DNA from: Candidatus Micrarchaeia archaeon
GTDB taxonomy: Archaea; Micrarchaeota; Micrarchaeia; Anstonellales; JAHKLY01
Length of the DNA stretch: 57,752 nt
Direction: 5' to 3'
Assembly: GCA_041653315.1 (NCBI GenBank)
Contig: JBAZFO010000004.1
Location: 1-57,752 of the forward strand
A program made the translations under genes and the position numbers. The notes under the pieces are model-generated. The model had not been told where the DNA came from and did not search any database. It was given only the letters and a program-made list of their open reading frames with translations. Of the stretch, positions 1 to 57,752 are shown one piece after another; the stretch's first letter is position 1, and every line of letters begins with the position of its first letter.

Positions 1-122
1 GATTGAGTAGCCCGCCTTGACCCGGTAAACCGCCTGTGTCGCCTGTTGCTGCATTATCGGCCCCTTAAACGCTGAACTCCACGTCGTTAACCTGAGTCAC
101 CGGCAGGATGGCGGCGGCCATG
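1..122. repeat. Terminal direct repeat, copy 1 (identical to 57631-57752); circular-assembly overlap or terminal redundancy
   Basis: Read base by base: gattgagtagcccgccttga...gcggcggccatg occurs at both window ends; ORFs continue cleanly across the junction. Confidence 0.95.
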
Positions 123-487
123 AGGATGATGACGGCAGCGCCTTCCATAACCGCCACTCCGCCCGTATCTAGGACCCGGAGATAGCGTTGCCGTTCCCGC
201 AGGTTCACCCGGCCCACGTAGACGGTGTTGTCGTTGCTTGCGGTAATGGCCGTGAAGGCGGCGTCGGTAACGTCGGCGTAGGCGTCAGCGACGGCGTTGT
301 CTCCCGATTCCTGGACCTTAAAGACGTGGGAGCCAGACCCGGTTACTGCGCCGGCGGCAATAACAATCAGGGCCTCATCGAAGCCCCGACAATCCACTCC
401 GGCACCCTCATTGGCCCCGACCTGGAGAGACTGAGGTAAAAGGCTATGAATCGCCTTGATTTCTTCGTGTGCGGTATATTTCGGCAT
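65..487 (-). CDS. Putative head accessory/decoration protein (140 aa)
   Basis: ORF immediately downstream of the major capsid gene on the same strand; Ala/Gly/Val-rich; function inferred from position only. Confidence 0.4.
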   Translation of the reverse strand: MPKYTAHEEIKAIHSLLPQSLQVGANEGAGVDCRGFDEALIVIAAGAVTGSGSHVFKVQESGDNAVADAYADVTDAAFTAITASNDNTVYVGRVNLRERQRYLRVLDTGGVAVMEGAAVIILMAAAILPVTQVNDVEFSV

Positions 488-568
488 TTGCGTTTCTCCT
501 TATGCTATATGGTAACGGGGACCGGAACCCTCTCTGGCAGCCTGACCCCCTTTCAGGGTTTATCGGGG

Positions 569-1819
569 TTAGGCCGCGGCGATCCGGGCGGTGTTGCAGA
601 GACAGAAGCTCTCGGCGTGCCGCAGGGCGATGTCCACCTGAGTGATGATCCGCACCCAGGTCTGATCGAAGGCGAAGGAAGTACCGGCCACGTTGGAGCC
701 CAGGATTTCAAACCCCAGCCACTGGCCGATGAGCATTTCCGCCCAATTGCCGAAGAAAATCTCCGTGCAGTTGGTGGAGCCGCCGGTCACCAGGTTAATG
801 GGGAGTTCCGTGGTGTTGGCAAAGGGATAACCCAGGACCGCCTGCAACTGCGCATCGGTCAAGGGCAGCATGGGGTACTCGCCGCCAGTGTCGCCGGAGA
901 AATACGGGTTACGCAACTTCTTGAGCACCCGCTTGATAGCCGGATGGAAGATGAAACCCAGCTTGCCGCGCAGGGCCTTGTCAACCGACAGTTCATACTC
1001 CATGTCGGGCCAGGGATTGACAAAGTCGGGGACTGCCCCGGAGCCGGTGCCCAGGGTCACGGTATTGATCCCCGAAGTATTGGCCACCCCCAGGGGCTGG
1101 TTCTCGGAACCGATGCCCCGCAGGCCCGCCGTGTCCACTGCCAGGGCCGCGCCCATCGCCAGGTCCTGGCGCACCATGGATTCAGCGTCCGGGCTGGACA
1201 TGCGCACCAGTTCATTGCTGATTTGCACCATGCCGGTGAGTTTCTTGGGCACCATCTTGAGCTGGCCGACTTCCAGCATGGAGGCGATGATTTCCTTGTT
1301 TTCGCCGGTCCAGTAGAAGCTGGCGCCGCCAGTCTGCTTAGCGAAGACCACCGGGGCGCTCACCAGGCCGGAAATGAGCCGGGCACCCATGCGCACACAG
1401 ACAGCCTCTTCCCTGAACATCTCGATAAACTCCGGCATGGCTTGCATGGGGACCAGATAGCCGCCTTCGCTGTCGGTCCCGGTGCTCATGGCTTTGGTGG
1501 TTTTGAAGACCTCCGCCTCCAGGCCGGCACCGAAAGCGTCCCATTCATCCATGGCCTTGCCGGAGCGGATAGCCCGCAATGCCCGGCAGATGGAGAAAGA
1601 CTTTTTCTCCAGGTCCAGCCCGGGCACATCGGCCCACTTACGGGTCTTGCCCTGGGTTTCGATTTCCTTGAGGCGGGTTTCCAGTTCCCCGTATTTGGTC
1701 TGGAGTTCGGGGAACATTTTGAAGGCGTCGAGAATGGTGAGGGGCTTGTCGTCAACACCCTTTACCGTCTCGGCGAGTTTGGCCTGAATATCTGCGAGGA
1801 GTTCCTTGATTTTATCCAT
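569..1819 (-). CDS. Major capsid protein, HK97 fold
   Basis: N-terminal coiled-coil delta-domain-like MDKIKELLADIQAKL, size about 416 aa, follows the prohead protease; AGGAG 6 nt upstream of the ATG at 1819. Confidence 0.85.
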   Translation of the reverse strand: MDKIKELLADIQAKLAETVKGVDDKPLTILDAFKMFPELQTKYGELETRLKEIETQGKTRKWADVPGLDLEKKSFSICRALRAIRSGKAMDEWDAFGAGLEAEVFKTTKAMSTGTDSEGGYLVPMQAMPEFIEMFREEAVCVRMGARLISGLVSAPVVFAKQTGGASFYWTGENKEIIASMLEVGQLKMVPKKLTGMVQISNELVRMSSPDAESMVRQDLAMGAALAVDTAGLRGIGSENQPLGVANTSGINTVTLGTGSGAVPDFVNPWPDMEYELSVDKALRGKLGFIFHPAIKRVLKKLRNPYFSGDTGGEYPMLPLTDAQLQAVLGYPFANTTELPINLVTGGSTNCTEIFFGNWAEMLIGQWLGFEILGSNVAGTSFAFDQTWVRIITQVDIALRHAESFCLCNTARIAAA

Positions 1820-1827
1820 ATCGGCTC

Positions 1828-2949
1828 CTATGATTTGCACACCGTAAGGTGCAGGTTTTGGGTTAAAGTGCGCAGTTCTTCTATTTCCGCTCCCGCTTCT
1901 GCTTCTTCCGCCTCTCCCGCTTGTCTCTCCCCATGAGGCTGTTCGCCGGGGTTCAACGCGAGAGAGTAAATGCTTTCTTTTCCGGTTTTATTTTCGGGTG
2001 ACGCGTCCTTGCCTTCTTCCGCTGCCGCCGAATCCAGAACCTGTTGGATCATGGCTTGGGCGTTCTTTAAGGCCGTCTTGTTCTTGGCGGAAAGGACGGC
2101 CCCGGCTTTGGAAATAATCGAAATGTCGAGTTGCTTGTCGAATTGCTCATGAAATAATTTCAGGGAATCCTTTCTAATCGCCTCAAGCTGCTTTTCATCT
2201 AGAACCAGGGACATTGTGAGGGGGACCTGTGCTTTGGTTTCGGCAAGCTCGGCCCCAAGGTCGGCCACCTTTTTGCGGAGGTCCGCAATAAGGTCTTCCC
2301 CGGTCTTTTCGTCAACAGGCGCACAGATATGTACCGTCCCCGCCGGAAATTCGGCCCCGCAGGTCCTGCATTTGCAAGTTCCGTATTCCGACAGATCAAG
2401 TGCATTGGCCTGATCTTCCGAAATCACCCCCTTCTGCACCGCATTCATCAGGGCGTAGGGGTTCGCTGGCACCGGCACGGCGGAGAGTTCGTAGAGGTCC
2501 TGCTTCGTGTATTTGGTGCCCGTCCGGGGCCGATAGCCCTGTTCATCCGGTTCGCCCAAGATCGGCTCCCATTCCATACCCTGGAACCCGACAGAGGTGG
2601 CCCGTAAGAAGCCTCCCAGGTAGAGCTTGTAGACCGTCTCCGGCGTCGGGACATGGGAAGGCCAGCCGGCTACGTTGACTTCTTCATCCTTGGGAAAATA
2701 GACTTGGAAGGCCAGTACCCCGTCCGCCTTAGCAACCTTCCGGGTCGTACCCACCGGGGGGACGCTGTAATTGTGAGCCCACAGGAACTGAGGATTTTTC
2801 AGGTAGTGCTTCAGGTCCCAGCCTTCCACCTCGATGATATCGCCGTAGCGGTCCACGTCCGCCGTGGAGCCGATGAATTCCAAGATCCGATCTTCCGGGT
2901 TGCCGACCTGGCGGACCTGAAAATCAAGTGCCTTGTGGGTTAGCTTCAT
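1828..2949 (-). CDS. Prohead protease (HK97/S78 family) with C-terminal scaffold-like coiled coil
   Basis: FIGSTADVDRYGDIIEVEGWDL...NPQFLWAHN...LYELSAVPVPANP motifs; AAGGAGG upstream of the ATG at 2949; C-terminal half is charged and helical. Confidence 0.85.
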   Translation of the reverse strand: MKLTHKALDFQVRQVGNPEDRILEFIGSTADVDRYGDIIEVEGWDLKHYLKNPQFLWAHNYSVPPVGTTRKVAKADGVLAFQVYFPKDEEVNVAGWPSHVPTPETVYKLYLGGFLRATSVGFQGMEWEPILGEPDEQGYRPRTGTKYTKQDLYELSAVPVPANPYALMNAVQKGVISEDQANALDLSEYGTCKCRTCGAEFPAGTVHICAPVDEKTGEDLIADLRKKVADLGAELAETKAQVPLTMSLVLDEKQLEAIRKDSLKLFHEQFDKQLDISIISKAGAVLSAKNKTALKNAQAMIQQVLDSAAAEEGKDASPENKTGKESIYSLALNPGEQPHGERQAGEAEEAEAGAEIEELRTLTQNLHLTVCKS

Positions 2950-3199
2950 GGCCATCCTCCTTCTCATAAATCGGCGTTAGCCAGGTGACGGGGGTGGAGA
3001 CTCTCTCGCCTACCTGGCCGAATATGAAGACAAATTCCTTGGTTTCGGGGTCCTGAAACGCATTAACCAGGTCGAGCCCGGCAGGGACGGCATCCTCAAC
3101 CAGTCGAATCCTGAAGGTTTCCCCGGAAATCGTGATCCCGGCCTTGAACAGGATAGCCAGGATATGAGGGTTGATCTTGACGCCGCAGCGCTCAGACAT
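2924..3199 (-). CDS. Hypothetical protein (91 aa) between portal and protease
   Basis: ORF in operon frame, overlaps neighbours by a few nt. Confidence 0.5.
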   Translation of the reverse strand: MSERCGVKINPHILAILFKAGITISGETFRIRLVEDAVPAGLDLVNAFQDPETKEFVFIFGQVGERVSTPVTWLTPIYEKEDGHEANPQGT

Positions 3200-3434
3200 C
3201 CGCAGCCCCCTTCTGGTAGGACCGCCGCACCGCCGGCGTCATGTTGGCCCAATCTTTCGGATATCTGATCTTCATGGCCGGTTGCCGCCGCGGGGCCGGA
3301 TTGATGGTCAAGGGCGCCTCGCAGGTATGACAGGGGAAATCAGGAAGACAGAAATCGCTCAACTGATTTTCGAGGCAATGAAAGAAGCTCATTTCCACCC
3401 CATAGCCCTTGCATAAAAATCGGTCAGCGCTCAT
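3192..3434 (-). CDS. Hypothetical Cys-containing small protein (80 aa)
   Basis: ORF tightly packed after the portal gene; start overlaps the portal stop. Confidence 0.45.
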   Translation of the reverse strand: MSADRFLCKGYGVEMSFFHCLENQLSDFCLPDFPCHTCEAPLTINPAPRRQPAMKIRYPKDWANMTPAVRRSYQKGAADV

Positions 3435-6400
3435 TATTCACCCACCACAGGAATGCCCACGCAACGGCAGTTGTGTGAAACAAAACCTTTGGCGATATAG
3501 CTTTCATCTTCTTCTACTGCAAAGTTATAAAGACGGCGCGATTTTTTAAGTCCCCATATCTTGACTTCCGTAATCTCAACCGCTACCTGCTCATAAGTTC
3601 CGGCATGGTTGAGGGTAAGTAGGTTAAAATATTCCCATTCAGGACCGCCCGGATTACCGTAAAAAACGTGCGCTATCTGATGATCTGGATATTGGGTCAA
3701 AATTTCAAGATCGCGGCGACGGTCTTTCTGCTGGTCAGAATGGAAAGCAGCAGAATCGCATTCAATGAACAGTTTGTCTTCCGGACAATAAAAATCTATC
3801 CGGCGACGGCCTATGCAGAATTGTTGCTTAAAAGGGAGCCCCTTCTTTTTAAGAAACCTAGCCATACTTCTTTCCAGGCTTGAGCCTTTCCATGAGGCGC
3901 GCCCCATTGCCTTGAAGGCCCCAGCTTTTAACATCTCAAGCCGAGAACCCCATTTTTGCTCAATCCCCCTCAACACTTTTTTATGAAAATCGCTTCCTGG
4001 GGTTCGGTCAACCGCGGCAAAAAACCCGCCTGGGCCATATTTGCCAAAGGCAACTTCCCGGGCCTTCTTAGTAATTTCATCCGGTTCCCTGACTCCTGCC
4101 GCATATTCTCGATTTAGTTGAGCACTGGTTTTTCGACTTATATTTTCCCGGTGGGCCGGGCTACTCCATTGCCCATCGGTAATCTTCTTGCTCAGACAGG
4201 AACGGTTGCAGTAGCCAAGCCAATAAGGAATTGGGGCGCCGCAATATTTACAGAAAGCGGCCATGACCATGATCTTGTTACCAGGCTGAATATCGTGGGC
4301 ATGTTTCCAGGAACCGTCAGCCATTAAAAAGCGGTGGTTTGGCGTAATGGTTATGCCACGCTTGCTTTTTTCCCGGTCTCCTGTCGGAATTAGCCTAATT
4401 ACTTCGCCCATGTAAGACAGTTGGGGAGAAAGGCGGGTGACTTTTCTAAAGCGGTTTTGGTGAGTCAAAACCATATCCCCGGGGCGAATCTTGCCAATAG
4501 ATTTCCATCCACTATCCGTAAAGATTGGAATTTGGTGATCAACAAAGCAGCTAATCACTTCCCCCGCCGTGCCCTCCGGGTCGCAAGGATACCGGCAGCC
4601 GTTCGGGAAGGTCTGTCCCCGCTTACGCTGCATCCCGGCCTGCGCTGCATGGGTGTCCCGGACCTCGCCGTCCCCCGCCGTGCCCCACTCGATGTTTTCA
4701 ACCTTGAGCTTGTCCATGGCCGCATCACGGGCCGCGGCCATGCACTGGCCCGTTTCGGTCCTGGCGATGGTCAGGCTCCGGGATTCAGTGAAATTGAAGA
4801 CCTCGCGAACGCGCTCCTGCAACTGCCCCGCCGACTCGGTATTTGCCAGCCCCTCAGAGATAGTCTCCCGGAGCTTTTCCCGGGTCAGGTCGTTGATCTG
4901 CACGACCTTGATGAGCTTGTCCTGCAATACCTCCAGGGCGGCGCTGTCCTGAATGACGAACTCGCCAGCATCAACGCCCAGCTCGGCGTAAATATCGCTC
5001 CCGGCTTCCTGTCCGGCGTTCAGGTAGAGCGGCCAGATTTTAGCCCTGAGCTTGCCGTTTGCCTCTGTCAGGTTAAACAGGAGGTCGTCGGGGTCCATCG
5101 GAGTTTCCCGTACAAGGCCCTTGTCGCCCAGCTTGTCGGAGATGAGCTTGAGCTGGAGCTTGCGCTGATCATAGAAATAGCTTTTGATCTTCCCCCGGAA
5201 TTTCTCTTCTATGGCGGTGCGCAGCTTGTTGTACTTCTGCCAGTAGCTCTTGGCGTCGCGCCGGGCCGGGGCCGGGAGGGCCTTGCGGGGTAAGTCCTGG
5301 ACTGACAATACCTGTGCTTTCTGAGGTTCGGCGGCCGGGGCCGGGGCCTGAATTGAACCGGCCGGCTGCAAGTTGAAAGGGAGGTAACCAACATTGCCGC
5401 CGTCGATCTCCGGGAGGCCCATGTCCAGATGCTCGTTAATCACGTTGGCCGGGTAGCCCATAGCGAACAACTTTTGAGCCTGGCCCAGGAGTATGTCCCG
5501 ATCTTCCTGTAGGGCCGGGATGGATTTGCGGTCGAACTCCGGCCAGACCCCCCCCGTGATGGTATGGCAAAGCTGGCCCCATAACCCCATTTCAATCAGG
5601 GTCATGTACGGGTCGAGGGTTGTCTCCCAAAAGCGTTTCCGGGCCACCTTATCCTTGGCGTAGGACCCGGTATCATCCTCGATGCCAAGCTCGCCTTTGG
5701 GGACCTTGTAGATGCCGCCCAATATTTCATCCCGGTTGAGCTTGCGTCCCTCCAGGAAGAGCATGTCAGATTGGGATATACCGGTCTGTTTATAGGTGAT
5801 CCCGCCTTCCAGGAGGGCTATCTCATGGGCCTTATCGACGCCCTGGTGCCGGTCGTTCCATTGAGCCAGGAGACGGTCGAACTCCTCTTGTATGAGGTTT
5901 TCTTTACTCTCCAGGACCCCGCCCGGCTGTGCCCCGTTGACGAAAAAGTTCCGGTTGTATTTGGCGGCGTAGTAATCCTGTTCAAGGCTCAGTCGGGCAA
6001 CCTCAAGAGGGGAGAGCCCCCGGTAATCATCGTAGGGATTGAACCGCTTGATATGGACAACCTCATGGGGCAGTAGCGGGAGCGGCTTCGTCTTACCACG
6101 ATAAATCCAGCCCCGGATCAGGCCGCCCTCGCCGGGAACGTGCTGAAAGCGGCCCGGATGAAAGGTCCAGATTTCCTTGGGAACTTGGGTGGCATTTTCC
6201 CGGTCCAGGATATAGATAGACTCCCCGGTGATCCCCAGGAAGATCAGGGTAGCTTCGATAAGCTGGTACGTGCTCATCATGGGATTCGGAGTTTCAAAGA
6301 GCTTCACCAGGGGGCCGGACTCGACCAGGCGCTTGTCCTTTTTGGTACCGGTGTAGAAGCTCAGGGGCACCCCGGCGATGTTCTGGGAGATGGCATTAAC

Positions 6401-6634
6401 ACAGGCATAGACCCAGACGTGTTGGGCGTAGGGGCGCGTGACGCCGCTCAGGAGGTGCGACCATCCGGTGAAGGGAGTGGCGAAGAACATCTGCTCGATG
6501 GCGCCGAAGTTGGGGGAGGTGAGGGTGGCGGGGTCGGCCTGGCGCACTACCAGGTCACGGCCTGCCCCAGCGCCCCCGTCTCCGAAACCGCTTAATCTCT
6601 GGATGTAGTCGAATCCCCGGCTGATGAGTCCCAT
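3434..6634 (-). CDS. Portal protein fused to a Mu F/SPP1 gp7-like head-morphogenesis domain, interrupted by an intein (1066 aa precursor, 706 aa after splicing)
   Basis: Portal-like N-terminal 450 aa; MuF-like TIARTETGQ...W.TAGDGEVRDTHAAQAG...CRC at the C-terminus; 360-aa Hint insertion before CRC. Confidence 0.85.
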   Translation of the reverse strand: MGLISRGFDYIQRLSGFGDGGAGAGRDLVVRQADPATLTSPNFGAIEQMFFATPFTGWSHLLSGVTRPYAQHVWVYACVNAISQNIAGVPLSFYTGTKKDKRLVESGPLVKLFETPNPMMSTYQLIEATLIFLGITGESIYILDRENATQVPKEIWTFHPGRFQHVPGEGGLIRGWIYRGKTKPLPLLPHEVVHIKRFNPYDDYRGLSPLEVARLSLEQDYYAAKYNRNFFVNGAQPGGVLESKENLIQEEFDRLLAQWNDRHQGVDKAHEIALLEGGITYKQTGISQSDMLFLEGRKLNRDEILGGIYKVPKGELGIEDDTGSYAKDKVARKRFWETTLDPYMTLIEMGLWGQLCHTITGGVWPEFDRKSIPALQEDRDILLGQAQKLFAMGYPANVINEHLDMGLPEIDGGNVGYLPFNLQPAGSIQAPAPAAEPQKAQVLSVQDLPRKALPAPARRDAKSYWQKYNKLRTAIEEKFRGKIKSYFYDQRKLQLKLISDKLGDKGLVRETPMDPDDLLFNLTEANGKLRAKIWPLYLNAGQEAGSDIYAELGVDAGEFVIQDSAALEVLQDKLIKVVQINDLTREKLRETISEGLANTESAGQLQERVREVFNFTESRSLTIARTETGQCMAAARDAAMDKLKVENIEWGTAGDGEVRDTHAAQAGMQRKRGQTFPNGCRYPCDPEGTAGEVISCFVDHQIPIFTDSGWKSIGKIRPGDMVLTHQNRFRKVTRLSPQLSYMGEVIRLIPTGDREKSKRGITITPNHRFLMADGSWKHAHDIQPGNKIMVMAAFCKYCGAPIPYWLGYCNRSCLSKKITDGQWSSPAHRENISRKTSAQLNREYAAGVREPDEITKKAREVAFGKYGPGGFFAAVDRTPGSDFHKKVLRGIEQKWGSRLEMLKAGAFKAMGRASWKGSSLERSMARFLKKKGLPFKQQFCIGRRRIDFYCPEDKLFIECDSAAFHSDQQKDRRRDLEILTQYPDHQIAHVFYGNPGGPEWEYFNLLTLNHAGTYEQVAVEITEVKIWGLKKSRRLYNFAVEEDESYIAKGFVSHNCRCVGIPVVGE
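3470..4549 (-). mobile_element. Intein (360 aa) with DUF559/Vsr-like endonuclease domain
   Basis: Starts at Cys (tgc at 4549-4547, CFVDHQIPIF), TxxH block (TPNHRF), ends ...GFVSHN followed by +1 Cys (CRC); internal RRRIDFYCPEDKLFIECDSAAFH motif; more AT-rich than the flanks. Confidence 0.85.
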
Positions 6635-6819
6635 ATAGGAAAAACTATCGGGGAAAAAATCATATTATGTCACAGGGCATTTGTGATTTTGGGGATTTTT
6701 ATTGATGTAGGGTAATGGATTGATTATTCAGGCGAACTCATTTTGTGGAGAGGGTATTTTCCGGGCCAGGACGGCCCTTGGGATTTTTTGGCATGATATT
6801 TGACGTGGGGGTTTTGAGC

Positions 6820-6854
6820 AAAAAAAAGAGCCGGAGCCCCGAAGGGCCCCGGCT
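6820..6854 (-). terminator. Intrinsic terminator after the DndC-like gene
   Basis: Minus strand AGCCGGgGCCCttcgGGGCtCCGGCT hairpin followed by a run of 8 T. Confidence 0.75.
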
Positions 6855-6860
6855 GAAAGT

Positions 6861-6900
6861 GTTACGTCATGTGGCGTCATGTTACGTCATGTCGTGACAC
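6861..6900. repeat. Three and a half tandem 10-bp units (GTTACGTCAT/GTGGCGTCAT/GTTACGTCAT/GTCGTGACAC)
   Basis: Exact 10-bp phasing read directly; straddles the stop codon of the DndC-like gene, just upstream of the terminator. Confidence 0.8.
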
Positions 6901-7904
6901 TGCGCCACACCGAACAACATGGGTTGGGTGTTGTCGGGGATATTGTGAATCTCCCGATCTATCTGCCAATGATTTTTTATAAGCGACTCTTCTGCCGGAG
7001 TGATCAGGTCCCAGCCGGTGAGTTGTTCCACCTGCTTTAATTTGGCATAGAGCTTTTTTCTGATCTCCACCAGGAAGGGGCCGCAACCGACCGTGCCGTT
7101 TCGTCTGATCCGGGAGCGGTAGGCCTTGGTGTTGGCCGTGTTGACCAGGATTTCCTTGAATTCCTTCAAGGCGTGGTAGCGTTCGGCGTCCTGGGTATGA
7201 AAGCCGATCAATTCGAGCTGAGTGGATTTCTGCAGCGGGCAGGCCCAACAGCCATACCGGGCGTTGCCGACACAGACGCCGGCCTTTTCGCCATAGACGC
7301 ACTCGTCCGAAGAGTATTTATAGACGTTGATCAGGTCGGTATGGTCGCCCCAGGGGCAGGGCTCTGTCATGAGGTATTCCCAGACATCATGAGCGGTCCA
7401 GTCCAGGATAGGGGCGTAATGGTTCGGCTTGTAATTCTTGGCCTTGTATATCCTGGCCCGCAGGGCGCTCTCAGAGCTTCTGACCCCGACAAAGACGGTG
7501 TACTCCTGGCCAGCGGTAACCTGCTTGATGTAATTTTTGATCGGGTCTATTTTGAGCTTCCCCGTGCACCATCTAAAACCCATGTGAGCGGCCGGGTAAC
7601 CCATGCCCAGGACGGATACCCAAAAGGAGCCGCTTAATTCAGGGTGGACCGTGACCAGTTTGGCATTGATGCCGACCTGATCGATATAAGCCTGGATGCG
7701 CCCTTTGGTATGCTCGACATATTCCTGGAAATAGGGAATTTCCATGAGGGTGTCCGACGTGACTATATGCAGCGCCTTGCCGGTCCCCGCAATGGCCGTA
7801 ATGGCCCCTTGCAGAACAACCGAGCTGTCTTTCCCGCCAGAAAATGAGACGATGTTGACCTCCCGCAGTTGCTGGCGAATTTCATTGATCATTGTACCGC
7901 TCAT
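6882..7904 (-). CDS. PAPS-reductase/ATP-pyrophosphatase family protein, DndC-like (340 aa)
   Basis: PP-loop SFSGGKDS near the N-terminus; C-terminal Cys cluster CVGNARYGCWACP, resembling the DndC RFGCWxC motif. Confidence 0.7.
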   Translation of the reverse strand: MSGTMINEIRQQLREVNIVSFSGGKDSSVVLQGAITAIAGTGKALHIVTSDTLMEIPYFQEYVEHTKGRIQAYIDQVGINAKLVTVHPELSGSFWVSVLGMGYPAAHMGFRWCTGKLKIDPIKNYIKQVTAGQEYTVFVGVRSSESALRARIYKAKNYKPNHYAPILDWTAHDVWEYLMTEPCPWGDHTDLINVYKYSSDECVYGEKAGVCVGNARYGCWACPLQKSTQLELIGFHTQDAERYHALKEFKEILVNTANTKAYRSRIRRNGTVGCGPFLVEIRKKLYAKLKQVEQLTGWDLITPAEESLIKNHWQIDREIHNIPDNTQPMLFGVAQCHDMT

Positions 7905-7905
7905 T

Positions 7906-8097
7906 TCACTGCACCGCCCTTGCCGCCTCTAAAAACGCCTCAGCAGCTTGCGAGTCCACGACTTCAAAGACAATCTCATCTCCGGAGCCGTCTTCAAACT
8001 TGGCTATGCGACGGCCCAGGTCATCCGTCCAGGCGCAGATAAAACGCCAATTTTGGTCAAAGGTGATCGTGATGATTTGCTGCCCATTATTTCCCAT
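7906..8097 (-). CDS. Hypothetical protein (63 aa)
   Basis: ORF packed between neighbours on the same strand. Confidence 0.45.
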   Translation of the reverse strand: MGNNGQQIITITFDQNWRFICAWTDDLGRRIAKFEDGSGDEIVFEVVDSQAAEAFLEAARAVQ

Positions 8098-8437
8098 TCT
8101 TAATCTCCGGTTCCTTCATAGGGCACCTAAACCGCGGACAGGCACAAATCTCGCATACACACTCCCCGGTTCCGGTACAGACTTCACGGTAATTAGGGCA
8201 ATCTGATTGCTTCGTGATGCTGTCCTTGAAAAACTTTGCATCGGCCAACCAATACCGGATGGCATAGCCGATAGCGTCTTGCATTTCATGACACACATCG
8301 AACAGGGATTCTTCTTCTTTGAGGTTGTTGTTAATGGCATGGTAAATTTCTTTATCGCAAACGGAGGGGAACCGATGCGCCTCAATCGTATCCGCCGCCA
8401 GTAGCAGTAGATATTTAAGTCGGGGACGGTCAATCAT
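8087..8437 (-). CDS. Hypothetical Cys-rich protein (116 aa from MIDRPRLK)
   Basis: C-terminal CPNYREVCTGTGECVCEICACPRFRCP cluster; internal start chosen because upstream codons overlap a small membrane ORF. Confidence 0.45.
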   Translation of the reverse strand: MIDRPRLKYLLLLAADTIEAHRFPSVCDKEIYHAINNNLKEEESLFDVCHEMQDAIGYAIRYWLADAKFFKDSITKQSDCPNYREVCTGTGECVCEICACPRFRCPMKEPEIKNGK

Positions 8438-8444
8438 TGGTTTA

Positions 8445-8552
8445 TTACCTCCACGGCCTGATTGCCAGGGACAACGCCGTCCCGATGAGCCAGACAAAGA
8501 CAAGGACGAATCCCAGGAGGGCGCAACAGGCTACTATACCCATGATGTTCAT
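8445..8552 (-). CDS. Small membrane peptide (35 aa, MNIMGIVACCALLGFVLVFVWLIG...)
   Basis: ATGA start/stop overlap with the upstream ORF; single hydrophobic helix; below the 60-aa track cutoff. Confidence 0.35.
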   Translation of the reverse strand: MNIMGIVACCALLGFVLVFVWLIGTALSLAIRPWR

Positions 8553-8764
8553 GATTTGGGTGCGCATGGGCGCTCCTTCCCTGCCCTGAGTCCTTCCATA
8601 ATAGCCCTGCTTATCGCCTCCTGCGCCTCATTAAGGCACACCGCACACAGAGCTATTATCCCATCAATATCAACCGTAGTGGCCAACTTGCCGCAGCGAT
8701 CGCAAGAAAACTCGGTTTCGAACTTCTCGCCGTCCCATTTGTTGGGCAGGACTTGCAATGTCAT
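8549..8764 (-). CDS. Zinc-ribbon-like small protein (71 aa)
   Basis: CDRCG...CAVC pair of CxxC motifs. Confidence 0.5.
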   Translation of the reverse strand: MTLQVLPNKWDGEKFETEFSCDRCGKLATTVDIDGIIALCAVCLNEAQEAISRAIMEGLRAGKERPCAPKS

Positions 8765-8821
8765 AAGACCTCCTTAAACCCGGCCTCTATCGACCGGGCT
8801 TGTTTTGAACTGTGGTTATGT

Positions 8822-9004
8822 TCATGCCTTCCTCATATCGGATAGTGCCCGGCTGAGGTCAAGAGATGCCCGTCGCAGGGCTCCGCTTTCCTTGCAGCCG
8901 TCATAGGCGTACTTATCGTCTTTGGCCCGGGCTTCCAGGGCGTCATAAGCCAGAATGAGCCGTTTGACTTCGGCCATGGCCTTGAAAACCTTTTTTGGTT
9001 TCAT
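8822..9004 (-). CDS. Hypothetical protein (60 aa from MKPKKVFK)
   Basis: ORF; ATG at 9004 preferred over the TTG at 9064. Confidence 0.4.
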   Translation of the reverse strand: MKPKKVFKAMAEVKRLILAYDALEARAKDDKYAYDGCKESGALRRASLDLSRALSDMRKA

Positions 9005-9060
9005 GCCGCTTCCCTTGCCCCGGCCTTTTTGAGAGCTTGAAGCAGATTCATCCCCGATGC

Positions 9061-9222
9061 TCAAATAGCATGGTTATCAGGAACCGCTATGCAATTTGCC
9101 GTTAGATTAACCGCCACAAAGAGGTCCTGAGTGCAGGCACTCGGTTGATATCTGACAATAAGCAGCTGGTCACCATTACTACCCCGTAGGGTGGTGCCAG
9201 GTATAGTTTCTGAATTTTTCAC
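9061..9222 (-). CDS. Hypothetical small protein (53 aa, GTG start)
   Basis: AGGAGGG 4 nt upstream of the GTG; GTGA overlap with the stop of the upstream ORF; not in the track (under 60 aa). Confidence 0.35.
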   Translation of the reverse strand: MKNSETIPGTTLRGSNGDQLLIVRYQPSACTQDLFVAVNLTANCIAVPDNHAI

Positions 9223-9473
9223 GCCGCCCTCCTTACCATCAGATATTCCACGCCAGCCGCAGCAATCACGGCCCTCCCTTCCTCCGGGGCGCTTATTAAT
9301 CCCCGTTCAAACAAGACGCGCATGGTGTTGATTTCGGCAAATTCCAGGGCCGGGAGAATCCAGCCGGGGCCGTATTTGTGGTGGCTTTTGTTGCGGACTT
9401 CCCGGAAATAGGCCACGGCCCCGGGGTGATTTAAGGCTTTTAGGACCCTGAGTTGGGCGGGGGATAGGGTCAT
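9219..9473 (-). CDS. Hypothetical protein (84 aa), possibly winged-helix
   Basis: ORF overlapping the ATPase gene stop by 4 nt. Confidence 0.45.
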   Translation of the reverse strand: MTLSPAQLRVLKALNHPGAVAYFREVRNKSHHKYGPGWILPALEFAEINTMRVLFERGLISAPEEGRAVIAAAGVEYLMVRRAA

Positions 9474-11341
9474 GCCGCCTCCTTGGCCCCCGCCTTAACC
9501 TCCCCGTCCTCAAATACAAATCCCTCATTCAGGGGCTGCACCTGGCCGTCCATGAGCACCCATACCTGAAGGTACGGAGTGGGCGAGGGCCTGGCGTGGT
9601 CGGTGGTGGCGAAGATTAACACGGCGTCAAAATCCTGTCTTATGGCCATAATGAAATCAAGCAAAAAGGCTCTGTTCAAGGGGGAAAGGATGTCCGCCTC
9701 ATCAATGAGCATGAGGCGCGCACCGGCCAGGTTTGCAAGGGCATACTGGAATGCAATCCCTACCCGATACCTGGCGGATTTCGAGAGTAAAACATAGGGC
9801 GTCGTGCCCCGGTAAACTTCAAGGTCTTGGGTAAGGTGGACCGGCTCATGTTCATCGCAGTCCGGGAACAGATATCCGGAGGCATACGACAGCTTCTCAT
9901 TTACCGGTCCCAGGGCCTCAGACACGAGCTGTGAGGGGATACCTTCCGGGGCCAGGGCTTTAGCCAGGGCATCATAAAGGGCCACCTCCTTGTCAGCCTG
10001 AGACAGTTTCACCGCCACTGCATCTGCCGCGTCTTTCTTCCGCCAGAAGTCCCGTACCGCGTCCAGGAGGTCGAGCCCGATTTGCAGCCGGGCGTCCAGG
10101 GCGGCGATCTGTTTATCGATGCCGGCCGTGTCCTGGGCCTTGGTTTGGGTTTCCTTGGCCTTGACGATCTTGGCTTCCAGGACCTGCTTTTGCTTGCCGT
10201 AGTCGTCATAGACGGCCTGGGCGAGTTGGGTTTCCTTGAGGTCGGCTTCGATGGATGCCACGTTCTTTTGCAGTTCGGCCAGGTCGGTCTGGGCCTTTTT
10301 TAGGACCGCAGGGTCTACGTCCTTGGGCTTGGTTCCGGGGACCGCCTCTTTACCGGCGCTCGGGCACCCGATTTTATGGACAGGACAGAGGGCCGGGAAG
10401 CTCTTAGGGTCGGACCCCGCGGTCATGGCCGTGATCTTGGCTTGCAGGTCCGCCACCAGCCCCTTATTAATTTCCAGGGCCTTTGTGCTGCGCTCAACCT
10501 CCCCTTCTTCCGGGGGTTCGGGGGCACCGGCTTCCATGGACTGCAACTCCGCCTCCAGGTCCGGAAGTCTGTCGGCCTTGGCTTCAGCTTTGCCGCGCTG
10601 CTTTAAGAGTTTATCGCGTTCGGCCCTGAGGGTGGATAGTCCTGATTCCACGTCGACCTGCTGGATATCGGGGAGGATGTGGATGGTGTCCCCGATGGTG
10701 AGTTGGGTTTCCGGTTCCTGGACTTGGGCGTCGTCGCGGGTGCGCTTGGCGATGCGGCGGCGGGTTACGGCTTCGGTTTCGGCTGCTTTAAAACCCTGGG
10801 CAGCGGCAATGTCGGACAAATCGGGTACGCACTTTAACCAGCGGCCCTCTGAGGCGGCTTCGGGCTCAACAAGGGCCGAAAGCCTTTTTGAAATTTCCGC
10901 GGCCGAAGGATTCAATCCCGGCAACATCCGAAACAGCACCCCCCGCCGCTCCTTGTCCGCCATGGACAAAAACGTGAGAGGGTCACAAAGGATCGCCGCC
11001 ATGACCTGATCATCGGGGATCGGGCCGACTACGCTTGCCGCAGTCTTGGGAGTCTTCTTGCGGATGATTTGGGGCGGCTTGTCCGGGTGCCTGTCGGGCA
11101 TGGACTCAAGGGTGATAACCACCTCTGCGGCCTTAGCGCCTTCTTTGATGAGGGATGCCTGTTGCTCATGGGTCTTAAGTCCGCGAGCCTGGCCGGTGAG
11201 ACCGTAAGCGATAGCGTCCCGGATTGACGACTTACCAGCTTCATTTTCGCCCACGATAAGGTGGAGGGGTGCCCCGGAAAGGTCCATCTCCAAGTCTGTG
11301 ATAGCCAAAAAATTATGGATCGAAATCTTGTCAATCTTCAA
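9470..11341 (-). CDS. SMC/SbcC/Rad50-like AAA ATPase (623 aa)
   Basis: Walker A GENEAGKSS, long central coiled coil, Walker B LMLIDEAD; TTG start with AAAGGAGGG 7 nt upstream. Confidence 0.75.
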   Translation of the reverse strand: MKIDKISIHNFLAITDLEMDLSGAPLHLIVGENEAGKSSIRDAIAYGLTGQARGLKTHEQQASLIKEGAKAAEVVITLESMPDRHPDKPPQIIRKKTPKTAASVVGPIPDDQVMAAILCDPLTFLSMADKERRGVLFRMLPGLNPSAAEISKRLSALVEPEAASEGRWLKCVPDLSDIAAAQGFKAAETEAVTRRRIAKRTRDDAQVQEPETQLTIGDTIHILPDIQQVDVESGLSTLRAERDKLLKQRGKAEAKADRLPDLEAELQSMEAGAPEPPEEGEVERSTKALEINKGLVADLQAKITAMTAGSDPKSFPALCPVHKIGCPSAGKEAVPGTKPKDVDPAVLKKAQTDLAELQKNVASIEADLKETQLAQAVYDDYGKQKQVLEAKIVKAKETQTKAQDTAGIDKQIAALDARLQIGLDLLDAVRDFWRKKDAADAVAVKLSQADKEVALYDALAKALAPEGIPSQLVSEALGPVNEKLSYASGYLFPDCDEHEPVHLTQDLEVYRGTTPYVLLSKSARYRVGIAFQYALANLAGARLMLIDEADILSPLNRAFLLDFIMAIRQDFDAVLIFATTDHARPSPTPYLQVWVLMDGQVQPLNEGFVFEDGEVKAGAKEAA

Positions 11342-11354
11342 AATACCCTCCTTT

Positions 11355-11385
11355 CAAAAAGTAGGGGCCGGGTTGCCCCAGCCCC
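11355..11385 (-). terminator. Candidate intrinsic terminator/attenuator just upstream of the ATPase RBS
   Basis: Minus strand GGGGCTGGG-gcaa-CCCGGCCCC (9-bp stem, GNRA-like loop) followed by TACTTTTT. Confidence 0.45.
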
Positions 11386-11505
11386 TGTTGTTGCCCGTGC
11401 CTTGCCTTGTCGTGCCCCACCAAGCCAAGCCGCGCCGCGCCGCGCCTTGCCGTGCCCCACCATGCCGCGCACGGCCTTACCCGATCGTGCCTTGCCTCGA
11501 CAAGA
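11386..11505. repeat. GC-rich intergenic repeat element A (CAAGGCAAGG and GTGGGGCACG motifs)
   Basis: Minus-strand CAAGGCAAGG at 11400-11409; GGTGGGGCACG twice; CGTGCCTTGCC twice. Confidence 0.7.
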
Positions 11506-11512
11506 CATATCC

Positions 11513-12010
11513 CTATTTCTTCTCAAAAAATTCCAGCGTCTGTGAAAAGGTTAATTTCTCCATTTTTTCGGAGATGACCCCTTCAATAGCTGCAACTGTC
11601 TTGGGTTTGGTTATCCGATTAACCATCGCCAATAGTGTAGCTACAGTATTATGTTTTATTTTTAGATGGTCAGGCAGACCGGCATAATTATTTAGGCAGA
11701 TTAAGGTCTTAAACCCATTTCTGGCCCTACCTCTTGCCCTATCAAGGGCCTTATGCCCGGCTCCTACGATTTCATCATCTTCCAAACACTTTAGGCCGAC
11801 GTTTGGCATGACCCCAAAAGCCTTTCTGTTAATGCTCCGGGCCTTATTTCGAGCCGTGAACAGGCTTGCATAGGCGTCTGTCTGTACGTCCCGGCCAATT
11901 AGCTCGTTTAATTCCTCATAGGTGATTATTTCCCCAGGGTTCACCTGAATTATCCGATCATAAAGCACCTGGGCATCAATGCCGATTTTGAATAGCTTTT
12001 TGTCTTGCAT
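11513..12010 (-). CDS. Hypothetical protein (165 aa from MQDKKLFK)
   Basis: ATG at 12010 preceded by AAGGGAG; upstream codons of the tracked ORF lie in GC-rich repeat element B. Confidence 0.55.
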   Translation of the reverse strand: MQDKKLFKIGIDAQVLYDRIIQVNPGEIITYEELNELIGRDVQTDAYASLFTARNKARSINRKAFGVMPNVGLKCLEDDEIVGAGHKALDRARGRARNGFKTLICLNNYAGLPDHLKIKHNTVATLLAMVNRITKPKTVAAIEGVISEKMEKLTFSQTLEFFEKK

Positions 12011-12091
12011 AAAAACTCCCTTGCCTTGCGTTGCCTGGCCCGGCCGAGCCCTGACGTGTCGAGCCCAGCGCCGCTCCGCCAAGAAAAACGT
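12011..12091. repeat. GC-rich intergenic repeat element B
   Basis: Minus-strand GGCAACGCAAGGCAAGG, with CAAGGCAAGG at 12019-12028. Confidence 0.65.
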
Positions 12092-12655
12092 TTAATCTTC
12101 TTCTTCGAGTTCTACGGTTTCCACTACCTTGAACCTGCCATAAAAGCCATTATTTGCGGGCCGAAAGCGACCCAAACCGATGAACTTCCCCATGGCATCC
12201 AAATGTTTATCAAAGACCGCCTTGGTAATGATATTGTCCAGGACATAGACGACCAGGTCCCCACCCCATTCAGGAATAACCGGAAAGAATTTCCATACCC
12301 GCTTACCGCCACCCCGCTTGCCATCGGACGGTACAAAAAGGCGCTCTCCCTGCACCTCGCTTTTCAGAACCGGCAAGACCATGGGGTCCATCACCATGAT
12401 CCCGCTTTCAAAGTGTTTCGTGTAGGTTTTTTGGCCTTCATATTTGATGCTCAAGAATTTGGCGATAGCTGCCAACCCGTTCTTGAAGGCCGTGGGCGGA
12501 ATAATAATGTGCCCGGTCTCGTCAACGTGCGTCTTTTCCCGCCAAGTCCGGGTTTCATAAGCATCGGGCAATTCCCTTTCCAGCTTCGGGGTTTCGTGGT
12601 GCTTAGACTGTGAATAGGCAGAAATTCCTTTGATTGTTGCAATGATACGCCTCAT
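12092..12655 (-). CDS. Hypothetical protein (187 aa)
   Basis: ORF with CAAGGAG RBS 8 nt upstream; acidic C-terminal tail EEED. Confidence 0.55.
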   Translation of the reverse strand: MRRIIATIKGISAYSQSKHHETPKLERELPDAYETRTWREKTHVDETGHIIIPPTAFKNGLAAIAKFLSIKYEGQKTYTKHFESGIMVMDPMVLPVLKSEVQGERLFVPSDGKRGGGKRVWKFFPVIPEWGGDLVVYVLDNIITKAVFDKHLDAMGKFIGLGRFRPANNGFYGRFKVVETVELEEED

Positions 12656-12775
12656 AGTAATGTTCTCCTTGCCGCGCTATTGCGCAGGATTAAAGTTTGA
12701 AACCTTGCCTTGCCACGCGTTGCCTTGCCCCACCGCGCCATGTCTTGCCACGCCCTGCCATGGCCATTAAAAGGT
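12656..12775. repeat. GC-rich intergenic repeat element C
   Basis: Minus-strand GGTGGGGCAAGGCAACGCGTGGCAAGGCAAGG, with CAAGGCAAGG at 12703-12712. Confidence 0.65.
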
Positions 12776-12976
12776 TTGTGCGGAAAAATCCCGCCCAAAA
12801 ATCATATTGGAATAATTCATACCGGGGCCACACCCCTGTTGCCGGAATTACCGCCAGATATTATGACTGTAGTGCGATTGCCCTCGACGGCTTAACCTGT
12901 GAGTGAAATCAAAACAGGCATCCCAGCGTGTACCGCCTCAGCGTGCAGCGTGAAGGGTAGAGGGCGTTGCGGAAAA

Positions 12977-13669
12977 TTATTCGATGGGACGAAAGGTACC
13001 GAGCAGGAGGTTATCGGGAAGCGTTTTAGCGATAACTACGGCATATTCTGCCTTATTGGAAATGCGGATAGAGATACCTGCATAGATACCAAAATCCTCA
13101 CCGGCCTCGATGCCCTCACCGGCCTCGATGCCCCAACCGGCCTCGATGCCCGAACCGGCCTTGATGCCCTCACCGGCCTCGATGCCCCAACCGGCCTTGA
13201 TGCCCTCACCGGCCTCGATGCCCTCACCGGCCTCGATGCCCTCACCGGCCTCGATGCCCGAACCGGCCTCGATGCCCCAACCGGCCTCGATGCCCCAACC
13301 GGCCTTGATGCCCCAACCGGCCTTGATGCCCTCACCGGCCTCGATGCCCTCACCGGCCTTGATGCCCTCACCGGCCTTGATGCCCGAACCGGAAACAAGC
13401 CTTTTGGCAATTTTGATAAATCCAGCCACCTTAATGCAGCCTGCAAAAAAGAGGCTTCCTTTAATTTCCAGGTTGCCCTTTACTTCAAGAATTGCCTTGG
13501 TAGGTCCGGCTTTTTCTAAGAGCCATGATGCCCAATCGTCTCGGCCATCAGAAGCTAATTTATCCAAGACGCCTTGGTATTCCCCACCATCGGGAAAATT
13601 CTGCAAGAACCAGTTCCGGCCACAGCGACACGCTGATTTTTCTTCGAGCCATTCTTTAGTGATTTGCAT
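12977..13669 (-). CDS. Hexapeptide-repeat protein (230 aa): N-terminal Cys-containing domain, 16 x GI(E/K)AG(E/W/S) repeats, short C-terminal domain
   Basis: AGGAGG 5 nt upstream of the ATG at 13669; non-repeat flanks are coherent only in this frame; repeat fits the left-handed beta-helix hexapeptide pattern. Confidence 0.7.
   Translation of the reverse strand: MQITKEWLEEKSACRCGRNWFLQNFPDGGEYQGVLDKLASDGRDDWASWLLEKAGPTKAILEVKGNLEIKGSLFFAGCIKVAGFIKIAKRLVSGSGIKAGEGIKAGEGIEAGEGIKAGWGIKAGWGIEAGWGIEAGSGIEAGEGIEAGEGIEAGEGIKAGWGIEAGEGIKAGSGIEAGWGIEAGEGIEAGEDFGIYAGISIRISNKAEYAVVIAKTLPDNLLLGTFRPIE
13097..13390. repeat. 16 tandem 18-bp units (c[tc/ca/ga]accggcct[c/t]gatgcc) plus a partial 17th
   Basis: Counted unit by unit; 15 of 18 positions are invariant in all copies. 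Confidence 0.95.
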
Positions 13670-13742
13670 CTACGCCTCCTATAATATTTCGAGTGGACCG
13701 GCCTTTACCTTGCGGAGGGTGGCCGGGACCGGTTGGGGGGAA

Positions 13743-14900
13743 TCACACCTCCTTGGCCTTGTGGAATTTCACCGTCTCCGTCTCTTTCTGTTCGGCCCCC
13801 GCCAGGATCCGTTCAATCAGGGCCTTGCGCTCCTTGGACCGCTTGCCGGTGAGCCCCATCAATTTCAGGCCTGAGTCCAGGGAGGTCTTGCCGATCTTGA
13901 GCACTTTCCAGACGTCATCTGCCGGGAAGTTCATCTCCAGGAGTTGTTCAGTTACGGTCTTTGGGTCCAGGTCGTAATCGACGCCGGGCACCGGGCCATA
14001 GATGAGGTCGCCCACCGGGACCGGACCGAATTGCTGGACGTATTCCTTGAGCCGGGCGGTAAGGGCCTTTTCCATTTCCTTAATGGCCAGGAGGATGCCA
14101 GCCGCCTTGACCGCGTCCGCCTGACAGGCCGGGGCCATTACTTCCACGGGCACCAGGGCATTCGCCATATAGCTGCAATGACTCTGGACGCCGCACATAG
14201 AACAGTAGTGCCCGGGGCGCGGGTCGAAATGCTTCTCCGCTTCGATGATGGCGATCTTTTCTTCGAGTTCCGCCGGCACGGTGGCCAGGTCCTGGGGGGT
14301 TAGGAGGGTTTCCCGCTCTGCACCGTAACGCATGAAATGCAGCCGCAGTAAGACCTCCTGAGCGGCGGGGTAAAGGGCTTGCTTCACCGCCCACCCGTAG
14401 ATTTTTAGCTGCAAGGGGATGTGCTCCGGGTCGATGTTGATGATTGCCCTGTTGGTCTTAAAATCAATGACCACTGCCAGGGTGCCCTGCAGAAAGGTAA
14501 AGTCAGTAATCGCCCGAAAAAAGGCGTCTTTGGCGAACCATTCCACCGGCTGCCATGCCCGGTTAAAGGCCAGCTTCTTTTCGATGCCGGGGGCCTCCAG
14601 GGGCGGGAGAACGAAGTTTTCATAGAACCGGGTGAATATCTCGGTCACGTCCGGATGGGTTGAGGTCGTGAGCAGGCCCGTAGCCCAATCCCAGTCCGTC
14701 TGTTGCTCAGTGTTCACCAGCCGGGAGATGTAGTCACCGGCCAGCTTATGAGCGTCCCTGCCGATGATCAGGGGTTCTGAATCTGCTCTCGGTATCTTTT
14801 CGATACGGATTTTTTTAAAGGCATGAGGGCATCCCCCATGCACCTCTCCGCCAAAAAACATCTCCAAGGCGGACCAGGAATATGCTGCTGGCTTTGCCAT
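13743..14900 (-). CDS. PD-(D/E)XK exonuclease, Cas4/RecB-like, with Fe-S Cys cluster (385 aa)
   Basis: N-terminal Cys (GGCPHAF), VIDFKTNR nuclease motif, C-terminal CSMCGVQSHC (Cx2Cx5C); AGGAGGAGG upstream of the ATG at 14900. Confidence 0.75.
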   Translation of the reverse strand: MAKPAAYSWSALEMFFGGEVHGGCPHAFKKIRIEKIPRADSEPLIIGRDAHKLAGDYISRLVNTEQQTDWDWATGLLTTSTHPDVTEIFTRFYENFVLPPLEAPGIEKKLAFNRAWQPVEWFAKDAFFRAITDFTFLQGTLAVVIDFKTNRAIINIDPEHIPLQLKIYGWAVKQALYPAAQEVLLRLHFMRYGAERETLLTPQDLATVPAELEEKIAIIEAEKHFDPRPGHYCSMCGVQSHCSYMANALVPVEVMAPACQADAVKAAGILLAIKEMEKALTARLKEYVQQFGPVPVGDLIYGPVPGVDYDLDPKTVTEQLLEMNFPADDVWKVLKIGKTSLDSGLKLMGLTGKRSKERKALIERILAGAEQKETETVKFHKAKEV

Positions 14901-14911
14901 AAATCCTCCTC

Positions 14912-15172
14912 CTACCCATCCAGCCGGTGCTCTTGCTTCGCGCCGTCCGCCAGGTCGGTTATCAGCCGGGCCGTGCCCTCTTTTAACTGCTTCCCCAAAG
15001 CCAGCCCTTGCAGGTAGGCCGCGCCGAAATTGACACACAGAGATTCGATTGCCGCGTCGCTCAGTTTTGCCTGGCCGCCCATGTTAAGGGCCTGCATAGA
15101 TTCCCGGGCCGATTTGATCATGAACGCCCGGGAGCGGCGGTTGTTGCGGAGTTTGCGGAAGTAGTTGAACAT
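14912..15172 (-). CDS. Hypothetical protein (86 aa)
   Basis: ORF in operon. Confidence 0.45.
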   Translation of the reverse strand: MFNYFRKLRNNRRSRAFMIKSARESMQALNMGGQAKLSDAAIESLCVNFGAAYLQGLALGKQLKEGTARLITDLADGAKQEHRLDG

Positions 15173-15177
15173 AGCCT

Positions 15178-15387
15178 CTACCTCATCCCTTGTTTCCTGG
15201 CCTGATTCACCAGGGCAAAAAGGTATTGGGCCTTTTCCTGGAAGGCTTCCTCAGGATAGGCCTGAACTTCGCCACGACGTTCCCGGTCTGAGTTTGCCGC
15301 CTTCATGGCCTCAATTTCTGCCTGGACCGCCATGGCCTCGATATATGTCGCCAGCAATAAACTTGCCTCGAATGCCTCCATGAACAT
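15178..15387 (-). CDS. Hypothetical protein (69 aa)
   Basis: ORF in operon, helical/acidic. Confidence 0.45.
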   Translation of the reverse strand: MFMEAFEASLLLATYIEAMAVQAEIEAMKAANSDRERRGEVQAYPEEAFQEKAQYLFALVNQARKQGMR

Positions 15388-15397
15388 CTCCTATTTT

Positions 15398-15472
15398 TGG
15401 TAGTCCTGCCTGGACTCGAACCAGGGTCTGACCCTTATAAGGGGTCGGCTCTAACCATTGAGCTACAGGACC
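15398..15472 (-). tRNA. tRNA-Ile, anticodon UAU, CCA encoded
   Basis: Hand-folded cloverleaf: GGTCCTG/TA/GCTC-AATGGTTA-GAGC/C/GACCC-CTTATAA-GGGTC/AGAC/CCTGG-TTCGAGT-CCAGG/CAGGACT/A/CCA. Confidence 0.85.
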
Positions 15473-15481
15473 GGTGGTTGA

Positions 15482-16927
15482 CTAAAACAATGACCGGCGC
15501 GCCTCTTTCCCATTCCCCTTATCCTTGGGAATCGCCGCCGAGGACTGGCCGCCATGAATTGCCGCCGCAGTAGCTTCTTTGCCCATAGCCAGAGCATCTT
15601 CCGGGGAAGTAATGCCTCCCGCAATCCGCTCCTGCCCCTCCTGCTCCGCCATGGCCACATGAATCGCCAGATTAATCCCCGCCTCCTTGAAGGACTTTGC
15701 AATCATGTCCGCGGTCAAACCGTTGCTCACCTGGGGGAGGTTGGGCACCAGTTCGATGGTGATCATCATCTCTTCCCGGATATTGAGCCCCCACTCGAGC
15801 CAGCGCCCGATATGGACACCCTTTGAAGTTTGCAGGGGGACGGGGAGGTCCACACAGGCGTTGTCCTTTTTTGCCAGGTCCATGAGCTCGGGAAGGGTGA
15901 GAGCCGCGGGCTTGAGGGTCGTCGATTGATCGGTCGATTTGGCTTCCTGGCCACCGCCGTTTCTGGGCTCCTGGGCTTGCGACTCCGCCTCAGTTTGAGG
16001 CACCGGGTTGGACGTGGTGGGTTGGGTAGCCTGCGCCTTTTTCTTGCCGTTACGGGGCTCCTGTGCGGCCGGTTTCTTGCCCTCTTCGACTTCTGCGGGG
16101 TCCGGGTAGAACTCCGCCGCGGTCGCTTCCTGTTCCTCCGCCGACTCCTGATGGGGGGCGACAAGGAGCTTCCTGGCCTCTACCTCGATAGTGTCCATTC
16201 TGATCTGGTGCTCAACCCGGCGCCGGGCGATTTCGTAACCGAGTTCGGCCAGCTTTTCTTCCGGCCCCCGGTATTCCAGGGAGACGATATAGGCGACCAT
16301 GCTCTTGCCGTCCGGGGTGGATACCGTCTTAGGAGCAAGCACCATCCTCAAGGGAATGCCGGAGAGGGGGCCGCCCGTGATCGCCTTGATGAGCGCCATG
16401 CTGGAAAGAATGGCGTTCACAGTATTCCACGATGTGGTCTTGAAGGACCAAATGCCCCCGACGCTATCGACACCCTCTACCAGGCAGCGCAGACTTCCCC
16501 AGGGTTTACACTTGGGCTGTCCGGTGTAACCCGCTTCCAGGTGTTCGCAGGGGCATGGAATAGAGGAAAACTTGCCGTCCTGGCCAATCCGTTCCGCTTC
16601 CACGCCGTCCCCGGAACACCAGATACTCTTCCCGCCATAGGCCGCATACCGGGTAAAAAAGTTCAAATCGGGATCGTCAAAAAGGAGCCGGATTGGGATT
16701 TCCAAGAGCTTCTGGGCACCCTGAGCCTGCATGAGGCGGTCCATTAGGGCCGTGTCCTTGATAAACCGGCCGGCTGCATCCCGCTGCGTGGTCACTATCT
16801 CGAAATGATCGTACTTGACCGGGAGCATGTAGGTTCCCTGGCCGTCCCGCTTTTTCCGTTCTTCTCCCAACCCCCCGATCTTGATCTTGCCTTTTTCGGC
16901 GGGGCGAGGTGTTAAGTTGCGAATCAT
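15482..16927 (-). CDS. Conserved-looking phage protein of unknown function (481 aa): globular N-domain with Cys cluster, PEQ-rich linker, C-terminal domain
   Basis: KIKIGGLGE...WCSGDG...CPCEH...KCKPWGSLRC; low-complexity region at about aa 255-345; sits in the DNA-metabolism block. Confidence 0.5.
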   Translation of the reverse strand: MIRNLTPRPAEKGKIKIGGLGEERKKRDGQGTYMLPVKYDHFEIVTTQRDAAGRFIKDTALMDRLMQAQGAQKLLEIPIRLLFDDPDLNFFTRYAAYGGKSIWCSGDGVEAERIGQDGKFSSIPCPCEHLEAGYTGQPKCKPWGSLRCLVEGVDSVGGIWSFKTTSWNTVNAILSSMALIKAITGGPLSGIPLRMVLAPKTVSTPDGKSMVAYIVSLEYRGPEEKLAELGYEIARRRVEHQIRMDTIEVEARKLLVAPHQESAEEQEATAAEFYPDPAEVEEGKKPAAQEPRNGKKKAQATQPTTSNPVPQTEAESQAQEPRNGGGQEAKSTDQSTTLKPAALTLPELMDLAKKDNACVDLPVPLQTSKGVHIGRWLEWGLNIREEMMITIELVPNLPQVSNGLTADMIAKSFKEAGINLAIHVAMAEQEGQERIAGGITSPEDALAMGKEATAAAIHGGQSSAAIPKDKGNGKEARRSLF

Positions 16928-16930
16928 GGT

Positions 16931-17506
16931 TCAATCCTCCTTTAAATTTGTCCTCTTACCCTTATGTCGAAACAGTCGTTTTCGATTGTATTCTACTGCA
17001 CAATGGACATGGTATTTGCTACGGCCATTAGGACTTATATACAATTTATTAGGAGCGTCATATTTTTTGCAAAACTGACACTTTCTCCAGCTTGCATGGC
17101 CGCAGGCTTTATGCGCCCTTATTCTTTGATGTATTAACATATGGTAAGAGACACTTTCGCATATTACCAAATTACAGTGGCTATTATTAATCTTATTCCC
17201 ATCATTATGGTGTATTATTGCCTTATCGGGAAGATATTTACCCAAAACTCTTTCAGCAATTAGCCTTGCTTCATTCATTGAAGAACGGTGTTTCTTGGGG
17301 TGATCAGAACAATAAACCCTAACATATCCAAAAGTATCTATGTGCCGACCACCATTCCAACTTGGGTTGCCCTTTCCCTTAGAATTATGTCCATTAATAA
17401 ATCTAATTGGACAACCTGCAATATGCCCATGGCGCTTATCATTCTTTTTAGCAGTTTTAGTCTTTTGTCCACATCCACATTGACAAAGACCTGCCTGATT
17501 ATTCAT
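16931..17506 (-). CDS. HNH homing endonuclease (191 aa from MNNQAG)
   Basis: IIHHNDGNKINNSHCNLVICESVSYHMLIH HNH motif; AT-rich island; ATGA overlap with the upstream peptide. Confidence 0.8.
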   Translation of the reverse strand: MNNQAGLCQCGCGQKTKTAKKNDKRHGHIAGCPIRFINGHNSKGKGNPSWNGGRHIDTFGYVRVYCSDHPKKHRSSMNEARLIAERVLGKYLPDKAIIHHNDGNKINNSHCNLVICESVSYHMLIHQRIRAHKACGHASWRKCQFCKKYDAPNKLYISPNGRSKYHVHCAVEYNRKRLFRHKGKRTNLKED

Positions 17507-17634
17507 CCTCCCACCCCCAGTAGCATCAAGGCCATTATCCCGATAACCTGCAACGGCTTCCACGGCCAGAGCCAGAATGTCAAGAGGCTGGCCGAAAAGA
17601 ACACGATGGCGCCGAATAAGAACCGCGCGATCAT
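17503..17634 (-). CDS. Small membrane peptide (43 aa, MIARFLFGAIVFFSASLLTFWLW...)
   Basis: ATGA overlaps at both ends; hydrophobic; under 60 aa. Confidence 0.35.
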   Translation of the reverse strand: MIARFLFGAIVFFSASLLTFWLWPWKPLQVIGIMALMLLGVGG

Positions 17635-17807
17635 GGCCCCGCCTCCCCCAGCCTCAACTGTTCCTCCCAAAGCGGCGCCCAGATATCCTCATCCGTTCTG
17701 AGCATGATCCCGCCACACTCGGTGCAGAGGGCCGTATAATCGTCGATCCCGGCCACCCGTTGTTCACTTTCGCCACAGTCTACACAGAGATATTCGTAAA
17801 GTGGCAT
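17631..17807 (-). CDS. FmdB-family-like zinc-ribbon protein (58 aa)
   Basis: MPLYEYLCVDCG...CTECGG, typical of the FmdB/CxxC_CxxC_SSSS family; AGGAGG-like RBS. Confidence 0.6.
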   Translation of the reverse strand: MPLYEYLCVDCGESEQRVAGIDDYTALCTECGGIMLRTDEDIWAPLWEEQLRLGEAGP

Positions 17808-17816
17808 AAAGACCTC

Positions 17817-18098
17817 CTATTCGTTATCCCTCAGAACCCTCTCCAATACCGATTTGGCGTACTGCATGGCCGCGAGATGATCCTCAAGTTCACTTAACGC
17901 TTCCTGCAGGAGTTCCGCGGTGGTGGAGCTGTCGAATTCCTGGCCGTCCACCAGGGTCAGGGGGCCGCAGCAGAGTTTGGAAGACTGGCCGTCGGTATCC
18001 AGGGCGAAACAATAAGTCATGCCAGGGGCCGTCTCCCAAATCGTCTCTTCATTGCTCACCCGGTTCAGTTCCTTGATTAACTCGAAAATCTTGTGCAT
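17817..18098 (-). CDS. Hypothetical protein (93 aa)
   Basis: ORF with AAGGAGGGG RBS upstream. Confidence 0.5.
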   Translation of the reverse strand: MHKIFELIKELNRVSNEETIWETAPGMTYCFALDTDGQSSKLCCGPLTLVDGQEFDSSTTAELLQEALSELEDHLAAMQYAKSVLERVLRDNE

Positions 18099-18268
18099 TA
18101 TGCGAACCCCTCCTTAAAAAAGAATTGCCCCGATCTTCAACCCGGGATTGTTACGCCGCTATCTTTCGGCATGTCCGCAGGCGTCCGGATTTACTTGTCT
18201 CGACCTCGAGGCGACAGCCGCCTTATTTGCCCGCGGTTTCCCGGCCCGCTGAATAGCTAAGGCCGAAA

Positions 18269-19357
18269 TCAGAAGAGCATGGGGGTGGAGGTGGGCTTGT
18301 CCGGTTGCTCGAATTTCTGTCGGGCCATATTGACGTTGTTCAGGGCGAAGCGATGATAAGACTCCTTGAGTTCAAAGCCTACGCAGTTGCGGCCCTGCTC
18401 CACGGCCACATATTGAGTGCTGCCTATTCCAGCAAAAGGATCTAAAATCGTATCGCCCGGTGCGGAGTAGAGCTTGATGCAGCGGCGGATTACCTCAAGC
18501 TGTAAGGGGCATACGTGGCGCTCTTCCTGGTTCTCCTTGCACTTCTTGTAGCCTTCCAGGGTGTCGATTTCCTGGATATCTGTCCAGCACCCGTGCGCCC
18601 ACCGTATCCAGTCGAGCTTGGTAAACCAGCCGTCCGGGTTGATATGCTTGCCGCCGATCACGGTCTTGACCTGAGTCCCCTTATTTTCTTCCCAGGTTTC
18701 GATCTCATAGGGGATGGTCTGGTAGTCGGGTCGCACCCGCTTGACCGCGTGGCCATTAAAGCCGGTGTCATGTAGGTATTCCAGGATCGGAGAGGGCTCC
18801 ACCAATTTCAATTCCCGGTTGGCTTCGATAAGGCCATGCAGGGGCACCCCCTCGCCGGGCTTTTTGAAGAACAGGACGTAATCATTCATGGCCGGGGCCA
18901 GGGCTCGACAATCCCGGTAGGCCGTGGCGAACATGAGGGAGTGGAGGTTGAGGCGCCGGGCTACCGCCTGGGGATTTTTGACGATGGCGACTTCTCCATG
19001 AGGTTGAAAGCCGTGGTTTTCAAATAATGCAATAACGGAACCGCGGAAATCCCTTAGTCCTTGGAAACCATGTTGCACTTTGTATCTAAGAAGTTGTTGC
19101 ACATGGATTGCTGCTATAGAGCCTGGCTTTAACACTCGAAAGGCCTGTTCAATGAAAAATCTCATGTGGAGAGCAAACTGCCCTTCATGCATCTGTACTC
19201 CGTCAATATTATTCCCGATATCTTCTCCCTTGTGACTATATGAGAAAAGACTTCCGAAAGGGATGGACGTAACAAGGTGATCTATGCTTTCATCCTTAAG
19301 ATACTGTTGCATTCCAGGGATACAATCACCTTGATAAATATTAATATCTACTATCAC
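18269..19357 (-). CDS. DNA methyltransferase, beta-class N6A/N4C (362 aa)
   Basis: Motif IV-like TSIPFG near the N-terminus, motif I DPFAGIGST near the C-terminus (beta order). Confidence 0.75.
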   Translation of the reverse strand: MIVDINIYQGDCIPGMQQYLKDESIDHLVTSIPFGSLFSYSHKGEDIGNNIDGVQMHEGQFALHMRFFIEQAFRVLKPGSIAAIHVQQLLRYKVQHGFQGLRDFRGSVIALFENHGFQPHGEVAIVKNPQAVARRLNLHSLMFATAYRDCRALAPAMNDYVLFFKKPGEGVPLHGLIEANRELKLVEPSPILEYLHDTGFNGHAVKRVRPDYQTIPYEIETWEENKGTQVKTVIGGKHINPDGWFTKLDWIRWAHGCWTDIQEIDTLEGYKKCKENQEERHVCPLQLEVIRRCIKLYSAPGDTILDPFAGIGSTQYVAVEQGRNCVGFELKESYHRFALNNVNMARQKFEQPDKPTSTPMLF

Positions 19358-19366
19358 AATAACCTC

Positions 19367-20056
19367 TCATAGTTGTAGCATTGGTTGAAATGGTTTTTCG
19401 ATTTTGTTGTTTTTTCTTAGGTTATCTAAGGCCCATAGAGGTCTAAGGTTTTTTAGAGACCAACATCTCTTGAAGTCGAGATGCGATGGATCAGAAAAGT
19501 TAAATTTAGAGACTGGAATTATGTGATCTATATGCCAATCTCCATAATTATCCCATGACATACCAGGGATAAATAGTTTTTCAAGATGCTTTTTAAGGTC
19601 AGATAATGAATATCCAACGAGTTTTTCCCAATGAGTATTTGATTTATTACTACCAGACCGCTTTAATGATTGCCAGATAGAGCAGCTGACGTTCATTCTT
19701 AAGCGATATTTATGATCAATAGCGCGTTTTTTCCTCCTTTGCTTATTTCGGTTCTCGATAACTTTGGGATTAGAAAAATACTTTTCTCTTGAAGCCTTTA
19801 TTTCTGGCTTCTCGTAATAGCCGCCGCCCCTTCTGGTTTTCTCATATTCTTTCCTTTTTGATTTGATCTTTGGTGAGTTGTTTCTAAGCCTTTTCTTTTC
19901 TACTGCTATGGGAGTTTTTGCATAATCCAATGACCTTTTATTAGTGCATTTTTTACAGCTTGAATAACGGCCATCGGATGCCCTTTTATCAACATAAAAC
20001 TCTGATAATGGCATACTGGTTTTGCATGAAGCGCAAACTTTACTTTCGGCCACCAT
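19367..20056 (-). CDS. HNH endonuclease (229 aa)
   Basis: C-terminal WHIDHIIPVSKF...LRPLWALDNLRKNNK; strongly AT-rich island. Confidence 0.75.
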   Translation of the reverse strand: MVAESKVCASCKTSMPLSEFYVDKRASDGRYSSCKKCTNKRSLDYAKTPIAVEKKRLRNNSPKIKSKRKEYEKTRRGGGYYEKPEIKASREKYFSNPKVIENRNKQRRKKRAIDHKYRLRMNVSCSIWQSLKRSGSNKSNTHWEKLVGYSLSDLKKHLEKLFIPGMSWDNYGDWHIDHIIPVSKFNFSDPSHLDFKRCWSLKNLRPLWALDNLRKNNKIEKPFQPMLQL

Positions 20057-20540
20057 TGAGTCTCTCCAGATAAAAGCTATGGGTTGATTTGAAGTGTCCG
20101 CCTTGAATACTCTCCCTGACCTGAGCCTTAAAACTCATTACCGCATCCATACGAGTTACACAATTGACGGCCAGTTTCGGCTCAAAAATCGTATTGAGCC
20201 AGAGCCACCATTTGGGGGCCAAGTGCCAGGATAATTTATCAGCAAAGTAGAGTTTGCTTTTTGCTTGACCGCTATGCGTACAATGTCCCGCCAAAAGGTC
20301 ATATGCCCATTCCCCAAATAATTTTCCCCCAATCCTGGCTCCGGCCCGCCAATGAGTTTTCTTCTCTTCATAGGAGTTCAGGTAGTTGAGTCCGAAGTGG
20401 CCCACATCATGCAGAAATATACAGATCGTTTCTCTCCATGAAGGGAGCTTGCCGTAAAGCCGCTGCCAAGCTCGAATCACCATGAGGCTGTGCACTGGAG
20501 AATGGCAACCGCAGATAATTGAAATGGTGCCCTGTGTCAT
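20040..20540 (-). CDS. Hypothetical protein with HD-like motif (166 aa)
   Basis: H...FLHDVGHFG resembles an HD phosphohydrolase signature; weak. Confidence 0.35.
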   Translation of the reverse strand: MTQGTISIICGCHSPVHSLMVIRAWQRLYGKLPSWRETICIFLHDVGHFGLNYLNSYEEKKTHWRAGARIGGKLFGEWAYDLLAGHCTHSGQAKSKLYFADKLSWHLAPKWWLWLNTIFEPKLAVNCVTRMDAVMSFKAQVRESIQGGHFKSTHSFYLERLNGGRK

Positions 20541-22186
20541 GACACCCCCTTAAGCGCCTGAATGTAATTCTCTTCCATCGTCCAAACCTCCTCCGCGGTC
20601 CGGCGCCGCTTCTGATTGATGTTGTCATAAACCACCCCTTCAAGCTCAGGGATAAACGGATAGTGCATCTTGACGGCCTTGGTTTGGCCGTAGCGGTAGG
20701 ACCGGCGCTCAAGCTGATAACGCTGCTCTTCCGAATCATTGAACCCGGAAATGATATTCGAGCCGCAGGCCTGGAAATTTAGGCCGTAGCCCAGGAGTTG
20801 CGCTTTGGTGATGAGGCAATCACTCTCGCCCTTGCGGAACCGTTCGATGATAGGCAACCGGGCCTTTTTCGGGAGGCTCCCGGTAATCATCTCCACCAGG
20901 TAGCCATGATCCTTGAGCAGGTCGAAGAGTATCCGGCTTTCCTCATCGAAGACGGTCCAGATTAGGACCTTGAGGCCGTCTTTCATATCCTTAAGGGCTA
21001 AATCAGCGCAGAACTGAGGCTTATGGGAAGCTACCGGAATGATCTTGCGGCCCGGGCCTGCCTCCCCCTCATAAAGAAAACCCTTGGCCATTTCGGAGTA
21101 TTTGATGCGCTGCACCATCTCCAACTTTTCCCAACCGCCAAATAATGTCGCCTGGCCGGAAGCGTCAGGTAGCCGGTGAATGAGGTCTAACTGCTCCTGG
21201 GTAATCTTGAGGCGATATTCTGTGGTGACAGGATCCGGCAGGTCCTTGAGATGATCCTGGAAGCCGTACCGGGCCGGGTTGCGCATGTAGATGGACCAGC
21301 CGGAGAGAAAACGGTAGAAGGCGCTCTTGGCGTTATCCTTCACCTTCCATTCGCCGTCTTTTGTGCGACAGAAGAACGTCCAGATGATTTCGCCCTCGTT
21401 GCGCAGCTTTTCCAGGAAAGACCCCTGAGAGGCGTACTCCATTGTCTCATTGGGCGCCGGCGTGGCGGTGAAGGTGTATTTGTATTCGATGCCCCGGCAA
21501 CTCTTGATAAGCGCCCACTTGATGGTGCCCCCGCCCGACTTGAGAAGGGAGGCCTCATCCAGCAAGGCCCCGGCTAGCCATTGACATTCCGAGATGGTTT
21601 CCGCCTCACCCTTCCGGGGGATAAACTTTTCGGGGTTGATGATGGCGATTCCGGGTCCTGGGCCGGTACACCAGGTTCTGAGGGCTTGCTGTGATTCCAA
21701 TTGGGTAATTTCCGGATACTCAGGAGGAAAATAATACGGGTTCTGTAAATCAGTAACCCCGTAAAATTTTATGGTTTCGTCTATGGTTTGCTGAATCAGG
21801 TTTAGGGGAACGATCAGAAGTACCCGACCCTGCGTCTTGTGCATCACTTGGCGGGCCAATTCCAGCATCATAAGCGCCTTGCCCAATCCCGTGTCACACC
21901 ACACAGCAAATCTCTTCGCAGGCAGTGAAAGTGCCCGGACAATCCATTCCTGATAATCAAAAAGGTTGGGGTTGAAGGGAAGCCACCCTCTTTCTTGGTA
22001 AACATCCTCCAGGCCGAAGATATGGGCGAACCGGGAAGGGGTTTTTAGCTGATAACTGTCGGTCTCCCAGGCATAGGACAGGTTGCACTCCGGGAGCTGC
22101 TTCGATTTGAGAAAGACTTGGTAATCCTCCAGGCTGAACGGTGCCTTGAAATCTACCTGTATCGTGTCGCCTTCTACGCTTATCAC
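20537..22186 (-). CDS. SNF2/DEAD-like superfamily 2 helicase (549 aa)
   Basis: Motif I DTGLGKA, motif II LLDEAS, C-terminal helicase lobe LITKAQLLGYGLNFQ; GTG start with TAAGGAGG. Confidence 0.8.
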   Translation of the reverse strand: MISVEGDTIQVDFKAPFSLEDYQVFLKSKQLPECNLSYAWETDSYQLKTPSRFAHIFGLEDVYQERGWLPFNPNLFDYQEWIVRALSLPAKRFAVWCDTGLGKALMMLELARQVMHKTQGRVLLIVPLNLIQQTIDETIKFYGVTDLQNPYYFPPEYPEITQLESQQALRTWCTGPGPGIAIINPEKFIPRKGEAETISECQWLAGALLDEASLLKSGGGTIKWALIKSCRGIEYKYTFTATPAPNETMEYASQGSFLEKLRNEGEIIWTFFCRTKDGEWKVKDNAKSAFYRFLSGWSIYMRNPARYGFQDHLKDLPDPVTTEYRLKITQEQLDLIHRLPDASGQATLFGGWEKLEMVQRIKYSEMAKGFLYEGEAGPGRKIIPVASHKPQFCADLALKDMKDGLKVLIWTVFDEESRILFDLLKDHGYLVEMITGSLPKKARLPIIERFRKGESDCLITKAQLLGYGLNFQACGSNIISGFNDSEEQRYQLERRSYRYGQTKAVKMHYPFIPELEGVVYDNINQKRRRTAEEVWTMEENYIQALKGVS

Positions 22187-22199
22187 TGCATCCTCCTTA

Positions 22200-22870
22200 C
22201 CCCCGGTGCTGTTGCCTTACGCAATCCAGTTACCAGGGGCTATATGTGAGCATTGGCGCTCATCAAAAGGGGTAGTCTCCGCCAGAAGTCCTACCCCCAA
22301 AAATCAGAGCCATACTTGTTAAGGTTCTCGCCACTGTCGCCCTTCCCGGCTGCCCTCCCGTCCTTGACGCTTTCGGTACTCCGCCGGCCTTCCCTTCACC
22401 CCTGGGGTTAATAAGCTGGCCATGCCTGGGCTTTCCCTACGTCGCGCCGCCTACGGGTCGCCTCATTTCCGGGTCTTGACTTCAACACGCTTAACGGGGC
22501 CGTGCTCCCCTAAATTGTCTCGGTTGTTCAGGTTCATCGCCTTGGCGTCCGCCGCCAGATCACTTTCGGTTGTGTCTCCTACCTGGAGAGGCAGATTCGA
22601 TCTACCCACCAGGAGGGGCCTCGATTCGGCTGGCGAACTCTGCGCCCCATTTGCAATTTCTTGGGCTCGCTACGCCCCAGGGTTGCTATCCCCTCTCACC
22701 CCGCCTTTGAGCCATATTTCAGGCTTCGGTTTTCGTGGGGTTAGGCTGGCCTGGTTCGGCTGTTCCGGGTTTTTTCGCTGGTGGCCCATTCCCTGCCACC
22801 GCCCGCCCTGTATTTTTCGGTTTTTTGTGGGTGTTTGGTAACCTCCTGGTATGTTTGATTAGCTTTATAT
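22200..22870 (-). other. Long ORF-free, purine-rich (minus strand) leader; candidate structured RNA
   Basis: About 670 nt at coding-like GC with stops in all minus frames; many GC stems with GAAA-type loops (CCGAAAG twice, GGAAAT, CGAAAA); lies between the promoter at about 22.88 kb and the helicase start. Confidence 0.35.
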
Positions 22871-22877
22871 GGTCATA

Positions 22878-22927
22878 ACCTTACCATGCGGTAAGATCGT
22901 GTCAAGCAAAAAATAACCTTGCGGTAA
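22878..22927 (-). promoter_or_regulatory. Candidate early-left promoter flanked and overlapped by two repressor operators
   Basis: Minus strand TTGACA (22905-22900), 16 nt, TAAGGT (22883-22878); palindromes TTACCATGCGGTAA (22881-22894) and TAACCTTGCGGTAA (22914-22927). Confidence 0.45.
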
Positions 22928-23102
22928 GAAAAAATCTGATTTTTTTGTTTTTCCGGGGATTGCAGAAATTCGATAGAGATTAAAGCGTGTTACGAATCAA
23001 AAAATAAATGGAAAAGACAGAATGATTTTTTTAAAGATAAATAGGAGATATTCCGAATATATGGGCGGGTCTTATATCAAGGCATCGAGGGAGGATTTGG
23101 TC

Positions 23103-23417
23103 ATGAAATTATCGGAGAAGCTGATTGCCCCTTTGATCTATGTCTTTTTGGGCTTTTTAATGGTGCCTGGCCAACAATCGGTAATAATCTATAAATCACC
23201 GCAGGCATTCCGGGAGGCCGTAGCTATTTATGATGCAAACAATAAGCGGGTGACACCTGCATACATAGCCAGGACAGCCGCTTTAGTACCAGGAAATACA
23301 GAAGCCGATTTACTTGAATGTTCCTGGAGCTATGGCTTAGATAAAGTCATGATCACTAAGGGTAAATTTGAGGGTGTAATTGGGTGGGTGCCCATAGAGT
23401 GGTATCATTCAAAATAA
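23103..23417 (+). CDS. Plus-strand moron: membrane-anchored/secreted small protein (104 aa)
   Basis: GGGAGGA RBS; N-terminal hydrophobic LIAPLIYVFLGFLMV; AT-rich; convergent with the terminase ATPase gene. Confidence 0.55.
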   Translation: MKLSEKLIAPLIYVFLGFLMVPGQQSVIIYKSPQAFREAVAIYDANNKRVTPAYIARTAALVPGNTEADLLECSWSYGLDKVMITKGKFEGVIGWVPIEWYHSK

Positions 23418-23428
23418 GATGAGGCGAG

Positions 23429-24469
23429 CTACAGCCCCGCCGCCCCCTCGCCGCCCCCGCCTTCCGGGTCCTCATCATCCCGTTTGGGCGGGTCCTGGAC
23501 GTGCAAAAGCCAGTCGAACTCTCCGTAGATCAAGCCCTCCTGGCTCGGCTTGTTGCACAACATCTCACTATTCCAGGTATCCACTGAGACCTGGCGGCGT
23601 TTGGTGATAGCGTCCTCGATTCCGTAGAAGCCGTCTGCGGCCCGCGCCTTGCCCTGGCAATCCGGCCAAAGTTCGCACAAGGCGCACTCCCGATCCGGGG
23701 TACACCGTTCGATCACGTCAAAAATACACCACTTGTAAACCCGGTAGCCCCTTTCATCGGCTTCGGTGATTACCTGGTTCATGAGCCCGTAAGCCTTGTG
23801 CATGGTGGAGAAGATTTGCAGACTGGACTTGATGCCCCGTTTCGTTTGGGGGACCAGGAGGGCGGCCTGGTAGATCGACGGGTCCATTTCGTCAACCTCG
23901 TCGAGCTTCATTTTCTGAGGGTGCGCGCCCCGGACGCTCCGGGATGAGGCGGTGAGGATTTGGATGTTGGACTGATTGTTGAGCTTGGAGCCCTGGGCTA
24001 GCATTTCCCCGTTAAGCAGGTATTGAAAGTCCTCCGTAACCAGCCCCCAGCCGTCCCCCTCGCCGGTCAGGTGCTCATAGACCCTTTTGCTTTGCTCCTG
24101 TGAGCCCCCTAAGATTTTCGTGGAGCAGCCGCCCTTGAAGGCGCTGTCAAGCCAGGTGCACAGTCCGGCCAGGAGGGTTTTGCCGCCGCCCCGGTTCGAC
24201 CAACAGATGGAGTTCTGGACGCGCTCAAAGAAGGTGTCGCAGATGTAGTCGGCGGGGGAGTTATGGTGCTCACAGACGTGAGCCCGGGGGATGGTGAGGG
24301 GGTTGCCGGATTTATCGGGGTAGGCCCGGGCGATGAAGCCTAAGAGGTCTTTGTCGTCTCGGAAGCCATGCTCCCGGTAATATTCGATTTCCTTTTGGAG
24401 TTCGCTCTCTTCCTGCCCCAGCAGATTGTTGCTCTCGGCCTTTTGAATGCGGCCCCGTAGATTAGCCAC
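23429..24469 (-). CDS. terL: Large terminase, ATPase domain only (346 aa)
   Basis: Walker A NRGGGKT, Walker B KLDEVDE, coupling motif LTASSRSVRG; ends in a low-complexity tail right where a nuclease domain normally begins. Confidence 0.8.
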   Translation of the reverse strand: MANLRGRIQKAESNNLLGQEESELQKEIEYYREHGFRDDKDLLGFIARAYPDKSGNPLTIPRAHVCEHHNSPADYICDTFFERVQNSICWSNRGGGKTLLAGLCTWLDSAFKGGCSTKILGGSQEQSKRVYEHLTGEGDGWGLVTEDFQYLLNGEMLAQGSKLNNQSNIQILTASSRSVRGAHPQKMKLDEVDEMDPSIYQAALLVPQTKRGIKSSLQIFSTMHKAYGLMNQVITEADERGYRVYKWCIFDVIERCTPDRECALCELWPDCQGKARAADGFYGIEDAITKRRQVSVDTWNSEMLCNKPSQEGLIYGEFDWLLHVQDPPKRDDEDPEGGGGEGAAGL

Positions 24470-24872
24470 ACTGGAGCTTTTCTTCTATGGCGGCCATGCG
24501 AGCCTCAAGCTCGGTAAGCTCTAGTCCCTTCCGGTAAAGCTCCATCATGCTCGACAGCGCCTGCCCCTCGCCGGGGGTGATCCGCCCCCTGGATACTGCG
24601 GAGAGAATTGCGGCCATAGCCTTGGGGATGTCCGCCACCGTTTCGACCTTGGGGAGCTTTATCGACAGGGGGAGTTCCCTCCGCAGCGGGATGATCCGTT
24701 CAAGACAGAGCTTGAGGGCTACGGGGTCCCCTTTCTTGGCCTTGTTTATGGCCTTGCGGGTCAGGGCCTCAGCTTCCCCGTCCAGAAGAACCATCGCCGC
24801 CTTGGTAGTCTTACTGAGGGTGCCTTTCGGCTTGCCGCTGGGGTTGCCTGACTGTCCTTTTTTAAAGGCCAT
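24462..24872 (-). CDS. terS: Small terminase candidate (DUF5681-like N-terminus)
   Basis: MAFKKGQSGNPSGKPKG N-terminal motif, helical C-terminus, directly upstream of the terL ATPase with an 8-nt overlap. Confidence 0.55.
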   Translation of the reverse strand: MAFKKGQSGNPSGKPKGTLSKTTKAAMVLLDGEAEALTRKAINKAKKGDPVALKLCLERIIPLRRELPLSIKLPKVETVADIPKAMAAILSAVSRGRITPGEGQALSSMMELYRKGLELTELEARMAAIEEKLQCG

Positions 24873-24890
24873 TGTTTTTTCCTTGATTAA

Positions 24891-25430
24891 TCAATACGAT
24901 GCGTTTAGCCCCACCCACCACGTTAGAAAATACCGCAGTCCGTCAAGCCCGTGGTGGGGTCCCGTGCCCGGCACATGTTCCCGGTACAGGTTGAACTCCC
25001 CCAGAAATCGCCGGTAGCAATACTCACCGCAAGCGCACTTCCCGACCTTGGCGAAGGTGAGCCCGGACTCCCCTTTGGTTATGGCCGCCGCCTTGAGCCA
25101 CTGCTTGACGAGTTCATGGCCTGGCTCAACCCGTCCCGACTGCCCGACTATATCCACCCCGAAGACTTGGGAGTAGGTGCGCAACGCTTCCGGCTTGGAG
25201 GGATCGCCTGCGCCGCCGGTTAGCTGGCCATAGCCCCGGCCCTGGTGAATCTTGAGCAAAATCTTCCCATTTTCTTCGTTCGTGCGGTATGCCTGGTAGT
25301 GGGCATACAGGACCTGGACCTTTTCGTGGTCGGCGGAGGGTTGAAGCCAGAGTGCACAATTATTTTTCCAACCGAAGTCCACGCCCAGGTAAATCGGATT
25401 GTCCGGGCTGTAGTAGGGGTCTATCAGCAT
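24891..25430 (-). CDS. Stand-alone large-terminase nuclease (RNase H-like) domain protein
   Basis: IYLGVDFG, GAGDPSKPE and HHGLDGLRYF match the three acidic-residue blocks of terminase C-terminal nuclease domains. Confidence 0.65.
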   Translation of the reverse strand: MLIDPYYSPDNPIYLGVDFGWKNNCALWLQPSADHEKVQVLYAHYQAYRTNEENGKILLKIHQGRGYGQLTGGAGDPSKPEALRTYSQVFGVDIVGQSGRVEPGHELVKQWLKAAAITKGESGLTFAKVGKCACGEYCYRRFLGEFNLYREHVPGTGPHHGLDGLRYFLTWWVGLNASY

Positions 25431-25434
25431 TCCC

Positions 25435-25719
25435 TCATCCCCACAGCACAACTCCCCTGTTATTTTCAATGCTGGCCTGAACTGCCGGGGCACCCTTTGC
25501 CGATTCTCCTACCGCCTGCCCTTCCCTGTCTGTCACCCCCTGGCCGTCGCTTACAAAGGCTCTCATGCTGTCGTTCATCTCAAGGGCGGTGCTCAGGGTT
25601 CGGATGACCCCGCAGGCCGCCTGCTTGAGCCACCGCTTTTCTGTTTCGGTGAGGGTACGGCCCAGAATCAAGATATGCTCCGGGCCGCCGTCGATGGACA
25701 GGTGGATGGTGGTGTTCAT
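25435..25719 (-). CDS. Hypothetical protein (94 aa)
   Basis: ORF in operon. Confidence 0.45.
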   Translation of the reverse strand: MNTTIHLSIDGGPEHILILGRTLTETEKRWLKQAACGVIRTLSTALEMNDSMRAFVSDGQGVTDREGQAVGESAKGAPAVQASIENNRGVVLWG

Positions 25720-25737
25720 GATCCGCCCGACCTCCCG

Positions 25738-26124
25738 TTAATGCGCCGCCTCAGCTTCCGGCACGGGCTGATAGTTAACCGGCTGCAAGGGCCGCACCTT
25801 CTGCACCCGCACCCCCATGCCCTCGTTAATGGCCGTGGCCAGGGACTTGATTTGCAGCTTGAGCAGGTCGATAGCCTCCTTGAAGGCCGCCATGCTCGCC
25901 TTTTTGTCTTCCTCCACCTCGTTGAGTTGGGCCACTAAGCTGGCCAGTTCAATCGCCTTCGGTTCGAGTTCTGCGGTAAGAAAAAGTTGCCTCATCGGTT
26001 TTGTTCTCCCATGGATTTCGTGAAACATCGGGGTTAAGAGTTCTTCAACCGCTGCCTTGTTTTCCAGGTCGACGGATTTGCCTTGGTAGGTTATGGTGCT
26101 TTTGATTTTGTCGGTGGTGGTCAT
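25738..26124 (-). CDS. Hypothetical coiled-coil protein (128 aa)
   Basis: ORF in operon. Confidence 0.45.
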   Translation of the reverse strand: MTTTDKIKSTITYQGKSVDLENKAAVEELLTPMFHEIHGRTKPMRQLFLTAELEPKAIELASLVAQLNEVEEDKKASMAAFKEAIDLLKLQIKSLATAINEGMGVRVQKVRPLQPVNYQPVPEAEAAH

Positions 26125-26342
26125 GGGGTGTGCTCCTTGGATTTACCCTTCTCCATCTGCCGCACCCGCCGCGCCATTTCCCGGGTCTGCTTGGGCGGGT
26201 CAGCGGGTTGGCCGAAAGTCCTTTGACATTTGGGGCAGGTCACACTCACGTCCCCCAGATGCGCTTTGCCGTGATAGCCGCATTGACAGCGGTAAGGTCT
26301 GATCGTTTCGTCTTGGCGGGGAATTCGGATCATCAGATCCAC
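26121..26342 (-). CDS. Zinc-ribbon protein (73 aa)
   Basis: CQCG...CPKC motifs. Confidence 0.5.
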   Translation of the reverse strand: MDLMIRIPRQDETIRPYRCQCGYHGKAHLGDVSVTCPKCQRTFGQPADPPKQTREMARRVRQMEKGKSKEHTP

Positions 26343-26899
26343 CTCACTCGCGGTGTAACCTCAGTCGCAATCCCCAGCAAAATATAATGCAGGGCGCTCA
26401 GGGCGAAGTTGTCCATCTCAAGCGGTGCGTCCTTGACCGGACGGTTCAGCTTCTGTTCACGTCCCCGGAACCGCCCGAACTCGGCCATCAGATTAGGGCA
26501 GGCAAAAGCCCCGGCGCCATCCCGCCGTCCCGGTATCGTGTCGAAATAGAGGCTCACGGGTGCCCCCAGCTTGAAATTCGCCAGCCGTTTCTTCACCAGG
26601 TTGATCGCCAAGCTGACCTCCTTCGCCTCTACCGGGACCGCACAGAGCCGTTGTTTTCTCATGATCTTGATAAAGGCCGGCTGAGTCGGGTCGCAGTAGA
26701 ACTTTCGGACCCCAAGCTCACGTTGCCATTCTTTGGCTATCCCCACGGCGGTTTCCAATAACATGCCCTCCTGGAAGACCTCCCGGATCACCTGCACGTG
26801 GTCATGTGGCGCCGGGTCATGCCGGGCCGCAAGCAAGACGGTTGGACCCTGGAGCCCCCATTTGATGCCGACATAGACCCTGGGTTTTAATTTCTCCAC
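26333..26899 (-). CDS. Second terminase-nuclease-like paralog, first acidic residue replaced (188 aa)
   Basis: VYVGIKWG (Lys where Asp is expected), FYCDPTQP, EMDNFALSALHY; same block order as 24891-25430. Confidence 0.55.
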   Translation of the reverse strand: MEKLKPRVYVGIKWGLQGPTVLLAARHDPAPHDHVQVIREVFQEGMLLETAVGIAKEWQRELGVRKFYCDPTQPAFIKIMRKQRLCAVPVEAKEVSLAINLVKKRLANFKLGAPVSLYFDTIPGRRDGAGAFACPNLMAEFGRFRGREQKLNRPVKDAPLEMDNFALSALHYILLGIATEVTPRVRWI

Positions 26900-26900
26900 A

Positions 26901-27110
26901 TCAACCCAGGAGAGAATTATAATAATCCACGTTCACCAGCACCCAGACTCCGGCCTCATCGCGCTTGACCGGGATTTTACCCAAATGGATCAGCTTCCTC
27001 ACGGTGCGCTCATGGACACAGAGAAATTGAGCGATAGCGGGGACTCCACGATAGAACTCGACCGGAATGATGACGGGCTGTATGGTACCCTTGCTCTCCC
27101 CCTGTGTCAT
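26901..27110 (-). CDS. Helix-turn-helix DNA-binding protein (excisionase/MerR-like HTH, 69 aa)
   Basis: GVPAIAQFLCVHERTVRKLIHLGKIPV; start chosen at MTQGESK to avoid overlap with rusA. Confidence 0.55.
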   Translation of the reverse strand: MTQGESKGTIQPVIIPVEFYRGVPAIAQFLCVHERTVRKLIHLGKIPVKRDEAGVWVLVNVDYYNSLLG

Positions 27111-27141
27111 GCTTGAGCCCCCTTTAGAAAACTGTTGTCTC

Positions 27142-27714
27142 TTAAAAAAGCCTACCGGCCTCGACCCCGTTAAATTCTGCATGGGACGCCGCGTCCGCAT
27201 AATAATGGCCTATATCTTGGGCTTCCAACATAAGGCGACGATACCGCTCCGCCAGCCCCGCCCGGTATTCCTCCAGGGTAATGAGTTCTATTTCCCACCT
27301 GGCCGGGTCGCCATAATACTTGCCGGTTTCCGGAGCATATTTCACCACCAGGGCATCGTCGGTCCAGAAGACCCCTTTAAAAACGTCCTTCAGGTGCTTG
27401 ATGATATTGTCCAGGTCCGGCTTTTTGGTGGGGCAGATAGCACCGGTCAAGGCCTCTGCTTTAAATTTCTCACCCTTCTTGCCCTTAAGATCTGATTTGG
27501 TCATGGGCAGGAAAGCCTTGACACCTAAAACCAAGGCGCCGGTCAGGGGGGTCTGGGGGCGGTATTTATAAAGCAAAGCCAGTAGCTTTTCCTCTTCCGT
27601 CTGCTGCTTCGGGTCCTTTCGGGGCTTGCCGGCGATAGCCTTGCCGCCTGCCAGAAAAGCCCGGCCCCGCGCCCGCATTTGGCCTTTAGGCTCAAGGATG
27701 ATGGTGAATTTCAT
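27142..27714 (-). CDS. rusA: RusA-family Holliday junction resolvase
   Basis: KKPDLDNIIKHLKDVFKGVFWTDDALV motif. Confidence 0.8.
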   Translation of the reverse strand: MKFTIILEPKGQMRARGRAFLAGGKAIAGKPRKDPKQQTEEEKLLALLYKYRPQTPLTGALVLGVKAFLPMTKSDLKGKKGEKFKAEALTGAICPTKKPDLDNIIKHLKDVFKGVFWTDDALVVKYAPETGKYYGDPARWEIELITLEEYRAGLAERYRRLMLEAQDIGHYYADAASHAEFNGVEAGRLF

Positions 27715-27878
27715 ATCGTTGGTTTCTCCCGCTCCCGTGCCAGCCGAATCACGTTAATGAGGTAGCCTATCCAGCCCTTGGCCCAGTCCCACCCGCCCAG
27801 GACCGCCAGGCCGGTAAGCACTGCAGCCACCAATCCCAGGCCGTATGCGTATCCGAGTTTCATGGCTTCAAGCATCAT
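27711..27878 (-). CDS. Small membrane protein (55 aa)
   Basis: MMLEAMKLGYAYGLGLVAAVLTGLAVLGGW...; ATGA overlap with the rusA start; under 60 aa. Confidence 0.4.
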   Translation of the reverse strand: MMLEAMKLGYAYGLGLVAAVLTGLAVLGGWDWAKGWIGYLINVIRLAREREKPTI

Positions 27879-27884
27879 CGCGCC

Positions 27885-28100
27885 TCACTTGGCCTCGACG
27901 TTGAGCGCAATCGGGCCTTTCGGACCGCGGCCCACCTCGAATTCGACGTGCTGGCCTTCATGGAGGGTCCGCCGCCCCTTGCCGGTTTGTTTGATGTCCG
28001 AGTAGTGGACAAAAAGGTCGTCAAGCTCTTCACGTTCGATGAAGCCAAAGCCACGTGTATCGTTAAACCATTTCACAACGCCCTGTTCTTTTAAAGCCAT
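27885..28100 (-). CDS. cspA: Cold-shock protein, CspA family
   Basis: [15 protein letters not shown]...VHYSDI RNP1/RNP2 motifs. Confidence 0.9.
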
Positions 28101-28621
28101 TTCCAAGTTCTCCTATGATAGATATTTTCAATCGTTTGCCGATTTAATCCTAATTCTTTCGCTATATTTGTCATATCGCCCTTCTTTTTGTTTTGGAGAC
28201 GTGCTCTTATATCAATTACTTCTTTTTCGCTTAATTTTCTATGGGGAGCCCATTCTATACCCTGCCTAACTTTATCTTGGGTATTTTCTTCATGTGTAGC
28301 CCACCTCAGGTTGCTGGCTCGATTGTTTAATTTATTTCCATCCCAATGTGCTGCTTCATGTCTTTCAGATGGACGTGGGCCATAGAAAACTTCACAAACC
28401 AAAACATGAACATGGACTCTGCGTCTGCCATTACTATAATAAAGACTTACTTCGCGATACCCCTGAAAAGTGACACTTCCATTAATAATTCTCGAGTGTC
28501 TCGCTCCATGCCCCCATGGCCTTCTGCTTAAAATTCTGCCAAAACTTGAAACTTGATAATCAGGAAAATCAGGAATTGGTTTCCAAACTTCTTCTGTAGT
28601 GTTAAAATTTCGGGCAGTCAT
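28091..28621 (-). CDS. HNH homing endonuclease (NUMOD4-like N-terminus, HNH_3, C-terminal HTH)
   Basis: [42 protein letters not shown]; AGGAGG RBS; AT-rich; 3' end overlaps the csp start. Confidence 0.8.
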
Positions 28622-28851
28622 GAGACCGCACCTCCTGTTAAGGTGGGTTTTGTGATTAGGGCCGGGATGGTGCTCCAACACTGTCTCGGCCTGATTATTT
28701 ATACCACTTACCATCTGTATTTGCAAGGTAACTTCCTTATTTCTTAACTGTTTTTTGGAAATCTTGTTCTAAAATTAACCTGAGGTAATCCCCCGGCTCG
28801 GGGCAACCCCTGCAGCCGGGGGTCCTGCTACCAAGGCACGTCTTAAAACTT

Positions 28852-29124
28852 TTAAGCGATAGCCTCTCGAAGATTTTTGTGGCATTTGAAGCTAACCTTC
28901 TTCCCCGCCGGAATGTCTATGGCCGCTCCGGTTGCCGGGTTGCGTCCCTGCCTGGCCGCGGTGGCCTTGACCTTGAAGGTGCCCAGACCCGGGATCGTCG
29001 CATCCTCGCCGTCAATCAGGGCCGCGCCTACGCAGCGCACCAAACCGTCCAGCGCCGCTTCCGCGTCCTTTTGGGTGATACCGGCTTCCTTCGCCATGCC
29101 TTTTACGAGTTCAGCTTTCGTCAT
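28852..29124 (-). CDS. HU/IHF-family DNA-binding protein
   Basis: MTKAELV...GFGTFKV-like GLGTFKVKATAARQGRNPATG arm motif. Confidence 0.9.
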   Translation of the reverse strand: MTKAELVKGMAKEAGITQKDAEAALDGLVRCVGAALIDGEDATIPGLGTFKVKATAARQGRNPATGAAIDIPAGKKVSFKCHKNLREAIA

Positions 29125-29170
29125 AAAAACCTCTTTCCTGTGGATTAAACCGCTCGACGCTGAGCGGGGG

Positions 29171-29365
29171 TTACGCTTTTAGATGAACTGCCTCCATCAA
29201 CCACGCCGCAATCCCGGCCACCCTGCCCAGCCGTTTCCGTTCATCCGGGGTCAGGTCCGCCACCGACTCAGGGGGCCGGCACTTCTCACAGACTCCGGTG
29301 ATCCGGTCGTTCCGATAATCGACCTGGCGTTCCTGGCCACAGAGGATGCAGGTAAACGTGCTCAT
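29171..29365 (-). CDS. Zinc-ribbon protein (64 aa from MSTFTC)
   Basis: CILCG...CEKC. Confidence 0.45.
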   Translation of the reverse strand: MSTFTCILCGQERQVDYRNDRITGVCEKCRPPESVADLTPDERKRLGRVAGIAAWLMEAVHLKA

Positions 29366-29589
29366 TTGAACACCCCTACCTGGCGCAACAAATGCTGGAA
29401 GCAAACACCCGAAGCACCGTATTGCCGTTTCAGGCATCCCGGGACGGTACATGTCTTGTCGATAACCGGGCTCCATTTGGCCTCGAAGGCGGCTTGCTCA
29501 GGGTCGGGGGTGAGTTGAGGTTTCGGTTCCTGGCTTTCCCGGTAGTAGGCGACGTCGTTTTTCATGAAGGTTTCTCCCATGATGATCAT
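29362..29589 (-). CDS. Hypothetical protein (75 aa)
   Basis: ATGA coupling to the upstream stop at 29586-29589. Confidence 0.4.
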   Translation of the reverse strand: MIIMGETFMKNDVAYYRESQEPKPQLTPDPEQAAFEAKWSPVIDKTCTVPGCLKRQYGASGVCFQHLLRQVGVFK

Positions 29590-30017
29590 CCACCGGACTC
29601 CCATTTCTCTGTGCATGAGCAAAGCACCGGGGGGTTAATCCGCTTGGTTATCAAATCGCCCTCCTCTGTCTTACCCATAGGCCAGTCCATCGCTGTCCTA
29701 ACCACTCCACTACCCTTACACTTCGGACATTCTGGGTTGGCCCACTTGTCCGGGTGAAAGCGGCGGTCGTGAATCTCATTGGCCTTGCTATCGCCGTTCT
29801 TCTCGCCAATTTCCATCGACTTCGCCCACATAAAGGCCGGCAGGTTCCGGGGCCAGGATTCCAGTTTTTTAACTTCGGCCAAGAGGTCTTTGATGTGATT
29901 CTCTGGAATATCCCGGACCTCTTCACACCATTGGGTAATAGTTTCATCCCGTGGAGGCTTGCGCTCAAAGTAGAGGCTCAGCTCATAGATTGCGCTTTTA
30001 AATGTTCCTGGACCCAT
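29586..30017 (-). CDS. Hypothetical replication-module protein with CxxC...CxC cluster (143 aa)
   Basis: ECPKCKGSG...CSC; downstream of the replisome organizer. Confidence 0.45.
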   Translation of the reverse strand: MGPGTFKSAIYELSLYFERKPPRDETITQWCEEVRDIPENHIKDLLAEVKKLESWPRNLPAFMWAKSMEIGEKNGDSKANEIHDRRFHPDKWANPECPKCKGSGVVRTAMDWPMGKTEEGDLITKRINPPVLCSCTEKWESGG

Positions 30018-30784
30018 TGCGGTTGACCCCCTTCGGGTTGTGCTACATCAAAATCAAATGGCTCCCTTTCCCATTCAGCCGCCTTAAGCCAGCGCTCAAA
30101 ATGCTTAAATTCAGGGTAGAAGATGCCTAACGAATCGGCTTTTTGTTTTTCGGCAATTTGGCGCTCAATTATCGAGATGACGTCTTTGGGGATGGTGGGC
30201 TTAGCCTTCTTGAACTGGGCAAAAGCGTTTTTTTTACTACCATGCTGGTTTTTGGGGTAGGCCAAATAGATTGCTTCGAAATCTTGAGGGTATGCTCCGT
30301 TCCCTCCGGTGGGAGGGGACATATCTTTTTTATTATCTTGATTTAAACTTAACTTAAACTTAAGGCCGGAGTCCTCCTGGACTTCTCCATCATTACTCCG
30401 GGAGTCCTCCGGGAGTCCTCCGGGAGTTTCACAGAGTTTATCTGGAGGCGATGGGAGTTTTGAAGGTGATTCCCTGTCTACCCTAAGTCTTTGATTATCC
30501 TTAAATTTTGGATATTGGATAAACCACTCTTTCCCTATTTGATAGCGTAAAATCAGTTCTTTGGATTCGGCATCTTTGAAGAATTTTGCTACTTTTTCGG
30601 CGGTGATATGCTCAAGAAGAGGCACCACGATTGCCCTAAAAACTTTAGGGCTTCCGCTAATCCTCCCCTCGATATCAAGGTGCGATATGGCCCAGGTAAA
30701 AAGGAGGCGGTGAGTATCATTCTCAAGGCTCGCCACGGCCTCATTAAGGCTAATTTTCTTATGGAGCATCCTACCGTCGGCCAT
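29978..30784 (-). CDS. Replisome organizer / replication initiator (DnaD- or O-like, 268 aa)
   Basis: N-terminal winged-helix-like domain, central linker encoded by iterons, C-terminal DnaD-like YPQDFEAIYLAYPK... Confidence 0.6.
   Translation of the reverse strand: MADGRMLHKKISLNEAVASLENDTHRLLFTWAISHLDIEGRISGSPKVFRAIVVPLLEHITAEKVAKFFKDAESKELILRYQIGKEWFIQYPKFKDNQRLRVDRESPSKLPSPPDKLCETPGGLPEDSRSNDGEVQEDSGLKFKLSLNQDNKKDMSPPTGGNGAYPQDFEAIYLAYPKNQHGSKKNAFAQFKKAKPTIPKDVISIIERQIAEKQKADSLGIFYPEFKHFERWLKAAEWEREPFDFDVAQPEGGQPQWVQEHLKAQSMS
30321..30430. promoter_or_regulatory. Candidate replication origin inside the organizer gene
   Basis: AT-rich tract with AACTTA repeats (30321-30364), degenerate iteron CCGGAGTCCTCC (30366-30377), then 3 x 11-bp CTCCGGGAGTC (30396-30428). 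Confidence 0.55.
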
Positions 30785-30789
30785 ATTAT

Positions 30790-31338
30790 TTACTCGTTTG
30801 GATAAAGGTTAGTGCCTCTAATTTTACGCCAACAAATTCCACAGAAATAAGGGATAACCCGATTAGAATCATCCGGGATTCTTGAACAGGCGTAAGCCAT
30901 AGATTCTTGGATGACATGAACCGGGAGAAGACTAAGAAATCTTTTTAAACTTACTGAGCGGAATTTTTGAGTGAATTGTCGATCAGGATAAGTTTCTTGA
31001 AACACGTCCTCGATAGTATCCATGTCGTTTTTAAGTCTGGATTCTACTTTTTTTACAAACTTTCGATACTCCTTTAACTGCTCTTCTTTTAATTTAAGAA
31101 CTTCTAAATTTTCAGATAACTTAGATGGGGCCTTATCGAGAGGAATATCCCTTTTCCCACGGTTACAATCGAAACAGGCAGTCAAAAGATTCTCTATAGA
31201 ATCCTTGCCACCCTTAGATTTTGGGTCGATATGGTCAATTTCAAGGACTACTTCAGGAGGGGTCTTGCCACAATAACAACACTGAAAACCGTCACGCTTA
31301 AAAACTTCAAATCTTATTTTCTTAGAAATACTCATCAC
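30790..31338 (-). CDS. HNH endonuclease (McrA-like N-terminal HNH, 182 aa)
   Basis: CCYCGK...EIDHIDPKSKGGKDSIENLLTACFDCNRGK; AT-rich. Confidence 0.8.
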   Translation of the reverse strand: MMSISKKIRFEVFKRDGFQCCYCGKTPPEVVLEIDHIDPKSKGGKDSIENLLTACFDCNRGKRDIPLDKAPSKLSENLEVLKLKEEQLKEYRKFVKKVESRLKNDMDTIEDVFQETYPDRQFTQKFRSVSLKRFLSLLPVHVIQESMAYACSRIPDDSNRVIPYFCGICWRKIRGTNLYPNE

Positions 31339-31886
31339 TTCGCCGCTCGCCCCGTAACCCTGGCCACCAACCGCACGGGCCAGGATGAGTGCTGTTGCGA
31401 TTTCCGCCGGGCCGCCTCTTCTAATGCTGCAAGCTGCTGGTGGGCCTTGCGGATTTCCTCCTGAACCGCCTTAAACTCTTCACGGGTAATCTCCGCCCCG
31501 CCTGGCGAGCCGGAATCCGCCGATTCGATTATGGTCTGACAGGCCAATGAGGTCTCCCGAAAAACCTGGGTAATGTGCCGGCTAATCTCTTCGAATGACT
31601 CCAGGGGTTGCGGTATAGTGAAGGCGACGCGCCCGAACAGGCCGTCCAGAAAATCCAGGACCCTCAGATCCCGGCGATGGTGCATGATGTTGATGAGTTC
31701 AGGGCGGATCAGGTTATATTTCTCATTTTCCCCGTCCCGCATCTTGTAGAGCGTATAGGCCTCAATGTGGACAGCATGAGCGGTTTCTTTGACTTCGCCC
31801 TCTGGCACTGTCTTAAAGAGCTGCTCTTTCAGTTGGCGCCGCTGCGTTTCTATCGGGAGACTCAGGAACTCTTCGATTTCCGACAT
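31335..31886 (-). CDS. Hypothetical early protein (183 aa)
   Basis: ORF in the early-right operon; function unknown. Confidence 0.5.
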   Translation of the reverse strand: MSEIEEFLSLPIETQRRQLKEQLFKTVPEGEVKETAHAVHIEAYTLYKMRDGENEKYNLIRPELINIMHHRRDLRVLDFLDGLFGRVAFTIPQPLESFEEISRHITQVFRETSLACQTIIESADSGSPGGAEITREEFKAVQEEIRKAHQQLAALEEAARRKSQQHSSWPVRLVARVTGRAAK

Positions 31887-32216
31887 AACCCCTTCCCATG
31901 GCTAATAAATTGTAAATTTTCACACTACCTTGGTTTGGTTTTAGGTATTACACTGCCAACATGGTCAATCATCCTCATATTCGTGGTATCCTGTTCTCAA
32001 AAATCCCCCGGGGCCGGTCGCGCATCCCCGCATTGAAAAACCGTCTCCGGGGAGGTGGGGGCCGTGGTCAATGTCCCCTCATAAATCTCTTTTGGAGCCT
32101 TATGAAAATCTCTCTCATGATCCCGCCGTGCGTCCGTTGCCTCCAGGTCTGCCCAAACTGCCAACACCTGCCGATAGACAAGCGCCGTCGCCAGGCGGAG
32201 GCGGCCTTGATGTTGC

Positions 32217-32663
32217 TCAAGGAGAAGTTTCCGGGGCTGGTTCCGGATTGGCCAGGGGAGCCGGATGGGCCGGAGAAAGAGCGGTAATCAAGTCAACCAG
32301 GTCGGGGCCAAAATCCCTCAAGGAAAACCCTCCCCCGGTAGCCTCAATTATTTTTTTGGCCAGCTTCGGAGTGATTGGGCGCTCCCCCCGGTTGATCTTA
32401 CGGATGTAGTCTTCGGATACCCCGATATCTTTGGCGATTTTGGGAGGAATTCTTTTTTCAAGAACGGCGGCTGCACGCACCTGACCATGACAAGCAGGGC
32501 ATAGCCACTCGACCTCAAGGGGTTTGGAGTAATCGCTGTGGTGGCCGTGGAGAATTATGTCTTCAAGGCCACACTTTTCACATGCGGAGGGCTTGATTAA
32601 GTGGCCATGATCAACAGCATACTTTACTTTGACCTGGGCCAACTTAGAGGGGCTCGTTTTCAT
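32217..32663 (-). CDS. DNA-binding protein: N-terminal HNH-like zinc finger plus HTH (148 aa)
   Basis: CEKCG...HGHHSDYSKPLEVEWLCPACH, then IAKDIGVSEDYIRKINRGERPIT. Confidence 0.55.
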   Translation of the reverse strand: MKTSPSKLAQVKVKYAVDHGHLIKPSACEKCGLEDIILHGHHSDYSKPLEVEWLCPACHGQVRAAAVLEKRIPPKIAKDIGVSEDYIRKINRGERPITPKLAKKIIEATGGGFSLRDFGPDLVDLITALSPAHPAPLANPEPAPETSP

Positions 32664-32854
32664 AATGCGGTAGATCCCAGATCATCCGGATTAACTTTAC
32701 CGTCCGTCGCCCGCTGTATTTTAAGGGCCGTCTTGAGAGAGAGACCCCTCTCTCCTTTGAGAAAGCGAGTAATAACCGGCAAAGGGAACCGATGCTTTTT
32801 GGCCCAGCCACAGGGGGTCTCGCCGATTTCTTTTAAGTAGGTGTCTAATTTCAT
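32660..32854 (-). CDS. cro: Cro/YdaS-like HTH regulator (64 aa)
   Basis: Small HTH protein divergent from the CI-like repressor across the operator region. Confidence 0.65.
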   Translation of the reverse strand: MKLDTYLKEIGETPCGWAKKHRFPLPVITRFLKGERGLSLKTALKIQRATDGKVNPDDLGSTAL

Positions 32855-32864
32855 ATGATCATGC

Positions 32865-32938
32865 TAACCGTAAGGTAAGTTTAATGTCAAGAGAAAAATG
32901 TACCGTGCAGTTAGATTTTTTCGATTACCATGCGGTTA
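32865..32938. promoter_or_regulatory. Immunity operator cluster between the cro-like and CI-like genes
   Basis: TAACCGTAAGGTAA (32865-78), weaker GTACCGTGCAGTTA (32900-13), TTACCATGCGGTTA (32925-38). Confidence 0.55.
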
Positions 32939-33642
32939 TGAGCGTGGATGACGAAATTGATCAGATATTAGTCTTTATTCGGGACAACCTGAATTATTTT
33001 AAGACTAATAATCGAGGCGAACTTACCAGGATTGCGAAAGAATTTAGCCTTAGTCAAAAAAATATGGCGGACTTCTCTAATTCGTATGGACCCGGCTCTA
33101 ACCCGCAGTTCAGGACTACTTATAAAATTCTGAAAAGACTTTTAGGGAGGCGTCCGGTAGATTTGGAGGGGATTATTCCGGTCATAACTGTTGTGGGGGG
33201 TGTTCCAGAAATCCCAAAAGGGCTTAGGCCTGAAGATTATTATGCCGTACCTATGGTTGAGGATAAAATCGCTGCTGGCCTTGGACGTATAGTGGCAGAC
33301 AAGATCACTGACTTGGTATGGGTTTATAAACCTGAGATTGGTAGTCGCCGAAATTTGGTGGCCGTTAAGCTGGCCCCCGATGCGAAATCAATGGAGCCCG
33401 CCCTACACCCTGGAGATATTGTAGTAATAGACCGGGACGATAAAGCTATTACATCGAAGGCAATCTATGCAGTAAGAACCTCTCAGGAACCGTGTGCTAT
33501 AAAAAGAATCTCGATTTCGAAAGAAAGATTCTGGCTTGTTTCTGATAACCCAGAATGGCCACCCCAGATTTCCGAATTTAATAACTCAGAAGATTTAATT
33601 ATTGGGAGGGTCGTTTGGTCCTGGACTAGTTGGGTGAGGTGA
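32884..33642 (+). CDS. cI: CI/LexA-like repressor with S24 peptidase domain (alternative start at 32938)
   Basis: N-terminal HTH (GELTRIAKEFSLSQKNMADF), C-terminal AKSMEP (Ser) and AIKRI (Lys) autocleavage dyad. Confidence 0.8.
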   Translation: MSREKCTVQLDFFDYHAVMSVDDEIDQILVFIRDNLNYFKTNNRGELTRIAKEFSLSQKNMADFSNSYGPGSNPQFRTTYKILKRLLGRRPVDLEGIIPVITVVGGVPEIPKGLRPEDYYAVPMVEDKIAAGLGRIVADKITDLVWVYKPEIGSRRNLVAVKLAPDAKSMEPALHPGDIVVIDRDDKAITSKAIYAVRTSQEPCAIKRISISKERFWLVSDNPEWPPQISEFNNSEDLIIGRVVWSWTSWVR

Positions 33643-33645
33643 GCA

Positions 33646-33858
33646 ATGAGTAACTTAGAAGCGGATGGGCCGCCAAAATGTCCGAATTGTGGTTCGAAGC
33701 ATTTGACTACAATTCAAAAAGGCGACCCACCCAAAAAAACTAAATGGCTAATGGTATTCTTAACAGACGGCCTGTTTGGGTTAGGGGATTATGGAAGCCA
33801 AAGGGTTGAATTGGTATGCCTTAAGTGCGGGCACAACTGGCACCCTGGAGATCAATAA
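33646..33858 (+). CDS. Zinc-ribbon protein (70 aa) co-transcribed with the repressor
   Basis: CPNCG...CLKCG with a central hydrophobic segment. Confidence 0.5.
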   Translation: MSNLEADGPPKCPNCGSKHLTTIQKGDPPKKTKWLMVFLTDGLFGLGDYGSQRVELVCLKCGHNWHPGDQ

Positions 33859-33861
33859 AAA

Positions 33862-33910
33862 ATACCCTGTGGTAATTTTTGTAATTGACAACTAAAATAC
33901 CGCATGGTAA
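33862..33910. promoter_or_regulatory. Two further operator-like palindromes upstream of xis/int
   Basis: ATACCCTGTGGTAA (33862-75) and ATACCGCATGGTAA (33897-910). Confidence 0.5.
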
Positions 33911-33919
33911 TTTTATTCC

Positions 33920-34255
33920 ATGCTTACCCCTGCCCCGCTGCTCACCCCCCAGGAAGTCGCCGACCTCTTGCACGTTTCCATAAGGACGGTATATGAGAAT
34001 AAACAGAGGTTCGGCGCGGTCTACCCAGCCGGCCTAAGATGCTTGAGATTTAAGGCGGAGGCGGTCTATGCCGCAATGGGAATACAGGAAAGGCCGGTGG
34101 CGGTACGAGTTCGAGTACCTGGGGGAGAGATACGGGAAAGCCGGGTTCAAGACCATGCGCGAGGCCCGGGCCGCAGAAGAAAGACATCGCAAGAGACTAT
34201 CGACTCCGGAGAAGAAGGCCGAAATCGTCATGGTCTTTTCAGATGCGTCAAATGA
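33920..34255 (+). CDS. xis: Excisionase-family HTH protein (true 3' end uncertain; overlaps int by 188 nt)
   Basis: LLTPQEVADLLHVSIRTVYENKQ HTH_17-like motif. Confidence 0.5.
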   Translation: MLTPAPLLTPQEVADLLHVSIRTVYENKQRFGAVYPAGLRCLRFKAEAVYAAMGIQERPVAVRVRVPGGEIRESRVQDHARGPGRRRKTSQETIDSGEEGRNRHGLFRCVK

Positions 34256-35120
34256 ATACCTGGACTTCGCTAAACTTCGCTATGTCAATAAGACCTACAA
34301 AGAAAAGGTTTTCGTCCACCGCTCCTTCATAGAGCATGCAGGCGACCTCCCCCTAAAAGAGATCACGGCCCTGGTGATCGAATCTTACCTCAAGAAGCGC
34401 CCCAGCAAACCCAACTGGAACAAACACCGCAAGAACCTCTGCGCCTTCTTCCAATGGTGCTTCAACCGGCGGCTGATGGAGGTCAACCCGTGCCTCTATA
34501 TCGACAAGATGCCCCTGGACCTCTCCCATAAGAAGATCTATACCCAAGAAGAAATGGTAAAGCTGGTCCTGGCAAGCGGGGACCTCCGGCCGTTTTTCAT
34601 AGCCATTTTCTCCCTGGCCGCCAGGGTAAACGAGATCAACCGGATTCGCTGGGAAGACGTGAATTTCCAAAATCGGATTGTGACCCTCTGGACAAGGAAG
34701 GGCAGGACCGGGGAATGGCGGGAGCAGAAGAAAGGAATGAATGATGAACTTTATGTCGAACTGGACCGGCTCTATACCAAAAATTCGGGGGAGTGGGTTT
34801 TCCCTAACCCGGAAACCGGCAAGCCGTTTGTGGACCGTAGGAAGCAGCTTAAGCGGATTTGTTTAGAGGCCGGGGTCCCTTACCTGGGATTTCATGCCAT
34901 CCGCCACCATGTCGCCAGTGTGCTTCTGGATGTCCATAAAGTAAAACTAAAAACCGTTCAGAGGATGTTAGGGCACACTCGTTTGTCCACCACGGAGGGT
35001 TATATTCAGGAATTGTCCGATGGTGTCAGAGAGGCCGGAGAACTGCTAAAAACTACCACTGCAGAAGAAAACCCCGCACAGATTCCCGCACAAGAAAAAA
35101 AAGAGGGTCAGCCCGATTGA
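34068..35120 (+). CDS. int: Tyrosine integrase
   Basis: N-terminal arm-binding WRYEFEYLGERYGK, core-binding SAM-like domain, catalytic ...R...HAIRHH...GHTRLSTTEGY. Confidence 0.9.
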   Translation: MPQWEYRKGRWRYEFEYLGERYGKAGFKTMREARAAEERHRKRLSTPEKKAEIVMVFSDASNEYLDFAKLRYVNKTYKEKVFVHRSFIEHAGDLPLKEITALVIESYLKKRPSKPNWNKHRKNLCAFFQWCFNRRLMEVNPCLYIDKMPLDLSHKKIYTQEEMVKLVLASGDLRPFFIAIFSLAARVNEINRIRWEDVNFQNRIVTLWTRKGRTGEWREQKKGMNDELYVELDRLYTKNSGEWVFPNPETGKPFVDRRKQLKRICLEAGVPYLGFHAIRHHVASVLLDVHKVKLKTVQRMLGHTRLSTTEGYIQELSDGVREAGELLKTTTAEENPAQIPAQEKKEGQPD

Positions 35121-35140
35121 GCTAACCCGTTGATTTCATT

Positions 35141-35211
35141 TGGCGGGGACGACGAGACTCGAACTCGCGACCTCCGGCGTGACAGGACTCCGGTCTAACC
35201 TGAACCACCCC
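35141..35211 (-). other. tRNA-Asp(GUC)-derived 3' fragment / degenerate pseudo-tRNA; probable attP core
   Basis: Minus strand CCTGTCACGCCGGAGGTCGCGAGTTCGAGTCTCGTCGTCCCCGCCA (35186-35141) has anticodon loop, T-arm, 3' acceptor strand and CCA; the 5' acceptor strand does not pair (5 of 7) and 6 nt are missing. Confidence 0.65.
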
Positions 35212-35312
35212 ATAAACCGCACGGTTGACGCAGGCTTTGTGTACTCAGTACCGTGATCTACGATGGTTTGCCGAGAAAACCCCGCACAGAGCCCCGCACA
35301 ATTTATCGCCCC

Positions 35313-35531
35313 CTACTTCCAGGACCCCCTCACATTGTTGACGTGTCCGAAAAATCCCCCCAGGCCCTCCGCGTCTCCCCGGTTCATCCAATACCCCTTT
35401 TCCCCGGTCCGATCATTCTTGTCAGGGACAATGCTCGTCAATTCGGGCGGTGCCTGTAGGGGGGGCGGCACAAACTCAACGGTCTTTGCGCACCCCGCCG
35501 CGACGAAGGAAATCAGCAAGAGCACCATCAT
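35313..35531 (-). CDS. o-spanin (Rz1-like lipoprotein), overlapping the i-spanin gene
   Basis: MMVLLLISFVAAGC lipobox; Pro-rich mature part; starts inside the 3' end of 35476-35745 in another frame. Confidence 0.6.
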   Translation of the reverse strand: MMVLLLISFVAAGCAKTVEFVPPPLQAPPELTSIVPDKNDRTGEKGYWMNRGDAEGLGGFFGHVNNVRGSWK

Positions 35532-35745
35532 CCATCTGGTGAACCTGTTCCTTAACTTTCTGGTCTTCACGTTCCACCTCCAGGATTTTTTCTGCAATCT
35601 TGGCCCTAACTTCAGCCTTATGTGTGATGCACCCCTTGACCTGGCAACCGGCAAAGAGAATGCCGGAGAGTAGGGTGGCGCCCAAAGCTGTGCCTATGAT
35701 CCGGCCTACGGCTGTTTTAAGTAACCATGCAAGGATGATGTCCAT
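35476..35745 (-). CDS. i-spanin (Rz-like)
   Basis: N-terminal TM segment followed by a charged coiled coil. Confidence 0.55.
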   Translation of the reverse strand: MDIILAWLLKTAVGRIIGTALGATLLSGILFAGCQVKGCITHKAEVRAKIAEKILEVEREDQKVKEQVHQMDDGALADFLRRGGVRKDR

Positions 35746-35750
35746 CTATA

Positions 35751-36029
35751 TTACTCCGCTTTAACTGCCCGTTTAGGTTCGGGGTCCATAGGGATAAACT
35801 TGGCATCGGTAAATCTGCGTCCCCCATAAAGAGCCAAGCATGACCCCAAAAAAGCCCCCATAAGGGCGGCATCTACGTTGCCGAAATTTACTGAGACATG
35901 CTCATAAAGTTTTATGGTGGCCCCGGAGAATAAAAATTTGAATCCAGCAAACCAAAAAGCCGCCAGGGCTATAAATGCGCTCCGGGATTTTCGGCCGGCA
36001 GCGCCATCCTGAATTGCAAACCAGCTCAC
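35751..36029 (-). CDS. Holin-like membrane protein (92 aa)
   Basis: Two or three hydrophobic helices, charged C-terminus, adjacent to the endolysin. Confidence 0.55.
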   Translation of the reverse strand: MSWFAIQDGAAGRKSRSAFIALAAFWFAGFKFLFSGATIKLYEHVSVNFGNVDAALMGAFLGSCLALYGGRRFTDAKFIPMDPEPKRAVKAE

Positions 36030-37213
36030 CCTAACACCTCCTGAAACCCTTTGGCCCGGGTTAAAACGTCCCGCGAGTAGTTTCCCCCGGTAGTGTTAGC
36101 GTCCACCACGTCGCCCATTTCCAAAGCCTTCCGGACGTTGCCCGGGCCACAGTTGTAAGCGGCGATGCTGGCCCGGAACAGGGCGGCGTAGTCTCCCCCC
36201 AAGGCATTGAAGCAACAGTCGCCCAGGTAGTTAAAGGACGACACGATCACGTTTTTATGGACGTACTCCAGGGAGGCCGCCAGGTCCTTCCAATCATCCC
36301 CGGCACAGAAAGCCGGGTGGCTCCGGTCGTCAATCTGCATGATGCTATGGCCATGGCCGCCGTCGCCTAACCCCTCTGCATCCAAGAGCAGCCCAAAGCG
36401 GCTTTCCCGGCTGGCGATACCGCAGAGCACCCAAACCATCCAGTTGGGGCCCAGGGCCTGCTGCATGACCGCTACAAGCTCCGGTGGCCAGGTGTAAGCG
36501 TCCGCCGCGGCCTGGATGATAGGAAGGTATTTTCGGGCCAAGGCCAGCTCGTCGGGTTTGAACTGTCCGGTTTTTCCGGATGGTTCGAACTGTTCGGAAT
36601 TTCCTAATAGTTCGGATTCACCAGACGGCCCAGGCTGCACGATAGGAGCCGAGGCAATAGTAGGGGCCGGGGTGCTTCCTTCTATAGGAGCCTCTGCCAC
36701 GTCCTCGCCCCAGGCAGTCGGGAAAAGTGGGCTGTCATGGCCCCGGTCCCGAATCCAAGGTAATTGAAAGTGCATGCCATCTCTCAAACTATCCGGCTGC
36801 CAAAGTCCGCCCCACTCGAAGCCGGATTCAGCAAAGCACTGGACGAATTTAGTTGAGAGGGTTGGCATCCCGCCAAACGGATTGCTCCCGGCGTTCAGGT
36901 CCATCGCCAGGCCCCAAGAATGAACCGAATAGCTCGAGCCCCCTTTCATCTGCCGGATATTGAAACAGCCGTCAAACGTCCGCAACTCCCCGGCCAAGCC
37001 GCGCCCGCAGAGCTTTTGAAACGCCGCCCGTAGGGGCCCGGCCAACAGCTCATGGCCGTATATCCGCAGGGACCATGGATTACCCTCAAAGTCCCGGACG
37101 TGCCCCAGATATTCGGCAAATTCCTTAAGGCTAATCGTGGTCAGATAGGAAGCCGGATCCCGCGGAGCTCCGAATAGGTTTAATAATTGGTTCTGCATGA
37201 TCGGGAATTTCAT
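36026..37213 (-). CDS. Bifunctional endolysin: M15 peptidase plus lytic transglycosylase/lysozyme-like domain
   Basis: SVHSWGLAMDL and DGMHFQ (M15); SRESRFG, GHSIMQID, AAYNCGPGNV (SLT/goose-type). Confidence 0.8.
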   Translation of the reverse strand: MKFPIMQNQLLNLFGAPRDPASYLTTISLKEFAEYLGHVRDFEGNPWSLRIYGHELLAGPLRAAFQKLCGRGLAGELRTFDGCFNIRQMKGGSSYSVHSWGLAMDLNAGSNPFGGMPTLSTKFVQCFAESGFEWGGLWQPDSLRDGMHFQLPWIRDRGHDSPLFPTAWGEDVAEAPIEGSTPAPTIASAPIVQPGPSGESELLGNSEQFEPSGKTGQFKPDELALARKYLPIIQAAADAYTWPPELVAVMQQALGPNWMVWVLCGIASRESRFGLLLDAEGLGDGGHGHSIMQIDDRSHPAFCAGDDWKDLAASLEYVHKNVIVSSFNYLGDCCFNALGGDYAALFRASIAAYNCGPGNVRKALEMGDVVDANTTGGNYSRDVLTRAKGFQEVLG

Positions 37214-37230
37214 CTTGAGTCCTCCGTCCC

Positions 37231-37482
37231 TCAATAATGCGCCTTAAGTAATGCCGCCAGTATTGCCCCTACGATAGACCCGATGAAGGCACTCGCCCCG
37301 GCCCCGGTATAAACGATAACCTTGAGCCGATTAATGTCGTTCCATTGCGATTGATCGGACTGTTCCAGATGAATAATCCGGCGCTCATGGTCCTGACACT
37401 TGCGGCCACCTTGGGCTTCCTCAACCTTTTCAACTCTGCCGCAAACCGTATCGTGTAGTGGGCAAAAATCTTGATTTGCCAT
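37231..37482 (-). CDS. Small C-terminally membrane-anchored protein (83 aa), holin/antiholin candidate
   Basis: C-terminal GAGASAFIGSIVGAILAALL helix; first gene of the lysis cassette. Confidence 0.4.
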   Translation of the reverse strand: MANQDFCPLHDTVCGRVEKVEEAQGGRKCQDHERRIIHLEQSDQSQWNDINRLKVIVYTGAGASAFIGSIVGAILAALLKAHY

Positions 37483-37598
37483 CCATTGAATCCCCCAGAG
37501 TTAAAGGTTCGCCTCCTGTCGCCTTACTCCCCCGGCATCTGCTCAACCGGCACATCCTCGATATCTATGGCCCGGGTATCGGCATCATCTTCAGCCGC

Positions 37599-39179
37599 CT
37601 AAAAAACCAAAAACATTCCAGCCTTAAATGGGCTGTATTCTACCTGGGCAATAATTTGCCCCACCTTAAGCAACGGTGGGTCTTCCCATTCAATTTGGGT
37701 TCCTACCTGGGAGACCTTGATTAGCGGTGGGTCTTCCCATTCAATTTGGGTTCCTACCTGGGAAACCTTAAGCAACGGTGGAACTGGAAAGGTAGCTGTC
37801 CGGATCGCATCTATTTCAGTATCAGAAAGAAGGCGATTAAAAACGACAACTTCATCGGTCAGGCCATCAAAAGTAGTGCCAGCGCTATTGAAACTTCCTA
37901 TCTTAAAATCGGTTGCACCTGGAGTCAGGACTGTCCAGTCATTCTTCGCATAAGTAAGAACCTGACTATCACTTGACCTAAATATCCTGAGATTTGAATA
38001 TCCTGCATTGCCATCCATCCTGACCGCAACGTGATACCAAACATTAATGGCAACTGGAAGACTAGTGCTCTGCCAGCTATTATTCCAATCCAAATGAAAG
38101 ATACCATTATACTGGTATACCCCACATGAGCCAACAACCCGAAGTTTACCGATAAGACCTTGATCACCAGCTGTAGAAGAAAACTTGAACCAGCCAAGAT
38201 AAGTTCCTTGTCTATTTGCTCCTCCACTTTTAAATGGAAAGTCTGCTGGTAGGCTGGCATCAGGAATAGTGTAACATTGGCCGCTCGCCCTTACCAAATG
38301 AGTAGAGCCAAGTCCTTCTTTAAAATCTATGAGTTCAGACGTAGGAGCATTTACTGCCGTAAGAGTATTTTCACCCTGGGAATCAACGGTCAACGCCCCA
38401 GATTCAAACCGCCAGAGGGCTTTGCAACTTGGATCGTTGGAGAAGGCGGTAATTTCATTGGCATGAAATGATTCAGATGTGGAAGTTGAAGCAGTTTCAG
38501 TGATCCCAATGGGTAAGACAGGCGGTGAATTAATAAAATCATAATGGGAATCAATCGTAGATTTAGCTAATGCAGCATTATAAAAAGCAACTTTTGCCAG
38601 AATCCCCCGGTAATAACCAGTTGTAAGGAAGCGGCCAATCTGAATAGTAGAAGGAGCCGTTAATGACACACCGGCTCTTTGTACTTGCGTTCCTTGTGAA
38701 ACCTTGTCAACAAAGAGTTCGAATACCCCGCTTGTTTTAATGCGGGTCATTACCACATGGTGCCAGTTTCCATCATTATAGTCGGCTGCACTTATTACAA
38801 AAGGTGAATCATATACCCCAGCAAGGATGTTGCCCCCAGAAACTAAATTGATACCAAAATCATTGGTGTAACCGCCTACTTCTGCTCCAGTTAACCCCCA
38901 GCCAGACCAAAAATTGGTACCGACAGGGGCTGAGTTGGCAGTCTTCAACCAAAATTCAATAGTAAAGTCGTCCTGGATTTGCCGAGCTATGGAAATTGCC
39001 CCACCATTAAGATTCAGAGCTTTACCATCAAAATCATCTACCTGGGAGAGGCTGGCTGCATTAACTACGGTCCCTGTATTAGTCCCTTTAGAGTCTGCTC
39101 CCAAATTAGCAGCATCAAGGAAGCTGTAAAAATTGACCAAACTCGATTCGGCCAGAATTATGTTGTCATAAGTGGGCAT
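37599..39179 (-). CDS. Tail fibre/receptor-binding candidate with LamG/concanavalin-like domains and C-terminal 17-aa repeats
   Basis: Two segments resembling LamG jelly-rolls (FDG.A..L.G.....; DEVVVFNRLLSDTEI); PPL(L/I)KVSQVGTQIEWED repeated. Confidence 0.55.
   Translation of the reverse strand: MPTYDNIILAESSLVNFYSFLDAANLGADSKGTNTGTVVNAASLSQVDDFDGKALNLNGGAISIARQIQDDFTIEFWLKTANSAPVGTNFWSGWGLTGAEVGGYTNDFGINLVSGGNILAGVYDSPFVISAADYNDGNWHHVVMTRIKTSGVFELFVDKVSQGTQVQRAGVSLTAPSTIQIGRFLTTGYYRGILAKVAFYNAALAKSTIDSHYDFINSPPVLPIGITETASTSTSESFHANEITAFSNDPSCKALWRFESGALTVDSQGENTLTAVNAPTSELIDFKEGLGSTHLVRASGQCYTIPDASLPADFPFKSGGANRQGTYLGWFKFSSTAGDQGLIGKLRVVGSCGVYQYNGIFHLDWNNSWQSTSLPVAINVWYHVAVRMDGNAGYSNLRIFRSSDSQVLTYAKNDWTVLTPGATDFKIGSFNSAGTTFDGLTDEVVVFNRLLSDTEIDAIRTATFPVPPLLKVSQVGTQIEWEDPPLIKVSQVGTQIEWEDPPLLKVGQIIAQVEYSPFKAGMFLVF
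37641..37780. repeat. About 2.7 tandem copies of a 51-bp unit at the 3' end of the fibre gene
   Basis: ggtgggtcttcccattcaatttgggttcctacctggga[g/a]acctt... at 37674-37724 and 37725-37775, with partial flanking copies. Confidence 0.85.
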
Positions 39180-39192
39180 CTGTTACCTTTAC

Positions 39193-39573
39193 TTACACCA
39201 CGGCCGGAGCGTTGATTTCCCAAACATCTTTGCTGGCCAAAGTAAAGCCCACCCCTGCCACTACGGCGAAATCTGTCATGGTATCCACGAACTTCAAAGC
39301 CGAAGTGCTGGACAACCCGAAGGCCACATGATTAGCCGTACCATCAGCCGCTCCAGTACCGGTCTTTTCGGCCAAGGTCAGTTTGCGCCCGGAGACATCG
39401 CCAGCAGCTTTACTCCAATCGCTAGCTGGGGTCAATTCGATGGTGGCCAGATTGTAAGTCGTAGCAGCTTCTTCATAGGTAGCTGGTTCTTGCGAACAGA
39501 GAAAGGCTCGATCACTCAGGGCTACTTCATCCAAATTCTTATCCATTACTGCATCAGGAACCATGATTGCCAT
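39193..39573 (-). CDS. Hypothetical structural protein (126 aa)
   Basis: ORF in the tail-fibre region. Confidence 0.45.
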   Translation of the reverse strand: MAIMVPDAVMDKNLDEVALSDRAFLCSQEPATYEEAATTYNLATIELTPASDWSKAAGDVSGRKLTLAEKTGTGAADGTANHVAFGLSSTSALKFVDTMTDFAVVAGVGFTLASKDVWEINAPAVV

Positions 39574-39587
39574 ATCGTTTCTCCTTT

Positions 39588-40574
39588 CTATGCCACCGCT
39601 TTGACGCCAATTTCAAGAGCATTAACCTCAGCTTCGGCCCAGGCCGCCTCCGTGTCCGGGTTGGTTTCCCAGATGTTATAAAGCTGTACGGAAGAAGATG
39701 GGACTGGCTTGTCATCACTGACATAATCCGTACTGTTGGTGCGAACCGCGAGTTGAAGGTTGGTTGGAGTAGGGGAACCTTCAAACCTGGTTAACGCCTG
39801 GACTTGGACACAGTTAATAGCCCCCACATCCCCGGCTAAGTCGCCCGCGGCATACAAGTCCAAATGGTCAGCCGTGTTGGTGAAGATATAGTCGGTCTCG
39901 CTGCCAGGGATTTCATCGACACATTCATCATTAGCCCCGGCCGATGGGGTCCATTGAGTCGAGTTTCCGGCCCCGATGGGCACAAGTGCCTGAATTTTGG
40001 TATTGCCAGGCCAAGCGGCATTATCCACTATGATATTATCCACATAGCAAGAGGCGTAGCCATTGCCTACACCATGATCGCCCAGCTTGAATGAGGTAAT
40101 TGGTAAAGTTACACCAGAAGTATTGCCACTAAAATCAATCACCAATATGCCATTTATTTTTAATTGGAAAACCCCACTGACATTATGAGATTTAAACCGT
40201 ACTTCTATAAAATAAGTAGTAGCATCAGGAAAACTATTTGCAGTAGTTCCCAGAAGAACATTGTCCGAACCTCTGTAGGCACTCAAATTGTAAACAAGGT
40301 AACTACTCCCAGTACGGTTTATGTATCCTAATTTTGTTGCTCCATTTAAAAAACATATTAAAGGGATACAAGGACCTATTGGCCTCCACCGAAAAGACAC
40401 ATAATATTCAGACGCACTTGGTAGTACCTTCTGAATAGAATCTCTTGCGTGAATTAACTCGCAACAATAGACACCATCCATTCCAGTTTGAGCGTTTACT
40501 ACAGTAGCTCCAATCTGAGCATCCCACAAATTCAAATCCCCAGCTTCAAAACCATCAATAAATACTCTGGCCAT
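39588..40574 (-). CDS. Second LamG-like/jelly-roll tail fibre-associated protein (328 aa from MARVFIDGFE)
   Basis: ATG at 40574, 2 nt after the upstream stop; beta-rich; AT-rich central part. Confidence 0.45.
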   Translation of the reverse strand: MARVFIDGFEAGDLNLWDAQIGATVVNAQTGMDGVYCCELIHARDSIQKVLPSASEYYVSFRWRPIGPCIPLICFLNGATKLGYINRTGSSYLVYNLSAYRGSDNVLLGTTANSFPDATTYFIEVRFKSHNVSGVFQLKINGILVIDFSGNTSGVTLPITSFKLGDHGVGNGYASCYVDNIIVDNAAWPGNTKIQALVPIGAGNSTQWTPSAGANDECVDEIPGSETDYIFTNTADHLDLYAAGDLAGDVGAINCVQVQALTRFEGSPTPTNLQLAVRTNSTDYVSDDKPVPSSSVQLYNIWETNPDTEAAWAEAEVNALEIGVKAVA

Positions 40575-40575
40575 T

Positions 40576-41037
40576 TTAATAACCCCTTGATAGGCTAACG
40601 AAATGATATAATTCGGATATGTCATTATAGAAAAAACCAAGATAATCGGTTTTATTAGGACTCGCAGAAAGCGATACTGGTAGGATTACATCAGAACCCG
40701 CAGCGACCTCTACCCCAAAAGTCACCGCCCGGCCCCCCACTGCATCTTGCAGAAGCTCCAATACACATCTCTGACTGTCATAGCCCCCAGACATATTGAT
40801 GACCGTGGTGGATCTGTTTAGAACGATTCTGACATGATTACCCAACGACCAGTCGACGTCGATCGTGTCAGCGCTCGTCGGTGACTGGACTGTCCTGGCA
40901 GACTTCACCAAATAGTCCAGACTGGTAGCAACCGCAGAGTCGTCCACCCCCACCTTGGCTTCCAGGTTGTTAATATGGGCGGCCAGAACATCGGTTATGC
41001 CGTCAACAACGTTGGTTAGATTTGCTGGAAAGGCCAT
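40576..41037 (-). CDS. Hypothetical tail protein (153 aa)
   Basis: ORF in the tail module. Confidence 0.45.
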   Translation of the reverse strand: MAFPANLTNVVDGITDVLAAHINNLEAKVGVDDSAVATSLDYLVKSARTVQSPTSADTIDVDWSLGNHVRIVLNRSTTVINMSGGYDSQRCVLELLQDAVGGRAVTFGVEVAAGSDVILPVSLSASPNKTDYLGFFYNDISELYHFVSLSRGY

Positions 41038-41066
41038 AGACTACCTCCTTAATATAGTTATGTTAT

Positions 41067-42491
41067 CTATAATGGTAGAATATACCCAGAGACATACATT
41101 TTATTCATAGTCACGGCTGTAGCTAAAGACATAGTTACAGTACATATATCGTATAATGGGAATGTTCCATAACTACCATTAACTAATATCACGCTTAGAT
41201 AATTTGTCCCATCAAAATTATTTGTTGTCAACCCAGCAGCTACAATATTATTTAATGGGTCCTTTGGTCCAACTGGATATGGCCCACCTGAATCTTCACT
41301 ATTGCCACCACCAATAAAATAAAATAAAGCGTTAAAACTGGTTGCCATCGGAGAACACATCGGCACATTTTCGCCAGCAGTATAATTAGTAGCAGTATAT
41401 TTAAATTCGTTATCATCCTGTGTAATTGAACGAATATTAGATGAACCATCATTCCAAACGTCGCCCAGGTATCTAAAATTTGTATTAGGCAAAATGATAA
41501 ACCAGTCGCCCGCCGCCACAGTTAAAGCCGTGCCGGAATAAGTAACCGTGCCACCGGTGGCATCGTTGTTATTATTGGCGGTAATAGTGCGTAAAAGCCC
41601 CTTGCTGGCCCCTGAAATAAAATAGATTGAGGCCCCCACCAGTTCATCCGTGGTCAGGCCGTAGCCGATACCTGTAGCCGGAGTGAGCAGAGTACCCAGA
41701 CTGATTACCTGTCCGGCCTGGGACTTGACTCTCATCCAGGGCATCGCCTTCAGGGTGAAGGTGGTGTCGGCGTTACCCGCCAGGGCAAAGAGCGCATACC
41801 ATTGGGAGACTTTCTCGGTGCCATAATTGCCACCACTGCCAAATTGGGCGCTGACATCCGACGAATTGATTCTGGATATACCGTCAGAATTGACCGCCAG
41901 GAGTTGGCCTGAGTTAAGAACATTCGGGAACCCAGACATATTTGCCACCGCCGGACTATTGGCAGTAGCGGCGACTGTCACCGTTGAGGCATCAGCCCAG
42001 GTAATAGCTGGAGCTGCGGTCACGGGCGCCGGCGGATCCGGGATGGTCAAACCAAGCAGGCCCAGAGTGCGTTCATCGGTGATTAAATCATTAGTGATCG
42101 CCGTGGTGCTGGTGGCCAGGAGGATTTGGCAAACCGGCAGTTTATCCGCCGGGATCGCCGGAGCGGTTGGCGCAGCAGCCTCGGTCCCGGCCACGACCAA
42201 GATCACCCCGGTATATCTATCCACTACCACCCGGTCAATCCGGGGGTTAGTAGATGGGGCCGTGATGGCGGTAGAGTTCTGGCCGACCTTTTCCGTGAGG
42301 GTGGTGCCATCAAAAATATGGCCTACATCGACCCGGACCGTCATATCGGGGGGGTCCTGCTCATGCGGGGCGAAGGCCAGAGCTGTACGCCTAGCCGCCA
42401 TAATCGACCCCTCAATGGCCTGCGAATAAAGGGTAGGATTGCCGCCCATGGTCTCGAAATTGGGTTGTATCGGGGTGCCTGCCATACTCAT
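41067..42491 (-). CDS. Tail fibre/baseplate-associated protein (474 aa)
   Basis: Ala/Thr/Gly-rich beta-type sequence downstream of the J-like protein. Confidence 0.4.
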   Translation of the reverse strand: MSMAGTPIQPNFETMGGNPTLYSQAIEGSIMAARRTALAFAPHEQDPPDMTVRVDVGHIFDGTTLTEKVGQNSTAITAPSTNPRIDRVVVDRYTGVILVVAGTEAAAPTAPAIPADKLPVCQILLATSTTAITNDLITDERTLGLLGLTIPDPPAPVTAAPAITWADASTVTVAATANSPAVANMSGFPNVLNSGQLLAVNSDGISRINSSDVSAQFGSGGNYGTEKVSQWYALFALAGNADTTFTLKAMPWMRVKSQAGQVISLGTLLTPATGIGYGLTTDELVGASIYFISGASKGLLRTITANNNNDATGGTVTYSGTALTVAAGDWFIILPNTNFRYLGDVWNDGSSNIRSITQDDNEFKYTATNYTAGENVPMCSPMATSFNALFYFIGGGNSEDSGGPYPVGPKDPLNNIVAAGLTTNNFDGTNYLSVILVNGSYGTFPLYDICTVTMSLATAVTMNKMYVSGYILPL

Positions 42492-42970
42492 TCTCCTTTC
42501 ACCAGCAACCGTAAGGATGCGCCGGGGTCGCTCGGAGCGAACTGACTAAAGTTCGGATCGACATAGACGCCGCCGTTGGCCTCGATTTGATCTATAACGT
42601 CATAAAAATGGCTTAAAATCCCTTGCACCCATTGCCAGGCAGGCAGGATCAACATAATCAAGCGAACCAACTGCGCTTGGGCTACGGCTCTGTCTGACTC
42701 AGGAGTTTCGGGGTTGAGAATTATGGCCAAAACCGCAGCTACCGCCGCCGCCAAACTTATCTGGGTGCCCAGATCATAATGGGAAAAGATGAAAGTATGC
42801 AGTTCATCTTTCAGTAGATTGATAGCGTCAATCTTTTCTCTTACGGATACAGCCTGGGTAAGCGCCTTAGGATGGATTAAGTCTGCTCTGTCAGGAGTAA
42901 CCCCTGATTGCATCTCCAACGCCAATACTCGCCGTTCTAATTTCAGAAATTGTTCCGCCGGAGTTGCCAT
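42488..42970 (-). CDS. Hypothetical tail protein (160 aa)
   Basis: ORF overlapping neighbours by 4 nt. Confidence 0.45.
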   Translation of the reverse strand: MATPAEQFLKLERRVLALEMQSGVTPDRADLIHPKALTQAVSVREKIDAINLLKDELHTFIFSHYDLGTQISLAAAVAAVLAIILNPETPESDRAVAQAQLVRLIMLILPAWQWVQGILSHFYDVIDQIEANGGVYVDPNFSQFAPSDPGASLRLLVKGE

Positions 42971-42971
42971 T

Positions 42972-45900
42972 TTATGCCGCCTGATCGATCACGGGCTGGA
43001 ACCCGGTGATGCGGCGCAGACCGTCCGCCGCCTGGTGGGCGATTTTGGATTTGACGTATCGGGCCTGCAGGTAGCCGATGGACCAGTCCTCGAAGCCGTC
43101 ATAGGCCCCGGCAGTCAACTTATAATCCACCGACAACTGAGGAGGCTTATTGCCGGTTTCGCCCGGCCCCAGGTTGCTTTGTATTCGCGCCCAGAGCCGG
43201 GCCGTCTCATCACTCCCTAAGTCAATCTCCGGGGTCTCATAGCTGTATTCCTCATAGGGATTATGGCAGTAGCCAAAGAGACAATCGAAATAATCATCAA
43301 TAGTGGCCGGCTGCATGGACGGGTTGATGTTACCGGTCTGGGGGTTGCGGACACAGTTGATCAGGGTCCCGGCCCACAAGGGGGCCTGTTGTGTCTGACT
43401 AATGATTGTATAGAACTGGTAGACCTGGAGAGTTACCCGGGCCGCGGTCGCTGAATAGTTGCCAGAGGTATCAATGGCCTTAATGAGAAAATCCCAGGTG
43501 CCAAAGGGGACTTTTGTGGTGTTAAAAGTGCTCCCAGAGTATTTGCCATTCACTACCGCTGCATAATCCCAATCAATTCCAACCTCGCCATATCTAATTT
43601 CATAGGTAGGTACGTCTTTATCTGGAACTAAAGTCCACTCGGCTTCAATTTGGTTCTCCATCTGCATAACTATAAAACCGGTCACATCGGAGGGATCGGC
43701 AGTCTTGCCCTCTACCACATGCGTTTCCGTTGTGCACCACGGACCCCGGGAGCCGTCTTTTTTGACGTAGCGCAGGCGGAAATCGTAGCTCTGGCCGTCC
43801 GTTACCGGGAGGATTGACACCTCGCCCACATCCAGAGAGACCACGGGGAGAGTAAGGGCCGCTTCTCCGCTGCCCGTAACCCAGAATTGCCCCTCAACGC
43901 CGGTGATTTGGTGGTCCAGGCCGGAGGGCCGTACCAGAGTGACCAGAATGCGGGATTGCCAGCCACCGCCGGGGATCGGGAAAAGGACTGAACCGTCGGA
44001 ACGGATATCGCCGATAAGCGGGGCTGACCAGGCGGCCGGGATAGATATTTTCGGGTCATGATTGGGAATAGCGCCCACGTCCGCCAGGTAGATATTTTCA
44101 TCGTAGGGCACCGTGACCACGGTGGCGGAAAGATCACTGTTCGGCTGAATGGATTTGATGAGCAGGTCGTTGGCTTCCAGGCCGGCTTCGCCGAAGAGGA
44201 AAAGGTCACCGGGCAGGAGGTTGAATTCCGCCGGATCAACCGGGGTTACGAAGGTGACGGTCTTGACCTCGCCGGCGTCGGTCACTATGGGGCAAAGCAG
44301 GCTGGTATTGTCGCTCAACCGGAAGCGCAGCACATAGTCTTTCCCCGCTTCCATGGGCAGGATCTCGTCAACCGTCACGCCGCCAACAGGGCCGGAGTAA
44401 ATTGGCTTTGTCAGGTCGGGCTCCCCGTATTTTGCCCCGGAACCGTACTTGATGCCGCCGCCATATTTGTTTTTTATTTCATAGCCGATGATCTCCATGA
44501 CTACTGATTTCACCCGGCCCCAACTCAAACCCGACAACATCACATCATGTCCGACTTTGGTCCGGTCTCCCCGGGTGGCCACCAGCCATTCGATATCCGT
44601 GCCGAACTGGACCGACTCAAAGCCGCGCAGTCGGGCCACAGCGTCATGATAGCGGGTATGGCGGAAGATCAATTCGGGGTCGGTAACGCCAGGGAGGTCA
44701 AGCTGCTCGAAGATCGCGGCCTCGGCATAATTTTGCGTGGGGGAGAACGGCTCCCCCACAACCTGAGTAACACCCCAAGTATCTTTGCCGTTAATCAGAT
44801 AGCCGTCCGATGGGATGATCCGTTCGTCTTGTTGATACTGCATGCCCTCATTGATAAACGGGCACCGGAAGGCATGGGGGCGCTCCACGATGGTCACGGT
44901 GGATTGGAAAGAATCCTTGAGGATATTCCGGGGCGTGAAGGCCGGGCCGGTGACAAAAGGTTTGGGCTCATCGATGATCACCCCCACCTTGGAATCGATG
45001 CGGGTGTAAGCCGACCGGGCCGCGGCGGCGATTTCCTTGATCAGCTCTTCAACCGTGCAGTTGTAGTCGATGTATTTGTGATATTTCCAGCCCTGGGTTT
45101 CGCAGTATTCGTGCCAGTATTGCAAATTCAACAGGTCAATCCTGGAGTCCGCCAAGGGCTTCTGGTTCTGAGGACCTTGGAGAACCAGCCGCTTAAGGCT
45201 GGCCGGATTCTGGGTAGGCCGGGTGATCCAGGTCTCGGTCTCGGCGTCCCAATCCGGACAAATGGAAGTAAGGGTGCCCTTAAACTCTTCTACCGTGCCG
45301 TTTAGCCGCCCCGTGGCCTGGATACGCATGGCGGTCTTAGCCAGGGGGTGTGGGAAGCCAATGGGGTCTTCGTTCGTGATGGTGCGCAGGGCCACCCAAT
45401 AACTGACTGAAGAGGTCCAGATAGTGTCTGGGGCCGTGGTGCGCACCACTTTGATATCGTATTGGCCGCGGGCCGGAACCTTCCAGCGCAGGTTACCGCG
45501 CACCTGGGATTTGGTGTTGCCGGTCATGGCGATGGCGGTAGCCGCGTTGCCGTCCCCGTCCGTGCCATTCGGGGTAAGCCAGCCCCCGGAGGTTCCGGTT
45601 TCCCGGTAGGCCACGGTGAAAATGACGGTGAAATTATAAGTGCCGCCGCCGGCGGTCAGACCCATAAGGCTGTTGCAGGCTATGTCGATGGAGAGTTCGT
45701 CGGCGTCCAGGTCAGAGGTGTCGATGTTTTCGACGTTTTGTTCAAGCTCAATGCTGAGGGCCTTTTCCTGGATATCCACGGCATAGAGGGTCAGAGGATC
45801 ATCACCCCAGGTGATCGAGGCCGTCTGCGCCCCGTTCCCGGCTTCCGTGGTGGTGGCCGTGCCGGTGCTGTAGGTCAGGACCAGTTCGGTGACGTTGGTT

Positions 45901-46883
45901 GTCAGGTAGCCGGTATCGTTCGCCGCGGTGGTACAGCCGCCCAAGGTCACGGTGTCCCCGGCCTTGATGCCGTCCACCAGCCAGTTACCCTCAGTCCGGG
46001 TTAGAGTCCGGGCACTCACGTTAATGGCTATGGTTTGGTTGGATACGAGCAGGGTCAGGTTGCGGTGCTCAACCTCGATGCCTGGATAATTTTCCAGGGC
46101 GGTATCCAGGATGCGCAGATCTTCCACCTGCACCGGGGCAAAGCCCCAGATGACCAGGATGCGCAGCCATTGCTTGCCCCCGGCGCTCTCGGTATAGGTC
46201 CTGGCGCCATAGAACGGCGCCACCCGGAACTTGCCCAGGATAAAGGGTACCGGCCCCCAGAGATTCGCCTTATTCTGCGCCCCGGTGATGGACAGGGTGG
46301 GGGAGGATTGGCCGTAGTCCACCCCGGTCAAGCCGGGCATGGCGGAAAGTGCAGTGAGAGTGCCCGCGCCGCCCGGCTGGACCGGCGGGAATAGGGCGTT
46401 CAGGGCCAGGTTACCGACGACGCCGACGATGCCGCCCGCCAATGATCCCATCATTGGAGCCAAAATAGGATAAGCCGCTGGGCCGATCATCCAAGTTACC
46501 AGGGCAGCGACCGCAATCACCGCTATCGCCAGAAAGACAGTCCCGACAATCCGCCCGACCCCGCCGCCGGAGGGCACCACCCGGATAGCGATTTCTGACC
46601 CGGGCGCGGGATAGGTGTTGTCCCAGAGTTCCGGGGCCATATATTTGTCGTTTACCCAAACATGCGCCCGGCGGCGCAGGAGGGCGTCTGGCTGAACTTC
46701 TGCCAGAATTTGCGTTAGGGATAGGGCGGGAGATAAGGAAAACTCCTGATTCGCCAGCTTGAACGGGTGGGTGCAAGCCACCACGTGCAACGGCTGCGGC
46801 TCAATTATGGCGGGCAAGTTCGATATGACGGTATCTCCCGATAACCCTTGTTTTCCATAGCCCGGAATTGTAAGGGGCAACAC
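42972..46883 (-). CDS. Central tail fibre/host-specificity protein (lambda J-like) with N-terminal gpI-like segment; start uncertain
   Basis: 1303 aa, follows the K-like gene; N-terminal ubiquitin-like plus hydrophobic segment as in gpI; 83-nt overlap with the upstream gene. Confidence 0.65.
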   Translation of the reverse strand: MLPLTIPGYGKQGLSGDTVISNLPAIIEPQPLHVVACTHPFKLANQEFSLSPALSLTQILAEVQPDALLRRRAHVWVNDKYMAPELWDNTYPAPGSEIAIRVVPSGGGVGRIVGTVFLAIAVIAVAALVTWMIGPAAYPILAPMMGSLAGGIVGVVGNLALNALFPPVQPGGAGTLTALSAMPGLTGVDYGQSSPTLSITGAQNKANLWGPVPFILGKFRVAPFYGARTYTESAGGKQWLRILVIWGFAPVQVEDLRILDTALENYPGIEVEHRNLTLLVSNQTIAINVSARTLTRTEGNWLVDGIKAGDTVTLGGCTTAANDTGYLTTNVTELVLTYSTGTATTTEAGNGAQTASITWGDDPLTLYAVDIQEKALSIELEQNVENIDTSDLDADELSIDIACNSLMGLTAGGGTYNFTVIFTVAYRETGTSGGWLTPNGTDGDGNAATAIAMTGNTKSQVRGNLRWKVPARGQYDIKVVRTTAPDTIWTSSVSYWVALRTITNEDPIGFPHPLAKTAMRIQATGRLNGTVEEFKGTLTSICPDWDAETETWITRPTQNPASLKRLVLQGPQNQKPLADSRIDLLNLQYWHEYCETQGWKYHKYIDYNCTVEELIKEIAAAARSAYTRIDSKVGVIIDEPKPFVTGPAFTPRNILKDSFQSTVTIVERPHAFRCPFINEGMQYQQDERIIPSDGYLINGKDTWGVTQVVGEPFSPTQNYAEAAIFEQLDLPGVTDPELIFRHTRYHDAVARLRGFESVQFGTDIEWLVATRGDRTKVGHDVMLSGLSWGRVKSVVMEIIGYEIKNKYGGGIKYGSGAKYGEPDLTKPIYSGPVGGVTVDEILPMEAGKDYVLRFRLSDNTSLLCPIVTDAGEVKTVTFVTPVDPAEFNLLPGDLFLFGEAGLEANDLLIKSIQPNSDLSATVVTVPYDENIYLADVGAIPNHDPKISIPAAWSAPLIGDIRSDGSVLFPIPGGGWQSRILVTLVRPSGLDHQITGVEGQFWVTGSGEAALTLPVVSLDVGEVSILPVTDGQSYDFRLRYVKKDGSRGPWCTTETHVVEGKTADPSDVTGFIVMQMENQIEAEWTLVPDKDVPTYEIRYGEVGIDWDYAAVVNGKYSGSTFNTTKVPFGTWDFLIKAIDTSGNYSATAARVTLQVYQFYTIISQTQQAPLWAGTLINCVRNPQTGNINPSMQPATIDDYFDCLFGYCHNPYEEYSYETPEIDLGSDETARLWARIQSNLGPGETGNKPPQLSVDYKLTAGAYDGFEDWSIGYLQARYVKSKIAHQAADGLRRITGFQPVIDQAA

Positions 46884-47226
46884 AGGTGTCTATATCCAAA
46901 TCACAGTGCAGCATGGACCCTGGTTTAATGATTAATCCCACATGGCAAGGCCAGTGGCCATGTCTGAGTAAGATCACGTCACCGGGGCGTTCCTGGCCTT
47001 CCAGAATAGGCTCCCAGGACCGGGCATGTTCCTGAAAAAGTTCCCCGGCCTCTTGGGAACTGAGGGCCGAGATATGCTCATACCCAGGTAAAGCAATCTC
47101 AAAGCAATCGCGATAAGCCTTCACCACCAGGCCCCAGCAATCCCAGCCGGTGAAATCCCGGCCCTGATCCTTGAAGGGGACGCCCGTGGGTTCAGTTGCT
47201 CGCCTGATAAAGTCAATCAATTTCAT
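46801..47226 (-). CDS. NlpC/P60-family tail protein (lambda gpK position)
   Basis: GWDCWGLV catalytic Cys and HVGLII His motifs. Confidence 0.7.
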   Translation of the reverse strand: MKLIDFIRRATEPTGVPFKDQGRDFTGWDCWGLVVKAYRDCFEIALPGYEHISALSSQEAGELFQEHARSWEPILEGQERPGDVILLRHGHWPCHVGLIIKPGSMLHCDLDIDTCVAPYNSGLWKTRVIGRYRHIELARHN

Positions 47227-47283
47227 TTTTTAGCCCTTGATATTTTGGGCGAACGCTTATATTTAATGGTCAGGAGGTTTGCC

Positions 47284-47673
47284 ATGAAATCTCTTCGTCT
47301 ACTTTTTCTATGCCTTATATTGATAATGATCGGGTGTGCTTCTTTTGCTGATATTCGCCAGTCAGAACCGATCAAAACCTTGTCCATTGATGGCCAAGCC
47401 CCGCGGAATATCGCCAACTGCTCGCTTTATGAGTTAAAGACGGAAAATGGCCTATCCCCCATTTTTGTTGAAAAAGATGGTTCATGTTTCATTATGCTCA
47501 AAGGCGATCCGGATTTCGGCTATGCTTATAATTTTGGCGAACTATCATTTAAGCCTCAAGGCAAGGGGACGTTGATTGAATTACGCACATCTACGCCTGG
47601 ATCTTGGGCCAAAGATCAAATTTGGAGTTCCGTAATCAAGTGCGCCGCCCCTCAAAACAGCCCCGGAAAATAG
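47284..47673 (+). CDS. Plus-strand moron lipoprotein (129 aa)
   Basis: AGGAGG RBS; MKSLRLLFLCLILIMIGC signal plus lipobox; lower GC; embedded antisense in the tail operon. Confidence 0.7.
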   Translation: MKSLRLLFLCLILIMIGCASFADIRQSEPIKTLSIDGQAPRNIANCSLYELKTENGLSPIFVEKDGSCFIMLKGDPDFGYAYNFGELSFKPQGKGTLIELRTSTPGSWAKDQIWSSVIKCAAPQNSPGK

Positions 47674-48134
47674 CTCGGGCAAAATGAATACCCGCACGCC
47701 GGTTCCTGGAATAACCCCTCCAGGGTCAAATCCGCCTCGATGGTCAGGGCGTTATAGGTAATCTCCCGCATCTCGAAATCCGTACAGGCCACTTCCACCA
47801 GGTCGGGGTCGGATGCCTTCACCAGTTCCAGATCGACTACCGGCGCCGTGCCCGCCGCCCCCGCCTCCCGGATCGCAGCCACCACCAGCCGGTCGATGTT
47901 GTCCATGACCAGCTTTGGCTGGGGCAGACGCTCATCCGAGTCCTCTCCCAGGGTTACCTGTAAGGGGCAGGCCAGGAAAATATGGCCACGGCTCACGACG
48001 TTGGCCCCGGAGGTGTTCAGGTAGATCGGGTTTGGCAGGCTGGCTTCCCGGATGGTCACCAGGACAATAAAGGCCTCGGCGGTCTCCTGGGCGTTTACTG
48101 CGGCGATAAAGGCAAGGGATACGTCCCGGCTCAT
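47652..48134 (-). CDS. Minor tail protein (gpL position, DUF1833-like)
   Basis: Position after the gpM-like gene; EAFIVLVTI...VMDNIDR pattern. Confidence 0.5.
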   Translation of the reverse strand: MSRDVSLAFIAAVNAQETAEAFIVLVTIREASLPNPIYLNTSGANVVSRGHIFLACPLQVTLGEDSDERLPQPKLVMDNIDRLVVAAIREAGAAGTAPVVDLELVKASDPDLVEVACTDFEMREITYNALTIEADLTLEGLFQEPACGYSFCPSYFPGLF

Positions 48135-48529
48135 GGCAGTTGCTCCATGGTCATGGCTACCCGGAAGACCCCGGCGCCCAAGTGCTCATAGTCCACCAAT
48201 TTATCTTCCGACTTCGGAACCAGCCTCACGGTGATAGTGGTGCCCCATTTGCGGGGGTGTGGCCAGACAAAAGACAGGGCCCCGTCGCTAATATCGTTCT
48301 CCAAAAAGTCTTCCCAGATAGCCATTTCATCTGGAGGAAACTCATACTCGACTTCAAACGGCCTGACCCCTGCGGTAAACCGTTTCCTGCTCTTGGCCGG
48401 ACCCGCGTCCATTTTTGACCTAATAAGGAGGTTCGGCGGAGACTCCGTTAGGGTGTCGCTATTCGGTTCAGCCGGTAAGGTTGCGGGCCAGGTTGGCAAG
48501 GTGTTACCTCTTTGTGGCGCCGCCGCCAC
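48131..48529 (-). CDS. Minor tail protein (gpM position)
   Basis: Directly follows and overlaps the tape measure gene. Confidence 0.45.
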   Translation of the reverse strand: MAAAPQRGNTLPTWPATLPAEPNSDTLTESPPNLLIRSKMDAGPAKSRKRFTAGVRPFEVEYEFPPDEMAIWEDFLENDISDGALSFVWPHPRKWGTTITVRLVPKSEDKLVDYEHLGAGVFRVAMTMEQLP

Positions 48530-51494
48530 GGTTGATCGCTTTGTAAAGTGCGCCGCGGCGGTTGTAGGCTTTGGCGGCCATCTGGTCCACGGTCACGATG
48601 ACATCGCCGTTCGGTTGCGTCTCGGCACCGGCCTGGGTATTGGGGGCGTTATTGTTCACGATGACATTCGTCGGGGACTGGCCGGCACTAAGGAAATTTT
48701 TCAAGTCACTCAAAGGTGACACCACTTCGGGCTCCCCGGCCTCGGCGATCATGGCCAGGGTGGGCTCATAGGCAATCCCGCCCGCCGCCATCTCCTGAAA
48801 GCTGAAGTTGGCGGCGCTGAAGGCATTGGAGACACCTACCAGCGACTCTCCGCCCCCGCCCGCCGCGGCTGGCGTAGCACCGCCGCCGAACAGGTTCCCG
48901 CCCCCCATGGCCCCGCTAAGGCTGTTGAGCAGCCACTTGACGGCGCTGGTCAAGGCGGTCCCCAGGGCGTCGAACCCCGGCTTCAGGGCGCTCATCATGA
49001 TGCTGTTGAACATCTCAATCAGGGTGTTACCGATATCTACGGTGCCCTGGCGGATGCCGTTGATGATGTTGGACACCCCGGAGGAAAACTCGCCAGCAAT
49101 GCTGTTCATGGTCTGGCCGTACTTCACGTCGAACTGCTTGGCGCCCAGGTTGGCGTCCAGGGCCGTCAACTCTTCCGGGGTGGCGCCCCGCCTCATGGCC
49201 TCCTGCTTGGCCCGCTGCCATTCCAGCACCAGACGTTGCAGCTTCGCTTCCTGGTCCGTGATCTGCCCTAAGAGTTGTGAAGTCTCGAGGTTCAGATCCT
49301 CGGTTTTCTGTATGGATTGTTGCCGGGCTTCCACCTGGCGCTTCAGTTCATCGGTGACCCGCTTTTCGCCTTCCAACCGGGCCTGGGCCGCTTCCGTGTC
49401 CAACTTGGCCAGGGTCTTCTTGTTCTCGGCCGCCAGCTTCTGCCGGGCGATCTCCTGGGCCGCGGGGCTCAACTTCTCATCGGCCTCCAGTTCAGTCAGG
49501 GCCTCTTGATACGCCTTCTCCTGAGCACTCTTTTTCTGGGCGATCATGGCCAGGGCCGCGGTGGTTTCTGCTTGCTGCAACTCCTGGAGGCGCAGGTAAT
49601 AGGTCTGGCCGTCGATCAGGTCATCGGACAGGCTCTTGTCAATCTCACTCCGCTTCTTATCATTGGTGGACTTAAGCAGGTCTAAAGAGTTCTGGGCGTC
49701 GGCCAGTTCGGCCTCCCGCTTGACCTTGAGCATGGCGAGCATGGGAGCCAGGAGGTTGTCGGTGGCTTCCTTGGCACCCTTTTTATCCTTATCTCCCCCT
49801 CCGGCATATTTCTTGGCATCATCCAAGGCCTTCTGGTGAGCTGCCTTGGCTTCGGCCAGGGCGGTATCGGGAGTTGTGGCCCAGGCGGCTAAATAATCCT
49901 GTACCTGGCCGGTTTTACCCGATTCCTTCAAGTCCTCCATCGTCATCCGTCCCCGGAGGTTTGCCGGGACATCAGAAACTTCTTGCTGATTTTCTATCAA
50001 AGCTGCTTGCTGATTGTGGAGCCACTCAGCATAATTATTAGCTTGCTCAATACTTTTAAATTTTCCTAAAAATTGGCCAGTATTATGATAATAATCAATG
50101 GCTTCTTGGTCATTCATTATTCGTGCATCATTACTGACGGTAGGAATCAGAACTTCCAGGTCTTCTTCATTAAATGACATTGAACGGACGGTGCTGATAG
50201 AACCATCTGGATTTTTTACTTGCGGTCTGTGATAAATGTCTATATTCCCTGGTACTTCACTCGGAGGAGAAGAAGTAGCTTGTGAAGCCGTCGGCACTTG
50301 CCAGGGCCACATGAAACCGGGGCGCTCAGTACCCGGAAGGGTAGCCCGCTTTTGAATATCGCTTATAGCGTCATAAGCTGCCTTGAGTCCAAATAGGGTT
50401 ACTATGATGGCAATGGTCCAGGGGTTGGCCGTAAGGCCGAGGAGCCAGGTCTGAAGGCCACTGGCTGTCGTCGCCGCCGCGGTCATGGCTACCGAGGCGC
50501 CCTTCAGGGCAGTAGTCAGGGCTATGATCCAACCCGCCGCCTTATTGGCTATATAAATTTCCGCCAAGGTTTTGAGCAGGTTCTTATTTTCAGCAATAAA
50601 GGCCCCAATATCGCGGATGCCTGTGGCCAACCACTTCACCCATTCGGCCCCGGCCTTCCCCCATTCTGCCAGCCGCTCCTTGTTGGCTTTGGCCCAGGCT
50701 TCGAGGTCTTTATAGCCCCGGGTCATTTCTTGAACGAAACCCATCATGGCCGGTTGGAAAATCGGCCAGAGGGCGTCCTTAGCTTCTTCGGCATAGCGGG
50801 CCATCGAATTCAACTGCTTGCCCACCGTCTCCATCTCCGCTTTATAAGCCCCCGCTGAGCGCTGCCCCGCATCCAGGGAGGCATTAAGCACCTTCATGGA
50901 ACGGGTTAGCGGATCAAGGCTGTCCGCTGATTTACCCAGGACTGTTGACAAGAGGCCGATATTAAGCAGATATTTGCGGAGAATTTCCGGTTGCTGTGTA
51001 ACGATGCCGGTCAGGATGTCGTTAAAGGCTTCGGAGGTATTCTTGCCTACCAGGGCCGCTTGGTTGCGGGCCACATCCGCCAACTGCTCAATTTTCTCCA
51101 ATGGCATGCCGGAAACCACGAAGCGAGTGACAGCATTCATGGCCTCCTGAGTAGTAATGCCGAGCTTTTTGAGTTGTCCCACATAGTAATCCAGAGACCC
51201 CTTGGACATTCCGGCATTTTTACCGACAAGTTCCATGCCCACGGCCAGGGTCTCGGTCCTGGCCCCCACCATGGCGGCGTCCTTAGCGAAATCCCGGAGG
51301 GCGGTGACCACCTCATAGATACCGACCGCCACTCCAGCGAATGCAAAGGCCTTCTTGACCGACTCGCCCACGCCCTGGGCCATGGTTTTGAAGCTCTGCA
51401 TTTCAGAGCGGCCCTGGGCCAGATCCCTTTTCAGGTCGGACAGGTCCAGGACGATCTTGCTGAGCAACAGAGCGAGTTCGGTTTGATCGGCCAT
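48504..51494 (-). CDS. Tail tape measure protein (996 aa)
   Basis: Size, helical/coiled-coil composition, TM-like central segments, follows the chaperone pair. Confidence 0.85.
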   Translation of the reverse strand: MADQTELALLLSKIVLDLSDLKRDLAQGRSEMQSFKTMAQGVGESVKKAFAFAGVAVGIYEVVTALRDFAKDAAMVGARTETLAVGMELVGKNAGMSKGSLDYYVGQLKKLGITTQEAMNAVTRFVVSGMPLEKIEQLADVARNQAALVGKNTSEAFNDILTGIVTQQPEILRKYLLNIGLLSTVLGKSADSLDPLTRSMKVLNASLDAGQRSAGAYKAEMETVGKQLNSMARYAEEAKDALWPIFQPAMMGFVQEMTRGYKDLEAWAKANKERLAEWGKAGAEWVKWLATGIRDIGAFIAENKNLLKTLAEIYIANKAAGWIIALTTALKGASVAMTAAATTASGLQTWLLGLTANPWTIAIIVTLFGLKAAYDAISDIQKRATLPGTERPGFMWPWQVPTASQATSSPPSEVPGNIDIYHRPQVKNPDGSISTVRSMSFNEEDLEVLIPTVSNDARIMNDQEAIDYYHNTGQFLGKFKSIEQANNYAEWLHNQQAALIENQQEVSDVPANLRGRMTMEDLKESGKTGQVQDYLAAWATTPDTALAEAKAAHQKALDDAKKYAGGGDKDKKGAKEATDNLLAPMLAMLKVKREAELADAQNSLDLLKSTNDKKRSEIDKSLSDDLIDGQTYYLRLQELQQAETTAALAMIAQKKSAQEKAYQEALTELEADEKLSPAAQEIARQKLAAENKKTLAKLDTEAAQARLEGEKRVTDELKRQVEARQQSIQKTEDLNLETSQLLGQITDQEAKLQRLVLEWQRAKQEAMRRGATPEELTALDANLGAKQFDVKYGQTMNSIAGEFSSGVSNIINGIRQGTVDIGNTLIEMFNSIMMSALKPGFDALGTALTSAVKWLLNSLSGAMGGGNLFGGGATPAAAGGGGESLVGVSNAFSAANFSFQEMAAGGIAYEPTLAMIAEAGEPEVVSPLSDLKNFLSAGQSPTNVIVNNNAPNTQAGAETQPNGDVIVTVDQMAAKAYNRRGALYKAINRGGGATKR

Positions 51495-51495
51495 C

Positions 51496-52232
51496 TTATT
51501 TCCCCTTCACGGGCATCCCGCTAAGAAAGGCTATGGCATCGGGAGAGAGGGTGGATTGCCGACCAGTTTTTTTTGCCGTCCCGACTGCCGGCTTCCCGTC
51601 CAGTGCCATGAGCCAGTTTTCCAATATCTTCCCCTCACCTTTCCCCAGGGCCAAGTCCAGGGCGTTCATGACGGCAACTGAGAAACCCAGGACCTGTACC
51701 TTAAGTTCTTCCTTTTGGTTCTTCAAAACCGCCCGGTAATACTGCAACACCAAATCTATCGGGTACTCGTGGAGCAAGGCCTGGTGGTCATGGCCATGGT
51801 CGACCAGGACCGCCAGCGCCCGGGTGAACTCTAAGCCGCCCTGACCATCGCTTTGAACTGGCCCATGATCAGGGGCAAGGAGTTTTTTATTCGTTCGATG
51901 TTCTGGACGATGATGGTGAGACCGATTGTCGCGGCCTGGTCGAACGCCATATCGTCAACTTCTGTTTCCGGAATATCCAGGGTGGCCGCAATCAAACCGG
52001 ACATGACCGGCAAGATGCCTTCAATGATTTCCGCCCCCTTGTCCAGCAAGACCTCCTGGGCGTTCTCCGGAGTCATATCCAGGCTTTTGAGGACCGGAAT
52101 AAGCCCGATCAGAGCCGGATAGACCTTCTTGAAGCGCCCGAACGACCAAGGCTTGATCTGGTAAGGGCCGATCTCCACTTCCGGCAACAGGGTCGCCACT
52201 TCATCCTTAACTTTTCCCTTTTCAGGCTGCAT
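51496..52232 (-). CDS. Tail assembly chaperone fusion (gpGT-like) made by -1 frameshift at 51882-51888
   Basis: The downstream ORF is in the -1 frame and open from the slippery site; see the regulatory feature. Confidence 0.7.
51831..52232 (-). CDS. Tail assembly chaperone (gpG-like, 133 aa)
   Basis: Position between the tail tube and tape measure genes. Confidence 0.7.
   Translation of the reverse strand: MQPEKGKVKDEVATLLPEVEIGPYQIKPWSFGRFKKVYPALIGLIPVLKSLDMTPENAQEVLLDKGAEIIEGILPVMSGLIAATLDIPETEVDDMAFDQAATIGLTIIVQNIERIKNSLPLIMGQFKAMVRAA
51882..51888 (-). promoter_or_regulatory. -1 programmed frameshift slippery heptamer A_AAA_AAC
   Basis: Zero-frame codons ata aaa aac verified against the ...IERIKNSL... 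translation; the -1 frame is open for 35 codons into the 51496-51777 ORF. Confidence 0.75.
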
Positions 52233-52247
52233 ACATTCTCCCTATGT

Positions 52248-53417
52248 TTACGACTCGCTCAGGGCTTCCCAATAGCCGAAGGGCTCCGTGGGATTGTTCG
52301 CATAGTCGTCCAGGACCTCCAGGGTCATACCAAGCTGCATCTCCTTTTTGGGGTCAAAGGAGAGGGTGCCGTCCGGCTTGAGCTGGCACTTGGAAATATG
52401 GTACTTGCCAGTCAGGCCCGTGGAGGGGGCGAAATCCAACCGGGCCGACCCTTCCTGGAATTCGGCGGTGGCCATCGGGAACCGCAGGCTTTCCCAGGTG
52501 GTTTTGGTATAGCTCACCTTCACCTCTTCCCCGTCGGCCAGGAAGCCCGCCGCCAGCCGTCCGATACGGCCCTGTAGCAACCCGCCCGCCACCTGCCCCG
52601 GGTCCTGGATGTAGTCGGTATTGCGCACCGCGTTCTGCCGGATAGCGTTGACGGTCGCCACCGTGGTCCAAGGAGTCGTGGCGCTGATCTGGATAAAGTA
52701 CCCGGTATAGCCGTTGACAAGGGCAGTGGCCCAGTCCGCCGGCAGATCGAAATTCATCTTGCCGTCCGCCGCCAGAGCCGCACCCGCCCCGGCCAGATTG
52801 CTCACCGCCGCCCAGGCGCTCCCGTTCCAATACTTCACCACCACGGCGCCGTATTCCCCGGGCACAGCAAAGTCGAAATAGACTTCGGTGAACGGAGTGG
52901 CCTTGCCCAGATAGAGCAGATCTCCGGCCTCTTCCAGGGTGTCAAAGGGTGTCCCGGCCAGCGAGTCGGCTTCGACGCTATGGTCCACGAACGCCTCGGC
53001 GCTGTCGTCGTAGAGAAACACCTTGTCCAGGAACTGACGCACGGTAACAGAAGAGACCCCGTAACCGAGCAGGGAACTGGGCAATTCGCCGTTCAGAGTG
53101 ACCGCCTCATCAACCACGGCCTCAGTGCTTTCCCCTACTACGGTGACAGCCCCGCCCTTGAAAAAGGGCCGCAGGTTGTCGGTATTGGGCTCAATCAGCT
53201 TGAACTTCATCACGATCTCTTCATCGATCGCGAAGGTTTTCAGCGTGCGCAATTTGCCGGAACGCTGGGACTTCACCTTCAGTTCCTCAGTTTTGGGTTC
53301 GATGGAGAGGCTGTCGGGCACAATCTCCCCCAGGTCCCGCATCCCGGAGCCCTCGTCAAAATTGAGGACGATCCCTCCAGGGATGGTGATATTGTCTAAG
53401 CTGGGAGCGGTAGACAT
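52248..53417 (-). CDS. Major tail (tube) protein with C-terminal extension (389 aa)
   Basis: Position upstream of the chaperones; beta-rich. Confidence 0.6.
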   Translation of the reverse strand: MSTAPSLDNITIPGGIVLNFDEGSGMRDLGEIVPDSLSIEPKTEELKVKSQRSGKLRTLKTFAIDEEIVMKFKLIEPNTDNLRPFFKGGAVTVVGESTEAVVDEAVTLNGELPSSLLGYGVSSVTVRQFLDKVFLYDDSAEAFVDHSVEADSLAGTPFDTLEEAGDLLYLGKATPFTEVYFDFAVPGEYGAVVVKYWNGSAWAAVSNLAGAGAALAADGKMNFDLPADWATALVNGYTGYFIQISATTPWTTVATVNAIRQNAVRNTDYIQDPGQVAGGLLQGRIGRLAAGFLADGEEVKVSYTKTTWESLRFPMATAEFQEGSARLDFAPSTGLTGKYHISKCQLKPDGTLSFDPKKEMQLGMTLEVLDDYANNPTEPFGYWEALSES

Positions 53418-53430
53418 GGCTTATATCCTC

Positions 53431-53889
53431 CTACGTTAAAGTGGTGGTAAAGGGGTTATTCAAGGCGTGACCGTAGGTGACCCGGTAACGCAGGACCAAC
53501 TCGCCGAATGCTTCATTCCCTATCGCGGGGCGCTTCGATTCCTCTTCAACCCGAATGACCGGACTCACCAGAACCGAAGAGCCGTTCATCACCATGTAAA
53601 CTTGGGCGGCGACCTCATCCGCCTGATCGTAAAAGGTTTGATAGCCATGGTCCTTGTCGGCCTTGAGGCGGATAAAAGCCACCATCTCCAGACGGATAAT
53701 TCCCTCAGCGTGCCGGTTGCCCCGTTCCCGGTCGTGATCGTCTTCATAGAAAAAGAGTTCCGCTTGTTTGATCTTATCCAGGTCCGTTCCTATCGGGTCC
53801 CGGCGGTGTATCTTGTCAACTCCGGCGACGTCGGCTGATAAGGCCGTCTCCAGGGCTTTCATGATCGTAGTTTTGACAGTATCCGCCAT
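53431..53889 (-). CDS. Tail terminator/completion protein candidate (152 aa)
   Basis: Position and size. Confidence 0.4.
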   Translation of the reverse strand: MADTVKTTIMKALETALSADVAGVDKIHRRDPIGTDLDKIKQAELFFYEDDHDRERGNRHAEGIIRLEMVAFIRLKADKDHGYQTFYDQADEVAAQVYMVMNGSSVLVSPVIRVEEESKRPAIGNEAFGELVLRYRVTYGHALNNPFTTTLT

Positions 53890-53890
53890 G

Positions 53891-54172
53891 CTAAATTTTC
53901 GGTCTGATTGACAGGTTCACAAATTGATAAGAACCCGCCTTTGTATCATAATTCTCAAAACCCATATGACCGTTTGCATTGACAACGACCTCTTGCTCCG
54001 GGTCAAAGGTTGACAGGCACTGGGAAATCGCCCCCTGAATACGCCGAACTGTTTCCTTTTCCCTCTCATCATCAAGGCCCGCCGGGGCGTCAGCAAGGGG
54101 GAAGGTCAACTGCTTATCCATTTCGTCTTTTACTTCTGCGGGTTTACCAGTTGCATTTACACTCCAACTCAT
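53891..54172 (-). CDS. Hypothetical head-tail protein (93 aa)
   Basis: ORF in the connector region. Confidence 0.4.
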   Translation of the reverse strand: MSWSVNATGKPAEVKDEMDKQLTFPLADAPAGLDDEREKETVRRIQGAISQCLSTFDPEQEVVVNANGHMGFENYDTKAGSYQFVNLSIRPKI

Positions 54173-54195
54173 TTGATTCTCCTTTTATTTTTTCT

Positions 54196-54849
54196 TTACC
54201 CGACCTTAAAGAGCCCGGCCTTCTTTATTTCTTCAATCAAAACCGGCTTGGCCCACTGGATCATATCCACCTTGGGGTCGATACGGCGCTTGACGACTAC
54301 GGAGCCCTTCAGGATAAACAGCGGGATAATGTCGGCCTTTTTGAAGGACTGCCCCGCCGCCCGGCGCTGGCGCATACCCTCCGAGCGCCGATTAGCGCCA
54401 TCTGCATATCCGAAAATAATCCCCTTGGCGATGAAGGTAGGCATCCCCAAAAAGGTCCATTTGCCGCCCACATTCTGCATTCGCCCCTTGGCCACTCCGG
54501 CATTGGTTAAGGCGAAGTCGGTAGGGATAGTCAGAAACCGCTTCCCGCCTTTCGGTTTGATCGTAAACGTGCTGCCCTTGGGGCCGAAATGCGTCTTGGC
54601 GTAATTCATCCCGGCATGGAGCTTGGCCGATATCACGGTGCCGCCACCTTCCGGCAAAGCGGCCTCTTCGGTTATGGAGCGGGCCAGGTTTCCGGTGCGC
54701 TTGGCCAGAGAACCCTCCCCGGGTCCGGCCAAGTGATCCCGCAACAGGTGTGCCTTGAGTTTTTGGTTTGTCCGATTGAGGGCCTGCATCGCTTTGGCGA
54801 TAATCCCCAATTCGATAGCTTTCAGGTATTCTAAGGCGTCTTGTGCCAT
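54196..54849 (-). CDS. Head-tail adaptor, HK97 gp10-like (217 aa)
   Basis: KRTGNLARSI motif; TGATG stop/start overlap at 54849. Confidence 0.5.
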   Translation of the reverse strand: MAQDALEYLKAIELGIIAKAMQALNRTNQKLKAHLLRDHLAGPGEGSLAKRTGNLARSITEEAALPEGGGTVISAKLHAGMNYAKTHFGPKGSTFTIKPKGGKRFLTIPTDFALTNAGVAKGRMQNVGGKWTFLGMPTFIAKGIIFGYADGANRRSEGMRQRRAAGQSFKKADIIPLFILKGSVVVKRRIDPKVDMIQWAKPVLIEEIKKAGLFKVG

Positions 54850-55457
54850 CAGCCGGGTCTCACTCGGTAGCGGTTCAGGGCGGCCTTCACCGACTCCAGC
54901 CACTCGCCCACCTGCATCTTGTTGATTGTGCCATCCGGGAGAGACACTGCACTCAGACCCGGATCATTGCGCCGCCGCCACTCATAGACGACTTGCTGAC
55001 AAATGGCCCCCTCCAGGTCCGCCGGAATGGCCACGTAATCTTCATCAGGGGTTTCGCCATCAGCCGGGGCCGGATCATAGCCCCCGGTGTAAGTGACCTG
55101 GTAAGCCTTGGCCCCCGAGGGCCAGCACCCGCCGCCCTTGTAACCGATCATCCCGGCCTTGGGATTCACCAGGGCGTAATCGGAGGTGCCGTATTCCGTA
55201 GCCGAATCCCATTCCCAGACGCTGGAATAGAGGATTTCGGCGATCTCTTGCACGGGACGCTCAGTAAGAAAAAGATACTGCCCTCCGCCGTCGTGATATG
55301 ACACCCGTTCGATCCGCTCAAATTCACGATTGCAGAAAGTCGCGGCCCGAACCGAAACCTCAGTGATCTTGGCCTCAAGCTGCGCCTGCACATCGGCGTC
55401 CAGGGCTTCGGTTTCGCCAAGGAGGCGCTGCACGCTTGCGATGGTGGTCAGGTCCAT
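54849..55457 (-). CDS. Head-tail connector, gp6-like (202 aa)
   Basis: N-terminal MDLTTIASVQRLLGE...ITEVSVRAATFCNREF, typical of gp6-like DNA-packaging/connector proteins. Confidence 0.6.
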   Translation of the reverse strand: MDLTTIASVQRLLGETEALDADVQAQLEAKITEVSVRAATFCNREFERIERVSYHDGGGQYLFLTERPVQEIAEILYSSVWEWDSATEYGTSDYALVNPKAGMIGYKGGGCWPSGAKAYQVTYTGGYDPAPADGETPDEDYVAIPADLEGAICQQVVYEWRRRNDPGLSAVSLPDGTINKMQVGEWLESVKAALNRYRVRPG

Positions 55458-55488
55458 GGGGTTGCCCTATTTCCTCTCCGGCGGCGCC

Positions 55489-56127
55489 TTAATCATCCGG
55501 TCTTGGGGCGGGGCTTCCGGGGCTTCTTTCTTTTGATTTCCTCGTTCCCGGTTTCCGCCCGCGCTTTCCTGTTTCCGGTTTGTCTCCACTCTTAACCTCC
55601 AAATCAACGGCCCAGATGTTGGTTTGCGGAATCACCCGGAACCGGCCAGGGAAAAGCTCTTCAACGGCTTGAATAACCCCAGGCGTCGCCCCGTGGTAAT
55701 CATGGCCGCAAATGAGCTTCTTAGCCTTGGGGATCCACGCCAGAACGTCGGCCTTGACCCCCTCATAAGAGTGATCGCCGTCGATAAAAACCATATCGAT
55801 TGAGGCGTCCTTAAAAGTCAAAACGGCTTCCAATGAGGGCGCCTGGATGATGTTCAAGTTTTTGAAGTGCCCCACGTTTTCTTTGAAGGTGGCCAGCGCC
55901 CCCGCCCGGAAGGTTCCGGCCCGCGGCCCAAACATCATTATCCAGTGGTCAACAGCAGTTACCGTCCCGGGACAGCCGGAGCACAGGGCATGAGTGGACC
56001 GGCCCTTGTAAGAACCGACCTCCACAATGGAAGCCATGCCTTGCGCCGTTTCATACAGCCATTGCAGGCAAATGGCGCTCATGCTCCTGGCGCCCTCAAT
56101 CGGCGGATCAGGCATTTGATATTTCAA
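55489..56127 (-). CDS. Class I SAM-dependent methyltransferase (TylF/CmcI-like O-methyltransferase type) with basic C-terminal tail
   Basis: IVEVGSYKGRST (motif I) and MVFIDGDHSYE. Confidence 0.7.
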   Translation of the reverse strand: MKYQMPDPPIEGARSMSAICLQWLYETAQGMASIVEVGSYKGRSTHALCSGCPGTVTAVDHWIMMFGPRAGTFRAGALATFKENVGHFKNLNIIQAPSLEAVLTFKDASIDMVFIDGDHSYEGVKADVLAWIPKAKKLICGHDYHGATPGVIQAVEELFPGRFRVIPQTNIWAVDLEVKSGDKPETGKRGRKPGTRKSKERSPGSPAPRPDD

Positions 56128-56788
56128 GCGGTCGGTCCCCCTTCAAGATGACGGTCAATTTGTTCTTGTCATGGATCACCATGTCGCAGTAGCCCTCCGG
56201 GATAGTCACCACCTCCACCGGCTCGCCCAATTCCCGCCAGATATGGCCATGCCGGTAGTCCATGATCCGCCAGTATTTTCCACCGCCAATCTCCGGCTGA
56301 TAGAGGCTCAAAAACATGGAGGTGTTCTCGCTCCCATACCGTTGCCCCATGCGATACCGGGTCAGGGTATAGAGGTCCAGTTTCCAAGGCTGGAAGCTCA
56401 CCAGCAAAGGCTTGTCTGGCCCCCTACTCACCTCCTGGTGAATCCGGGCTACAAAGTCTTCACTCACCAGGTCATCACAATCCAAGCGGGTTTGGATATG
56501 AGCCCGGGGCAGTCGATAATTGCGCACCTGCTCATCTGCCGGAAATTCCATTTTCTCATCTTCCACCCCGTAGCCCTGGAAAGGGTGAACCTTGGGGTGT
56601 AGAGCTGCTACGATGTCATTGTGGGCCGGGTGGCACCGGACCCAAATTTCAAAGTTCTGGTCGGTTTGCCGCAGTAATCGGGGCAGCGCCATAGACTGAT
56701 AGAAAGGCAGCCGCCACCCCCATTGAGGGTCTTCCGGATTGAAAGCCATGCGGGTGATGATGATGTGGCTCAACTTTTTCATGATCAT
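56108..56788 (-). CDS. Glycosyltransferase-like protein (putative rhamnosyltransferase-type fold, 226 aa)
   Basis: HIIITRMAF N-terminus and RLDCDDLV DxD-like motif. Confidence 0.45.
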   Translation of the reverse strand: MIMKKLSHIIITRMAFNPEDPQWGWRLPFYQSMALPRLLRQTDQNFEIWVRCHPAHNDIVAALHPKVHPFQGYGVEDEKMEFPADEQVRNYRLPRAHIQTRLDCDDLVSEDFVARIHQEVSRGPDKPLLVSFQPWKLDLYTLTRYRMGQRYGSENTSMFLSLYQPEIGGGKYWRIMDYRHGHIWRELGEPVEVVTIPEGYCDMVIHDKNKLTVILKGDRPLEISNA

Positions 56789-57684
56789 GCCAACCTCTCA
56801 CTCTTGGCCGTAACCAACCCGATATTGACGACCCCCAGCCGCTGAATCTGCTTAATTTGCTGGATATAGCAGGCTCGCAAATCCGAGCCGAACCCGGTAT
56901 CAGGCTTGACGGTGATCTGATTTTTGTGGACCCGCCGATTCATCAAGGGCTTCTTGTTGGCGCATACCGCTTTGATCTTGGCGGAGGTCAGCCGTTTCAT
57001 AAACTCAGTATCCGCCGCACAAGGCCAGGGCATGAACCCGCCCATCGCCAGGAAGATTTTTTTTCTAATAAGGAAAACGCCGCACGTTTGCTTCTGTTCC
57101 CCAGACTCCATGTCGGTTCCCATCATGTAGACGGCGGTGCCGCCCGGACTTTTGTCATGCTCTAATAGGCGTTCAATCATGTCGGGGTTGGCCGTATCGT
57201 CTGTATCGAAAAACAGGAGCCGGTCATGTTTGGCCAGGGCCGCCAGGCTGTTTTTGACTAAATAAGGGCCGTAGTTATTGCTAAACCAATGGATCTGCAA
57301 ATTTTCATAATTCTGCGCTATTTTAAGAGCCCGCCACCGGGTGGATTTGCAAGCGTCCACCCCCAGGAGGATTTCATGTTGTGCGCCGCCCTGGAAATAC
57401 GTTTGGGCCACCAGCGAATCGAGACACTCCTGCAAAAAGTCCGCCGCTTTCCACGCCGGGATGATAATGGAAATGTCCCCTCCCGGAGCCACGGAAGCAA
57501 CCGGGAGAGGATCAGGGGCGATGTCAGCCGATTTTACCAGGTCAAGTTTCCAGGCGTTCAATCGCACCAGTTCAGGGGAGGGGTTTTCCAATAACTCACC
57601 GCCCTGAACCGTCCGTTGAAACGGAAGCTGGATTGAGTAGCCCGCCTTGACCCGGTAAACCGCCTGTGTCGCCTGTTGCTGCAT
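56785..57684 (-). CDS. Family 2 glycosyltransferase (299 aa)
   Basis: ISIIIPAWKAADFLQECLDSLVAQTY and FFDTDD motifs. Confidence 0.75.
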   Translation of the reverse strand: MQQQATQAVYRVKAGYSIQLPFQRTVQGGELLENPSPELVRLNAWKLDLVKSADIAPDPLPVASVAPGGDISIIIPAWKAADFLQECLDSLVAQTYFQGGAQHEILLGVDACKSTRWRALKIAQNYENLQIHWFSNNYGPYLVKNSLAALAKHDRLLFFDTDDTANPDMIERLLEHDKSPGGTAVYMMGTDMESGEQKQTCGVFLIRKKIFLAMGGFMPWPCAADTEFMKRLTSAKIKAVCANKKPLMNRRVHKNQITVKPDTGFGSDLRACYIQQIKQIQRLGVVNIGLVTAKSERLA

Positions 57685-57752
57685 TATCGGCCCCTTAAAC
57701 GCTGAACTCCACGTCGTTAACCTGAGTCACCGGCAGGATGGCGGCGGCCATG
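57631..57752. repeat. Terminal direct repeat, copy 2
   Basis: Identical to 1-122. Confidence 0.95.

Follow-up and report, generated by a model that had tools for sequence, protein, structure and literature searches.

Very few large, ornate RNA classes have been described in bacteria and their phages. ROOL and GOLLD are phage-borne RNAs that form homo-oligomers (PMC12286853). Like OLE, they are 500 to 800 nucleotides long, have many helices, pseudoknots and highly conserved unpaired nucleotides, occur in phages or prophages, were found mostly in sequence from environmental samples or uncultured organisms, and had no known function when they were discovered. ROOL and GOLLD are free-standing genes, typically beside tRNA genes. 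RNase P, group II introns, OLE, GOLLD, ROOL and HEARO/omega RNA each led to new biochemistry.

Antitermination RNAs and the packaging RNA of phi29 also offer points of comparison. Lambda nut and HK022 put are the first transcribed elements of repressor-controlled phage promoters ahead of long operons, and EAR is a structured, pseudoknotted RNA inside the Bacillales eps operon that was proposed to act on the elongation complex. These elements measure approximately 30 (nut), 70 (put), and 120 (EAR) nucleotides. The lambda boxA element (consensus GCUCUU(U)A) is bound single-stranded and lies a few nucleotides ahead of a hairpin, boxB has a GNRA-like GAAAA pentaloop to which the arginine-rich N protein binds, and put has a two-hairpin architecture. 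The pRNA of phi29 comprises 120 to 174 nucleotides with a three-way junction and intermolecular loop pairing, does not adjoin gene 16, and belongs to a genome whose packaging ATPase, gp16, has no fused nuclease domain. Both EAR and pRNA are represented in Rfam.

The locus described here lies in a stretch of 57,752 nucleotides ("the window"), in which a leader of about 680 nucleotides separates an operator-controlled promoter from a helicase gene. The leader very probably belongs to a real structured RNA family, as judged from comparison of homologous sequences. It is conserved, elaborately folded and without an Rfam match, and therefore is, on the sequence comparisons made here, a new large phage RNA outside every catalogued family. 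With at least 18 helices and a pseudoknot supported by covariation, it is as large as ROOL and shares with ROOL and GOLLD a length above 500 nucleotides and a phage setting. However, it is promoter-proximal and fused to an operon ORF, whereas those RNAs are free-standing genes. A survey of structured RNAs in IMG/VR cannot include the full-length element, because its candidates span only 29 to 151 nucleotides (PMC10690425).

The principal features of the locus are as follows.

22913-22928, minus strand: palindromic operator copy, CTTACCGCAAGGTTAT at 22928-22913 (direct-repeat family D1, and sequence; the operator region spans 22880-22928)
22880-22895, minus strand: second operator copy, CTTACCGCATGGTAAG at 22895-22880 (same basis)
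22878-22905, minus strand: promoter, with -35 element TTGACA (22905-22900), 16-nucleotide spacer and -10 element TAAGGT (22883-22878), from sequence
22187-22870, minus strand: predicted whole leader transcript, from the probable start to the base preceding the helicase GTG
22422-22841, plus strand: spurious antisense ORF of 139 amino acids, an artefact of the A-poor antisense strand
20537-22186, minus strand: SF2 (SNF2-like) helicase, 549 amino acids with a GTG start (Pfam), the first operon gene in this phage
23429-24469, minus strand: ATPase half of a split terminase large subunit, 346 amino acids, the conserved upstream neighbour
23441-23423: terminator-like hairpin after the terminase ATPase gene

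Composition and coding capacity of the leader

The leader is estimated at 630 to 690 nucleotides overall, and the part conserved throughout the family is a core of about 560 nucleotides, approximately 22808-22247 on the minus strand. The first-pass annotation described the region as free of ORFs, rich in purines and close to coding DNA in GC content, and these descriptions hold. Each of the three minus-strand frames contains 8 to 12 stops of mixed types between 22870 and 22187, the sense strand is 61% G+A and 14% T, and the GC content is 0.58 to 0.60, compared with 0.50 to 0.56 in flanking coding DNA.

The plus-strand ORF, already suspected of being noncoding, is a by-product of this composition, because a sense strand with 14% T leaves an A-poor antisense strand with few stop codons. 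The only database relative of its 139-residue translation, P0121, is itself an ORF predicted on the strand opposite the homologous RNA of another lineage (L132). A recoded or frameshifted gene was considered and rejected, given the mixed stops in every frame and the differences among homologs by indels that are not codon-sized (1 to 40 nucleotides, not in threes). No reading frame is conserved among the homologs, and the frameshifted protein gene that a decayed pseudogene might have exposed in them was not seen.

Promoter region

The arrangement TTGACA-16-TAAGGT with two repressor operators, proposed at the outset, is present in full. The operators follow the palindromic pattern CTTACCGCA(T/A)GGT in two copies, one of which (22895-22880) overlaps the promoter spacer and -10 element. 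From these elements, transcription is predicted to start near 22870. TTGACA recurs at the equivalent position in five other lineages (L038, L129, L131, L311, and L288), and different palindromes occupy the operator position in other lineages. A promoter lies immediately 5' of the RNA in all members, either TTGACA with palindromes or a sigma-54-type GGCA(C/T)-N5-(T/G)TGCAT. Its type is thus not kept: some lineages have a sigma-70 promoter with operators, and others have the sigma-54 type together with TGCGTAAC repeats. A consensus scanner, which missed the leader promoter because its -10 element is weak, reported no sigma-70 promoter-like site in 21900-23500 on the plus or the minus strand. Because no site was flagged there, nothing suggests a regulatory antisense RNA.

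Distribution and gene context

At least 15 distinct phage or prophage homologs of the leader RNA were found by using nhmmer (54% to 80% identity), and they contain abundant compensatory changes. A search anchored on the helicase, which combined metagenome, viral and genome scans, gave 120 loci, and nhmmer then matched the RNA in two of them (L004 and L038). A protein search with the spurious antisense ORF led, through P0121, to one further RNA locus, and when the terminase ATPase protein served as the anchor, all six loci with enough flanking sequence carried the RNA. No match to the leader RNA was found in GenBank phages, queried with the window and with a 3.9-kb concatenate of six variants, or in PLSDB plasmids, and a literature search found no description of it. 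Genes for portal, major head protein, integrase and a CI-like repressor surround the leader, and the family's carriers are temperate phages and prophages, probably of Desulfobacterota-type anaerobes.

The helicase (Helicase_C, 2e-10; ResIII, 9e-7; SNF2-rel, 1e-4 in Pfam) has 827 homologs, and its N-terminus agrees with the family consensus. It is followed on the same strand by DNA-metabolism genes and then by portal and head genes, in an array of at least 20 kb. The leader was first regarded as that of the SNF2 helicase, and in the window it does abut the helicase ribosome binding site. Across the family, however, the helicase link is incidental, because so few helicase-anchored loci (two of 120) contain the RNA and because the first genes of other lineages are unrelated. 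The RNA stands directly ahead of the helicase only in the window's own lineage; two other ORFs intervene in L038, and the first ORFs of the remaining lineages encode 112, 83 or 99 amino acids or are other small ORFs. The RNA module is independent of downstream genes and of promoter type across lineages.

The upstream neighbour is kept more widely. In nine of 10 lineages, with L038 as the exception, the gene immediately upstream of the RNA is that of the terminase ATPase, and the product of this gene is 54% to 68% identical among lineages at the amino acid level by MAFFT (50% to 92% by tblastn local alignment). Full-length relatives carry PF17289. The nuclease half of the terminase is a separate ORF upstream of the ATPase half, and both ORFs are complete. 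Between the ATPase stop codon and the RNA is a promoter spacer that varies from 120 to 1300 nucleotides. A profile search of the PDB with the ATPase returned nothing useful. An intron in the split terminase gene was rejected: the two halves are in the wrong order for flanking exons, the RNA stands apart from the gene, and no intron model matches.

Comparison with known RNA families

The expectation that the leader is unlike known RNA families was borne out by searches of Rfam 15 (4227 families), in which the leader has no match. At the gathering threshold, the whole window matches only a tRNA (15401-15472) and nine homolog loci totalling 74.5 kb match nothing; at E <= 10, the region 21900-23200 gives one chance match, which lies outside the element. 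Covariance models for GOLLD, ROOL, OLE, HEARO, raiA, RNase P, tmRNA, 6S, group I and II introns, T-box, riboswitches, EAR and pRNA had no match. ARAGORN likewise found only a tRNA-Ile (15398-15472), 6.7 kb from the leader.

Covariation

The helices come from per-segment folding, a hand-curated table and one uncurated domain test; a full MAFFT alignment had register errors. In the curated table, 82 pairs are 97.9% canonical across nine sequences, compared with 81.4% in shuffles (maximum 85.1%; 0/1000 as high), and in six more divergent homologs held out from it and found through the protein anchor, 200 of 206 are canonical and further compensatory variants appear, also in the pseudoknot; the percentages paired in both tests are inflated, as the table was made by hand. 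Double compensatory changes occur in 45 of the curated pairs, versus 23.8 in column shuffles (maximum 31; 0/1000 as high).

The uncurated test used a MAFFT alignment of the P5-P7 domain, which is 87% paired versus 75.6% in shuffles, 14 pairs have double changes versus 7.9, and the covariation score is 0.277 versus 0.139 (0/500 shuffles as high). When pairing partners are slid, 26% to 48% are paired. RNAalifold also found compensatory pairs in the homolog alignment. The curated alignment contains 20 G·U cells and two A·C cells, and this excess indicates that the helicase-sense strand is the RNA strand. Folding energy of the single sequence is unremarkable (MFE z = -0.96); the structure is supported by comparison between sequences rather than by thermodynamics. 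Conservation, compensatory changes in stems well above shuffled controls and the empty Rfam searches together support the earlier reading of the leader as a large structured RNA.

Architecture of the RNA

The curated structure has 18 helices and 82 base pairs, including an H-type pseudoknot, and separate folds of nine sequences arrive at one common architecture. Stems vary by compensatory change, and loops and junctions remain constant across homologs. The family also shows modular domain swaps and many conserved unpaired nucleotides. All of the following elements are on the minus strand.

22809-22870: 5' CA-rich tract, apparently unstructured, with an SD-like AGGAGG at 22847-22842 (sequence)
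22744-22807: P1, GGC-G-GGC (22807-22801) with GCC-A-GCC (22750-22744), enclosing P2 (covariation)
22780-22800: P2 hairpin, GGUGGC (22800-22795) with GCCACC (22785-22780), loop AGGGAAUGG (covariation)
22751-22775: A-rich joining strand inside P1 (22775-22751)
22698-22741: lineage-specific inserted hairpin ACCCC...GGGGU with inner stem AGCC/GGCU (alignment)
22663-22694: P3, AGGG (22694-22691) with CCCU (22682-22679), loop GAUAGCAA, in tandem with P4, GGGC (22677-22674) with GCCC (22666-22663); independent folds agree on both
22649-22659: unpaired junction AAAUUGCAAAU with palindromic core UUGCAA (22656-22651); columns nearly invariant in all alignments
22581-22648: domain P5-P7 (nine independent MFE folds), comprising the next four helices
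22615-22648: P5, GGGGC (22648-22644) with GCCCC (22619-22615)
22625-22637: P5a, UUCG (22637-22634) with CGAA (22628-22625), loop CCAGC
22582-22613: P6, CCUGG (22613-22609) with CCAGG (22586-22582)
22592-22604: P7, UAGAU (22604-22600) with AUCUG (22596-22592)
22543-22576: P8, GACAC (22576-22572) with GUG-A-UC (22563-22558), loop AACCGAAA, and P9, UGGCG (22557-22553) with CGCCA (22547-22543)
22486-22510: H-type pseudoknot, in which P11 is GGGG (22510-22507) with CCCC (22499-22496) and the P11 loop CACG (22504-22501) pairs with downstream CGUG (22489-22486)
22325-22485: 3' central region, with conserved blocks CCGGAAAUGAG, GCGACGUAG and GGAAGGCCGG and several short hairpins (alignments)
22247-22324: 3' module, with CCUUAAC (22324-22318), the universal UGGCUCUG (22312-22305) and a long hairpin
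22254-22312: closing helix of the 3' module, UGGC (22312-22309) with GCCA (22257-22254) (covariation)
22269-22297: distal helix of the 3' module, GGGGUAG (22297-22291) with CUACCCC (22275-22269), conserved apex UUCUGGCGGA (22287-22278)
22187-22246: window-specific linker, with hairpin CCCCUGGU...ACCGGGGG (22239-22200, in the MFE fold) and ribosome binding site AAGGAGG (22198-22192)

Homologs have AGGAGG, AGGGGG or AGGAGA at the equivalent 5' site, never followed by ATG, GTG or TTG. P1 covaries from C-G to G-C and from G-C to A-U, and the P2 stem is elsewhere GAGACC/GGUCUC, GGGGGC/GCCCCC or GGCC/GGCC. The inserted hairpin is limited to the lineages of the window, L132, L038 and L129, and its inner stem covaries (AGCC/GGCU, AACC/GGUU, GUCC/GGGC). 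P3 appears as ACGG/CCGU, AGGA/UCCU, AGGC/GCCU, AGAG/CUCU, GGUC/GACC or CUGG/CCAG around a loop that is identical in all members. A role of the UUGCAA palindrome in self-pairing is only an idea. P8 is replaced by GAUGG/CCAUC, GGCGG/CCGCC, GGUGG/CCACC, GACGG/CCGUC, AGCAG/CUGCU or GUGGGC/GCCCAC. The pseudoknot pairing covaries as CACGG/CCGUG, CCGGC/GCCGG, UCGG/CCGA and CCUGG/CCAGG, and held-out sequences contribute CGUGA/UCACG, CCCUA/UAGGG and UAGGG/CCCUG. For the 3' central region (22485-22325), CCGGC/GCCGG and small hairpins are proposed, a model that is weakly tested. A kissing interaction between a UGGCG apex and CGCCA or a CCAG loop was considered and is not kept across lineages.

The closing helix of the 3' module covaries (UUUGGC/GCCAAG, CAAGGC/GC-CUUG, GAAGGC/GCCUUU), and the distal helix does so at six of nine positions. 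A profile of the module (nhmmer) finds one copy in the window, and in L129 the module recurs between the first and second genes. GGCUCUG(A/U) is invariant in all members except for the repeat copy of L129, and it lies three to eight nucleotides ahead of the long 3' hairpin; base pairing is predicted for its GGC and UC, with covariation in the flanking pairs. In L300, L328, L326 and L331, CUUUAAC and the UUCUGGCGGA apex are absent or other sequences stand in their place. A GAGC segment of the module can pair with GCUC either upstream or downstream, so two mutually exclusive helices are possible. Homologs do not have the linker that joins the RNA to the helicase in the window, and their 3' module gives way within 10 to 20 nucleotides to GGAGG and a start codon. 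Counted over all members, a ribosome binding site and start codon follow the 3' module by 10 to 60 nucleotides.

Every GAAA-type motif and hairpin listed in the first-pass annotation is present in the sequence. Three of those hairpins are backed by covariation in homologs: GGTGGC-N9-GCCACC (22800-22780), GGGG-N7-CCCC (22510-22496) and GGGGTAG-N15-CTACCCC (22297-22269). The description of helices capped by GAAA-type loops needs revision, because CCGAAAG at 22569-22563 falls within the conserved P8 loop and is not a GNRA-capped helix. The hairpin TGAGC-N6-GCTCA also exists, but it competes with the better-supported closing helix UGGC/GCCA and was not retained.

Possible functions

We consider a transcribed, multi-domain leader that acts in cis on its operon the best explanation as a whole, with slightly less than an even chance of being correct; the operon-level mechanism itself is put forward a little more tentatively. 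Transcription from the operator-controlled promoter would give an RNA of about 680 nucleotides (22870-22187, minus strand), whose core (22808-22247) is predicted to fold into multiple domains, with 18 or more helices, an H-type pseudoknot and junctions whose unpaired nucleotides are conserved. This RNA would be the first product of a tightly regulated promoter and, in every member, would run into the ribosome binding site of the first ORF. The folded leader, like lambda nut, HK022 put or EAR, might modify RNA polymerase or recruit a factor to it, and the modified polymerase would then continue past internal terminators of the operon. The likely effector would be the conserved 3' module, with its GGCUCUG, spacer and long hairpin with an invariant apex.

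Several features fit antitermination. Like nut and put, the leader is the first transcribed element of a repressor-controlled phage promoter ahead of a long operon that contains terminator-like hairpins. These occur within the downstream arrays of the window (18147-18128, and a strong one at 11386-11363), L165 (7516-7536) and L129 (about 6007-5980). The 3' module, repeated in L129, resembles nut in that a motif containing GCUCU is followed, after a short spacer, by a hairpin whose apex is conserved, and GGCUCUG(A/U) resembles the boxA core. However, boxA is bound single-stranded whereas GGCUCUG is predicted to be partly paired, the apex is UUCUGGCGGA or, in some members, an unrelated sequence rather than a GAAAA pentaloop, and the two-hairpin architecture of put is not recognizable. 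No N-like or Q-like protein was recognized in passing, the former among downstream ORFs. At 560 to 690 nucleotides, the leader is roughly ten times the size of any known antitermination RNA and some 10 to 20 times larger than nut or put; it shares with EAR a structured, pseudoknotted form within a long operon but does not match the EAR model. Neither CUUUAAC nor the UUCUGGCGGA apex is universal, and the number of terminator-like hairpins within the arrays does not exceed that in shuffled sequence. An autonomous ribonucleoprotein or an RNA-only assembly would account for the conserved unpaired nucleotides and domain swaps equally well or better.

Our leading guess is an antitermination-type leader in cis, with an RNA of the ROOL or GOLLD kind, acting in trans, almost level with it. 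Such an RNA, possible but rather unlikely when weighed by itself, would be cut from the operon transcript or persist as its long-lived 5' part, and would work as an RNA-only assembly or ribonucleoprotein, a mode of action proposed for ROOL, GOLLD and OLE. In one version, it would be a packaging-motor RNA for the nuclease-less terminase ATPase, as pRNA is for gp16. ROOL and GOLLD, with which the leader compares in size and ornateness, are phage-borne homo-oligomers (PMC12286853), and the many invariant unpaired nucleotides, including the UUGCAA palindrome, together with a module that moves independently of downstream genes and promoter type, also favour a trans RNA. STAB-SD elements are SD-like sequences that serve as 5' stabilizers, and the start-less AGGAGG near the 5' end could be one. 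Association with the gene for the split terminase ATPase is strict (all six fetched loci; nine of 10 lineages), yet the RNA of L038 has no such gene upstream, and the synteny may be an inherited genome backbone. The 3' end has no terminator or recognizable processing site and is followed within 10 to 60 nucleotides by an ORF with a strong ribosome binding site; the nearest tRNA, 6.7 kb away, does not make the tRNA neighbourhood seen for ROOL and GOLLD, and the models of ROOL, GOLLD, OLE and pRNA find no match. As with phi29, a structured phage RNA occurs in a genome whose packaging ATPase has no fused nuclease domain, but here that domain is a separate ORF and the RNA-ATPase link is one of synteny only. 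It is doubtful that the leader is a stable, self-assembling or protein-bound machine part, either a third RNA-only assembly beside ROOL and GOLLD or a giant pRNA-like terminase adaptor.

The fixed end of the RNA just ahead of a ribosome binding site, the two exclusive helices of GAGC and the L129 module repeated before the second ORF would suit a riboswitch-like or protein-binding sensor of translation initiation or mRNA stability, as opposed to elongation. This reading is improbable, given that the ribosome binding site is unsequestered in predicted folds and the leader is several times larger than any known riboswitch. The first ORFs (helicase, 112, 83, or 99 amino acids, and others) are unrelated between lineages, so gene-specific autoregulation is unlikely. 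Nor is an expression platform of the riboswitch or T-box kind apparent: between the RNA and the ORF of the window, the scanner detected no terminator on the sense strand, and the ribosome binding site lies 3' of the folded 3' module and outside it in all members. A transcript with 61% purine and 14% U, near ColE1 RNA II in length and adjoining helicase and DNA-metabolism genes in the window, might instead hybridize to its template at an origin and prime DNA synthesis. We regard this as very improbable: GC skew has no inflection at the site (a replication origin at the leader was rejected accordingly), the replication initiator gene is 7 kb away (29978-30784), downstream genes in most lineages are not replication genes, the promoter scan flagged neither strand, and the conserved pseudoknot and junctions point to a free folded RNA rather than a hybrid. 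Least probable of all, and scarcely credible, is that the region is not an RNA at all but a decayed pseudogene, a DNA-level site (cos, pac or protein-binding) or a neutral spacer. Single-sequence folding no better than shuffles and a position beside terminase genes, the usual place of cos and pac sites, speak for it. They are countered by compensatory changes in at least 45 base pairs, a covarying pseudoknot, a G·U over A·C bias that fits single-stranded RNA from one strand and not duplex DNA, and indels that keep no frame.

The element might be a new and very large control element of transcription elongation, or else a phage RNA with a new structural or catalytic role, and if a pRNA-like adaptor role were true, RNA-assisted DNA packaging would be far commoner than the phi29 group alone. 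Its fixed position, first off a regulated promoter, next to an unusual split terminase and ahead of at least 20 kb of operon, provides a functional handle. Public data hold about 100 clusters of the upstream ATPase, which should suffice to gather hundreds of sequences for a rigorous structure.

The RNA and its homologs

The region between the promoter and the SF2 (SNF2-like) helicase gene, positions 22870-22187 on the minus strand, corresponds to a structured RNA family. The first-pass annotation had described an ORF-free, purine-rich leader, and the sequence bears this out: each of the three frames on the helicase-gene strand contains 8-12 stop codons of mixed types, and the sense strand is 61% purine, with only 14% T. 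Its GC content (0.58-0.60) resembles that of coding DNA, as had been stated, but is in fact a little higher than that of the adjoining genes. The promoter (TTGACA at 22905-22900, a 16-nt spacer, and TAAGGT at 22883-22878), the two copies of the operator palindrome CTTACCGCA(T/A)GGT, and the downstream helicase gene (20537-22186, GTG start) were likewise confirmed.

The sole long ORF (22422-22841) is on the plus strand; such a long antisense ORF occurs because the A-poor strand has few stop codons. Database protein P0121 (173 aa, hypothetical, JGI metagenome) is an ORF antisense to the RNA in locus L132 (5001-5522), and is almost certainly spurious. Another ORF, of 131 aa (23022-23417, plus), is divergent from the RNA promoter and convergent with the terminase ATPase gene, and is without a match in Pfam or PHROG. 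Since L131 has this ORF too, but with a different operator and promoter, its product is unlikely to be the cognate repressor.

The exact helicase protein, used as a query, retrieved only an identical contig (L002). Helicase-anchored scans yielded 120 loci, and a related upstream region was found in only two (L004 and L038), with additional ORFs between it and the helicase gene. DNA patterns from conserved blocks revealed L129, L130, L131, L139, L165, L183, and L186, and also L201, L211, L288, L299, L300, and L311; L132 was reached via the translated spurious antisense ORF. Homologs of the upstream gene, used as an anchor, led to a divergent copy in all six loci with enough flank (L324-L328 and L331). 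Conservation among homologs, which had been proposed as a check, is thus seen in nine distinct full-length sequences (54-80% pairwise identity) and six more divergent ones. The family is certainly under-sampled in the present set.

Three of the six anchor-found loci are on long contigs of NCBI MAG assemblies, two of which are labeled: Thermodesulfobacteriota for L325 and Desulfobacteraceae for L326. Further homologs of the short upstream ATPase occur in MAGs of Deltaproteobacteria and Syntrophales. These labels, which are the sole basis for a host range, suggest hosts in the same groups.

Conserved structure

The RNA comprises helices P1 to P11, an H-type pseudoknot between the P11 loop and a downstream strand, and a 3' module. 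Its features in the window are as follows.

22870-22809, minus: CA-rich tract
22847-22842, minus: AGGAGG, Shine-Dalgarno-like, without a start codon
22807-22744, minus: P1 and P2, with an A-rich joiner
22741-22698, minus: inserted hairpin, lineage-specific
22694-22663, minus: P3 and P4
22659-22649, minus: invariant junction AAAUUGCAAAU
22648-22581, minus: P5, P5a, P6, and P7
22576-22543, minus: P8 and P9
22510-22486, minus: P11 and pseudoknot
22485-22325, minus: 3' central region, with conserved blocks and a partly resolved structure
22324-22247, minus: 3' module
22246-22187, minus: hairpin found in the window only, and ribosome-binding site

The domains are modular: the window's lineage lacks P10, other lineages lack the insert at 22741-22698, and P7 is replaced in L328. 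The 3' module consists of a universal GGCUCUG followed by a long hairpin, whose closing helix covaries (UUUGGC/GCCAAG, CAAGGC/GC-CUUG, GAAGGC/GCCUUU) and whose apex, UUCUGGCGGA, is kept in most lineages. The invariant, unpaired P4/P5 junction contains the palindrome UUGCAA (22656-22651, minus; UGCA in two lineages), which, judging from its sequence, could permit self-pairing between two RNA molecules.

In the first three-way alignment, GGUGGC/GCCACC changed to GAGACC/GGUCUC with the loop between them unchanged. RNAalifold reported 14 and later 24 double-change pairs, and the nine sequences, folded one by one by segment, gave a common architecture. Across 18 curated helices (82 pairs), whose tables were made by hand and are biased towards the structure, canonical pairing reaches 97.9%, with double compensatory substitutions at 45 pairs; both values exceed those of all 1000 column shuffles (canonical mean 81.4%, maximum 85.1%; double-change pairs mean 23.8, maximum 31). 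Because of this hand curation, 30 pairs of the P5-P9 domain were recounted in an unedited MAFFT alignment. Here 87.0% are paired versus 75.6% in shuffles, with 14 versus 7.9 double-change pairs and a covariation score of 0.277 versus 0.139; none of 500 shuffles reached the observed values, and sliding the partners left 26-48% paired. In the six later sequences, held out as a test set, 200 of 206 pairs are canonical. P3, P6, P8, P10, P11, the distal 3' helix, and the pseudoknot are each represented there, and new variants include the pseudoknot pairings CGUGA/UCACG, CCCUA/UAGGG, and UAGGG/CCCUG.

The folding energy of the single sequence is ordinary (z = -0.96). Alignment cells with G·U outnumber those with A·C by 20 to 2, so the folded molecule is the helicase-sense strand.

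Promoters and flanking genes

A promoter lies directly upstream of every RNA copy, and its type varies. TTGACA with lineage-specific palindromes is found in the window, L038, L129, L131, L311, and L288. The sequence GGCA(C/T)-N5-(T/G)TGCAT, found in L165, L186, L300, L325-L328, and L331, is unlike a sigma-70 promoter and fits the sigma-54 -24/-12 spacing (10-nt GG-to-GC). Repeated TGCGTAAC/GTTACGCA motifs, 100-250 nt farther upstream in these lineages, look like candidate enhancer sites. Sigma-54-like promoters were located at these positions.

L165 4395-4430
L300 about 2125-2100
L325 about 4895-4930
L326 about 4850-4885
L327 about 4295-4330
L328 about 4265-4300
L331 about 4290-4320

Provided that the promoter fires, the RNA is made as the 5' portion of a long, regulated operon. 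In the window, the operon (minus) starts its genes with the helicase; endonuclease VII-like, methylase, PDDEXK exonuclease, and SbcC-like genes come next, and then portal and head genes. It also includes a phage-borne tRNA-Ile(UAU) (15398-15472, minus), the only ARAGORN prediction. A 1066-aa ORF (3434-6634, minus) combines portal, Mu F-like, and intein splicing domains with a DUF559/restriction-endonuclease-like insert. In most lineages, the RNA is followed by several small ORFs and then an AAA ATPase (PF00004, 470-550 aa). Two prophages differ in what they encode downstream of the RNA (L325 7486-7969; L326 6758-7206): one has a reverse transcriptase of the group II intron type (RVT_N, RVT_1, GIIM, HNH), the other a HicAB toxin-antitoxin pair.

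The conserved neighbor is the upstream gene, which encodes a P-loop protein of 297-346 aa ending at the motif EFDxxLHV, the exact start of the nuclease domain in full-length relatives (~495 aa, PF17289). This short ATPase form is common to ~100 database clusters. In the window, separate ORFs in permuted order encode the two halves of the terminase large subunit (23429-25493, minus).

24891-25493, minus: nuclease half, 200-aa ORF
24462-24872, minus: DUF5681, between the nuclease and ATPase halves
23429-24469, minus: ATPase half, 346-aa ORF, stopping at the domain boundary

The sole lineage without the terminase ATPase upstream is L038, where a 131-aa ORF (523-918, minus) adjoins the RNA. It looks like a transposase fragment, which suggests a rearrangement.

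Relation to known RNAs

The first-pass annotation saw no signature of RNase P, tmRNA, 6S, or group I/II introns, in agreement with three Rfam 15 scans: the element was without a match in the whole window at the gathering threshold, its own region matched no family at E<=10, and the nine homologous loci gave zero matches at the gathering threshold. GenBank phages and PLSDB plasmids contained no similar sequence. The candidates reported in an IMG/VR-wide survey are only 29-151 nt (PMC10690425), so that list could include fragments of the element at most.

The element is like the large ornate phage RNAs of the ROOL/GOLLD kind in size, complexity, and host, and like the lambdoid nut/put antitermination elements in placement. 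It belongs to neither group: every model-based test for membership failed. We class the element among the large structured phage RNAs, though it could quite conceivably be something more unusual.

Possible functions

A strong ribosome-binding site and start codon lie 10-60 nt past the end of every RNA copy, and the first genes are unrelated among lineages. Because the constant partner is a promoter-proximal position and no downstream gene, we favor a cis function at the level of the operon, and tentatively propose antitermination or a processivity effect. The main competing explanation, only a little less probable, is that the RNA is stable and acts in trans, as one of the ROOL/GOLLD kind. In a more speculative version, it would serve DNA packaging by the terminase ATPase that lacks a nuclease. 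A translational or stability sensor, an R-loop primer, and a reading of the region as something other than RNA are less likely.

In the window operon, terminator-like hairpins occur between genes on the same strand (18147-18128 and 11386-11363, minus; the latter has a 10-bp stem with 8 G-C pairs, then a T run), and similar hairpins are downstream of the RNA in L165 and L129. However, terminators are no commoner than in shuffled sequence, the element is tenfold larger than any known antitermination element, and the apex of the 3' module is lost in some members. If the RNA does act by antitermination, the 3' module would be the likely effector, since its GCUCU-containing motif, spacer, and hairpin are nut-site-like. 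In favor of this role, L129 repeats the module between its first and second ORFs (6426-6278, minus), with CCUUUAAU, GGCCCUG, a hairpin whose apex is UUCUGGCGGA, and GAGCGCCAAGCUC. Shortly beyond, after the second ORF, is a clear intrinsic terminator that is absent from the terminator scanner's list (about 6007-5980, minus; AGCCGCC-TTCG-GGCGGCT and a T run).

What the first reader, a model, noticed from the sequence alone, without database searches (positions are those of the whole stretch)
23429..27110. Large terminase split into separate ATPase and nuclease ORFs in permuted order, plus a degenerate second nuclease paralog
Seen in sequence:
- ORF 23429-24469 has terminase ATPase motifs (NRGGGKT, KLDEVDE, LTASSRSVRG). 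It stops in a low-complexity tail (...EFDWLLHVQDPPKRDDEDPEGGGGEGAAGL) exactly where a nuclease domain normally starts.
- Downstream of it lie only a convergent moron and a non-coding region.
- ORF 24891-25430 carries the three nuclease-domain acidic blocks (YLGVDFG, GAGDPS, HHGLDGLRYF). It lies UPSTREAM of terS and the ATPase ORF on the same strand.
- ORF 26333-26899 has the same block order, but the first Asp is replaced (YVGIKWG; FYCDPTQP; EMDNFALSALHY).
- An HTH gene (26901-27110) sits directly upstream of that paralog.

Inference: the packaging motor may assemble from separate ATPase and nuclease polypeptides. The second paralog may be a regulatory, inactive or resolvase-like derivative; rusA is adjacent. 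Domain-split, order-permuted terminases with a duplicated nuclease module are not the textbook arrangement.
Basis: partly seen in the sequence, partly recalled or inferred. Interest (0 to 1): 0.72.

Follow-up and report, generated by a model that had tools for sequence, protein, structure and literature searches.

The report
Large terminase split into separate genes
In this phage and about 100 uncultured relatives, the DNA-packaging enzyme that is normally one protein is encoded as a separate motor gene and a separate DNA-cutting gene placed upstream of it, together with a conserved inactive copy of the cutter and a large structured RNA next door, which gives a natural system for asking how the two halves of the packaging motor cooperate.

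Summary
The window is a complete circular phage genome (122-nt end overlap) with no other terminase.

- **ATPase.** ORF 23429-24469 is a TerL ATPase. It stops exactly at the ATPase/nuclease linker.
- **The split is clade-wide.** All 102 relatives at 49% identity or more (Desulfobacterota MAGs) stop there. All 64 at 48% or less (Planctomycetota) run on about 185 aa as full-length TerL.
- **nucA (24891-25430)** is a stand-alone TerL nuclease domain. hhalign gives 98.9% probability; AF2 pLDDT is 88; the top fold matches are terminase nucleases. It keeps three catalytic Asp, has its own start codon, and begins where the ATPase ends.
- **nucB (26333-26899)** is a conserved pseudo-nuclease. The first Asp is always K/R/N/W. 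It is closest to the C-domains of a different TerL lineage of about 410 aa.
- **Linkage.** nucA, nucB and a covariation-supported RNA of about 650 nt (22191-22868, no Rfam match) co-occur with the split ATPase in 18 of 24 informative loci.
- **Satellite-like islands.** Islands of about 8 kb (integrase, primase, terS-like gene) carry only the ATPase half.

Best reading: a multi-subunit terminase assembled in trans. The assembly itself is inferred. This is a new variant of a known kind.

The parts
23429..24469 (-). TerL-N: stand-alone large-terminase ATPase (346 aa). Residues 1-324 are homologous to the ATPase domain; residues 325-346 are an acidic, Gly-rich tail.
   Evidence: It carries Walker A (GGGKT), Walker B (KLDEVDE) and the TASS motif. 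It is 38-45% identical to the N-terminal ~310 aa of 470-536-aa TerLs that carry PF17289. More than 100 homolog clusters are only 300-320 aa long. Every relative at 49% identity or more stops at HV[VI]. A terminator-like hairpin sits on the stop codon.
24462..24872 (-). Putative small terminase (DUF5681). It overlaps the ATPase start by 8 nt.
   Evidence: Pfam PF18932, E=5e-14. The role is inferred from its position. In relatives this slot holds a different, sigma-70-r4-type HTH protein.
24891..25430 (-). nucA (TerL-C): stand-alone terminase nuclease domain (179 aa).
   Evidence: hhalign against full-length TerL relatives gives probability 98.9%, E=1e-17, aligning nucA 6-166 to TerL 309-480. 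The AF2 model has pLDDT 88. The top Foldseek hits are the D6E, G20c, SPP1 and P22 terminase nucleases. Asp is conserved in the DFG, GDPS and HHxxDAxRY blocks. It has its own ATG with a purine-rich upstream sequence, 5 nt after the stop of the preceding ORF.
25435..25719 (-). 94-aa ORF of unknown function, immediately upstream of nucA and apparently translationally coupled to it.
   Evidence: Searches found no family. In relatives a different conserved 127-aa protein occupies this slot.
26333..26899 (-). nucB: conserved pseudo-nuclease with a terminase-nuclease fold (188 aa).
   Evidence: hhalign against TerL gives probability 98.1%, E=1e-13, aligning to TerL residues 313-488. The top Foldseek hits are D6E TerL and the SPP1 nuclease (model pLDDT only 58). 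The first catalytic Asp is always K/R/N/W, and the last acidic block is degenerate. The closest fused relatives are Terminase_6N/3C TerLs of about 410 aa.
26901..27110 (-). 70-aa HTH protein, start/stop-coupled to nucB.
   Evidence: Weak HTH_17 match, E=0.003. It is conserved directly upstream of nucB in relatives.
22191..22868 (-). Conserved structured non-coding RNA of about 650 nt, downstream of the ATPase gene.
   Evidence: nhmmer finds it in at least 50 split-TerL loci, always on the ATPase strand, and in none of about 64 full-length TerL loci. RNAalifold predicts 46 pairs, 27 with compensatory changes. Cells paired are 93.5% against 79.6% in shuffles; covariation score is 0.411 against 0.176 (0 of 500 shuffles reach either value). 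There is no Rfam match at E<=10. The MFE z-score is only -0.78.
23022..23417 (+). Convergent AT-rich ORF (131 aa, moron-like) between the ATPase gene and the RNA.
   Evidence: Searches found no family. It is absent from most relatives; the 3' end of a similar ORF is seen in L045.
27142..27714 (-). RusA Holliday-junction resolvase. A neighbour, not part of the terminase.
   Evidence: PF05866, E=3e-18; phrog_140, E=6e-27.
3434..6634 (-). Portal-MuF fusion protein (1066 aa), the presumed docking partner of the motor.
   Evidence: phrog_2662 portal, E=3e-100. The same portal-MuF gene follows the equivalent block in L004.

Best explanation
In this lineage of temperate phages of Desulfobacterota, the large terminase has undergone gene fission. 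The ATPase/translocase (TerL-N) and the RNase-H-fold endonuclease (nucA, TerL-C) are separate, independently translated polypeptides. They are encoded in one operon in the order nucA - terS - ATPase.

I infer that the two proteins associate non-covalently, together with TerS, to form the packaging holoenzyme. TerL-N would form the translocating ring and nucA would cut the concatemer at initiation and at headful or termination.

A second terminase-nuclease-fold protein, nucB, has lost catalytic residues but is strongly conserved. It is translated together with a small HTH protein. It most likely serves a non-catalytic role, such as DNA binding or portal docking; the latter is suggested only by its highly conserved C-terminal tail.

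Shown here: the domain identities, the clean break point, the independent starts and stops, clade-wide conservation, and co-occurrence of the pieces.

Inferred: physical assembly of the pieces, the division of labour, and the role of nucB.
For: 1. Break point. The ATPase ORF ends within about 2 codons of the HV[VI] linker motif in all 102 split loci, with varying stop codons. All 64 more distant relatives continue about 185 aa into a Terminase_6C domain.
2. nucA identity. nucA aligns to TerL residues about 311-480, abutting the point where the ATPase ends, so no residues are lost or duplicated. It has a confident nuclease fold and conserved catalytic Asp.
3. nucA is separately translated. It has its own ATG/GTG, RBS-like purines, ATGA-type overlaps with the upstream ORF, and in-frame upstream stops.
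4. Operon linkage. nucA lies on the same strand, 1.0-4.5 kb upstream of the ATPase, in 29 of 42 split loci with at least 5 kb of upstream flank. In all 22 phage-type loci listed it is missing only from L104.
5. No other terminase. The window is a complete circular genome with no other terminase.
6. Separable module. Integrase-primase islands of about 8 kb carry the terS-like gene plus the ATPase half but no nuclease. They end next to host genes. This fits an ATPase half that works with a nuclease supplied in trans.
7. nucB. The family has 13-18 clusters at 41-68% identity with invariant non-catalytic positions.
Against: There is no direct evidence that TerL-N and nucA bind each other or the portal.

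Pfam gives no hit for any of the three ORFs, and the PHROGs hits are weak (E=1e-4 to 4e-3). The domain assignments therefore rest on profile-profile and fold comparisons.

The nucB model is of low confidence (pLDDT 58, C-terminal half below 50).

In 13 of 42 split loci with at least 5 kb of upstream flank, no nucA is found within reach. Of these, L104 is phage-type (nucB and the RNA are present), seven were shown to have the integrase-primase island architecture, and five were not examined.

Separated T4 gp17 domains are each active but do not package (my recollection of the literature; not checked here). In-trans function is therefore not a given.
Confidence: 0.7

Rival explanations
1. The ATPase-only TerL is the whole motor, as in phi29-like systems. 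Genome ends are made by something else, such as an HNH endonuclease or recombination enzymes. nucA and nucB would then be RuvC/RNase-H-fold proteins used for another purpose, such as recombination, junction resolution or anti-defence.
For: Satellite-like islands carry the ATPase without any nuclease ORF. Two HNH genes and a PD-(D/E)XK, SbcC-like and Gp3-like block lie between the ATPase and portal genes. The fold search also lists RuvC and poxvirus resolvases at lower rank. RusA is adjacent.
Against: The best sequence and fold matches of nucA are terminase nuclease domains, not resolvases. It starts exactly at the TerL domain boundary. It sits in the terS-ATPase operon in nearly all phage-type loci. 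A terS gene is present, which implies cutting of concatemers. No terminal protein or protein-primed polymerase was noticed, although no systematic search was made.
Confidence: 0.15
2. The two halves are rejoined into one TerL after transcription or translation. Candidate routes are trans-splicing or back-splicing by an intron-like RNA (the RNA downstream of the ATPase gene), a split intein, or a programmed DNA rearrangement.
For: The break is perfectly clean at the domain linker. A large structured RNA always follows the ATPase gene. Back-splicing of a nucA-terS-ATPase transcript would in principle place the nuclease after the ATPase.
Against: - nucA has its own start codon and RBS, only 5 nt after the stop of the preceding ORF, which leaves no room for intron domains.
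- ATPase stop codons vary (TAA, TAG, TGA) with no conserved splice-site-like boundary.
- A terminator-like hairpin sits on the stop codon.
- The RNA starts 250-1400 nt further downstream and matches no group I or II intron or any other Rfam model, even at E<=10.
- The ORF lengths leave no room for intein fragments.
- No repeats flank the pieces.
- In L004 opposite-strand genes lie between nucA and the ATPase gene.
Confidence: 0.03
3. Assembly artefact, or a decaying (pseudogenised) terminase in a defective prophage.
For: The sequence is a metagenomic contig. The ATPase ORF in the window has an unusual low-complexity tail.
Against: The same split recurs in 102 loci from many samples and MAGs. 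Proteins are 50-72% identical with invariant motifs. The window is a complete circular genome with full structural, lysis and integration modules. A similar acidic tail recurs in a subclade (L015, L095, L057).
Confidence: 0.01

Closest known systems
Canonical two-domain large terminase (TerL; Terminase_6N/6C type, e.g. T4 gp17, P22 gp2, SPP1 G2P, D6E and G20c TerL)
   Same: ASCE ATPase with Walker A, Walker B and coupling motifs. RNase-H-fold nuclease with conserved Asp residues. Adjacent to terS. The nearest fused relatives (Planctomycetota prophages, about 500 aa) are 38-45% identical in the ATPase part.
   Different: The two domains are separate genes with their own start and stop codons. 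The nuclease gene lies upstream of terS and the ATPase gene. An extra pseudo-nuclease gene is present.
phi29 gp16 packaging ATPase with vestigial nuclease domain, plus pRNA
   Same: A packaging ATPase that does no cutting itself. A terminase-nuclease-fold module that has lost catalytic residues; the precedent is cited in the review PMC13595956. A dedicated structured RNA in the phage genome.
   Different: In phi29 the vestigial domain is fused to the ATPase and no active nuclease exists. Here an apparently active nuclease (nucA) and terS are kept. The RNA is about 650 nt and matches no Rfam model, which should include the phi29 pRNA family. Nothing links it to packaging beyond gene position.
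Phage satellites that carry their own terminase components (PICI/SaPI-type TerS; capsid-forming PICIs)
   Same: The related islands of about 8 kb have an integrase, a primase (DUF3987 type), a terS-like HTH gene and a packaging gene, and are flanked by host genes.
   Different: They carry only the ATPase half of a split TerL, which I have not seen described (own knowledge). Satellite status is inferred from gene content alone; att sites were not found.
Large ornate bacterial and phage RNAs (GOLLD, ROOL, OLE, HEARO)
   Same: The neighbouring RNA is large (about 650 nt), phage-borne, rich in GNRA-type loops and supported by covariation.
   Different: No match to any of these Rfam families. It has different conserved blocks (AAAUUGCAAAU, GGGUAGG, GGCUCUGA...UGAGCGCC) and a fixed position after the split terL ATPase gene.

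Membership tests
Large terminase (TerL) | N-terminal ASCE ATPase with Walker A, Walker B and a coupling motif, homologous to TerL ATPase domains | tested here: met
   GGGKT, KLDEVDE and TASS motifs are present. Identity to the N-terminal parts of PF17289-bearing TerLs is 38-45%. Weak phrog_7579 hit. No Pfam hit.
Large terminase (TerL) | RNase-H-fold nuclease domain with catalytic acidic residues | tested here: met
   nucA: hhalign 98.9%; fold matches to terminase nucleases; conserved Asp in three blocks.
Large terminase (TerL) | ATPase and nuclease in a single polypeptide, ATPase first | tested here: not met
   The ORFs are separate, each with its own start and stop, and the nuclease gene is upstream. 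This holds in 102 of 102 loci at 49% identity or more.
Large terminase (TerL) | Encoded next to a small terminase gene and acting as the genome's only packaging ATPase | tested here: met
   A DUF5681 gene overlaps the ATPase start. No other terminase was found in the complete circular genome.
Active terminase nuclease (applied to nucB) | Conserved Asp in beta-strand 1 (G-x-D-F-G) and the acidic DDHxxDA block | tested here: not met
   K/R/N/W replaces the first Asp in every family member, and the last block reads MDNxxxSA. In L104 the CDP block is also changed, to CNP.
phi29-type packaging system (gp16 + pRNA) | pRNA of the known family, and an ATPase with a fused vestigial domain | tested here: not met
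   No Rfam match at E<=10 in 22100-23500. The ATPase ORF ends at the linker. terS and an apparently active nuclease are present.
Intron- or intein-interrupted terL | Group I or II intron RNA, or intein blocks, at the break, with an ORF that is continuous after removal | tested here: not met
   No Rfam intron match. The pieces are in permuted order. nucA has its own start codon. There is no room for intein fragments.
Known large structured RNAs (GOLLD, ROOL, OLE, HEARO, RNase P, tmRNA, introns) | Match to the family covariance model | tested here: not met
   Rfam 15 at gathering and at E<=10 returns nothing except a tRNA elsewhere in the window.
Phage satellite (PICI-like), for the related ATPase-only islands | Small integrated element with integrase, replication and packaging-redirection genes, no virion genes, and helper dependence | tested here: inconclusive
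   Gene content and flanking host genes fit. att repeats were not found. Helper dependence cannot be tested with these tools.

The most novel reading that the evidence does not exclude
The packaging motor of this lineage is a multi-part machine, not a TerL homo-oligomer. It would consist of an ATPase ring, a detachable catalytic nuclease (nucA), a pseudo-nuclease adaptor (nucB, with its HTH partner) that docks the ring to the portal or to DNA, and the conserved RNA of about 650 nt encoded right after the ATPase gene, acting as a structural or regulatory component analogous to phi29 pRNA. Satellites would exploit this modularity by encoding only their own terS-like protein and ATPase half.
Probability: 0.1. 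Interest if true: 0.95.

Novelty: new variant of a known kind. Interest (0 to 1): 0.74.

Why it matters
TerL is treated as a universal two-domain enzyme of tailed phages and herpesviruses. A 2026 review of packaging motors that I checked (PMC13595956) does not mention natural splits.

A conserved natural fission offers three things:
1. It shows that covalent linkage of motor and nuclease is dispensable.
2. It gives a system for testing which half contacts the portal and how cutting is coupled to translocation. Both are long debated for T4, P22, HK97 and thermophilic phage motors.
3. It may explain how satellites could hijack packaging with half a terminase.

It might also affect recognition by defence sensors that bind TerL, such as the Avs proteins. 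This is speculative and was not tested here.

It also matters for annotation. These ATPase-only proteins of about 305 aa and the nuclease-fold proteins of about 170 aa are labelled 'hypothetical' in all sources seen, and Pfam misses all three.

The neighbouring RNA appears to be an undescribed large RNA class.

Tried and rejected
- **Pfam on the three ORFs:** no hits.
- **PHROGs:** only weak terminase hits.
- **PDB sequence-profile searches with the nucA and nucB alignments:** nothing meaningful.
- **tblastn of the ATPase against deposited phage genomes:** one 21%-identity hit, in a Microcystis phage. The group therefore has no cultured representative in that collection.
- **Repeats or att-like sequences linking the ATPase 3' end and the nucA 5' end:** none.
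- **Intron, intein or back-splicing idea:** rejected. The reasons are the independent starts, the variable stops, the lack of any Rfam match, and the absence of space for intron or intein parts.
- **attP-inside-terL idea** (a gene split by integration): rejected. The window is the circular form, and the pieces are internal and each complete.
- **att repeat search around the L100 island:** nothing found.
- **Sigma-70 promoter scan upstream of the RNA:** no consensus site.
- **Thermodynamic stability of the RNA:** not significant, z=-0.78. Its support comes from covariation only.
- **Literature searches for previously described split TerL or a terminase-adjacent large RNA:** nothing relevant found. 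This library is incomplete, so it is not proof of absence.

Full report
**Observation.**
- ATPase, 23429-24469 (346 aa)
- a DUF5681 terS-like gene, 24462-24872 (Pfam E=5e-14)
- nucA, 24891-25430; the mechanical ORF extends to a GTG at 25493, but homologs of 165-170 aa support the ATG at 25430
- nucB, 26333-26899
- an HTH gene, 26901-27110
- RusA, 27142-27714

Pfam finds nothing in the three terminase-like ORFs. PHROGs gives only weak 'terminase large subunit' hits (E=5e-4, 1e-4 and 4e-3).

**Genome context.** The window has an exact 122-nt overlap between its ends, so it is a complete circular assembly. It encodes:
- a portal-MuF fusion (3434-6634), a protease and a major capsid protein
- an integrase (34068-35120)
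- tail and lysis genes (36-57.7 kb)

No other terminase was found. About 16 kb of DNA-metabolism genes lie between the ATPase and portal genes: an SNF2 helicase, a methylase, two HNH genes, a Gp3-like gene, a PD-(D/E)XK nuclease, an SbcC-like gene and a PAPS-reductase-like gene. The same order is seen in a relative, L004.

**The split is a clade-wide trait.**
- The ATPase ORF has more than 100 homolog clusters at 50-72% identity. All are 300-320 aa and come from Desulfobacterota-type MAGs. Relatives at 38-45% identity are 470-536 aa and carry Terminase_6C.
- In 165 fetched loci the dichotomy is complete. Every ATPase at 49% identity or more stops within about 2 codons of the EFD..HV[VI] motif. 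Every one at 48% or less (Planctomycetota MAGs) runs on 170-198 aa.
- With HMMs and the window included, this gives 102 split and 64 full-length genes.
- Stop codons vary (TAA, TAG, TGA), and no conserved boundary sequence follows them. In the window a terminator-like hairpin overlaps the stop.

**nucA is the missing nuclease domain.**
- Its family alignment matches the full-length TerL alignment with hhalign probability 98.9% and E=1e-17. nucA residues 6-166 align to TerL residues 309-480.
- nucA therefore begins within about 2 residues of where the ATPase ORF ends.
- AlphaFold2 gives pLDDT 88.
- The best PDB fold matches are the terminase nucleases of D6E, G20c, SPP1 and P22 (E=4e-6 to 7e-5, TM 0.49-0.65). 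RuvC-type resolvases rank lower.
- Asp is conserved in the G-x-D-F-G, G-D-P-S and H-H-x-x-D-A-x-R-Y blocks.
- Across loci nucA has its own ATG or GTG, preceded by purine-rich sequence. It often has an ATGA overlap with the stop of the preceding ORF, and in-frame stops lie upstream. In the window the preceding ORF stops 5 nt before the nucA ATG.

**nucB is a conserved pseudo-nuclease.**
- hhalign against TerL gives probability 98.1% and E=1e-13 over TerL residues 313-488. Against nucA it gives only 92.7% and E=4e-7.
- The AF2 model is weak (pLDDT 58; only residues 1-110 are usable). Its best matches are still D6E TerL and the SPP1 nuclease.
- A profile search of 1.84 billion representatives finds about 18 stand-alone clusters. 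The next hits are the C-terminal domains (residues about 240-400) of TerLs of about 410-450 aa with Terminase_6N/Terminase_3C.
- In the joint alignment those TerLs read GVDFG, CDPSEP and DDHxxDALRY. The nucB family has K/R/N/W at the first Asp and MDNxxxSAL in the last block. The L104 copy has also lost the second Asp, reading CNP.
- The most conserved stretch of nucB is its C-terminal tail, LGLATEVTPRVRW[LI]. Portal docking through this tail is a lead, not a result.
- An HTH protein of about 70 aa is start/stop-coupled to nucB in the window and in relatives.

**Linkage of the parts.**
- Of 42 split loci with at least 5 kb of upstream flank, 29 have nucA and 27 have nucB. All are on the ATPase strand. 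nucA lies 1.0-4.5 kb upstream and nucB 2.4-8.5 kb upstream.
- None of the 64 full-length loci has a credible stand-alone copy. The single listed hit scores 25 bits in an 811-aa ORF.

**A conserved RNA.**
- nhmmer finds it 250-1400 nt downstream of the split ATPase in at least 50 loci, always on the same strand. It finds it in no full-length locus.
- RNAalifold on 33 non-redundant copies predicts 46 pairs, 27 of them with compensatory double changes.
- Cells paired are 93.5% against 79.6 ± 0.7% in shuffles. The covariation score is 0.411 against 0.176, with 0 of 500 shuffles reaching either value. Slid-partner controls give 0.05-0.17.
- Frequent G-U pairs fix the strand.
- Rfam gives no match, even at E<=10.
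- The MFE z-score is unremarkable at -0.78.
- The downstream gene differs between loci, so the element is not the leader of one particular gene.
- Among split loci with enough flank on both sides, 18 have nucA, nucB and the RNA. Four have none of them. One lacks only the RNA (L009) and one lacks only nucA (L104).
- This co-occurrence may simply reflect shared ancestry within one phage lineage.

**Satellite-like islands.**
- The loci with none of the three parts are small integrated elements. The order is integrase, primase (DUF3987 or a 757-aa protein), helicase, a terS-like HTH gene, then the ATPase-only TerL. The island is followed directly by host or defence genes: a sulfate symporter and a P-type ATPase in L100, and SNF2-Mrr and BrxC/D in L105.
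- Two families of such islands recur: L100, L030 and L101; and L105, L027, L067 and L062.
- Within the fetched flanks they carry a terS-like gene and the ATPase half, but no nucA, nucB or RNA. The L100-type islands also carry the conserved 127-aa gene that lies upstream of nucA in many phage loci.
- This fits a motor half that can work with a nuclease supplied in trans.
- Satellite status is inferred; no att repeats were found.

**Interpretation.** The best-supported explanation is gene fission of TerL into separately translated ATPase and nuclease subunits that act together with TerS. nucB with its HTH partner would be a non-catalytic accessory. A tandem duplication of terS-terL followed by reciprocal loss would yield the permuted order; this is inference only.

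Rivals:
- The ATPase alone is the motor and nucA/nucB serve other roles. This is possible but disfavoured by operon position and by the best matches.
- The halves are rejoined by splicing, an intein or a DNA rearrangement. This is rejected on starts, stops, spacing and the lack of Rfam matches.
- The split is an artefact or gene decay. This is rejected by conservation.

**Comparison with known systems.** This works like a terminase but fails the single-polypeptide criterion of canonical TerL.
- The closest precedent for an inactive nuclease-fold module is the vestigial domain of phi29 gp16 (cited in PMC13595956). There it is fused to the ATPase, and no active nuclease or terS exists.
- I found no description of a natural TerL fission in the searchable literature. 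That library is incomplete.

I rate this a new variant of a known kind, with interest 0.74.

Noticed in passing
window 22191-22868 (minus strand); copies in L001, L004, L021, L045 and at least 50 loci in all: A conserved structured RNA of about 650 nt lies downstream of the split terL ATPase gene. It has strong covariation support (27 of 46 pairs with compensatory changes), no Rfam match, and invariant blocks AAAUUGCAAAU, GGGUAGG and GGCUCUGA...UGAGCGCC. It is absent from relatives with full-length TerL. It is possibly an undescribed class of large RNA.
   Followed up: yes
L100 3111-10858; L105 1642-10599; also L030, L101, L027, L067, L062: Integrated islands of about 8 kb carry an integrase, a primase (DUF3987 type), a helicase, a terS-like HTH gene and an ATPase-only TerL, and are flanked by host or defence genes. 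No nuclease ORF and no RNA copy is present. They look like phage satellites that carry half a terminase.
   Followed up: partly
window 1-122 and 57631-57752: The two ends share an exact 122-nt overlap, so the contig is a complete circular (or terminally redundant) phage genome of about 57.6 kb.
   Followed up: yes
window 6882-22186 (minus strand): [quoted passage not shown] The Gp3-like, PD-(D/E)XK, SbcC-like and portal order is conserved in L004.
   Followed up: partly
window 3434-6634 (minus strand): The portal is fused to a MuF-like head-morphogenesis domain. Its C-terminal ~160 aa hit HNH/homing-endonuclease PHROGs. The L004 homolog has a faint intein-splicing Pfam hit.
   Followed up: no
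just downstream of the ATPase stop in many loci (e.g. L025, L090, L022, L112): A conserved non-coding motif of roughly ACTGATTCCCCAnAAATAA ... CCCAATAACGTT directly follows the ATPase stop codon. It could be a pac/cos-related site, a terminator or a promoter region for the RNA.
   Followed up: no
window 23429-23494 (ATPase residues 325-346); L015, L095, L057: A subclade carries an acidic, Gly-rich C-terminal tail (DP.EDGPEG.AG-like) after the HV motif where other members stop. It might be a docking peptide.
   Followed up: no
window 15398-15472 (minus strand): A phage-encoded tRNA-Ile with anticodon TAT.
   Followed up: no
window 19001-20056: A sharp GC dip (0.375, against about 0.55 elsewhere) coincides with an HNH/endonuclease VII-like gene (19367-20056). 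This suggests a recently acquired homing endonuclease.
   Followed up: no
slot between nucA and the ATPase gene, window versus relatives (e.g. L100 9103-9570, L001 7199-7672): The terS slot is occupied by non-homologous proteins: DUF5681 in the window and a sigma-70-r4-type HTH protein in most relatives. terS has therefore been swapped while the split TerL halves were kept.
   Followed up: partly
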